Shown: positions 1 to 63,596, numbered from the whole stretch's first letter. The stretch: 63,596 bases of DNA, filler included, from Octopus bimaculoides (GCF_001194135.2; 4 parts of 3 records of this genome joined end to end with filler, not necessarily neighbours in it); one strand, 5' to 3'. A program made the numbers and translations. Notes: generated from the sequence alone by a model not told the origin.

Positions 1-56
1 ACACACACATATATATATACACACACATATATATATACACACACATATATATATAT

Positions 57-109
<53 letters not shown>

Positions 110-111
<2 letters not shown>

Positions 112-297
112 ACTTTTTACATGTTTCAGTCATTTGACTGCATCCATGCTGGAGCACTGCCTTTAGTCAAAGAAATCGACCCCGGAACTTATTCTTTGTA
201 AGCCTAGTACTTATTCTTATCAGTCTCTTTTACTGAACCGCTAAGTTTCGGGGACATAAACATACCATCATCAGTTGTTAAGTGATGGTGGGAGGAC
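110..297 (-). mobile_element. SINE-like family (gtttcagtcatttgactgcggccatgctggagcac...)
   Basis: Dispersed copies at ~22220-22410, ~31660-32230, ~30845-30900 and ~8930-9010. Confidence 0.75.
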
Positions 298-299
298 GA

Positions 300-700
300 A
301 CCTGTTAAATTAAGTTGTACATCAACATACTCAGGCAAATTCACATCAAGACTTTTACAAACACCTCTCTTGAGCTGTTTGTGCTCAATCCCACAATGCA
401 CTGCTTTCCTGTCCACTTTCCAGGATTCTCATCTGTTCCGTTGTATTCTTGCTGCGGTCTTTATACCTAAATTTCAGTTACTGTGTGCTGGTCTTTTACC
501 CTGGGCTAACACACCATACAGAAATTACTTAGGAATCTAATTATCTTCTATCCTCACGATACAATTACTCCATCGTAATTGGTGCTCTAGACTGGTGGTA
601 GGTCGATTGTGTTCAAGGATTTCAATATTACGTACATCTGCAATCGGATACCCTTTTGTAACAGAAAATGCTGTTGATGAAATTGCTCTTGCCTTTACAG
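300..700 (-). mobile_element. Decayed RTE-type LINE 3' fragment
   Basis: Broken translation QLRWSNCIVRIEDN*IPK*FLYGVLAQGKRPAH resembles the RTE-BovB RLRW.GH..RM.D.RIPKQ.LYGEL..GKR segment. Confidence 0.65.
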
Positions 701-717
701 GTCTGCAGTAACACATA

Positions 718-1156
718 CGAGGGGTGCTGAAAAGGTCCTGGCTTTAACTGTACTACGAAAGGCCCGATTGGAGGCCCAATCTTCTGAGTTCTTTTACACG
801 GCTTAGAAAAACTGAAGGACTGCTGCTATTAGTGTGTGAATCTGAGAGGAGAATATATTGAATAAAATCATAATTAACCCTTTAGTGTTTAAACTGGCCA
901 TATCTGGCCCAAATACTCTACATGTTTTATATTCAAACTGGCCATATCTAGCCTCTCACACCTAACCTACATTGACATTCTAAAAATAAACAATCGCATC
1001 ATTGAAACCTCAAAGCTATAAGATAATGCATAATTAATTCAAAACAATTTGAGTGAAAAAGTATTACATTTAGCAGAGTAATCTGAACACTAAAGGGTTA
1101 TCTGATTCTCTTGCATTTTCTTTTATCTAAAGCCAGGAACTTTTCAGTACCCCTCA
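718..1156. mobile_element. Mariner-type MITE interrupted by a piggyBac-type MITE
   Basis: TA|CGAGGGGTGCTGAAAAGGTCCTGGCTTTA ... TAAAGCCAGGAACTTTTCAGTACCCCTCA|TA inverted termini with TA duplication. Second copy at ~33942-34153. Confidence 0.8.
878..1097. mobile_element. piggyBac-type MITE family A
   Basis: TTAA|CCCTTTAGTGTT ... AACACTAAAGGG|TTAT; related copies at 16449-16836 and ~45997-46210. Confidence 0.8.
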
Positions 1157-2436
1157 TACAAACATCATGGACTCACCTCTAATTTCTTGCTGCACCACCT
1201 GCACAACTGGTTTATGCTATTGCCTGTACAGATGCACCAGTGTGCCACCCATCAGATGTCAAAGTAATCGCAGAGCAACAAGAGATAAAGGTTTTTTTTT
1301 TCTTCATGAACACAATGCACCCTGCCTGGTCCAGGAATTGAAATCACAATCCCACAATTGTGAGTGCAACACTAACTGTTGGGTTACATGCCAATATACA
1401 TAAATACATACACATGACAGACTCCTCCAGTTTCATTCTACCGGTGGAATTTGAACTCAGAACGTAACGGCAGACGAAATACCGTTAAGCATTTCGCCCG
1501 GCGTGCTAACGATTCTGCCAGTTCGCAGCCTTTGTCTATATTACCAGAATGGAAAGAAACAGTCAAAACCAAGGTATCAACAAAGTACAGACAAAGTACC
1601 GATACAGAACCAACAATGCAGCATCAGAACAAAAAAAAAAAAAAAAAAAAAAAAAAGAAAAATGAAAAACCAACAAGCAATGGGCTTTAAAAAAAAAAAT
1701 GTCAAGTTTTATTTATCGTTTATTAAGAAGTTTTCTTTCTAAGAAGAAACATACAAAAAGCACAAGACCTTCATTTTGTAAGGATGAATTCTAGTTTGTT
1801 TGTTTATATTTTTTTTTTAAATATTTTTTAATATTTTTTTTTTTTCATTTTTCAGTTTTTAATGAAATAGAAGGAAAGGAAAGATGGGTCTCTCTCCCTT
1901 ACTTCCCCAACATCTGGCAAAATATCAAGACATATACATCTATATGCATACAATATACACACACACATATATACCATATATATATGTATGTATATATATA
2001 TATAATTGTAGATCTGTATGTATGTATCTGTATATGTGTGTGTGTATGTATATACAAACATCTATGTATGCGTGGTAATGTTAGCTGTGTCAGTAGTTCG
2101 AAAAAAACAAGAATAACAGAATGGAGGAATAATGGTAGCAAATCTATGGAATGAACAACAATAACTGGATCTCACATGCAACGGTGTGTGTGTGTGTGTG
2201 TGTGTAAGAGAGCAGACATTTCTGTATTTTATTAGTCCTTGTGTCTGACAGACCACTTTGTGTGTGTAGGTTTAATGAAGCAGACTCCTCCATGTTTAGG
2301 TCTCACATCTGATGGATCACCTAGTGAATGTAAGCGCATGTGTGTGTGTGTGTGTGTAGAGTTGGTCTTTAGGAGCAGACAGCTCTGTATTTATAAGTCT
2401 GTATGTGAGGTGGTGTGTGTGTGAGCATGTGTATAT

Positions 2437-2480
<44 letters not shown>

Positions 2481-2754
2481 TCTTCTGAGAAAGCAGGCCC
2501 ATTCTGTGTGTGTAGTCCTTTATGTTAATTAAGGTGGATTGCCACTGAGTCAATGTGTCCGATTATGATTATTCATCTGCCTCTGTCTGTCTCTGTGTGT
2601 GTGTGTGTATGTCCGGCAATCGGTGAGTGATGAGTGAAGAGATGGAGATGGAAGAAGGAGGGGAAACAGAGACATGGATTCCCACATGGTCATGGCTGAT
2701 GAAGAGAATACACAAAACTTTTAAATGTCATTTGTACCGAATGTGAATCCAAAC

Positions 2755-2980
2755 AATAATTCTTTCTAATTTCAGCATAAAGTCAGAAATTTGGGGCGGG
2801 GGAGCAGGAAGTCGATTACAACAACCCCAGCACTTAACTGGTACTTTATTTTATTGACCCTCAAAAGGATAAAAGGCAAAGCTGACCTCGGTGGTATTTA
2901 AACTCAGAAAGTAACGAGCCAAAAGGAATGCCATTAAGCATTTCCGTCCAACTTGCTAATGATTCAGCCAGCTTGCTGCC

Positions 2981-3012
<32 letters not shown>

Positions 3013-4022
3013 CCTTTCTTATTTCTTTATTGCCTACAAGAGGCTAAAAATAGAGGGGACAAACAAGGACAGACAAAGGGATCAAGTCGATTACATCGAC
3101 CCCAGTGCGTAACTGGTACTTAATTTATCGACCCTGAAAGGATGAAAGGCAAAGTCGACCTCGGCAGACTTTGAACTCAAAACGTAACGGCAGACGAGTC
3201 GATTACATTGACCCCTCAGTACTCAACTGGTACTTCTTTTATCGACCCCAAAAGGATGAAGGGAACAGTCGACTTCAGCAGAGTTTGAACACAGCATGCG
3301 AAGACAGATGAAATACCACTAAGCGTTTCACCCAACATGCTAATTGGTTCTGCCAGCTCGCTGGCTTAATAATAATAATAATAATAGTAATTCTGAAGTT
3401 TTGGAGGGAGGGGACAAGTCAACTAGATCAACCCCACAATTTCACTGGTATTTAATTTATCGACCCCGAACTAATGAAAGGCAAAGTCGACCTTGGTGGA
3501 ATTTGAACCCCGAACGTAACGGCAGATGAAATACTGCTATGCATTTCGTCCAGCGTGCTAACGATTCTGCCAGCTTACCACCTTAACAATAATCCTTTCT
3601 AATTTTTGGGACAAGGCCTGAAATTCTGGGGGCAAGGGGCCGAGTCGGTTACATCCATGGTACTGATGTTATTGACCCTGAAAAGGCAAAGTCAACCATG
3701 GCAGAATCTGAAGTCAGACCATAACGACGGATGAAACGCCACTAAACATTTTGTCCAGCATGCTTATGAGTCTACCAGCTTGCCATCTTAATAAAATTAA
3801 TAATCTTTTCTACTCTAGGCACAAGGCCTGAAGTTTTTGGGGGGAAGGGGCCAGTCGACTAGATCAACCCCAGTACTTCACTGGTACTTAATTTATTGAC
3901 CCTGAAAGGATGAAAGGCCAAAGTCGACCTCAGCAGAATTTGAACTCAGAACGTAAAGAGAGACAAAATGCCGATAAGCATTTCGCCTAAATTGCTAACG
4001 ACTCTGCCAGCTCATTACCTAA
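2755..4022 (-). mobile_element. Train of about six head-to-tail tRNA-derived SINE copies
   Basis: Repeated unit (- strand) aaggcggcgagctggcagaa...gttctgagttcaaattcc (B-box) ...cctttcatcctttcggggtcgataaattaagtaccag...(att)n. The core resembles the MetaSINE central domain (from recollection). Confidence 0.85.
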
Positions 4023-4040
4023 GTAATAATAATGATAATA

Positions 4041-4074
<34 letters not shown>

Positions 4075-4213
4075 GACTGGAAACATGGAGAAGATGGTGG
4101 GGGTAGGAGGTAGGAATACTGGAACGTAGAAAGCCAAAAAAAATTAATACTTTTTTTTTGCTGTAACAACTTGAATAGAAAACTATCAGCCATCTTATGG
4201 TTTATTATTATTA

Positions 4214-4254
<41 letters not shown>

Positions 4255-4803
4255 GTTATGATATCTCATGATGTTCTTTCTTCAAATTCTTGTTGTAGAA
4301 TTGAAAGATTTGAAGAGCTGTCTCTAAGAGGAAGGACGGCTGTAAAACCAAATGGCTTGAGAAGGAAGTGATGGTGGATGGGGCGGGGATGCTGAGAGGT
4401 GATGCAATGTAAGTGGTGTGATGTGATGCAATGTGATGCAATGTTGTGACACGATGCAATGCATGATGTACGATGTGAAGCAACATGTAAAAACTGCATG
4501 ACGTTATGTTATGCTAGTTGATGGTGATGTTGGTGGTAGCTAATGCCATCGGAAACAAAATGGGGGGGAAAAAAAACAAAAAAAAACGTAAGAAAATAAA
4601 AATAAATAAATAAAAAATGAATTCGTTAAAGGAGGAAGAAGAAGAAAAAGATGAGGTGATGGAGGATGCGGGAGAGAGAGAGAGAGAGGGAAAGGGTAGT
4701 GAGAAAAGGAGGAAGAGAAGATGACGGAAATCTTTTAAAAAAAATTTTTTAAAAAGGGGAAAAAAGAGACGGAGAGAAGAAATGAGGAAAGAGGTTTTTA
4801 GTT

Positions 4804-4993
4804 TTACATATAGACTGGTTGTGTGTTTATACAAGCTTCTTGTATTTCTTTCACCAAATGTATTCGATTCAGCATTTTGGTCATTATGTCACTGGATAAG
4901 GATTGGGTTGAGTACCACACGGGACTGTCGGGGACACATGATCTTTCCGGGATCAAGTAGAAGACATCATTGCGGTTTTTAATACTCTCGGGG
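4804..4993 (-). CDS. ZMYM: ZMYM-like terminal exon PESIKNRNDVFYLIPERSCVPDSPVWYS...MLNRIHLVKEIQEACINTQPVYM*
   Basis: tttttgtag acceptor, phase 2, TAA at 4804-4806; FYL.PE.S..PDSP.WY..ML.R..LV motif. Confidence 0.96.
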
Positions 4994-5249
4994 CTACAAA
5001 AAAAAGAGACACACACACACACAGATAAAAGAAAAACAGGGTTAATAATGTTTCATTTTTATATTTGGTTTTGTAAGATTCTTGATGTGAAATCATGCAT
5101 TGAAATAAATTTTTTGTTGGGAGGGTCATTACGCCAATAACAACACATGCACAGGTTCGATTCCATTTCTTTTTTGACTAATAATGAAATAAGCAGAATC
5201 AAACCTATGCCTGTGTTATCATTATGCTAATAATGACTCCCTCAAGACA

Positions 5250-5880
5250 ACAAAAAAAGGATAAAGTTATTTTCCTAAATTATCTATTTTCAAAATTAAC
5301 TGAAACCAAAATATAATTAAAAAAAGTTAAAGTGAATCTTAAAAGCTTCCCTCAAAATTTCATGTTAATTTATGTTACAATATCAACTTAACAATGACAA
5401 AGGTATTTTACTAATTTCTTAATTATTTTCAAAATTAACTGAAACAAAGGCAGAAATATGATAATGAAAGAATCTTAGTTAAATTTTTCCATCAAAATTT
5501 CATGTAAATTTATCTTCCAAACACCAGGTTCATAATACCTCAGCAGTTTTCAAACTTGTCTGATACACAAGCAGTATATTTCAACACAAATATGGTTAAA
5601 AAAAAAAAAAGAGATTAAATGCTTTATCACACTGAACTATCTTTTATGATATCTGGTCGTGTTGTGACAGAAACAGCAAAGTACTGGCTTAAACCTTTCA
5701 ATAATCAACCTGCCTGAGTTTCATCTTGGCTCTATGATACAATCTTCCAGTTTTAAAGTGACTCTTGGTAAAAAAACTTCCCAGCAAAATTTAGCACTGA
5801 TTTATGTTCCAAACACCAGTTTAATAATGACAAGTTTAGTTTACTAAATTCTTTGTTATTTTAAAAAGTAACTGAAACAT
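5250..5880. repeat. Degenerate tandem units related to the MITE B interior
   Basis: Repeated caaaattcatgttaatttatg...aaagttattttactaaatt...aattaactgaaac blocks. Confidence 0.5.
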
Positions 5881-6241
5881 AACTAATATATTTCAACATA
5901 GCTGGTGCCACGTAAAAAGCATCCAGTACGCTCTGTAACGTGGTTGGTGTTAGAAAGGGGATCCAGCTGTAGAAACCAAGCCAAAAGAAAAAACTTGGAG
6001 CCCGGGCAGCTCCGGTCAAAAAGTCCAACCCAGGCCAGCATGGAGAACAGACGTTAAATGACAATGATGAGAAGTATGATAACAAAAGGATTAATTTCTT
6101 GCCCTGACATAAATTCTACCAAGAACACTGACCACTGAGTCCATTTAAGCTAACTATTTACCTACAACACTGGACCAAGCAAATACCAAACCTCCACTGC
6201 TTTCACAAACCAAAATCTACAAAAGAGAGACCAACACTTAC

Positions 6242-6362
6242 CATTTCGACAAATAGAATTCATAAAGTTTCACAGGACATCTTAACGGGTTGTCGTGGTT
6301 CTCACACTGCTCATATGCAGGCATTTCCTCACGTCGTTTCTTTTGGTTAACAATCTCAGAAT
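6242..6362 (-). CDS. ZMYM: ZMYM-like DUF3504 exon ...[25 protein letters not shown]
   Basis: ttttatgcag acceptor, TG|gtaagt donor, phase 1->2; EN..[12 protein letters not shown].KCP motif. Confidence 0.96.
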
Positions 6363-6639
6363 CTGCATAAAATAGATATAATTTTGTGGAATGCAAATGT
6401 GACAAAAAACACATCATCTACAGCTCAGGTAAGCCAAGGTAAATCGTATGAACAAACTACAACCTGTCTACCATTATCATAGGTTTTTAAGTCTGTTTTA
6501 GTTTACAACTCACAGATTAATATTAAGCAGCCGTTTTTTGTAATTTCCACAGATTTCAGCCTTTTTTGCCATAAAAGAATAGAAGAAAGATACATAGCCA
6601 TTAGTGGTATTAGACATTGTTAAATGAAGATATTATATA

Positions 6640-6673
<34 letters not shown>

Positions 6674-7069
6674 CTTGGGTTGGAAAGTAAGTCTGGTTGC
6701 ATTTCAAGATGGGGAAAAAAAAACAGATGCATCTTCGGTTTTAATGTATCTAACCTTTTGATACCAAAGATATCAAAAAGGGGTTTTATGATCAAAGTGT
6801 GAATTGAATTCAACTATTTTGCTAACTGTCAAGCAGTCTGCTTTGAATTCTCCATGAAAAGAATAGTTGGCTGTCTAGATTGAGGGGAATCTACAAGAGA
6901 ATGAGTTTTCAAGAAAAACTGGCCAGGCACCTCTGGCATGTCCAGACACTTAAAGCTTCATGTCTATGGCCAGAACAAATATTTCTTGTCATTTGCATTG
7001 TTGAAGTGCCCCATTTGAATTCATAAGGCATGCAATGTCTGATATAGGTTATATCTAAATTCATTTTAA

Positions 7070-7289
7070 CCCTTTTGTTACCAACCCGGCTGAAACCGGC
7101 TCTGGCTCTGACTACAAATGTCTTGTTTTCATAAGCCTTGAATTAAAATCTTCCACCAAACCTTAGTCATAATTTATGTTCCTAACACTAGCTTAATGGT
7201 AACTAAGTTATTTCACTAAATTCTTTGTTATATTTAAAGTAATTGAAAGAAACACAGATCATCTCAGAATAAATACAGTAACGAAAGGG
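7070..7289. mobile_element. piggyBac-type MITE family B
   Basis: TTAA|CCCTTTTGTTAC ... GTAACGAAAGGG|TTAA; near-identical copy at 16507-16724. Confidence 0.85.
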
Positions 7290-7981
7290 TTAAATGAGTA
7301 AAATCAATATGAATTTAATCACTATGGTACAAAGTTAGCTATAAAGAAAGAAAAGCCATTAAAATGTAAAAATTAATGCTTAACCCATAAACTGCTGGGA
7401 TTTTGCTGTATGTAACACGAACTGCTGAGCCTATTTTGGGTAAAGGTCAACATCGATCTATCACTCGAAAAAAATACTCAGTGTTTCTTAACACCTTCTG
7501 TGATTGGCTACACTGTTTCTGGGGTGAAAGGGTATCGTGTGCATACATTATACGTCATCAAAATTAGGTCAGATCATGCCCTACTTCCGTGGCCATGANN
7601 NNNNNNNNNNNNNNNNNNNNNNNNNNNNNNNNNNNNNNNNNNNNNNNNNNNNNNNNNNNNNNNNNNNNNNNNNNNNNNNNNNNNNNNNNNNNNNNNNNNN
7701 NNNNNNNNNNNNNNNNNNNNNNNNNNNNNNNNNNNNNNNNNNNNNNNNNNNNNNNNNNNNNNNNNNNNNNNNNNNNNNNNNNNNNNNNNNNNNNNNNNNN
7801 NNNNNNNNNNNNNNNNNNNNNNNNNNNNNNNNNNNNNNNNNNNNNNNNNNNNNNNNNNNNNNNNNNNNNNNNNNNNNNNNNNNNNNNNNNNNNNNNNNNN
7901 NNNNNNNNNNNNNNNNNNNNNNNNNNNNNNNNNNNNNNNNNNNNNNNNNNNNNNNNNNNNNNNNNNNNNNNNNNNNNNNNN

Positions 7982-8080
7982 TGAAGTAGATAAGTGTATT
8001 AAGCAGCACATGTGGTGAGTGAGCACCGAGCTGTTTGCACTCCCATAGATACTCTTCTTCAATGCGACACACCAGCTGAC
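7982..8080 (-). CDS. ZMYM: ZMYM-like DUF3504 exon (3' part lost in N gap): [33 protein letters not shown]
   Basis: ttctgtgcag acceptor, phase 1. [19 protein letters not shown] is a hallmark of ZMYM/QRICH1 DUF3504. Confidence 0.96.
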
Positions 8081-8159
8081 CTGCACAGAAAGAATAAAGA
8101 ATACGTTACCAAAACGCATATATAGATATTGTTTACAGGTCCAATATAGGCAGGATTAA

Positions 8160-8200
<41 letters not shown>

Positions 8201-8595
8201 TACTCCATCCAGCAAGAGATAAATATCATTTAATACACACAATTACAAAAGAGTAACTCCTAGTTTCATGCTTTCAGATACATTAAATTGGCAGATTTGT
8301 ATAACATACCATGTATTTCCAAGCAATTGTTCAGGCTTAGTTATGAGCTTAGCTGAAGGATTGTCTTCAATATATTTCCAAGTATGAAACTATTAGTATC
8401 TCTTTTTTTTAATTGTGTATATTAAATCATTATATATATATACTCTTTTATTTTGTTTCAGGCATTTGACTGCAGCCAACACTAATCACTTACCAATATA
8501 TATATATAATATAATAAAGGATAAGAAGAAAATGGAGAGATAATTAATAAAATTATTAATTATAAGATATGACAACATCTCTGACAGCTGTTTCA

Positions 8596-8782
8596 ATTCA
8601 GAAATCTTTAGATAATCAATTTAAAAATTAAAATCATTATAAGATGAATCTCTTCAGAGGCAATAAAGATATGCTGATTATCTCAACACGTATTTCTAAT
8701 CAGCATATCTTTATTCCCTTCTGAAGAGGTTCATCTTATAATGATTTTAATTTTTAAATTAATTATCTAAAGATTTTTGAAT
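8596..8782. repeat. Fold-back element (about 85-bp arms, 16-nt loop)
   Basis: Arms 8596-8680 and 8697-8782 are near-perfect reverse complements. Confidence 0.9.
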
Positions 8783-9056
8783 CAAAAACTGATCAATCAT
8801 ACGGTGTCACACACATACACAAACACACTCGATAATGAATGTTAGCTTATTCACATCTCCCATGACTTGGATATTTTGCAAAAGAGGCTGATAAAATAAG
8901 TGCCAGACTCAAAGAGAAAAATAAGATCAGGGGTCAATTTGTTCAACTAAAACCCTTCAAGGGCAGTGTTTAAGCATGGCTGCAGTCCAATGACTGTAAA
9001 AGATAAAAGCAACATACACACTATCAGATGATAAATCAATAACACTAATCACTTAC

Positions 9057-9182
9057 CAATCCCATTGATCTTAGGTTGATAACGTATCAAGATTTCATTG
9101 AGACATTCAGTGAACTTTTCATAATACATGTCTGTGAAAATATTGTCAATCCTTCCATTTTCAAATAGATATTGTTGAATGC
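9057..9182 (-). CDS. ZMYM: ZMYM-like exon GIQQYLFENGRIDNIFTDMYYEKFTECLNEILIRYQPKINGI
   Basis: taccaccag acceptor, G|gtaagt donor, phase 1->1; IQQYL..NGR.DNIF.D..Y motif. Confidence 0.95.
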
Positions 9183-9678
9183 CTGGTGGTAATAGAAGAA
9201 GACAATAACGTAAGAATTATCGAATAACGATAGCAAGAAGTAATGTTAAAGATCTGATGTCTTGCAAACAACTCGCACATGCAAGTGCTACCAGTCGAGA
9301 ACCCCGCATACCGGAAGCCAGCAAGTGTATGGGGTCATCAGGAGAGAATGCGCGCCGTTTTGGGGCCTACCTCTCGACGGCATCAATGCGCACCGGCCCC
9401 CCCTCACTGATATGAGGCCCCACTTCCTAGATCAACTGGTTACTAAAAACAAAGCTCAATATTTCTCTAGCCATCGCTCATCGTCTCTTTTTAACCAAAT
9501 CCAGTGGCTAGCCTTCTCCACTGTATTTTGGATATCGGTCATGGTGGTATTTACCTTACGATGAGTTAGGCCTAACGATAACCTTTAATGTCATTATTTG
9601 AAGATTAACAACTTCAAGTCACGTGACTAGGGCCAACACAAAATCCCCAGAAAAACAGCATCCGATAAAGTAACTTAC

Positions 9679-9888
9679 CCAAACATAGATAAAGTATGCT
9701 GTCGGGAGAATACTCCTCCTTGTTCGGTTTCCGTACTTCCTTGACAAAAAGACAAAGTGAGTAGTTCAGCTCATCCGGTGTGCACTGCAGCAAATTGGTC
9801 TTGAACAGTTTTAAACGGCCCGTACCGGACTTCGATACTTTCTCGAGTTGGGCATTTTTCTGTAGAACCCACTGTCTCCATGCATAGA
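9679..9888 (-). CDS. ZMYM: ZMYM-like exon (5' part lost in N gap): YAWRQWVLQKN...LNYSLCLFVKEVRKPNKEEYSPDSILYLCLG
   Basis: G|gtaagt donor. Matches the conserved AW..W..L..F..EVR.PNGE.Y.PDSI.YLCLG block preceding DUF3504. Confidence 0.95.
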
Positions 9889-11362
9889 NNNNNNNNNNNN
9901 NNNNNNNNNNNNNNNNNNNNNNNNNNNNNNNNNNNNNNNNNNNNNNNNNNNNNNNNNNNNNNNNNNNNNNNNNNNNNNNNNNNNNNNNNNNNNNNNNNNN
10001 NNNNNNNNNNNNNNNNNNNNNNNNNNNNNNNNNNNNNNNNNNNNNNNNNNNNNNNNNNNNNNNNNNNNNNNNNNNNNNNNNNNNNNNNNNNNNNNNNNNN
10101 NNNNNNNNNNNNNNNNNNNNNNNNNNNNNNNNNNNNNNNNNNNNNNNNNNNNNNNNNNNNNNNNNNNNNNNNNNNNNNNNNNNNNNNNNNNNNNNNNNNN
10201 NNNNNNNNNNNNNNNNNNNNNNNNNNNNNNNNNNNNNNNNNNNNNNNNNNNNNNNNNNNNNNNNNNNNNNNNNNNNNNNNNNNNNNNNNNNNNNNNNNNN
10301 NNNNNNNNNNNNNNNNNNNNNNNNNNNNNNNNNNNNNNNNNNNNNNNNNNNNNNNNNNNNNNNNNNNNNNNNNNNNNNNNNNNNNNNNNNNNNNNNNNNN
10401 NNNNNNNNNNNNNNNNNNNNNNNNNNNNNNNNNNNNNNNNNNNNNNNNNNNNNNNNNNNNNNNNNNNNNNNNNNNNNNNNNNNNNNNNNNNNNNNNNNNN
10501 NNNNNNNNNNNNNNNNNNNNNNNNNNNNNNNNNNNNNNNNNNNNNNNNNNNNNNNNNNNNNNNNNNNNNNNNNNNNNNNNNNNNNNNNNNNNNAACAGGA
10601 AGAAAGAGTGAGAGAAAGTTGTGGTGGAAGAGTACAGCAGGGTTCACCACAATCCCCTGCCGGAGCCTCGTAGAGCTTTAGGTGTTTTCGCTCAATAAAC
10701 ACTCACGACGCCCGGTCTGGGAATCGAAACCATGATCCTATGACCACGAGTCCGCTGCCCTAACCAGTGGGCCATTGCGCCTCCACTACTATATGCACAA
10801 AGCCTGAAATTTTGAGGGAGGGGACTATCCCAAAAGGATGAAAGGCAAAATTGATCTTGGTGGTATTTGAACTCAAAACATAAAGATGAGCAAAATGCTT
10901 AATGGCAGCTGTGAGGGGAAATTGTTGAATAACCATCCGTGATGTGCAGAGGATGTGCAGATTGGTTGTGCAGATTGGTTACGGATGTGCAGATTGGTTA
11001 CGGTTCAGTTCAGTCTATGCATTACTTCATCTTTGATGCCATTACATCTATTATTAATATTTTGATTACTATTAGAGTGATTATATATTAATTTTATCTT
11101 TGAAGCCACTATTGGCTAGGGTATTGTTATAATAGGGGGCAGCTTTCTTGAAAATTTTTTTAGAAGAGAGGTTAGACACTCTGTTACTAATATTAGATAT
11201 CAGGCTTTTAAATATTACAGGAAGGGGACAAGACAGTTTACAAAAAAAACACTGAGGTTCAAATCAATAACTAATCAATTTCTAATTCACTGAATTTACA
11301 AAGCAATACAAACAACAATACCAACAACAACAACAACCAAACAAAGACTTTAAATTACTTAC

Positions 11363-11566
11363 AGGAACCAAGTGGTGGAGCAAATTCTAAAAAAGACTCC
11401 AAGTCTAACGATGGCTCAGGTATTTCAGCAGCAGTTATATTGAGGGACATCTGAAGGACATCGTCATCAAAGTCTTTACTGCAGGTATTGGCTGCAGTTG
11501 TCGTGTCTTCACATTGAGGTGTAATAGAAGCTACTGTTAAAGTGTCCTCGTTGGTGTTCAGTACTT
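11363..11566 (-). CDS. ZMYM: ZMYM-like acidic exon KVLNTNEDT...DFDDDVLQMSLN...SLDLESFLEFAPPLGS
   Basis: ctttgcag acceptor, T|gtaagt donor; 204 nt, phase 1->1, open frame; DLE motif. Confidence 0.88.
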
Positions 11567-12204
11567 CTGCAAAGACAGAGACGCCAGGTTCAAATACAGG
11601 AAACTACTGATATATATATTTATTAATATTTAGTAGAAGCAACAGAGTGATGCAAGGGCCGAGAGTTTCATGTTCTTGGTAAGCGCCAACGCACAAAACA
11701 CTAGGCTGAAGTTACTCTGTTGCTTATGCTAAATCATCATCGTTTAACGTCCGCTTTCCATGCTGGCATGGGTTGGACGATTTGACTGAGGACTGGTGAA
11801 CCAGATGACTGCACCAGGCTCCAATCTGATCTGGCAGAGTTTCTACAGCTGGATGCCCTTCCTAACGCCAACCACTTTACAGTGTGTATTGGATGCTTTT
11901 TACATGGCACCACACACACACACACATATACATACAGAGGATGGGCTTCCTTTCAATTTCTGTCTAACAAATCAACTCTTAAGGCTATGGTCAGCAGAAG
12001 ATAATTGCCAAAAGTACCAGACAGTAAAATTAGACTTCAAACCATATAGTTGTGAAACAAACTTCTTTACCACACACTCACATGTTTGCAGACCAACACA
12101 ATTACACACATACATAAACACCACCATCCCTACATGAAATGTTATAATACTCATTAACACACACACATCCTGCCACAACAACAACAACTCTTGGAGTCAC
12201 TCAC

Positions 12205-12355
12205 TGTCATTGCCATCAATAGCAGCAGCAGCAGCATCAGCAGTATCTAAGCCATCATCTTCATCACTGGTTGACTGTTCAGAATGGGCTACAGCCTCAG
12301 CCATCATCAACAATTCCGCTTCAAATGGATCTGCAGGAATTTTTTCCTGGATTTC
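12205..12355 (-). CDS. ZMYM: ZMYM-like exon EIQEKIPADPFEAELLMMAEAVA...DGND
   Basis: ttttattag acceptor, A|gtgagt donor, phase 0->1. Resembles the K(I/V)PxDxxExELLxMxxM motif of ZMYM proteins. Confidence 0.93.
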
Positions 12356-12599
12356 CTAATAAAATAAAAAGTTTTGTTTTTTTTGTTTTGTTTTTGTTAA
12401 TGCAAAAAGGAATGGATGAAATTATAAAACAAAAAAAAATGAAAACATTGAGGGAAATCAAACAAGTTTAAACCCCTATACTCAAGAGGACCACTCCCAC
12501 TCTCTAAACCAGCAGTTCCCAATCCTTTTTTCACCAAAAACTGGTTTTATTCAAGACAATTTTGCAGCAGACTGCAAATCATGAGGCATAACAAAGTGG

Positions 12600-25619: not shown

Positions 25620-25860
25620 TGATGATGATAATATGAAAAGTATCTGGTCAGGGATCTCATCACAGGCATGTAAGTCCTTCCAAGTTCAGTTCCTGTAATT
25701 TGAGTAACGTTCTTTGTGTAACATGTAGTTGAGCATTGTCTTGCAAAGCAATTGGCTTCAGAAGGGAAGCTAGGAGACAGGTTCATTTAGCCAGAGGGGA
25801 AGCAGATAAGAACAAATTTGCCAATGTTCTGCGCCGTGAGGACCAAAGACTTGGTCCTCA
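25620..25860 (+). mobile_element. RTE LINE fragment, region upstream of RT
   Basis: REARRQVHLARGEADKNKFANVLRREDQR; assignment from recalled similarity. Confidence 0.6.
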
Positions 25861-27965
25861 TGTCCCAATTTTCTGTATATTTATTTTATTTCAGATACTG
25901 ATGTCATGCAACTGGTACCCACGCCGGTGGCATGTAAAAGCATCCATTACATTCTCGGAGTGGTTGGCATTAGGAAGGGCATCTAGCTGTAGAAACCATG
26001 CCAAATCAGACTGGAGTCTGGTGCAGTCCCTCAGCTTACCAGCCCTGGTCAAGCCATCCAACCCATACCAACATGGACAATGGATGTTAAATGATGATGA
26101 TGATGGTGATGATGATGATGGTGTATTATTTGATGTTCTACTTTAATGTTTGGATCAGTTGAGACAATAACATTTGTTTAGATCACTTTATGTTTTAAGT
26201 AGGAACCAACAGCAATGGTATGTGAGCACATGAAGATGGTTAGAAAGAATTCTGCAGAAAAACGATTGTATTTTCTTGTTTTAAAAGGAGAAAAAATATA
26301 TCAACTGAAATGAGAATGAACAAAAGTGAAATTTTTTAAAGTCACGACCATAATAGATACAACGACACGGAGAGGAGCAGAGTTGCAAGACAAATAGTAT
26401 GAGGGGAGATTGAACCAATTTAGGTCTGTAAATATAAATAGACGGGTGTGTGTGTATACACACATATATATATATACATACATATATGTGTGTGTGTATG
26501 TATGTATACATATATATGATGTATATAAATATATATCTATGATATATAAATATATGCACACATGTATACATGTGTATGTATGCATATATATATATATATA
26601 TACACACACAAACATATAAGCATATGCATATATATAGATGCAGACATATACATATGTGTATGTGCAGGTACGCATATGTGTGTGTGTGTGTTTGTATGAA
26701 TATATATATATATACTTATAAATACGTATATGCATGTGTATATTCATATAGACACGTACATGAGTGTGTAATTATATATATATATAGAGAGAGAGATATA
26801 TATGTATATACAAATATATATGTATATATATGTGTGTATATATANNNNNNNNNNNNNNNNNNNNNNNNNNNNNNNNNNNNNNNNNNNNNNNNNNNNNNNN
26901 NNNNNNNNNNNNNNNNNNNNNNNNNNNNNNNNNNNNNNNNNNNNNNNNNNNNNNNNNNNNNNNNNNNNNNNNNNNNNNNNNNNNNNNNNNNNNNNNNNNN
27001 NNNNNNNNNNNNNNNNNNNNNNNNNNNNNNNNNNNNNNNNNNNNNNNNNNNNNNNNNNNNNNNNNNNNNNNNNNNNNNNNNNNNNNNNNNNNNNNNNNNN
27101 NNNNNNNNNNNNNNNNNNNNNNNNNNNNNNNNNNNNNNNNNNNNNNNNNNNNNNNNNNNNNNNNNNNNNNNNNNNNNNNNNNNNNNNNNNNNNNNNNNNN
27201 NNNNNNNNATATTATTATTATTATTATCATCATTATTATTACTATAATTGTTGTTGCTGTTGCTGTTGTACAGAAATGTACTGAAATGAAACTAATTCAT
27301 TATTGTGAATAGAAAATTAATGAAATTTCCATTCATTTTGTTTGTCCAGCTGCTTTTTTCAGCTTCTTTGTATGCAACGCTGTCACAATTATTCTAAAAT
27401 TATGCTACAAGTGGCAGACCGTATGTTTTTCGCTGATGTCGAGCCATTCAATGCAGCATGCGTTTTGCTTTTCTGCCTGTGCCGCACAAGGCCCGGCTGC
27501 ATGGCAGGTATAGGCGCAGGCGTGGTCATGTAGTAAGAAGCCTCCTTCCCAACCACATGCTTTCAGGTTCAGTCCCCCTGCATGGCACCTTGAGTGTCTT
27601 TTTCTATAACCTCAGGTCAACCAAAGCCTTGTGAGTGGGTTTGGTAGATGGAAAGTGAAAGAAGCCCATTGTATGTATGTATGTATATAGAAGTGTGTGT
27701 GTGTATAGAGCATGTATACGTAAAGAGCACCGTTCAAGCAGTAGGCCTCACAGAGGCAAAGTGGCTTAGTTCCTCTCGAGTGTTGGTCCTCATGGAGGCG
27801 GAATGGCTGAGTTCCTTTTTGAGTGTTGGGCCTCATGGTGGCAATGACCAAGACCTTTGACATTATGTCGTGCTGGAGAAGAAGACCCATCAAGTTGAAC
27901 AAAATCAGAGTTGTGGCAGATACCAAATGGCACCCATGCTGGTGGCACATAAAAACACCCACTGG

Positions 27966-28046
27966 GGGAAATTTTGAAACTGGGTTCTCATTCCTAAGGT
28001 ATTTTTCGATGTTATTATTATTATTATGAATAATAATAATAATAAT

Positions 28047-28101
<55 letters not shown>

Positions 28102-28146
28102 TCAAAAAATACCTTAGGAATGAGAACCCAGGTTCAAAATTTTCCC
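27966..28146. repeat. Inverted repeat enclosing an (att)/(aat)n microsatellite (MITE-like)
   Basis: gggaaattttgaaactgggttctcattcctaaggtatttttcgatgttatt... pairs with ...aataacatcaaaaaataccttaggaatgagaacccaggttcaaaatttccc. Confidence 0.88.
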
Positions 28147-28524
28147 AAGACACATTGTGTTAACAACAAGCAGGATGAGAACAAATATCCGTAAATGATT
28201 GTATTTTTGCTTTTGTTAAATACAATATTTTAATGATTTAGAAATATTTTTAAGTGAATGTGATTTCAGAAATATAAGTTGTTTGTACAGTAAGTATTTA
28301 TATTTTAGCTTTCTTTAAACAAACAATATTTTAATGTTTTTTAAAATTATTTTCAAGTGAATACCATTACAAAAATTTCTTTTGGCATATTTTAAAATTA
28401 TTCTAAAGTGAAAATGACTTTAGAAATACGGTAAATATTTCGTAAAAGACCCATTAGTAACCTCAGTATGAAATAGTTTTTTTCCATAGGTTTTTTCGAG
28501 TGCATTCAACGTATCTCACCGGTC

Positions 28525-28643
28525 AAAGATTTGGCTGTTATTTCTAACACGCCCTGCTACTAAGTAACAGCTATATGCGATAAAGAACCTGAAATGCCTG
28601 TTACATGGCAGCAGGGCGTGCAAGAAATAGCAGCCAATTCTTT
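28525..28643. other. Imperfect hairpin (about 46-bp stem, 27-nt loop)
   Basis: aaagatttggctgttatttctaacacgccctgctactaagtaacag / ctgttacatggcagcagggcgtgcaagaaatagcagccaattcttt. Confidence 0.85.
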
Positions 28644-29149
28644 CCTTTTCTGGGGAAAGGAGCCATTTACGTGTGATTTCGATGTCACATTTGTTGAAAG
28701 CATGCAAAATAACCTGGAAGAGAACAAAAACCTACAAAACAAAACTCCATTGCTGGGAAACACAGTGTTTCCTGGTGACTCAACAGGTCACAAGTAGTCT
28801 AGTATATATATATATTTTTCCTTCTCTGAGCATCTTATTAATACATTACTTGTGCCATGTCCAAATGTTTGTATTTTCTTTTTCTCTGTGTTTTTTTTTA
28901 ATTATATACTTATGTATGTATGTATGTGTATATGACTGGCTTCTCTCAGTTTCTGTTACAAGGCTTTGGTCAGCCCAGAGCAATAAGTAGAAGACACTTG
29001 CCCAAGGTGTCATATAGTGAGACTGAACCCAGAACCATGTGGTTGGGAAGTAAACTTCTAACCACACAGTTACATTTTTTATATTTATTTATCTAATATA
29101 TGCATGTGTTTATATATTTGTTACCTCTTAAGCAGTCTCAGAGAAAGAA

Positions 29150-29184
<35 letters not shown>

Positions 29185-29695
29185 GAAAGAGAAACAGAGC
29201 AAGTGGGGGAGATGGAGGAGAGAGAAAGAATTTGTAATTTTATTCTAGGAACTCCCAAGTATTTCATCGTATTAGAATTACTAATTAAAAATTCCAGTTA
29301 TTGTAAGACACCTGGTGATTGCAAGACCAGCTGTTTTCTAATGTATTTTAAATGGATACACTTTCCACTAAAATAAAACAATTTAAAAGCTTTCCAAATT
29401 AATATATTAACTCTAGAAAGCCCATCGATCCATCAATCCATTGATTCATCCCTTTCTGCTGGTCAATATTCCTGTGAAGCTTATTGGGGCAGAATCTCAA
29501 GTCACCTCCTCCACAGGGTTCTATAAGAAGCAAACATCATGAGACTTTCTGGCTAGATTCCCATGCATGACTAATTGCAACAATGGATATTATGCAGCCA
29601 TCTCTTTCTTGATCTAACCCTAGGTCATCTGCCAGTGCAGTTTGAAGAATTCATCTTGCAATTCTTTCCCACGGTATTCTTACACACATCTGTTA

Positions 29696-30766
29696 CATGC
29701 CAGGGGGAAGAACTAGAAGTAGTTGGTAACTTCCGTTACCTAGGTGGCCGTGTCAGTGGCTGGGGTGGATACTCTGAGAGTGTAGCTGCTAGAATAAGAA
29801 TAGCCTGGGCAAAGTTCAGAGAGCTCTTACCTCTGCTGGTGACAAAGGGCCTCTCGCTCAGAGTAAAAGGCAGACTGTATGACGCATGTGTACGCACAGC
29901 TATGCTACATGGCAGTGAAACATGGGCTGTGACTGCTGAGGACATGCATAAGCTTGCAAGGAAGGAAGCTAGTATGCTCCACTGGATGTGTAATGTCATT
30001 GTGCATACACGACAGTGTAAGTGGCCTGAGAGAAAAGTTGGACATAAGAAGCATCAGATGTGGTGTGCAAGAGAGACGACTGCACAAGTATGGTCATGTG
30101 TTGCGTATGGATGAGGACAGCTGTGTGAAAATGTGTCACACCCTAGCAGTAGAGGGAACCTGTGGAAGAGGTGGACGCAGGAAGGCCGGGGATGAGGTGT
30201 TGAAGCACAACCTTCGAACATTGGGCCTCATGGTGGTGATGACAAGTGACTGAGACCTTTGGAGATATACTGTGCTTAAGATGACCCAGCAAGCCAAGTG
30301 AGACCGTAACCATGGCCTATGCCAGTGCTGTATAACCAGCCCATTTAAGAGTACCCTTCAATCGTTGGGCAATAAACTTTGCTTGCAAAGACCTGCTGAG
30401 TCAAGTGAAGTCATTGTCGTAGCCGATGACAATACCGCCTGATTGGCATCCATGCTGGTGGCACGTAAAAAGCACCATTCAAGCGTGGTTGATGCCATGT
30501 CGGCTGACTGGTCCCATGCTGGTGGCATATAAAAAGCACCATTTAAGCGTGGTCGATGCCAGTACCGCCTGAATGGCCCTCATGCCCGTGGCATGTAAAA
30601 GCACCCACTACACTCTCAGAGTGGTTGGCGTTAGGAAGAGCATCCAGCTGTAGAAACCATGCCATATCAGATTGAAACCTGGTGCAACTCCCCAGCTTAC
30701 CAGTTTTCAGTGAAACCATCCAACCCATACCAGCATGGAAACCGGACGTTAAATGATGATGATGAT
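29696..30766 (+). mobile_element. 5'-truncated RTE LINE with complete 3' end
   Basis: LEVVGNFRYLG...ARIRIAWAKFRELLPLL...LRVKGRLYDACVRTAMLHGSETW...RRLHKYGHVLRM, then a 3' UTR ending ggacgttaaa(tga)n. Confidence 0.92.
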
Positions 30767-31664
30767 CGAATGGCTATGAGGACCAAGAGAGCAAAATAGG
30801 AATCAAAAGGATCCAAAAACAAAAATGGTTGAGAACCACTGGTGCAAACCTTTCAATGCAGTACCCCAGCATGGCCACAGTCCAATAACTAAAACAAGTA
30901 GAAAGACGAAAGAACGAAGATATACATTCCTAAAATTGTGAACTACCATTAAATTAAAGTATGGGTTAGTCGATGTCAGACTTAACATCTGATACTTTTA
31001 CTCTTGTGACCGAATAAGTCAGAAGGTTGGCTCTTTTGCTTGCAGTGCAGTACACAATAAACAAAAGCCAATAATTTTCTTTGAAATTTCTGGCACTACA
31101 AATTGAAATCTTGTTACTATTACAAAGAACAATACAGACGACTTAACCTCAAAGATCTTTAATAGAGACTGATATTATATTAAAATTGTAAAAAAGAAAC
31201 GGCAATTATCACTGAGTTAAAAATAAAAATAAAGAGAGTAAAAAGAAAAAAAAAAGCTATATATATTCGTGAATCAAATAAAAAAACACAGACAGGAACA
31301 GAAGACAGCTGTAAACCTGTGTCATAAATTTTACAAACACAGTGTTTGGAAATTACTGCCAATTAATTAGTAAATATTTATGAGATATACGTTTTTTTCT
31401 TTCTTTTTTTGGGTGTGGGGGAAGAATTTATAATTATATAATTAGTATTTATTTAAACCCCCTGAGAAATTATCTTCAATATTTCAGTTTTTCTCAAAGA
31501 TTTCAAGTTGTTGAATGGAAATTAACCAAAGGCAATTCCGCCATGGTGTCATTGTTCTTTGGTAACAATAATATAGTTGATCTTTCCCTTGGTATCAGTA
31601 TTTTTTGCCTTTTTTTGTATTTTCTGCTGATGTTATTCTTTTTATGTTTTTACTTATTCCATTC

Positions 31665-31830
31665 GTTCATTGGACTGTGGCCATGTTGGAGCACTATCAG
31701 ACAATTCTATCGGTGTCTTTTACTGAGCCCCTAAATTGGACTGTGGCCATGCTGGAGCACTATCAGACAATTCTATCAGTGTCTTTGGCTGAGCCCCTAA
31801 ATTGGACTGTGGCCATGTTGGAGCACTATC
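31665..31830. repeat. 66-bp tandem triplication within a SINE copy
   Basis: attggactgtggccatgttggagcactatcagacaattctatcggtgtcttttactgagcccctaa, about 2.5 units. Confidence 0.85.
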
Positions 31831-32479
31831 GAAAAATTTTCACACACACCCACTGTGCTTATTTTCATTTAAGCCTTGTATTTATTCTATCGGTGACTTT
31901 TGCTGAGCCCCTAATTTATAGGGACATAAACAAACCAGCACTGGTTGCCAAACAGTGCTGCTGGAAGTGGGCAAGCACAAACACAAAGACTCACTCACAT
32001 GGATATCCATTATCTTTTATCTTTTACTTGTTCAGTCATTAGGCTGCGGCCATGCTGGGGCACTGCCTTGAAGAACTTTAGTCAAATGAGTCAAATCCCC
32101 AGTGCTTTTGCTTTTGCTTTTAAACTTCGTACTTATTTTATCAGTCTCTTTTGCAGAACTGCTAAGTTACATAGATGTAGTCACACCAACGCTAGTTGTC
32201 AAGTGATGAGGTGGGGGGGGGGACAAACACAGACAGCATCATCATCATTATCACACACACACACATGTGTCATGGGTGCTTTTATGTGCCACCAGCATAG
32301 GTGCCATTTGCATGACGCCGGTATCTGCCATCACACAAAAAACACTCATAGAAATTACTTTTGCTTAAATAAATAAAATAAATAATAATTTTTAAAATGT
32401 ATACATGGTATGCACTGGGAAAGAGGAGACATATGCATAGCATACAGAGGTACAAAATAATAATAATAATAATAATAAT

Positions 32480-32963
32480 AATAATTCTTTCTACTAAGGC
32501 ACAAGGCCCAAAATTTTGAGGGAGAAAGCGAGTCGATTAGATCAACCCCAGTATGCAACTGGTATTTTATTTATCAACCCCGAAAGGATGAAAGGCAAAG
32601 TCGACTTCGGCGGAATTTGAACTCAGAACATAAAGACAGATGAAATACCTCTGAGCATTTTGCCCAGCATGCTAACAATTCTGTCAGAGTGCTGCCTTAA
32701 TGTTGATGATGATGATAATAATAATGATAATAATAATATTAATAATAATTTCTACTATAGGCACAAGGCCTGAAATTTGGGGGGAAGGGGGCTAGTCGAT
32801 TAGATTGATCCCAATGGTCAACTGGTATTTATTTCATCAACCCCAAAAGGATGAAAGGCAAAGTTGATCTCAGTGGAATTTGAACTCAGAACATAATAGA
32901 CAGATGAAATGCCACTAAGCATTTCTCCCAGCATGCTAACAATTCTGCCAGCCTGCTGCCTCA
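32480..32963 (-). mobile_element. Two tandem copies of the same SINE family
   Basis: Same consensus as 2755-4022, separated by an (aat/gat)n tail. Other copies at ~1441-1531, ~10790-10900, ~35440-35520 and ~57510-57700. Confidence 0.85.
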
Positions 32964-32993
32964 ATAATAATTATAATAATAATAATAATAATA

Positions 32994-33089
<96 letters not shown>
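32962..33089. repeat. Compound (aat)n(gat)n microsatellite, representative of dozens in the window
   Basis: Direct reading; (TA)n, (CA)n, (ATT)n, (CAT)n, (TAC)n and (TATC)n arrays occur throughout and flank most N gaps. Confidence 0.98.
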
Positions 33090-33775
33090 GTTCTGAACCC
33101 ACTCTTTGTTCTGTCGTAATTTGTCATAAAAAAAAAAAATAACTCTATTTATACATTCTTTTGAATCTAGGTGTAACCTTTAGAAACAGTGAAATGAGAA
33201 GCATTAAAAAGAAAATGATGATAAATTCTAACTGTTACATCAAGGTTCTAGATTTTGGTCGGAGTTTAAAAAATAGGACTATTGAACAACTTAAGATCAT
33301 CCTCTTCTTCCTCATTATCATTACCACCATCATATCCTCCTCCACATCATCATCATCATCATCATAGTTATCATCAGAAACATCATCATTGTTGTCATAT
33401 TCCGACGCCTGCCTTTCAGTGTTGACCTGGTTGTGGGGCAAGCCTACAGTTGACCTATTGCCATTTTTGTCAATTCTGAATCACCAAATAGTTTTTGTCT
33501 GAATGACTTAGCCGCCTGAGATCACCCTTCACCTAAACCCTTTTCCTGTGTTCCCCTTATTCTAGTCTTTCTCCATCACCAATATCTTATACCCCCAATG
33601 CAGTGGTTCCCAACAAATTTTTACTTATGGGCCCCTGCCATTCCTATTTCACCTGGATGGATCTTCATAACCATTCAATGTTTAAGAAAATCCTATTTTA
33701 TTTTCATAATTAAATATAATTAGGAATCATATTTAAAAATGTTAAAATATTTTGAATATTGTAGACAGGCGTGGC

Positions 33776-34450
33776 TGTCTGGTAAGAAGCTTGCTTCCCA
33801 ACCACATGGTTCTGGGTTCAGTCCCACTGCGTGTCACCTTGGGCAAGTGTCTTCTACTATAGTTTCACGCTAACCAAAGTCTTGTGAGTGGATTTGGTAG
33901 ACAGTACCTATATGCAAGTCTTGTGTGTGAGTGTATATATAGGAGGGGGCACTAAAAGAAAATACAGGTAAAAGAAAATACAGGAGGATTGGTTAATTAT
34001 GATTTTATTGAACATATTCCCCTCTCAGATTCACACACTTATTGCAGTGTTCCTTCAGTTTTTCTAAGCCCCGTAAAAGAACTCAGGAGTTTGGGAGTCC
34101 AAGCAGGCATTTCATGATACCCCTAAAGCCAGGAACTTTTCAGCACCCCCTCATATGCATACATACATACATATATATACATACATACGTATATATTTGT
34201 TTGAGTTTGTGTATGTTTGTGTGTGCATATGCTTGTGTCTCCTTGTCTTCACATCACATGACAGTTATAAACGATTGTCACTGCCATGCAAGGTGTGTCA
34301 TTCCTTTCCTATCCTCTGCAAAAGTATATCCGGTTATGGGGAGATATTCCCTTCTCTGGAAGCAAGTGAGGGTTGGCAACAGGAAGAGCATCAAACTGTA
34401 GAAAATCTGCATCAATAAATTCCATCTGAAGCATGGAAGAACAGAAGTTC
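33776..34450 (+). mobile_element. tRNA-derived CORE-type SINE with RTE-like 3' tail, interrupted by a mariner MITE
   Basis: A-box tggctgtctgg, B-box ggttcagtcc, core ccttgggcaagtgtctt. Head copies also at ~27520-27670(+), ~28930-29065(-), ~13500-13620(-) and ~37875-38030(+). Confidence 0.75.
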
Positions 34451-35003
34451 AAGCAATGATGATTGTGATGATGATGGCAATGACGATGACAATAACAATG
34501 ATGACGGTCTCTGTGAGTCAGGACCATGGACAGATTTGAACCCTGCACTCTAAGTTAGTAAAACTCTTCTTTATCTAATAAAGGTGGAGTGCTGTTATTC
34601 AACTGAACTGAATCTATCGGTTCAACGAAGTACAGAGGTGTTTAATGAGGCATGACCAAAAATTCCAGATAATAAAGGAAGTGATTGTTTTACAACTATC
34701 TCTAATGATCTTTGAGATGTTGGAAGCGAGGGTAAAAAGTCAGTTAATACCTGTGCAGCTTTCACACAGGTAAATTACACCTTGTTGTATCTGATTACAC
34801 CCAGGTGGGCTGTGTCTGCATGAATTAAGTGTTTCCACCTACCCCCACCAAACCACCACCCCATGACAGAGTAGTTGAATGCTGGTTTTATGTAAATACA
34901 AATGTATATTCTGAGTTTTGGGAGGGCCAGTTAATACTTAATTATAGTTCTTTTGTGGATGAGAGATTATATCCCTTTCCTGGATAGGACATTAGTCTAT
35001 ATG

Positions 35004-35041
<38 letters not shown>

Positions 35042-38000
35042 NNNNNNNNNNNNNNNNNNNNNNNNNNNNNNNNNNNNNNNNNNNNNNNNNNNNNNNNNNN
35101 NNNNNNNNNNNNNNNNNNNNNNNNNNNNNNNNNNNNNNNNNNNNNNNNNNNNNNNNNNNNNNNNNNNNNNNNNNNNNNNNNNNNNNNNNNNNNNNNNNNN
35201 NNNNNNNNNNNNNNNNNNNNNNNNNNNNNNNNNNNNNNNNNNNNNNNNNNNNNNNNNNNNNNNNNNNNNNNNNNNNNNNNNNNNNNNNNNNNNNNNNNNN
35301 NNNNNNNNNNNNNNNNNNNNNNNNNNNNNNNNNNNNNNNNNNNNNNNNTGATAAGGCTGGCCTCTTTGAAATACAAGTACAACAGAAACAGGAAGAAAGA
35401 GTGAGAGAAAGTTGTGGTGAAAGAGTATAGCAGGGTCAATAAAATAAGTACCAGTTGCATACTGGGTCCATCTAATCAACTAGCCCCCTTCCTAAAAATT
35501 TCGTGCCTTGTATCTAGAATAGAGAAGTTTATAAACGAAGACAGCTACCAGCGTTGATGCATGAACCAGTAACCTTTTTCACTAACACATAAGTTTACTT
35601 TCAGTCCACACAACTGCAATGCTTGCCATGGCAAATTACTCTTCGAATCAAATATGCTTAATCTTCTAATTACTTTAATATTTCCAGTTTATGTCTTTGT
35701 CCTTTCCTTGAGAGACAACGCTTTACCGAAAACCTGAATTGGCTCACCCCAGATTTTAAAGATGAAATAGCCACAGGGTATGTTGGTAGTATTCTATGTC
35801 AATTGTTAAAGGTTAATAAAAGTCAAATTATATGGGTGTGAGCTTAGTTACTGCAAAATACTAGGAAAAGAAAAGTAGTCATTCACAGTATATATTTTGT
35901 ATAAATCTTTGGTTACAGTCAAATTGTAGACAATGGCTGTTTGTGGGAGACTGAAATGAGAATCAACTGAATATTATAGAAAAATAAGGAAAATTAAACA
36001 TTATCTCGTGAATTAAATGCTGTATGCTTTTAAACATCAATATTACTATTTTTATATATGACAACATGCCACGTAGAATACCAATGGTGCTGGTGTTATG
36101 TAAAAGGTGCTGATAATGGTGCCATGTAAAAAGCAGTGGTGCTGGTGTTATGTAAAAAGCAACCAGTACACACTGTAAAGTGCTTGACCTTAAGAAGGGC
36201 ACCCAGCTGTGGAAACCATACCAAAACAGATAAAGGAGACTGGTGCGGCTACAAGACTGACCAGCTTGTGTCAAGACGTCCAACCCATACCAGCAAGGAA
36301 AACAGATGTTAGCTGATGATGATGGTGAGTGGAGAAATGAAATAAAAAGGCACTCAATGCATTTAGGGGTTACATACTTTTAAAACTAACTTCTAATTTT
36401 CTTATCTTTTCTTTAACATTCTCCAGAACAACACTATGTGCAAAACCAAAATTATGTCACCCTAAGCATAACACCAGCATGAACTTCTAACTTGTTGTCT
36501 CTTGAAGTCTCTGGGTGAATGCTTTTTACATGTCACCAACATGGGCGCCAGCTACATGACATCGGTGTCGGTCATAGCTGTGATTTCACTTGGTTTGACA
36601 AGTCTTCTCAAGCACAGCATATCACTAAAGGTCTCAGTGACTTGTCATCACCTCTGTGGCAGCAGCGCTTGTAATATTGTCATGTAAACTTGAAAAGCAT
36701 AAACAAAACAGAACGGAAAACAAGGATCTCACATGGAAGCATAAAGGACGTATATCTGGTTTCTAAGTTGAGGATAAATTAGAAGTTGTGACATTCATGC
36801 CATTTCCGAGAGCAGCAGAATGTTAAATTAAAGCTGCAGCTAATGACAACAAGAATATAAGAATACAAGAATAGTGAAATGAAACGAATAAAAACAAATA
36901 AGAATATGATATATTGCTTGCTAACTGAATGAAAATTTAATGGCAGTAACATATAAATCAAACTTGAATATGTATATTGTCTGCTAGTTCCGAGTGTGCC
37001 AATAACCATTGACTCGGTTTAATTGGAAACATTTGTGATTCAAATATATACACAATCAAACAGTTGTATATATCATTAGTTCAGATCAAAGGGGAAATTT
37101 CACTGAGTCTTTCTCCAATAATTTATTTTCTAATTCATTCAAAAGAAACAGTTTTGGCTTCTAACCAAAAGAAATAGCTTTGACTTTGTCAGGCTTCCTT
37201 GGTGAATGTAGAACAAATATAAAATAATGTGAAAGATAGAAAAATAAAATGAGATTAAAACGGTTTTAATACAATACACTTGCTTTACTGAAAAACGATG
37301 CTCTCAGAATGGCCTTGACCTTGGAGGCTAACATGAACTAAAGAACTAAAGAGCAGTATGCTTACTTACACATGCCTGTACACATATATATATATACACT
37401 CACACATACATACATACATACATACATACATACATACATGCACAAATGCATGTGTATACACACACATACATTTACAAAAGCATCAACACATACATCCATA
37501 GATGCATACATACACACATACATAGACATACATATACNNNNNNNNNNCAAATGCATGTGTATACACACACATACGTATACAAAAGCATCAACACATCTAT
37601 CCATATATGCATATATACATACATACATGCATACATACATACATAGAGACATACATGTATACACACATCAATCAATACATACATACGTACATACATGTAC
37701 ACATACACACATAAACACGCACACATATTGTACTCATGCACATAAGTATATAGCCATACATGCACATGTACATGCATACACATTCATCCATGTGCACACA
37801 CATACATACACACATATATTTATATACATACTTACATACATAGATACATACATACATAAATGCATATATAGGCACAGGAGTGACTTTGTGGTAAGTCGCT
37901 TGCTTACCAACCACATGGTTCCAGGTTCAGTCCCACTGCATGGCACTTTGGTCAAGTGTCTTCTACTATAGCCTCGGGCCAACCAAAGCCTTGTGAGCAG

Positions 38001-38109
38001 ATTTGATAAACAGAAACTGAAAGAAGCCCGTCGTATATGTATATATATATATATATATATAAGTTACGGGGACTTAAACACACCAACATTGAATGTCAAG
38101 CCCCAGAGC

Positions 38110-38290
38110 TTTATACGTGGCACCAGGAGGCAGGGGGGTTTTATATGTGGAACCAACACGGGCACTTTTCATGTGGCACAAGCATGGGTGCTTTATATGT
38201 GGCACCTGCACAGGTGTTTTATACTTGGCACCAATATGGGTGCTTTATATGTGGCACCGGCACAGATTCTTTTTTACGTGGCACCAACAC
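38110..38290. repeat. About 27-bp tandem repeat derived from the gctggtggcacgtaaaaagcacc motif
   Basis: Repeated ttttatatgtggcaccagcaca units; the same motif is tandemised at ~24720-24815, ~30450-30600 and ~36080-36170. Confidence 0.7.
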
Positions 38291-39179
38291 ATAAAAACAT
38301 AATAATTCTAAGTTCGTCAAAGACAATGCAAGTAGCTTCAAGAGGTCATAGTTGACTCATAACTCAGTATATTCTACAGATTTACTCCTTGATTGTCTCC
38401 GTCAGTATTTCATCATCATCATCATCATCATTTAATGTCTGCTTTCCATGCTGGCATTAGAATATATAATGAATGTATTCAAGAGAGGACCATTATTCAA
38501 TTTAATTTATATTAATTTATCATGAGCAAATCAATACAAGATTTATTGATAAATTAAATTAATAAGTTTCTGTACTACGAGGTGGGGAGGGGTGAATACT
38601 GACATTTTATGCAGGGCTTTGAAGAAAAAAAATAAGAAATATGTTGGGCGGCGGTAGAAAGAATTTGAATAATATCAAGGGAGAAAAATGGTAAGGTAGG
38701 CAATAGATCACTGGCTAGGGACCAAGGATCCCCGCTTTCATCACCACCACCACCATCACCTAAAAAATAAGAGAATGGGAGTGAATGAGAGAGAGGGTAA
38801 GATGTTTTAAGAATATGCATGCCTTTCATTGGTATAGTTAGTGTGTGTGAGCTACCCAGGACAGCCTGTTACTTTGTCCCCTTCAACTATAAATGCTTAT
38901 ACAGCAGCCCCAAAAGGGCCATCGCATAAAAGCACTGCCTGGATTGGACTGCCTTCCTCGACCTCATTCTGCCCCCAGTGAGGCTACCGATGCCTTTGCC
39001 TTCATACATAACGATACATACACACATGTATTAATTTCTTAGAGAAAATAAATGTTGAGATTGCCAGATTCAAAAACTATGTTACAGAAAACATCTCTTC
39101 AATCAATTAATGTTATCCGTAAGTGAATAATTCGACCGTCCAGTTTCGCTCCCCACTATTCCAAAGACGATTTTTGGAG

Positions 39180-39500
39180 TACACTCTTCAGATACCTCCT
39201 TCATAGGTCCTATAAGAAGCAACTGTCATAACACTTTCTTGATGGATTCCGAAGCATGGCCAACCAAAACTGTGGATATATCCAACCATCCCATTCTTAA
39301 TCCACTCTTTGGTCTCCTGCTGGTTGTGTTGGAATGAAGAATTCGTCTTGCAATCCCTTCCTGCAGCCTTCTTGTCATATGTCCATAGCACCAGAGCTGT
39401 GACCTCTCAATGCAGAGAAGTTTGACCAGGAGAGACTCCAAGTTGTGCACCCTGTTGAGTAACATTACTCCAGAGATCCTTTAGGGGATCCCCATTTCAG
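39180..39500 (-). mobile_element. Old RTE LINE 3' fragment
   Basis: IERSQLWCYGHMTRRLQEGIARRILH...RRPKSGLRMGWLD; related remnant at ~29480-29690. Confidence 0.7.
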
Positions 39501-40587
39501 CCATTTGTATTTGAGATTGTGCCTTTATGGTAATTTATGGTAATTTATGGTAATTTATGGTACATGCTGTAGTTTGTTGTGATGTAAGTATATTTGTATA
39601 TATGTATGTTTGTATGTATTTATGTTTGTATATTTGTATGTATGTATGTATGCCATTATTGAGTTTATTTCAAGATTTCTTGTCAATAGAGAAAGAGCTG
39701 GTTTCTAACCTAGATCCAACGCTCCCTCACTGGAATTTCAACAACATCAACAGGGTACTTCTGTATGTATGAATGTATACGTGTAGATTTGTATGTTTTG
39801 TTTTATGTATGTATACGTGCACTATATATTCATACCTGTTGACATTTTAATATAATACTACAGACACACATTCCATGTTTAAAGCTATTTTCTCACAGTT
39901 TCCTTAACTCTCTTTCTTTCATATTTCTCTTCTACTTTTTCCCTATCAACCTCTTCTCCTTTTCCAGTATTTTGTAACATTGTTACAATTTACCTTGTTT
40001 TGGGGCCAATTTTTAAATTTTCAGATTGTTAATCATTGAAATACTAAAATCTTATTGTTTGAAATATTCAATTTGACCAAAATTACAGACCTTCTATGGG
40101 CTGTGTACATTATAATTACATTATAACCAGGGCCAAGAGCAGATGGCAAAGCTCAAATGGCAGCTGAGTAATGTTTTAATATTTAATTATTATTATCAAT
40201 AATTTCACATTATCTATTTCTGTCTTGCTTCGCATATATTTATACATACAAGCAGTTATACATACATGTCTGTATGTAGGTAAATCCATATATTTATATA
40301 TATATATTTACCTACATAAACTTTTATATGCACTGGTGTGTATGTTTGTGCTAGTATAGGCATATGAATAAACACACACACACATGCATATATATACATG
40401 AATCAGGACACTTAGGTGTAGTGAAACTAATAACCTGGTGTTAAAACTTAATATACATACATAAACTATAGAATAAAACATCAGTCAAGCACAGAAGATA
40501 ATGTTCTTTTGATATTTTATTTAATTTCATATATGTGTGTGTGGGTGTATGTAATATATGTATGTGTGTATATATATATATATATAT

Positions 40588-40687
40588 NNNNNNNNNNNNN
40601 NNNNNNNNNNNNNNNNNNNNNNNNNNNNNNNTTAATTAATTAANNNNNNNNNNNNNNNNNNNNNNNNNNNNNNNNNNNNNNNNNNNN
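40588..40687. other. Scaffold join: 100-nt N spacer with central TTAATTAATTAA linker (also 22444-22543 and 60247-60346)
   Basis: Identical 12-mer with stops in all six frames, centred in three 100-nt gaps. This is an assembly artefact and the true gap size is unknown. Confidence 0.92.
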
Positions 40688-40895
40688 AGAAAAATTTGTA
40701 GTTTGGAATCAGTAGTTCTTTGACTGCTATTTCTAAATTTTCAGTATGTTGGAGAAGCAACTCAATTGCTAATCCCTGTATATTTATAATGATAAATAGT
40801 TTTACCGATAAAGGTTTTTTTTCATACTGAACTACTTGGCAGAATTGTTAATTATTAATTCTATTATTAATTGACGATTCTCTGCCCTTATTCTT

Positions 40896-40931
<36 letters not shown>

Positions 40932-41724
40932 CATTACACAGGTATATATATCATTACACAGGTATACAAAAAGAATACACAGACCTAAAAATAGATGCAT
41001 TTATATATTTTTCTATGTATATATGAGTATATGTGTGTATACACACGAATATATAAATATATATGTATGTATATACAGATATACCGGAGTCTGCATAAGT
41101 GTGCATGTGTGTGCATGATTGTGTGTGTTTTTGAACGTGTGTGCATGATTGTGTGTGTTTTTGAATGTGTGTTTATTCATGCAAATTTATATTTAGTCAA
41201 TTTTGTTTCATATATATACCCGTATGTACTTGTGAGTTGAGAATGCTTACGTAAAGTTGAAATGATTCTTCTAATTTAATCATTACCGACATTATTAATA
41301 CAGATGCATACAGAGAATATTTCTTCTAGTAATGTATGAAACACAGCAACTGCTGATTTAACGACCACTTATACGTTTTTTTTCGTATACTAAACTAAAA
41401 AGTAACAGATGCCAGTAATATCTCAATAAAGCATACATGTTTTGTACTTGTAATGTTCTAATGTATTTTGCTGAAATGCTGCACATATTTACGATGATAT
41501 TACTGACCATGCGTTCAAAGGTTTCTATATCCTTGCCAATGGGTTTCAAAGAAGCAGTGGTGGTGTGCTTGTTTTTGTTGGTTGATTTCATGCTAACAAT
41601 ATAACAATTTTGAAATCAATGATACATGAAAATAGAATTGTCTTCACGTAATATAAAAGCGCACAATCAAAGCTGTTTTGTATTTAGATAAGCTCGTTAT
41701 TGTTTCCCGATATTCCAAACATGC

Positions 41725-41765
<41 letters not shown>

Positions 41766-42971
41766 CTTAATTTCTGACCTTGGATTTTAAGATATCAGTC
41801 AAGGAAAGCTGCTTTTAATAGTCTTTCCTCTACATGAGCAAGTTTGGTGCAATATCTTGTAAACTTGGAATTACACGAAACATAGAAATTGGGAAATTGA
41901 AAGAACACTGCGCTTGTGTGAAATTATATTTAAAGTTGGAGCAATGTAAGATATCAACAAGAAGAATAGTTTGAGCTTTCTATAATAAACAGTATTAGTA
42001 TGAATGTTTGGAATCTGGAAGAACTGCCTACAAAGATAATGTGCCGAGACCCTTTTTTTATTGTGAAATATTTTGTCACGAACCTAAGTAATAGGCATCC
42101 GGTATTTTTCTTGTCCCAGTGTTTTAAAATTAAAACCCAAGCTGAACAAAGTTACCCAGAATTTTTTTCTGAGTCTGTTGATTGAATCATAAAGGTTAAC
42201 CTAATTATAGAGGAGCAGTTCCAGGTTGGTACATGAACAGAGTATTCATCCTTTCACAACCACCGTGTTACACTGTATCGAGTTTAGTCGACATATTTCT
42301 AGATCTGTTTGCAATTTCATAGGCACATAAAGCATATTGCAAATCACAGTACAATCTCTGAAATGGTATTCACTTGTGTGTGTTTGTGTGTATATATAAA
42401 TGGATCAGTTTTGTAAATGATTTTGATCTGGAAATTTTCTACTTATTTGAAGAGATGTATTTATAAAACAAATGTTTTTCAATTATGTCATTGCTTTCTA
42501 AAGGAGAGTTTGCATGAAATTTGTGTATAGAATGGAGCATCACTTGATGGTGTCTATTACTGCATTGTAATGAAAACCCCTACACACCAGATGAGTTCAA
42601 ATGCAATTTTATTTTGTTATTATGTATAGTGATCTCTTAGGAAAAAATAAACTATTTTCCTAATTTGAAATCGTGGTTCTGCTGTGATTAAGAATTCTTG
42701 AATTTCTCGTCGATCAGTTGCATGTAACTCAAATTTCCCCCGGTGTTTTCTATTTTATCGCATTACACCAATAACATCAATGTTCTTACATATAATCGTG
42801 TATATAGCGGACTGGTGGCAATCGCATGCTGCTTCGACAAACTCTGAAAAAAAAATCAATTGCCAGCAATTTATAAAGACAAAATGGTACAAAATAAAAA
42901 TATAAAGCTAGCATTCGTTAGAATACATTCAATGTCGTATTATACATTTTTTTTCGGAATATTTTACTAAC

Positions 42972-43200
42972 ATTTGCTGGCGCCACAAAGTAAACAGCAG
43001 AAATATAACGCCACAGACAGCAGATGAAAATAGAGAAGCAACAGCAGCGACACAGAAAAACAAACAGCAAAGAAAAAAAGCAAAAAAGACACAACGAAAA
43101 GAGACCACGAATACGAGTAGAAGGGAAAAAGATGAACGCGTCATTATTTGCGACGAAATAAATAACGTGCGTGGCCAAAATGGCGTCACATATCACAAAA
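42972..43200 (-). promoter_or_regulatory. Probable promoter/non-coding first exon of the ZMYM-like gene
   Basis: CpG-rich patch with a YY1-type motif CAAAATGGCG at 43176-43185, a pyrimidine-rich leader on the - strand and a donor AAT|gttagt at 42972/42971. Linkage to ZMYM is inference. Confidence 0.5.
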
Positions 43201-43922
43201 CAATTATGACATCTGCAGAAGTTGCAGCAGCCCCAGTAGTAGGATCAACGTCTTAAAATCTTAGTAGTGCATTTTCATAACAAAGATCAATCAGGTTCTC
43301 CATGACATTCTCCATTCCTTTCTCTCTCCCCATCTCTTTTTTTCCCGTAACATTCATTAAGCATAGAACTATATTTTCCCAACTTCTCTGGTCACCACTC
43401 CCGTTCTCACAGCACATCACTCAGTGAGGTCGACTCTAGAAGTATTCCTTACTACAAAGCAATGAAGACAGAACAAGAGATCAATGTCTGCAACACGCAA
43501 GCATAAAAAAAAATGTGATTTTGAAATAATATTATTCGAAGAACCTCATGAAATAGAAGTGAATAGCTACAAAGATGGTGGGATTCAGGAGTCAGATTTC
43601 CAACCCTCTGTTCAGAAATCCTTCTAATCCTTCTGTTCAGAAGCCCTTCTAATCAAAAGAAAATAACGAAGAAGTGTACGTAGACTTGACACGAGTATTC
43701 ACAAATACCCACGAGCAACCTTCATATTCATTGAATCCCTTCCCGTTGATGAAAGTGAATTTGAAGTTCTTACCAAACAACGAAGTACGTGACGTCTCTA
43801 TAATTATCCATGAGGTTCTTTCGAAATAGAGTTTCTTGTTTAACATCTCATGCAATTTGGTTAAATATACTATAGCCTCACGAAGACCAGTTGCCTCTGC
43901 TCTCTGATCTTCATATTCATAC

Positions 43923-43960
<38 letters not shown>

Positions 43961-45090
43961 GGCTGTGAGATAACATTTTACTCAAAATACCGGCACTCAG
44001 CTTCCGTCAATACATTTTCCCAACTTGTGCGTGAGTTCTTCGCTCTGTCTTCGAATGTCTTAGAACACCCTGATCTTTGCTTTCGGCTTAGACTTAGTGT
44101 TATAGTCAGAGCGGTTAGTACCTTTCTCAACCGTTCTCTGCATACAAGAATTTATGGGCTTACAATCCAGGAATTAAGAGACCAAAAGTTAGGGGCTGGT
44201 GAAGTTGTAGTAATGATCTCCAATGCCGTTGACTGTTCACTAGTTATCGGGATGTTCCTTAAAAACGGAAAGCCGTCAAATTTAACTCGAACGCTATGTA
44301 TAAGAAAGCGTGTGCATGTGCGATTGTGTTATAAAGACTGAAAGAGAGACTGGAGCTTAAAGTAACTGATTTAAATCTTAAATATAAGGAAGGTAGAAAC
44401 TGCTGCAATCGGAAACATTTTAAATTTTAGTTTTCAAAAACAGAATTGTTATTGGTAGGGTGGAGTAGAGAATGAATAGACAGATGGCAGTCTTTGTTAA
44501 GGAAACGTTAAGTGTAATATGATGAAAATGTATGCATCTGAAGCTGTCTCTAAAGTTTCATGGGGTTTACGTTTTGTAGAACATTTAGTTTAACATAAGC
44601 GATGGGGTGAACACAGAAGAGCGATAATCTAAACAATAGCGTAACAATCCATTATCTATTGGTTCCGGCAGATTCGGATGTGAACGTCTGACCTCTATTT
44701 ATATTTTTTGTTTCGTCATCGGAGAACTCCTCAGTATTTCATTTGTTCATGACATGCGTCATAACAAATGAATTCACTGGCAATATGTTTGATTGTAAAA
44801 ATCTATGCTCTTCTTGCTATAATGATAAAATTATCGTTAAAACTTTATTACCGCATTGTTGACACTATGTTGAATTCCCGTGATATTGTTATGTTGCTGT
44901 ATTAGTCTTATCTCAGTTTTACTGCCTAAAATCTTTATTTAATATGAGTGTATTATTGAAAAGGGAGAGTTAATAAAGTGAATGAGAAAGTATTGTGCAA
45001 ATGGTAAAATGGCTTTATGTCTATGAAAATTGTCATTTAAAATATAGCCTTATGAGTTGACTTACACCAAATATAAACTTATGGTTTTCA

Positions 45091-45200
45091 TCATACCAAG
45101 ATGAAGAATAAAGCTACCATAAGCATGCAGAGGGAGAAGTTAATGTTGGGCGACGCGACGCCTTTCCCGAAAGTATGCGGTTTTAATGTAGGGTCATTCC
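45091..45200 (-). CDS. Six-Cys family paralog A, terminal exon with GPI-signal-like tail (WNDPTLKPHTFGKGVASPNINFSLCMLMVALFFILV*)
   Basis: atttatttcag acceptor, phase 1 in frame with exon 3. Small-residue cluster then hydrophobic C-terminus; AATAAA on the - strand at 44934-44939. Confidence 0.85.
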
Positions 45201-45429
45201 CTGAAATAAATATGAAAGATCGGTAAAAATCTATTGAAACTCTTACTACAGATAGTAGAGATATAGATGCAAATTTTATGCATCGCATACTCGTGAATAA
45301 ACTAGACACTCGAGTATATTCTTCAGAACTGCTCCAATTAAACTTGTCATATGGATTTTAATTTTCTTGGAGACCATTTTGAAGCTTCAAGAAAATACAT
45401 AATTTGTCTATTTTAACGCTGGAATAGAC

Positions 45430-45850
45430 ATTAGAATTCTATTGGTGCTACCTATATAACTCAATCGTTCTGCCTACAACAATCTATGCCAGCTAGACGT
45501 GCAAGAAAACAATAAGGTCGGATAGGAAATTAAATATACTCCACCAAATGTGTCTCAGACAGAACCTGAACTTCAAATGTTTGATTAATATCACAAATGA
45601 GGAGATTTCGAGAAGAATAAGGTCACAACCGCTGCAAAGTTTTGTAGCTGAGAGTCGATTCTGCATCGCTGGCGTCATTCTCCCTCTAGTCAATCATTGG
45701 AGGTCGAAAACAGCCTGTCACCAGGCGTAAAATAGCTATGCGAAAGATCACTTGCTGAAGGTCATTTCATGATGAATTCGTGACATTTCGTGGAATGAAT
45801 AATATGGTAATCTAGTATCCGATCGAATCTGGGGGAAGGAGATTTTCGTG
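45430..45850 (+). mobile_element. Old RTE LINE fragment in the last intron of paralog A
   Basis: CLRQNLNFKCLINITNEEISRRIRSQPLQSFVAESRFCIAG resembles CLRRIL.I.W...ITNEE..RR....RRLRFAGH. Confidence 0.6.
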
Positions 45851-46366
45851 AAATGCGCCCAGCGGTACAGGAAAACCTGGAGCTACGAGAAATACAACTA
45901 TTTAAACAAATCTTGAATTTTCTAAATAGTCAAATTTACATAACGTAAAAGTATTCAAAAATTATTTAACATAATTTATTTTAAAATAACATTAACCCTT
46001 TAGCATTTAAACTATCCGCATCTGGCTAAAATATTCTACCTGTTTTATGCGCAAACTGGTCACCTCTGGCCTCTAATACCTACCCACCAACATAATTTTA
46101 AAAATAAAGAACCACACCATCAAAATCGCATACCAACGTGATAATGCATGGTTAATTAAAAACAAAGTAAATAAATAAATCAGCTTTACATTTGGCAGTG
46201 TATTGCTAACCCAAGCCAAACGTCAAGGATTTCTTTTGAAATATTAAATTAATTTTAATATATGTTCAACGCTTATTAAATTGCGTCCGACAAAATAATT
46301 TTACAGAATTCGATAACGCTTTTAATGTAGTGTGTTATTACATAATTTACTACAAGCAAGACTTAC

Positions 46367-46455
46367 AAGCACACGTTTCGTGAAAAACGGTATGGAAGTG
46401 GAGACTACACTGCATAAATTTGTTCCGAAAACACATTTCAAATAACTTCGCGCGC
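46367..46455 (-). CDS. Six-Cys family paralog A, exon 3 (RAKLFEMCFRNKFMQCSLHFHTVFHETCA)
   Basis: ttctttttcag acceptor, T|gtaagt donor; 89 nt, phase 2->1, same length and phase as in paralogs B and C. Confidence 0.9.
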
Positions 46456-46916
46456 CTGAAAAAGAAAATATTTTTTCAGATATATTATTATGGAAAATTG
46501 AAATTTCCATAGTTGAAAATAGTTTAAAATATTTATGTTTTGATATCTAAGCAACTTTGTGAGGACAATAACTGACGGCTTTTACAATGATTAGATTTTA
46601 GGAGCAAACCTTTAAAATTGTGATGATAATTTGCCCAAAGAAGAAGTAATAAGCATAGCATCTCCAATGTGGTCCTAATTAAAAGGCAGATATTATTCAT
46701 TTTGATCATCTTTAAGGCCATACCATGGAATATTTTACCTATTCTTTGTCCGATAACATGTTCAGCAGTTCAAATCTGGCGGTTACTTTTAACAACAATT
46801 CAAATGTCTAGTACATGCGAAATATTATGAGACAGAAATAGTAGCACTGAATAGCTGATAATATTTATAAATTAGATATGTCAATAACAGAAGCAAAAGT
46901 AGAAGCGTCTATGTAC

Positions 46917-47016
46917 TTGCACGAAGAAGGATCATTTTTCTGTTCGGGATATTTTTTAAAGACTTGCGGGCACAGAAGTTTAGCAGTTTCGTAGCAAAAT
47001 TCTGAGGCTGTTAAAC
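46917..47016 (-). CDS. Six-Cys family paralog A, exon 2 (GLTASEFCYETAKLLCPQVFKKYPEQKNDPSSCK)
   Basis: gaattccag acceptor, AA|gtacat donor, phase 1->2; homologous to paralog B and C exon 2. Confidence 0.88.
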
Positions 47017-47894
47017 CTGGAATTCGATTAAAACAAAACCGGTTAATTCAATATATATCAAACACAGACTCACACTCATATATATACATACATACATNNN
47101 NNNNNNNTATATATGTATGTATATATATATATACTTGTACATCCATATACATGAACATATGTATGTATACACACACACACACACACATACACAGATATAT
47201 ATATACATTGCATTTAACTTATTTCTGTATTTCCATTTCAGTTCGTAATCTTATTTTATTCTATAAGACTGAAAAGTGACTCTTAATAGGACCAAAATTT
47301 GCTTCGTAGGCATAACATTTATCGCTACGTACTCTTTTCAAGAGAGCGCTTGTGGATACAAATAACAGACTGTAGGTACAGAGTTAGTACAATGATTTAA
47401 GAAATGTACATCAAATCAGTTGACCTGTTAAGAAGATCAATAAGTGTACTCTGTATATATAAAGGAGGATAGAAACATAGACAAAAATTTCTACAGACAA
47501 TAATCATTGAAAGAGGATGCCAGTAATTGCCAAGCAATAGCTTCTCAAACTTTACTCAACAGATTCTGAATCGAGATGTAGTAGACGTCAACAACAGAGT
47601 ATGAGATATTAAAGATGACACGGATATCCAAGAATTGATTTTTAAAGAGAAATAACCATAAATCTTAACTAACTTAATTACATTAAAATTTATTTGTAAA
47701 TATCTTCCGTTAGTTGTATATTTTCATTTCTTATATTTCCTGCGACACAAATCCAATTCTTTAATACGTCGTTTACCAACAACATTTGTGGTATATAGAG
47801 TAAAGTAATTGTTATTGGAGTCGAAAATAAGATGAGTCGCGAGTTTTCTTCCTGCATTCAGCACCCTACATTCGATACTTTACTATATAGACAG

Positions 47895-47927
<33 letters not shown>

Positions 47928-48675
47928 NNNNNNNNNNNNNNNNNNNNNNNNNNNNNNNNNNNNNNNNNNNNNNNNNNNNNNNNNNNNNNNNNNNNNNNNN
48001 NNNNNNNNNNNNNNNNNNNNNNNNNNNNNNNNNNNNNNNNNNNNNNNNNNNNNNNNNNNNNNNNNNNNNNNNNNNNNNNNNNNNNNNNNNNNNNNNNNNN
48101 NNNNNNNNNNNNNNNNNNNNNNNNNNNNNNNNNNNNNNNNNNNNNNNNNNNNNNNNNNNNNNNNNNNNNNNNNNNNNNNNNNNNNNNNNNNNNNNNNNNN
48201 NNNNNNNNNNNNNNNNNNNNNNNNNNNNNNNNNNNNNNNNNNNNNNNNNNNNNNNNNNNNNNNNNNNNNNNNNNNNNNNNNNNNNNNNNNNNNNNNNNNN
48301 NNNNNNNNNNNNNNNNNNNNNNNNNNNNNNNNNNNNNNNNNNNNNNNNNNNNNNNNNNNNNNNNNNNNNNNNNNNNNNNNNNNNNNNNNNNNNNNNNNNN
48401 NNNNNNNNNNNNNNNNNNNNNNNNNNNNNNNNNNNNNNNNNNNNNNNNNNNNNNNNNNNNNNNNNNNNNNNNNNNNNNNNNNNNNNNNNNNNNNNNNNNN
48501 NNNNNNNNNNNNNNNNNNNNNNNNNNNNNNNNNNNNNNNNNNNNNNNNNNNNNNNNNNNNNNNNNNNNNNNNNNNNNNNNNNNNNNNNNNNNNNNNNNNN
48601 NNNNNNNNNNNNNNNNNNNNNNNNNNNNNNNNNNNNNNNNNNNNNNNNNNNNNNNNNNNNNNNNNNNNNNNNNNN

Positions 48676-48723
<48 letters not shown>

Positions 48724-49194
48724 ATATTAGCCTAAGTACCAAGCGTGCTTGATTATGAAAAATGTTAAAGGAAATAAATATATTTATTCTGATAAAAGAG
48801 ATATTTCCAGAAATATTCTATCAGATGACATGAGTGTAAACAAAGTTATTAAAACGAATTCCGAAATCAATCAAAGCTTAATTTTGTAGAACGTCTCTAA
48901 ATATACAATGGTTTCAGCGTGTCCTTTAATTGGGGTACGAAGAAAACGAGTGTTTGGACTTCCAACTCGCGAATATCCTACATATAGTTGCCCACGACAG
49001 AAAGGGGGAGCAAGGTTAAGTCAAGCAACGTCGAGATATTGTGTTTGAGATTTATTTATGGACATAGCAAGACTTACATTATTTACATTTGACGGATATT
49101 TGTACTCATCGTGTTTGTTGTGGTAGCTTTTAATACTTATATTGCTTAGAAAATTATTTTGAATAAGGCATCCAATGAAATAAAACAAACAAGA

Positions 49195-49655
49195 GTTCCA
49201 CTGCGACGTTTTGAAGCGATTGAGGGACGACATTCGGCGAAAGTGACCAGATGAGTGGAGTGCGAATAATTGGACTCTTCGCGATGACAATGTTCTCCTC
49301 ACTTGTGTGTTCTCTACCCAAAACAACAGGCTCTCACTTCCGTTCCAACCCTATTTGCCAGTTGTAACATCTGTAGATTTCTATTTCTTCCCCCAAGAAA
49401 ACACAGCGCAAAGGTCACCGTTTTAAAACCGTTGTCGAGGTCCAGAGCGAATCATAGAAAGATCTCGACTGGCTTACGATAAACGACTTCCAGACCGAAA
49501 TTTAAAAGTGGCAGAAACGCTAGGACCGATGTATTGCTGCGCTAGGTGACGATTTTGAAGTATATGATGTTAAAACGTGGGTAAACAAGTTATATATTTT
49601 ATTAGACATAACTCGTCCGGGAGCCTTTTCATACCATCTTGTATATGAGCAAAAC
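49195..49655 (+). mobile_element. Decayed mariner transposase C-terminus with 3' terminus
   Basis: LKRLRDDIRRK*PDEW...W...DN...QPY.P...DFYFFP...KGHRF...KWQKR*DRCIAALGDDFE (degenerate HPPYSPDLAPCDF region), ending ...cataccatcttg|TA. Confidence 0.75.
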
Positions 49656-50977
49656 TCTCCTTTCACAAATCTGAAAATAATTTCCAGATAACTTTTTTCT
49701 GTGTGTTTAGAACAAAGAAAAAAAAAAATTCGTTTACATCTTGGGAAATAGCAACCGACAATTTTATGGCGTTGTTCATTTGAAAGTTTCGAAAAGATTC
49801 CGCATAAATATCTCGAGATTGTTTCTTTCTTTTTGACTGAATCGCAACACGTCATCTCACAAAATACAACCGTTTCTACAAATACCGAAATAGGTTCGAA
49901 GTTTTGATGCTTAACTCTCCATATTCACAGGAAAGATAAATGGGATTTCAATGAGCTATAGATTCCTATCAATCCATTGACGCAATTATATACGTCAAAT
50001 TTTCTCTACAGCAATTAGATTCGTACACAAATGGTCCATTCATAAACAAACATCATTGGATCACATGTTAGCAAGCCTATTACAAGTGACATTTGTAACA
50101 ATATAAAAAGTGAAATCAGTGCATCAAAGGATTCAACGAATATGCGTTTATACACTTTTATAGATTTATTCTAATGCAAATGCTTCAGCATCATATCTCT
50201 CAGGCAAATGCATGTTTTCCCTAATATTAGAAATTGAAAATACATTTACCACTCTTTCCAAGCAACGAAAACCAGATAAGGCAATGTTGTCACAGCAAAT
50301 CAAAATCCACCGAAACATTAAGTTTATTATTCACAAGAAACTCATGCTAGAGATTACTATGTACCATTCAGTTAGGAAATAAATTAAATTTGATATTCGA
50401 AACACGTCATAATTGTTCTATTATTTATTATTCATCTCCTTATGCGTAGAAAGCTTATATAATCAGCTGCAGTCCCATGAATCTTTATGGGTATTGCTGG
50501 TCATTCAAGCGCCATGCATGTGAGAAACTGAGTTCAAATTAAGTTTATAAATTCATGTTTTTTTGGCTGAAGAATTATTTGCCCCGGCGCAAAAAATAAA
50601 AAGTAGGCAATACGTAAATATTAAGGAATGTACAACAAACAAAATGTTTCGAGAATGTTTTATTATAGTCCATCGTATTGCGATAGCTTTTTATCGCTTT
50701 TGTAAAAAGGTAATTTTTTTCCGACGCAAATATTAAATCATTAAAATATTTATTGTTACTTAAAATATTTTAAAGCACATATAAATTATTAAAACATATT
50801 TCGATATATTAGATATATCGTTAGACTGTCACTGTAACGAAGCAAATTACATATATTACGAAATATAACTTACGATCGTGAAACGGAAGCACCTGTTACA
50901 ATAATTGTATTAATTAAAGGAAATGAATGTTTGGAACACAGTATGAGCAAACGTTGTATCTAACACTGATAGCCACG

Positions 50978-51014
50978 ATGAAATGTCGTCTAGGTATATT
51001 TCTTCTCATCGCTG
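50978..51014 (+). CDS. Six-Cys family paralog B, exon 1: signal peptide MKCRLGIFLLIA(G)
   Basis: gccacgATG context, G|gtaagt donor, phase 1. Spliced to exon 2 it gives MKCRLGIFLLIAGVDA-VTQFC with a V-x-A cleavage motif. Confidence 0.85.
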
Positions 51015-51807
51015 GTAAGTAATTACACGATAATGTATTAATTATTCCCGATTGTATCAATTCACTGTATCTACATGATTGATACACTGTTATAGGGATA
51101 AGATTTTTAAACCCCAAGTAAGATAAATTTAATCATTGTTTGTTAAGAGTGGGTTTGAATTTCTTAATAAAGTCCTTTTCTTTGCGTTTTCTCTCTTATC
51201 CCTATAACTAAAACACAAAAAATATCTCAAATGTCATCATTTCTAAAATAAACTTGGCATCATTTCTAAAAATAGCCAAACACCTACTGCTGCTGTCAAA
51301 AGGAATACGTATAAAAGACAAAAAAAAAAGAAAAAAAACAGCCAGTCTGTTTCAGTCTGTTACACTCTGTCAGACGAGGCCTCATGAATGCCAATAGACA
51401 TGAAAATACGTATTAGCCTTTAGATATTTAATTCTCTATATTGAATACTCAATATTTCATATATTCAATAAGACATTCAATACTTCATTTCATTTTACCA
51501 TTTATTTTATTTTATATTATGTATTATATATTCCATATTCTATATCCCACATTAATTTTACAAGAATATAAATAAAAAACAGACAGAGTTGGAACTCTTT
51601 TAAATAAAATAATATATTCTTCTATACACGATCATACAAAACNNNNNNNNNNNNNNNNNNNNNNNNNNNNNNNNNNNNNNNNNNNNNNNNNNNNNNNNNN
51701 NNNNNNNNNNNNNNNNNNNNNNNNNNNNNNNNNNNNNNNNNNNNNNNNNNNNNNNNNNNNNNNNNNNNNNNNNNNNNNNNNNNNNNNNNNNNNNNNNNNN
51801 NNNNNNN

Positions 51808-51845
<38 letters not shown>

Positions 51846-51888
51846 CTTGAAGACGCCTGGCTCTTTTATACGAATTTTAATTTTGCAG

Positions 51889-51991
51889 GTGTTGATGCAG
51901 TGACCCAGTTTTGTAGGGACACAGTCAATGATCTTTGCCCTGACATCTTTAGAATATATCCTAAATCTCAACCAGATAGGAACTATTGCAA
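51889..51991 (+). CDS. Six-Cys family paralog B, exon 2 (GVDAVTQFCRDTVNDLCPDIFRIYPKSQPDRNYCK)
   Basis: ttaattttgcag acceptor, AA|gtataa donor, phase 1->2. Confidence 0.9.
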
Positions 51992-52324
51992 GTATAAAAT
52001 CTCTTATAAATTCTCTTTATGATATTTATTGCTTATAATATTTGCATGTTTATTCAAAGAGACGGTGATAAAATCGATATCGCCTTTTATTTTCCAATAT
52101 TTCTAAGACCGACTTTACAACGCAAATACTTCTGTAGAATGAATTTAATTAAAGAAACCCGCTACATAATTAAAGATATACGATTTCAAACTAAGAAAAT
52201 GCAGCAGAGAATGATGGAAATAATGGAAATGAAGTACGAAATTATAAAGCAGAGCACAATCATCGGTTGTTAACGAAAAGGGTGGCGTTTTATTGATACT
52301 AATAAATATTATTTGCTATTTTAT

Positions 52325-52633
52325 TATCTATGCGCCCTTTTAAAAGCCCAGCCAGGCTCATGGGCACGGCTACCCGGTTTCTATGGCGTGTGTGCCCCCC
52401 ACCAGCTAGACGGGACGCCAGTCCATCGCAGCTTTACTCAAGAAACAGGAAGAAAGAGTGAGAGAAAGTTGGGGTGAATGAGTACAACAGGGGTCACCAC
52501 CACCCCTGCCGAAGCCTCGTGGAGCTTTAGTTGTTTTCGTTCAATAAACGCACGCAAAGCCCGATCTGGGAATCGAAACCGCGATCCTCCGACCGCGAGT
52601 CCGCTGCCCTAACCACTGGGTGATTGCGCCTCA
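52325..52633 (-). mobile_element. tRNA-Arg-like-headed SINE
   Basis: Head gaggcgcaatcacccagtggttagggcagcggactcgcggtcggaggatcgcggtttcgattcccag; second copy at ~10594-10785. Confidence 0.75.
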
Positions 52634-53257
52634 AATATTGTTTACTATCATAACTGATTTCTGATTAGGTATAATTAGGATTAGACAGGACGTTGACCAA
52701 ATATAACTATATATGAGTAGACTCAAGGCACAAAACTTAGCAGTTTGTCTTATTGGGCTCACGATCGTAGGATCGCGTGTTCAATTCCCGGCAACTCGAT
52801 GTGTTTCGATCAAAACGCTGTATTTCACATTTCTCTAGTTCATTCAGCATCTAATTAAATGGGCCAGCCTTGTTACATTTCGTGTAACCCTGAAGCTCCA
52901 TGAAAACTATGTCAGTTGTACATCAGTCTGTGGTGGACTCAAAAACTTGCACGTTAATTTTACGCGCAAGCTGTTTTACAGGTCGGATTATCTGGAACAC
53001 TTATCGTCGTAACCGACGGATTTTCAGTTTTAATATGGGCAGATGCTATTCTGTTAATTCCAGAGGAGAATTCCAGTTACACTTCAAAAGGATTTATCCA
53101 CACATGCACACAATATAAATATTGCCTAATATTCCAAAGTCCTGTTTATTTTACCATCTCCTGTTCTATTAAATTGCAGTGTACAAATAATTTAAAATAT
53201 TGACAATATCTTTGATTATTGTCTTTTGAAATGACAATCTCACATTTAATTTTTTAG

Positions 53258-53346
53258 GCGCGTTAAACTAATTGTGAAATGTTATGCAACAATCTTTGAG
53301 ACGTGTGGGGTTGAATTCAAAATAGAGTATATCGTTAAATGCAATA
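53258..53346 (+). CDS. Six-Cys family paralog B, exon 3 (RVKLIVKCYATIFETCGVEFKIEYIVKCN)
   Basis: aattttttag acceptor, A|gtaagt donor; 89 nt, phase 2->1. Confidence 0.9.
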
Positions 53347-53521
53347 GTAAGTATATGCTCTTTATGTTTTAGACAGTGGAAGAACGATAAAGTCCTATAG
53401 ATCTTAAAGAAAATGTAATGTGAGAATCGGCGTCTAAAAATACTAAAGTTGTTGTTTAATAGGAAATTATGAATTATGAATTGTTAATGCAAATGTCACT
53501 AAACTGTATGTATATATATGT

Positions 53522-53569
<48 letters not shown>

Positions 53570-54251
53570 NNNNNNNNNNNNNNNNNNNNNNNNNNNNNNN
53601 NNNNNNNNNNNNNNNNNNNNNNNNNNNNNNNNNNNNNNNNNNNNNNNNNNNNNNNNNNNNNNNNNNNNNNNNNNNNNNNNNNNNNNNNNNNNNNNNNNNN
53701 NNNNNNNNNNNNNNNNNNNNNNNNNNNNNNNNNNNNNNNNNNNNNNNNNNNNNNNNNNNNNNNNNNNNNNNNNNNNNNNNNNNNNNNNNNNNNNNNNNNN
53801 NNNNNNNNNNNNNNNNNNNNNNNNNNNNNNNNNNNNNNNNNNNNNNNNNNNNNNNNNNNNNNNNNNNNNNNNNNNNNNNNNNNNNNNNNNNNNNNNNNNN
53901 NNNNNNNNNNNNNNNNNNNNNNNNNNNNNNNNNNNNNNNNNNNNNNNNNNNNNNNNNNNNNNNNNNNNNNNNNNNNNNNNNNNNNNNNNNNNNNNNNNNN
54001 NNNNNNNNNNNNNNNNNNNNNNNNNNNNNNNNNNNNNNNNNNNNNNNNNNNNNNNNNNNNNNNNNNNNNNNNNNNNNNNNNNNNNNNNNNNNNNNNNNNN
54101 NNNNNNNNNNNNNNNNNNNNNNNNNNNNNNNNNNNNNNNNNNNNNNNNNNNNNNNNNNNNNNNNNNNNNNNNNNNNNNNNNNNNNNNNNNNNNNNNNNAT
54201 CATTATGAAAGTAATAGTAGTAATGATGATGATAACAACAACAACAATGGC

Positions 54252-54348
<97 letters not shown>

Positions 54349-54349
54349 A

Positions 54350-54600
54350 TAAATGCCCTGATGCAGTACGAGGCAGTGGCTGTCATGGCTTCTGATCTTA
54401 ATTGATTGGAAGTGTTATCATGTACATTGTTTTGTCTTGATATAAAGGATGGGCTACACCAAATATTCTGTTCAATACCACAGATTTGCTTGTCAGTCGT
54501 TTGACCTTAACCAGTTGAGCATGACCCTTGGGAACCGACGATATGTGCATCTCTGATCATGAGCAGAAGTAGTGGGGGAGCATCATAGCCATGTGTTTTA
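54350..54600 (-). mobile_element. Dispersed SINE-like repeat tail with (att)/(aat)n
   Basis: aaatgccctgatgcagtac...ttgatcggaag-like body abutting a long microsatellite; family recognised from memory. Confidence 0.5.
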
Positions 54601-54876
54601 CTCATCATCATAGTCATGTGTTTTGTGAATCTGTTTCAGATATATGAACTACATAACACTACTGAATTCCGGATCTGAAGAACTTTCACCGGATGTAATC
54701 ATATGGATGACTTCCTGTTGGTAAATTAGAAAATAACACCCTCTCCGAAATAAGCAGCTGAACCCGAAACTCTAGATCCGCATTCAGTCAGCCTTATTAT
54801 GTCGTTCCAGACATAAACCTCATTCCCCCGTTTGCTCTTGTTTGTTTTTCTGTTTTCCATTTCCTTTCGTTTTCAG

Positions 54877-54932
54877 GTGTATTTGAAATTTTCATATCTA
54901 CCTTTGTCTGGTGTTTCCTCTTATGCCATTAA
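54877..54932 (+). CDS. Paralog B candidate short terminal exon (SVFEIFISTFVWCFLLCH*)
   Basis: tttcgttttcag acceptor; in frame at phase 1; hydrophobic tail then TAA. Confidence 0.45.
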
Positions 54933-55231
54933 CCTGTCTAAGCTTATATATCCCACGTAAGCATAATCGGAAGACTGTGCCAAAGCACCACTTGTTTTAT
55001 GAAAATGCTCTCATCACATCAATATATGAAAAGTATATACTGTGTTTATTAAATTATATTTATCTCTCACCAGATGAAGTATCTTTGAGTTGGTTATACC
55101 TTCACGGAACAGTATACCACACGCACACACACACACACAAACACATATTAGAATTGGCTGTAACAAACCGTATAAATTTTATCTTCACGATATTCATACC
55201 AAATTATTTGCTCCAAATATTTCTTTTCCAG

Positions 55232-55384
55232 GCAAGTCATATCAAGAGATTCCGAGATCAATAATACTTCGATATAAATTGACAACCACTACTGCAACTC
55301 CTCAACAGACCCGAACTACGGCCATCACAACAACTAGAACTTTAATTCATAAAGCCATCAGAACTACGATTCCGCCTGTTAAGA
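55232..55384 (+). CDS. Paralog B candidate Thr-rich stalk exon (SKSYQEIPRSIILRYKLTTTTATPQQTRTTAITTTRTLIHKAIRTTIPPVK)
   Basis: tttcttttccag acceptor, A|gtaagc donor; 153 nt, phase 1->1, open, mucin-like composition. The following exon was not identified and may lie in the gap 55564-56020. Confidence 0.7.
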
Positions 55385-55529
55385 GTAAGCGATGGGGCTG
55401 CATAGGATATGTGTGGTACCTTGTATATTCATCTTGTATTAAAGGATATGACATACATAGACACTCTAAGTAACATGAAACTATTTAATAAGCTGCGAAT
55501 ATACATACATACAAATATACATACATATA

Positions 55530-55562
<33 letters not shown>

Positions 55563-56914
55563 TNNNNNNNNNNNNNNNNNNNNNNNNNNNNNNNNNNNNN
55601 NNNNNNNNNNNNNNNNNNNNNNNNNNNNNNNNNNNNNNNNNNNNNNNNNNNNNNNNNNNNNNNNNNNNNNNNNNNNNNNNNNNNNNNNNNNNNNNNNNNN
55701 NNNNNNNNNNNNNNNNNNNNNNNNNNNNNNNNNNNNNNNNNNNNNNNNNNNNNNNNNNNNNNNNNNNNNNNNNNNNNNNNNNNNNNNNNNNNNNNNNNNN
55801 NNNNNNNNNNNNNNNNNNNNNNNNNNNNNNNNNNNNNNNNNNNNNNNNNNNNNNNNNNNNNNNNNNNNNNNNNNNNNNNNNNNNNNNNNNNNNNNNNNNN
55901 NNNNNNNNNNNNNNNNNNNNNNNNNNNNNNNNNNNNNNNNNNNNNNNNNNNNNNNNNNNNNNNNNNNNNNNNNNNNNNNNNNNNNNNNNNNNNNNNNNNN
56001 NNNNNNNNNNNNNNNNNNNNNAATCACAGACATAATTTTCGTGGTATAACTCTTTATCTCGATAGATATATTCAATTTTGTCCCAGGAATCATATTACAT
56101 GGTTTGCAACCTGCAAAGAAAAAACAAAAAAAAAAAAGAAGACTATCTCGGTTTTTTTTTTTTCTGTCTGAAAGATTCTGAATGCGAATTCGTGCATTGC
56201 ACTGGAAAAGACTTTAAATAATAACAAATGCACAGAATCAATTCAACTTCTTCCGATCGTTTGTTTTATGCGATTGTTAAAGCCTCAATCGCTTACTTTT
56301 AGGAAACGTTCTATTGTCACTGTTCGGGACCTTTTCAGTGACTTAGAGAATTCGTCTCGCGCTCCAAGGTCTGGAACTTATTGCATCTGTGCATGTGTTA
56401 TTATTATTATTGGGGTAATAAATTTCCAAAGATAAGACAATATGTTTATAAAATTAAGTTCGTCATTAGCGTCTTTTTTTTCTTTTTGAGTTCCAAATTC
56501 ATAATAAAAGTTTAGAGATTTGGTAATGCAAGACCCATAACATTAATGACATCGTTGATATTACATTGGTATATTCGTAGTCATTACCTATATAATATAC
56601 TGTAAATATACGCAATGATAATAGAGCTGCAATGCTAATATGACATGATTATTGCAATATCAAAATCTTTACTCGGTGTTTTATTACTATTAAAAGATTT
56701 TAATCGTTGATATTATATTTCTATATCAGTATACCTCTAATTCAAATAAAAACAATTCAGTTACATTCTATACCGAATATGCTTTACATAATTATTAAAT
56801 AGTTTTATTTTTTACATTGCCATTTCTGTAGAAATGCTTAATGCACCACAGATACTTGCTGTTGTTTCAGATGATCTACTTTTCTTGGTCTGTGAGACAG
56901 CATAATTTTATATA

Positions 56915-56954
<40 letters not shown>

Positions 56955-57326
56955 TTCTATGAATATCAGTGACACTGATGTTGCAAATAGGTAATAAGTT
57001 ACTTCCCTAACGATTATCCTGCAATTCCATATATCTTATAAATTCGGCCTTTGTGTAGTTACCGGATGCCTCCGGCTTATGAGTTGCAGTAGACTGAAAT
57101 GAAACGATATGAGAGCTCGGGAGTTCATAACATAAAATTATTGCCTGTATGTTACGATCTATGCCCCCTGTTCCTGTTCCTCAACGCAGTGTACGTTGTT
57201 CTAACAAGATATCCACTTTAATTCGCCTATAAAATTGGCTTCTGGTGCAAATACAGCTTCATTGGCTATTAATGAATTAAAAAAAGTTTATATCTTTACC
57301 AGTTGAATTTTTGGCTTTTGATCCCA

Positions 57327-57429
57327 TTACACCAAGTTTAATATCATAAGTATTCGTAGTATTAAAAGTGATGTCGTAACACACGTTGACGTTCCACTCT
57401 TCGTTTTGTTTTGGGTTTCGTTGTCGTAG
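57327..57429 (-). CDS. Paralog C terminal exon with GPI-signal-like tail (YDNETQNKTKSGTSTCVTTSLLILRILMILNLV*)
   Basis: tatattccag acceptor. The hydrophobic-tail frame needs phase-2 entry (see finding on the microexon); it contains two N-glycosylation sequons. Confidence 0.6.
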
Positions 57430-57850
57430 CTGGAATATATATATATATGAAGAAAACGGTTTTTAATGAGGCCTAGTTTATTCCACTAAGGATTAATTTA
57501 ATCCTAGATATTGATTTCAAATTTTGGAACCGGACCAGCAATTTCGGGAAGGGAACGCCAGTGCTCAACTGGTATTTATTTTATCGACCAAAATGGTTGA
57601 GAATATCTCGGTGGGATTTGAGCATAGAACGTTACAACGGACGGAATGCTGCTAAATAGTTTACCATTCGTGCTAATGAATCTGCCAGCTAGCACCTTCC
57701 TTTTCAGTCAAAGCATCACATGCTTAATATGAAATCAAAATGTAAATTGGCAAAGGTAGTTGCCATTTAGAATATCATTTCATACCCATCACCTTCTGCA
57801 ATATGTTTAAAAGCATAGTTTAAAAACATAACACTAAAAACGTAGCTTAC

Positions 57851-57939
57851 CAACGCAGTTCATCATATATCTATACTTGAAGAAATTATAACATTGCGGA
57901 TTTAAGAATTTCAAACATTGCTTAAGCTTCTTCAAACGA
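57851..57939 (-). CDS. Six-Cys family paralog C, exon 3 (RLKKLKQCLKFLNPQCYNFFKYRYMMNCV)
   Basis: ccttttttccag acceptor, G|gtaagc donor; 89 nt, phase 2->1. Confidence 0.9.
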
Positions 57940-58934
57940 CTGGAAAAAAGGAAAGTTCCAAAACGAAAAATATTAATGTTAATTAAAATTATTAACGAAA
58001 AATATTAATTAAAAATATTAATCTATCCAACTATTTATCCGTCTGTCACTTTGCCAGTTCATCTATCTATCTATCTGTCTCCCTGTCTCCTTGTCTATTT
58101 GTCTGTCTACCTATCTACCTATCTGTCTATTTATCTATGTATCTACCTTTCCTTCCCCCTCTCTCTCTCTCTTTCTATATATGTGTGTGTGAGAGAGAGA
58201 GTATTTGTGTGTATAATATATATACATATGTATACACACACAAACATACACACACCTTCACACATACGCACACACAGACATAGATAAACATGTATAAATG
58301 AGGAATATAAGTGAAGTTTAGAAATTTACAACAGCATAGCAAGTGTGAATCAATTTTCTCTTATATCCTATATCTAAAATCATCCGATGAAAGCTGATGA
58401 TTCTAGTAATGTAATGATAGTAATTGCACAGTTCATCAAAAATAAATCAATGCTGCTGTAACAGCTGTTATAGACTATTAAACCCCACTGTTTATCTTCA
58501 TTTATACAAACGCCATACCTAGAACCATCTATATGCTGAAGCTATAACTTGCATCAGATCGTGTTTGTATACGTGTTTGTATATATATATGTTCGTATAT
58601 ATGCGCGAATATAAATATATGTATGCGCATCACACATCAGCATACGTGTGAGACTCCACCTTCCCTCTGCTTCTTGAATGTTACGATACCTACAATACTT
58701 AACAAATGATATTCAACCGTTTGATATATTTTCTGGCGTCATGGCCAACTGGAAACGGTGTTTCCTAGGGCTAAATAGCAGTAGCATTCTTCCCTTTCAT
58801 GGGACTGCCACATTAAGTTGGCAACATACCATCACTTTATCGTCCCTCTACTGTATAAATCTCATATATATATATGTGTGTGTGTGTATACATATATATA
58901 TATATATGTATATACATATATATATATGTATATA

Positions 58935-58967
<33 letters not shown>

Positions 58968-59819
58968 NNNNNNNNNNNNNNNNNNNNNNNNNNNNNNNNN
59001 NNNNNNNNNNNNNNNNNNNNNNNNNNNNNNNNNNNNNNNNNNNNNNNNNNNNNNNNNNNNNNNNNNNNNNNNNNNNNNNNNNNNNNNNNNNNNNNNNNNN
59101 NNNNNNNNNNNNNNNNNNNNNNNNNNNNNNNNNNNNNNNNNNNNNNNNNNNNNNNNNNNNNNNNNNNNNNNNNNNNNNNNNNNNNNNNNNNNNNNNNNNN
59201 NNNNNNNNNNNNNNNNNNNNNNNNNNNNNNNNNNNNNNNNNNNNNNNNNNNNNNNNNNNNNNNNNNNNNNNATATCTGTATATGTATATATATACACACA
59301 TGCTGGGCGGCCCAAAATTAGGTTTACAGTTATTCAACTATCTCTTTCGCATTCATATATTAATGGTCTAGATTTTAATTATAAAATAAATATGGAACCA
59401 TTATTCTATGCTAATTAGGTTAATTTTGACAAGCTCCCTCTTTAATTTTGGAAGACAGAAATTTAAATGTAATAAAATGTTTTAAAAAAATTTAAAGTGC
59501 TTTTGTGAAAACTGTAAACCTACTTTTAAGCCATCTTGTATATATATATATATGTATATATATACGTGTGCGTGTGCCTCTGTGTGTGTGTGTGTGTGTT
59601 TGCGTGCTTGTGCATGCTTGTGCACATATTAGCATTCGAATCTATTTACAACAACTGAAGCTGAAGGAACACTGCTGTCAAAAATGCTTGACTGTATCAT
59701 AGATTACGGAACCACAGACATCTGTACGCAGCCATGCCAGCGACTCTACTTAAAATCAATAAGTGCATTCTTCACACAGCAAAAACAATTAGATGTAATA
59801 AGGAAAGTGTTGTATATAC

Positions 59820-59916
59820 TCGCAGTATTTAGCTGCATTACTGAAAGGATATTTTTTCACCGCTACGCTGCAGTATTTTATGGCTGAATCAACGCACAAG
59901 TCTGCTACCGCCAAAC
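59820..59916 (-). CDS. Six-Cys family paralog C, exon 2 (GLAVADLCVDSAIKYCSVAVKKYPFSNAAKYCD)
   Basis: gtatttatag acceptor, GA|gtatat donor, phase 1->2; C-x7-C-x15-C with KKYP shared with paralog A. Confidence 0.87.
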
Positions 59917-61399
59917 CTATAAATACAAGCAAATTTATTTGTAATTCTTCAATATCCAAAATTATAAATGATTTTAGTTCTCTCATTCGATTAGACTATT
60001 TTAAATTTGATGATGGCTATAATTTTTTTAATAGTTATGATATTTCCATCTGCTTCAGCGAAGAGTACTTCGATAAACTGACGTGTTTCATCAATAATGA
60101 CATTTACAACGATATGATGTATCTAATTTATGTTGACATATTTACTCCTTCACCAAGTCCAATGATTGTATATATTGTTAAACAGTGAGTGTGTGTGTGT
60201 GTGTATACATATATATGTATATGTATGAATGCATGTACATATATATNNNNNNNNNNNNNNNNNNNNNNNNNNNNNNNNNNNNNNNNNNNNTTAATTAATT
60301 AANNNNNNNNNNNNNNNNNNNNNNNNNNNNNNNNNNNNNNNNNNNNAACTGTTTTGCTATTTCTCGAGTAATTTGTTTCGGATTTTCCTCCTTTATAGTC
60401 TTCAGAAGCTCATAGTTTATAAAACTTGGTCGTGTAGATCGAGGGGAATCTGTGAGAGAAAAGTTTTTTGAGCGAATCCGGTCATGTCCGGGCTCTTAAA
60501 GCTTCATTTCCACAGACAGAGCGAAATATTTTTTGCCGCTTCCATTGCTGAAGAGTTCGTTTTCTAATCCACACAACATGCAATGTCTGATATGGGTTTT
60601 ATCTAAACTCATTTTAAAAGAGTAAAATCAATACGAAGTTAACATCTATGGCATAAAGTAATCTGCAAAGAAAGGAGAAAAGAAACACATTAGGCTTATT
60701 TTACCATAAGTGATCATGTCAAATATGTGACAAGGCTTTCATTTCCAATCTAACACAGGCGCGCGCGCACGCACATTGGTTTCAAACGCCCTCTTCCGAA
60801 ATTGCTGGCACAGAACCAAAGACGAGCTGAATCGTCGGACTATGACTATATACAAATAGTGCGAACATGAGCCCAGGAACTGGAGGTACAGGAGAGGGGA
60901 ATTTGCACCCACTAATTTTTTTTTGTTTGCGGGCGAGGGAGGTACAAAATCAAAATCTGTATCCTCTTACCTTTCTCAGTCTTGGGAAATTATGTTTAAA
61001 AATTGATCTGCAAAAATGTTGCTTGAATTTTCTGTTTGTTCTCAAAACAAGAACAAAGAGCTAAAATAAAAAGAAAACCAAAATATCCCCAAAATTAAAA
61101 GAACATATATATATTACAAGAACAGCCATGGTCATTCCTCAATACTAGCACAGTTGATGACCTATTAAACTTCATAATCAAGAACCCTTCACAGTCCAGA
61201 TATCCTCATTTCCTCTGAATACCACAACTAAACAACAACAATAGCTACAGTCACTCCTCAATACTAACACAATTGATGACCTATTAAACAACACAGCCCC
61301 TAGCTTCTCCTTTCAGTGAAGTTACTCAAATTCTTCTCAGAATAACACATAAGATCCATCATCACTATTGTCATCTTATTCTACTACTACTGCTGTTAT

Positions 61400-61458
<59 letters not shown>

Positions 61459-62862
61459 TTACTACTACTACTAGTGAAAAATCATTCCTTTCTTCACCCC
61501 ACTGTTTTCCTTAATTTGAATGTATACTTCACAGCTCCATGATAAATCAGCCAACTGTAAATAAAGTAAAACTATGAACACGCGAAAACCCAAAATATTC
61601 CGCTATTCTCAACGTGAGAGACTATACTACATACGCAGTGACTGCAACTTCACCCAATTATCTGAGACAGGACGCACAATTTGTACAAGCAATCCCAGCC
61701 AACGTCAAAACACACATCTTATAACACCACCACCACCACTAAATGCCAAATCACACTTAATAACTTCTACACATATAATCCGGAATCCTGAAATCTTTTG
61801 CCATTCCTAATGCAAAAAGTTATATCTGAAATGTGACTGTTCCTTTACTCAGCTTCCAATTAAAAGCATGACTCCAAACCACTACCAAATCCACAGTCGA
61901 AACACTTCTTACAGTGGCAGTGTTTGTCCAGACTTTCAAGAAGAGGCAGCGCTCTTTATCCGTGAAGACCTGGCAACAAATGTCCTCTCCCACAGTGTGT
62001 GATACACTAACGATGCATGTGAGGCAGCAAACCACGGAGATCATTTCAGAGATGTTTTGTTGCTCATAAGTTAAACCCAAGTGATGCCAGCCCACAGGCC
62101 AATGTACTTTTGATAGGGAACTTTCATTTTCTTTGTCTCAGATGGCCGAAGAATAGCTCTTTGATTTCCTATATAGTTGAAGTCAATCTGTTATTGTAAA
62201 TGGTTTTCTCGCTTCCAAGGTACCTCTAATAAGTGGTATACTTCAAGGAACGGTTCTAGGACCATTATTATTTATCATTACCCAATTATTCATAGCGTCA
62301 CAAGTTACGCAAATGAAGCAAACATATCAATAGCTATCCAAATCCCAGAAGATACCATCACACTCCAAAATGAGATATTGCTCATTTATCAATCTCCCTT
62401 TCTCACTCTCTTTCTCTCTCACATACACACGTGCAAGCACGCACGCACGCACGCACGCTCGCACGCTTGCACGTCCGCCCGCCCGCCAGCCCACACGCAC
62501 ACACACACATCCATTTCATTTATCTTCTTTCAATTTCTGCTCTCTGCAAATAATATTTTTACGGATACAACTGCTAACAAAAATAGGGGTGAATGTATAA
62601 TTTCTTTCTATGTTCATAATTAAATTAATGTTTTAATGACTAGAAAGATGTGCAATAGAATAGCTCTCAGAAACAGACAACGTACAAATTCGTTCTTCAC
62701 AACTCCTGAAGCTGTTTTCTGACAAGGGATGGGGGAGTCAGGAAATTTTCATACAGCTGGAGGCCTCAATTGAAACAGGGGGCTCAATATGATAAGGGTG
62801 AGAAACGCTGTTATAGATTATGCCTAACCGGAAGAAGATCACGGCCACATCATCCAAACAGA

Positions 62863-62889
62863 GCGGGTGAAACCGGGCTTAGCTGCTAG
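62863..62889 (+). mobile_element. Possible Helitron-type 3' terminus
   Basis: GC-rich short hairpin gcgggtgaaaccggg followed by CTAG|T. Confidence 0.35.
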
Positions 62890-63596
62890 TATATATATAT
62901 ATATATATATATATTATTTATATTATATGATTGAAAACCACGCATCCTTTTCCAAGTAAATTTTATCTTAATTCTGATGCGCACTCTATACGATCTTTTT
63001 ACTCTTTCATTTTTCTCTCTTTCTCTCTCTTATTCTTTTACCTTCTCTTCTCCTACTATTCTATCCTAATACTCTATCACTCTCTCTCTCCCTCACTCCT
63101 CCTCCCTTGCTCAGGTGGCTCCCACGTGACCATCGGCTATCTTTCTTTCTTCTCTTAACTTGTGTTTCTTTCTTTCTCTCCGTTGTAGCTGGAACAAGGA
63201 AAACGTGTTCTTGTCTGTCTCCTGTCCAAGCTTCATTTATGCGTTCGCCACCACAACCTCGTTTAGGCTTCGCAGCCCTTCCTGTTGTTTTCACTGTCCT
63301 ATTTGTGTTATCACTTTTTTCCCTCCGTAAAATCCCAAATTTTATTTAATTTGCTTTACAGGAGCAACTGTTTTATCGAAAGCGTATATTGTTGTTAAAT
63401 GCTCGAAATACGAGGGTAGAAAAACAGCCAACAACTGATGAAGGGTCGTTCTTTTTGTTGTTTGTCTTGTTTTCCATTTATGTCTTTCGTTGTTCGCAAA
63501 AATAGTCCATATTCCATGTACTCGTACTTCGTGTCTTTTTTGTTGTACACGTTTCGTGACGTCCTGTGCCCACATATGCATATATATATATACATA

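What the first reader, a model, noticed from the sequence alone, without database searches (positions are those of the whole stretch)
45091..59916. Cluster of three paralogous genes for an unrecognised secreted/GPI-anchored six-cysteine protein family
Seen: three exon sets with the same architecture: exon 2 phase 1->2 ending just after Cys3, and exon 3 always 89 nt, phase 2->1. Cys spacing is C-x7-C-x16-C-x8-C-x7-C-x11-C in A and B, with x15 in C. Domains: A FCYETAKLLCPQVFKKYPEQKNDPSSCKRAKLFEMCFRNKFMQCSLHFHTVFHETCA; B FCRDTVNDLCPDIFRIYPKSQPDRNYCKRVKLIVKCYATIFETCGVEFKIEYIVKCN; C LCVDSAIKYCSVAVKKYPFSNAAKYCDRLKKLKQCLKFLNPQCYNFFKYRYMMNCV. A and B share 20/57 residues by hand count. B has a signal-peptide exon; A and C have GPI-like tails. 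Orientation is -,+,-. None of the genes appears as a complete ORF in the track. Inference: a lineage-restricted, fast-evolving cell-surface family (recognition, chemosensory/skin/sucker, immune or neural).
Basis: partly seen in the sequence, partly recalled or inferred. Interest (0 to 1): 0.88.

Follow-up and report, generated by a model that had tools for sequence, protein, structure and literature searches.

The report
Octopus gene cluster: small RGM-N-like surface proteins
The window holds three real neighbouring genes (two missing from the public annotation) of an octopus-only family of small secreted, mostly lipid-anchored six-cysteine helical proteins, and their domain looks like a distant relative of the BMP-binding head of repulsive guidance molecules.

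Summary
The piece is Octopus bimaculoides chromosome CM046618.1. It holds three diverged paralogues (A -, B +, C -). Each has a 97-103-nt exon carrying Cys1-3 (phase 1 to 2) and an 89-nt exon carrying Cys4-6 (phase 2 to 1), all with AG/GT splice sites. No exon touches an assembly gap.

- **Annotation:** B is RefSeq XP_052830431.1 ('uncharacterized protein LOC128249895'). A and C are not annotated.
- **Family:** An exhaustive profile search found about 23 relatives, all in the genus Octopus. Some have a signal peptide, one domain and a GPI-like tail. Others have 2-9 tandem domains. A paralogue 0.42 Mb away has the same exon plan.
- **Link to a known domain:** The family is not fully orphan. 16 of 30 family domains hit Pfam RGM_N (best E 1.3e-4). 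Two multi-domain members pass its cut-off. The only PDB sequence hits are RGMB N-domains. hhalign gives P 2e-4, with 0 of 300 column shuffles reaching the score.
- **Limits of that link:** The three window domains do not hit Pfam themselves. Foldseek finds no RGM match. Only one of four BMP-contact residues is kept.

Best reading: membrane-tethered, stand-alone RGM-N-like binding modules. Their ligand is unproven; BMP/GDF-type ligands are suggested by analogy only. C's GPI tail is reachable only through a weak acceptor.

The parts
46917..47016 (-). Gene A exon 2 (100 nt, phase 1 to 2). It encodes xLTASEFCYETAKLLCPQVFKKYPEQKNDPSSCK, carrying Cys1-3.
   Evidence: Exact peptide match. Acceptor ttccag and donor GTACAT. 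It is 82 nt from the 10-N gap at 47098 and does not touch it.
46367..46455 (-). Gene A exon 3 (89 nt, phase 2 to 1). It encodes RAKLFEMCFRNKFMQCSLHFHTVFHETCA, carrying Cys4-6.
   Evidence: Acceptor tttttcag and donor GTAAGT.
45091..45200 (-). Gene A exon 4, including the stop codon. It encodes WNDPTLKPHTFGKGVASPNINFSLCMLMVALFFILV*, a GPI-attachment-signal-like tail.
   Evidence: A strong acceptor (tttcatatttatttcAG) is in the required phase. The tail resembles those of paralogues P0009, P0013, P0015, P0016 and P0020. GPI anchoring itself is inferred.
50927..51014 (+). Gene B exon 1. The RefSeq ATG is at 50927. The family-typical start MKCRLGIFLLIA is at 50978. It encodes the signal peptide and ends in phase 1 with donor GTAAGT.
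   Evidence: It matches XP_052830431.1 (P0003).
51889..51991 (+). Gene B exon 2 (103 nt). It encodes GVDAVTQFCRDTVNDLCPDIFRIYPKSQPDRNYCK.
53258..53346 (+). Gene B exon 3 (89 nt). It encodes RVKLIVKCYATIFETCGVEFKIEYIVKCN.
55232..55473 (+). Gene B exon 4 as in RefSeq. It encodes a Thr-rich stalk, a hydrophobic segment (WGCIGYVWYLVYSSCI), a short polar end and the stop codon.
   Evidence: The protein P0003 maps exactly onto it. The preceding intron holds the gap at 53570-54198.
59820..59916 (-). Gene C exon 2 (97 nt). It encodes xLAVADLCVDSAIKYCSVAVKKYPFSNAAKYCD.
   Evidence: It lies on a different contig from exon 3 (gap at 58968-59271 in the intron).
57851..57939 (-). Gene C exon 3 (89 nt). It encodes RLKKLKQCLKFLNPQCYNFFKYRYMMNCV.
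57327..57472 (-). Gene C candidate exon 4. From the weak acceptor at 57472 it gives ...SGTSTCVTTSLLILRILMILNLV*, a GPI-like tail. From the strong acceptor at 57429 the frame gives ATTTKPKTKRRVERQRVLRHHF*, with its stop at 57364-57362.
   Evidence: Which acceptor is used cannot be decided without RNA data.

Best explanation
**What it is.** The three exon sets are three members of an Octopus-restricted multigene family arrayed along one chromosome. B is LOC128249895. A and C are unannotated.

**Gene plan.** Each gene has four coding exons:
1. A short exon for the signal peptide.
2. An exon carrying Cys1-3.
3. An 89-nt exon carrying Cys4-6. Exons 2 and 3 together encode a domain of about 60 residues with six cysteines, predicted to be a compact helical bundle held by three disulfides.
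4. A last exon for a short Ser/Thr-rich stalk and, in most members, a hydrophobic GPI-attachment-type signal.

**Relationship.** The domain is most likely a distant relative of the N-terminal domain of repulsive guidance molecules (RGM_N). That domain is a three-helix, three-disulfide module through which the GPI-anchored RGMs grip the finger region of BMP/GDF ligands.

**Proposed mechanism.** The proteins are exported, disulfide-locked and tethered to the outer membrane leaflet. The multi-domain relatives are instead released. There they act as small ligand-binding modules, either co-receptors or decoys. BMP/GDF-type cystine-knot ligands are the leading candidates, by analogy only.

**Shown versus inferred.**
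- Shown: the genes, exon structure, family membership and restriction to Octopus.
- Supported statistically: remote similarity to RGM_N.
- Inferred: disulfide pattern, GPI anchoring, ligand and function.

**My estimates.** Genes and family 0.95. RGM_N homology about 0.6. BMP/GDF-type ligand binding about 0.25. The overall confidence of 0.6 refers to the statement up to and including the RGM_N kinship.
For: **Genes and family**
- The exons, phases and splice sites are verified.
- B is identical to XP_052830431.1 on CM046618.1.
- The exhaustive HMM search gives 27 hits, about 23 of them true. All those checked are Octopus.
- An HMM built without A, B and C scores them at 49-67 bits.
- Paralogue P0021, 0.42 Mb away, has the same four-exon plan, phases 1/2/1 and an 89-nt exon 3.
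- About 10 relatives end in GPI-signal-like tails.
- AlphaFold2 models of B and A have pLDDT 90 and are all-helical.

**RGM_N link**
- PF06535 scores 37.9 bits for P0004 and 29.1 bits for P0005, against a cut-off of 24.2.
- 16 of 30 single domains hit RGM_N at E<=10, while no other family recurs.
- 8 of 10 single domains tested have E from 1e-4 to 4e-2, all in one register.
- The family profile against the PDB returns only RGMB N-domains, at E 0.07-0.8.
- hhalign against 94 RGM N-domains gives P 2.3e-4 and score 22.4. Column shuffles give 9.3+/-2.1, with a maximum of 18.4 in 300.
- The two share the motif D-x2-[FY]-C-x2-L-x2-[YF]-x2-C-x7-C.
- Phe at Cys5+4 aligns with RGMB Leu103, the residue that inserts into the ligand pocket (PMC7354924).
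- RGM_ND is a three-helix bundle with three disulfides, and it binds BMP2/GDF5 (PMC7354924).
Against: **Against the RGM_N link**
- The three window domains give no Pfam hit even at E<=10.
- No single domain reaches the RGM_N cut-off. The best is 22.5 bits against 24.2.
- The two proteins that pass do so by adding up repeated, non-independent domains.
- hhalign probability is only 31-45%.
- Foldseek of both models against the PDB finds no RGM and nothing significant.
- RGM Cys1 and Cys6 have no positional equivalents, so the disulfide pattern must differ in part.
- RGMB Arg100, Gly101 and His106, which contact BMP/GDF, are not conserved.

**Against the gene models or function**
- There are no expression, GPI or binding data here.
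- A and C are absent from RefSeq.
- C's GPI frame needs a weak acceptor.
- B's annotated tail is not GPI-like.
Confidence: 0.6

Rival explanations
1. This is an orphan family with no true kinship to RGM_N. It is a cephalopod-born disulfide-locked helical domain. Its C-x8-C-x7-C core and flanking hydrophobics resemble RGM_N (and neuritin) through convergence or chance. It would then have another role, such as cell-cell recognition, a neuritin-like trophic signal, or a carrier or accessory in chemotactile tissue.
For: - There are no Pfam hits for the window domains.
- Foldseek finds nothing.
- hhalign probability is below 50%.
- Most BMP-contact residues are not kept (against PMC7354924).
- Neuritin shares the architecture of signal peptide, 6-Cys domain and GPI anchor. 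It also shares 'YP ... C-x8-C-x7-C' in register.
Against: - RGM_N is the only Pfam family that recurs, in 16 of 30 domains and in one register.
- The only PDB hits are RGMB.
- 0 of 300 column shuffles reach the real hhalign score.
- Neuritin gives hhalign P 0.15 and no PF15056 hit.
Confidence: 0.3
2. Only B is a working gene. A and/or C are decaying duplicates (unprocessed pseudogenes) that still show open domain exons.
For: - A and C are not called in the RefSeq or GenBank annotation of the same sequence.
- No exon 1 is found for A in readable sequence.
- C has lost the conserved 'PD' of the loop and one loop residue.
- C's strong last-exon acceptor is 1 nt out of frame with the GPI-like ORF.
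Against: - Both domain exons are open, with P about 0.02 per gene by chance.
- All six Cys, the YP motif and the invariant Arg are kept.
- All splice sites are canonical.
- A's tail exon is in phase with a strong acceptor.
- The missing first exons coincide with assembly gaps. These are 47928-48675 for A and a 2.9-kb gap just beyond 60246 for C. That alone would stop an automated model.
- A good exon-1 candidate for C lies beyond that gap.
Confidence: 0.25
3. The exon sets are chance open frames with coincidental cysteines, and not genes.
For: None beyond the weak pairwise exon-3 E-values of 0.09-0.2.
Against: - B is a RefSeq protein.
- The family HMM scores are 49-67 bits.
- Exon lengths, phases and splice sites are identical, and a distant paralogue shares them.
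Confidence: 0.01

Closest known systems
RGM N-terminal domain (Pfam PF06535; RGMA/RGMB/hemojuvelin, PDB 4UHY/4UHZ/4UI1)
   Same: - It is a helical bundle of 60-70 residues with six cysteines (three disulfides in RGM).
- It shares the core D-x2-[FY]-C-x2-L-x2-[YF]-x2-C-x7-C, with Cys3-5 in the same register.
- A hydrophobic residue sits at Cys5+4, the position of RGMB Leu103.
- The host proteins are GPI-anchored and extracellular.
- The sequence match is statistically reproducible but weak.
   Different: - The octopus domain stands alone or in tandem arrays of 2-9, with no RGM_C/vWD domain and no GDPH autocleavage site.
- The positions of the first and last Cys differ: C-x7-C against C-x4-C at the start, and x11 against x21 at the end.
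- It has its own 'YP-x3-PD' loop.
- The RG(D/N) loop and His106 are not conserved.
- No single domain reaches the Pfam cut-off.
- Foldseek finds no match.
[quoted passage not shown]
Neuritin / CPG15 (Pfam PF15056)
   Same: It has the same overall architecture: signal peptide, one small six-Cys helical domain and a GPI anchor. It also has 'YP' before Cys3 and C-x8-C-x7-C.
   Different: There is no PF15056 hit for any member. hhalign gives P 0.15, which is not significant. Its loops are longer, and it is a vertebrate family.
GDNF/GAS1 domain (GFR-alpha, GAS1; PF02351)
   Same: It is a Cys-rich all-helical extracellular domain of GPI-anchored co-receptors. UniProt auto-names one paralogue (P0010, A0A0L8GPX5) 'GDNF/GAS1 domain-containing protein'.
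   Different: That domain has ten cysteines. There is no PF02351 hit in any scan. No GFR-alpha or GAS1 chain appears in the PDB searches. The label could not be reproduced here.

Membership tests
Octopus six-Cys helical family (RefSeq 'uncharacterized protein LOC1282497xx-98xx'; unnamed) | Six Cys with spacing C-x7-C-x15/16-C-x8-C-x7/8-C-x11-C, a YP motif, and an invariant Arg two residues after Cys3 | tested here: met
   Alignment of 30 domains. A, B and C keep all of these.
Octopus six-Cys helical family (RefSeq 'uncharacterized protein LOC1282497xx-98xx'; unnamed) | Significant score against a family profile built without the window's own sequences | tested here: met
Octopus six-Cys helical family (RefSeq 'uncharacterized protein LOC1282497xx-98xx'; unnamed) | Four-exon plan with intron phases 1/2/1 and an 89-nt exon 3 | tested here: met
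   A, B and C. The RefSeq models of B and of the distant paralogue P0021 show the same plan.
Octopus six-Cys helical family (RefSeq 'uncharacterized protein LOC1282497xx-98xx'; unnamed) | N-terminal signal peptide and a C-terminal GPI-type hydrophobic signal | tested here: inconclusive
   Signal peptide:
- B has one.
- A's exon 1 was not found.
- C's candidate lies outside the window.

Tail:
- A's is GPI-like.
- B's RefSeq tail is not.
- C's is GPI-like only through a weak acceptor.

These judgements rest on heuristics only. No SignalP or GPI predictor was available.
RGM_N domain (PF06535) | Score at or above the Pfam gathering cut-off (24.2 bits) | tested here: not met
   - The window domains A, B and C give no hit at E<=10.
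- The best single family domain scores 22.5 bits, E 1.3e-4.
- Only the multi-domain relatives P0004 (37.9 bits) and P0005 (29.1 bits) pass, by summed repeats.
RGM_N domain (PF06535) | Profile-level sequence similarity beyond composition, in a consistent register | tested here: met
   - 16 of 30 domains hit RGM_N, and no other family recurs.
- In the Pfam matches Cys1 and Cys5 fall on profile positions 6 and 46, which are RGM Cys2 and Cys5. hhalign aligns Cys3-5 with RGM Cys3-5.
- The only PDB hits are RGMB.
- hhalign gives P 2.3e-4, with 0 of 300 column shuffles reaching the score.
RGM_N domain (PF06535) | Three-helix bundle with three disulfides, superposable on solved RGM_ND | tested here: inconclusive
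   - The AF2 models are helical bundles with six Cys and pLDDT 90.
- Foldseek against the PDB lists no RGM chain and nothing significant.
RGM_N domain (PF06535) | BMP/GDF-contact residues (RGMB Arg100, Gly101, Leu103, His106) | tested here: not met
   Only the Leu103 position is kept as a hydrophobic residue, Phe in A, B and C. The other three vary (alignment against PMC7354924).
RGM proteins proper (RGMA/B/C, DRAG-1) | C-terminal RGM_C/partial vWD domain with the GDPH autocleavage site | tested here: not met
   The proteins are about 100-175 aa, or are pure arrays of the small domain. No member gives a PF06534 hit, whereas true RGMs carry PF06535 and PF06534 together.
Neuritin (PF15056) | Match to the NRN1 profile or sequence | tested here: not met
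   No PF15056 hit. hhalign gives P 0.15. The control neuritin sequence scores 134 bits.
GDNF/GAS1 domain (PF02351) | Match to the GDNF-receptor domain profile, or to solved GFR-alpha or GAS1 chains | tested here: not met
   No PF02351 hit. No PDB hit. The only pointer is a UniProt automatic name for P0010. The SMART model could not be run.

The most novel reading that the evidence does not exclude
Octopuses have taken the ligand-gripping head of RGM, a domain said not to occur outside RGM proteins. They have turned it into a free-standing, GPI-anchored or tandemly repeated module and expanded it into a rapidly diverging gene array of at least a dozen loci. This would give a lineage-specific set of cell-surface co-receptors or decoys that tune BMP/GDF-type or other cystine-knot signals, or that have been re-used for cell recognition in the nervous system or suckers.
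Probability: 0.2. Interest if true: 0.75.

Novelty: new variant of a known kind. Interest (0 to 1): 0.55.

Why it matters
- **Annotation.** Two of the three genes are missing from the reference annotation, probably because their first exons fall in assembly gaps. The whole family is labelled only 'uncharacterized'.
- **Domain evolution.** If the RGM_N kinship holds, this is the first case of that domain outside RGM proteins. It would be a clear example of domain liberation followed by lineage-specific expansion in a cephalopod, alongside the known protocadherin and zinc-finger expansions.
- **Testability.** It gives concrete questions to test. Do these small GPI proteins bind octopus BMP/GDF ligands or neogenin? 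Where are they expressed?
- **If the kinship fails.** The family would still be a well-defined octopus-restricted surface-protein family with a confidently predicted new small fold.

Tried and rejected
- **Word-indexed homologue searches.** The search with the three domains found nothing. The search with the 30-domain alignment found only P0021. The index is too sparse for 60-aa queries, so the exhaustive HMM search was needed.
- **Pfam on the window domains.** No hit.
- **Foldseek against the PDB.** Tried with two AF2 models. It returned only non-significant TPR-like helical matches.
- **Neuritin idea, from memory.** The alignment is in register but not significant.
- **GDNF/GAS1 label.** Not reproducible.
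- **Closing the gaps.** The public chromosome assembly has identical N runs.
- **Exon 1 of A.** The search found only microsatellite-coded junk and a weak 9-residue candidate at 50092-50065, with a poor donor and a Cys junction codon.
- **First C tail candidates.** The candidates at 56599 and 56626 were dropped in favour of the ORF ending at 57327, whose tail matches paralogue tails.
- **Rfam.** Nothing.
- **Other ORFs in the piece.** The longest ones have no Pfam family.
- **Literature.** Searches found no paper on the family. The 2015 octopus genome paper is not held.
- **Not attempted.** dN/dS between paralogues, because about 30% identity means saturated synonymous sites.

Full report
**Source and gaps**

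The piece 40688-60246 has 33% G+C and is rich in microsatellites. Gene B's product is identical to XP_052830431.1, 'uncharacterized protein LOC128249895 [Octopus bimaculoides]'.

The locus fetched for that protein is L001, from CM046618.1 in GCA_001194135.2, range 49,515,733-49,540,279. It is 100% identical to window 40927-60246 and has the same N runs. The gaps therefore cannot be closed with public sequence.

- Every gap is flanked by (AT)n or (AC)n repeats.
- Every gap lies in an intron or between genes.
- No coding exon abuts a gap, so no reading frame depends on a gap length.
- A exons 2-4, B exons 2-3 and C exons 3-4 each lie on one ungapped contig.
- Exon order and orientation across the gapped introns agree with the conserved gene plan.

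**Observation**

All six peptide blocks are present exactly. Every internal exon has AG/GT.

| Feature | A | B | C |
|---|---|---|---|
| Strand | - | + | - |
| Exon 2 length (phase 1 to 2, ends 2 nt after the Cys3 codon) | 100 nt | 103 nt | 97 nt |
| Exon 3 length (phase 2 to 1) | 89 nt | 89 nt | 89 nt |

- The Cys spacing and the count of 20 identities in 57 between A and B are correct.
- Only three copies of each exon type exist in the piece.
- Pairwise exon-level E-values are strong for A2/B2 (about 1e-6) and weak for the other pairs.
- A family HMM built without A, B and C scores the spliced domains at 66.7, 54.1 and 49.0 bits.
- With a stop-codon frequency of 0.059, 63 codons stay open by chance with P about 0.02.
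- The paralogues share no intron similarity. Only SINE-like repeats match elsewhere, so the duplications are old.

**Gene models**

*Gene B.*
- Exon 1 runs from 50927 to 51014. The family-type start MKCRLGIFLLIA is at 50978, and the donor is GTAAGT.
- Exon 2 is 51889-51991 and exon 3 is 53258-53346.
- Exon 4 is 55232-55473. It encodes a Thr-rich stalk, a hydrophobic segment and a polar end, so the tail is not GPI-like.

*Gene A.*
- Exon 2 is 47016-46917 and exon 3 is 46455-46367.
- Exon 4 is 45200-45091. It has a strong acceptor and encodes ...GKGVASPNINFSLCMLMVALFFILV*, which resembles the tails of P0009, P0013, P0015, P0016 and P0020.
- No credible exon 1 is found in readable sequence. It probably lies in the gap at 47928-48675.

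*Gene C.*
- Exon 2 is 59916-59820 and exon 3 is 57939-57851.
- The GPI-like ORF (...TTSLLILRILMILNLV*, stop at 57329-57327) is in phase only from a weak acceptor at 57472.
- The strong acceptor, ttccag followed by position 57429, gives ATTTKPKTKRRVERQRVLRHHF*.
- A family-typical exon 1 (MKYILAVSFLFV followed by GTAAGT) lies outside the window, beyond a 2.9-kb gap, at L001 23127-23091.

A and C are not among the genes called on this sequence.

**The family**

An exhaustive profile search of 1.84 billion representatives gave 27 hits at E<=1e-3. About 23 are true, and P0024-26 are repeat artefacts. All those looked up are O. bimaculoides, O. vulgaris or O. sinensis, and all are 'uncharacterized' or 'hypothetical'.

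Two groups appear:
- Proteins of 92-125 aa with a signal peptide, one domain and usually a GPI-like tail, together with 2-4-domain versions. These are on the same 55.5-Mb chromosome as the window (LOC128249786-789, -851-853, -882/883, -887, -895).
- Arrays of 6-9 domains without a tail, on a 117-Mb chromosome (LOC128248155, LOC106874482).

P0021 (LOC128249882) lies 0.42 Mb from B, next to another member. It has the same four exons, phases and 89-nt exon 3. Invariant columns are Cys1-5 and one Arg. The Pro of YP is kept in at least 90% of domains. Cys6, the Tyr of YP, the Asp of the 'PD' loop and Phe at Cys5+4 are kept in at least 70%.

**Relation to known families**

*RGM_N (PF06535).*
- Pfam gives nothing for the window domains.
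- P0004 scores 37.9 bits and P0005 29.1 bits against a cut-off of 24.2. These scores add up repeated domains.
- 16 of 30 single domains hit RGM_N, while no other family recurs.
- Eight of ten tested singly score 14.7-22.5 bits (E 1e-4 to 4e-2) in one register. Octopus Cys1 aligns with RGM Cys2. Cys5 aligns with RGM Cys5, and hhalign also aligns Cys3 and Cys4 with RGM Cys3 and Cys4.
- The family profile against all PDB sequences returns only RGMB N-domains, at E 0.07-0.8.
- hhalign against RGMA and RGMB gives P 5e-4.
- hhalign against 94 vertebrate RGM N-domains gives score 22.4, P 2.3e-4 and probability 45%. Column-shuffled controls give 9.3+/-2.1 with a maximum of 18.4 in 300, and the reversed alignment gives 13.7.
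- The shared core is D-x2-[FY]-C-x2-L-x2-[YF]-x2-C-x7-C.

*Structure.*
- RGM_ND is a three-helix, three-disulfide bundle that binds the BMP2/GDF5 finger region. Its key contacts are Arg100, Gly101, Leu103 and His106 (PMC7354924).
- In the alignment only Leu103 has a conserved counterpart, which is Phe.
- AF2 models of B and A are confident (pLDDT 90) helical bundles.
- Foldseek finds no RGM and nothing significant. For a 60-residue helical domain this is weak negative evidence.

*Other candidates.*
- Neuritin has the same architecture, but hhalign gives P 0.15 and there is no PF15056 hit.
- The GDNF/GAS1 domain is a UniProt automatic name for P0010. It gives no Pfam or PDB support.
- Neither is supported.

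**Mechanism**

- Shown: these are secretory-pathway genes encoding one small Cys-locked helical domain, and many relatives have GPI-type ends.
- Inferred: three disulfides, GPI anchoring, and a role as a tethered ligand-binding module.
- By analogy with RGM_ND, the ligand could be a BMP/GDF-type dimer. The loss of three of four contact residues makes this uncertain, and I put it at about 0.25.

**Rivals**

- A convergent orphan family with another ligand (0.3).
- A and/or C being pseudogenes (0.25). This is compatible with the main reading.
- Chance ORFs, which are excluded.

**Novelty**

No paper on this family was found. [quoted passage not shown] I therefore rate this as a new variant of a known kind. 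It is a stand-alone or tandem RGM-N-like module expanded in Octopus, with two unannotated members in this window.

Noticed in passing
L001 23091-23127 (minus strand; about 3.8 kb beyond the window's right edge, past a 2.9-kb N gap): A short ORF, MKYILAVSFLFV, is followed by a perfect phase-1 donor, G|GTAAGT. This is the same pattern as B's exon 1 and the family consensus. It is probably exon 1 of gene C, or of a further paralogue.
   Followed up: partly
window 54877-54932 (+): An alternative last exon for B sits behind a very strong acceptor (cctttcgttttcAG). It is in the right phase and encodes SVFEIFISTFVWCFLLCH*. This short hydrophobic tail is like that of paralogue P0007. RefSeq uses 55232 instead.
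   Followed up: no
window 57429 vs 57472 (-): In gene C the strong acceptor is 1 nt out of frame with the GPI-like tail ORF. An (AT)n run lies just upstream of it. The cause could be a real frameshift, an assembly error or use of the weak acceptor.
   Followed up: partly
window 52441-52632, 52857-53020 and 54415-54597: Interspersed SINE-like repeats of about 160-190 bp lie inside B's introns. They are 74-89% identical to copies in locus L002, 0.42 Mb away. They account for the local G+C peak at 52188-52687.
   Followed up: partly
window 47098-47107, 47928-48675, 51643-51807, 53570-54198, 55564-56021, 58968-59271: Every assembly gap is bordered by a dinucleotide microsatellite, (AT)n or (AC)n. 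An (AAT)22/(ATT)11 run follows the gap that ends at 54198. This suggests assembly breaks at simple repeats and not mis-joins.
   Followed up: yes
proteins P0023 and P0002 (public gene models, not in the window): Some public models of the family look mis-joined. P0023 carries an exon-3-type half-domain before an exon-2-type half-domain. P0002 fuses domains with unrelated repeated sequence. Family annotation is therefore unreliable in general.
   Followed up: no
L002 3770-3940 and 11623-13817: Two further family genes lie side by side 0.42 Mb from the window. One has a 150-aa product and the other is P0021. The array therefore spans at least 0.4 Mb of this chromosome.
   Followed up: partly
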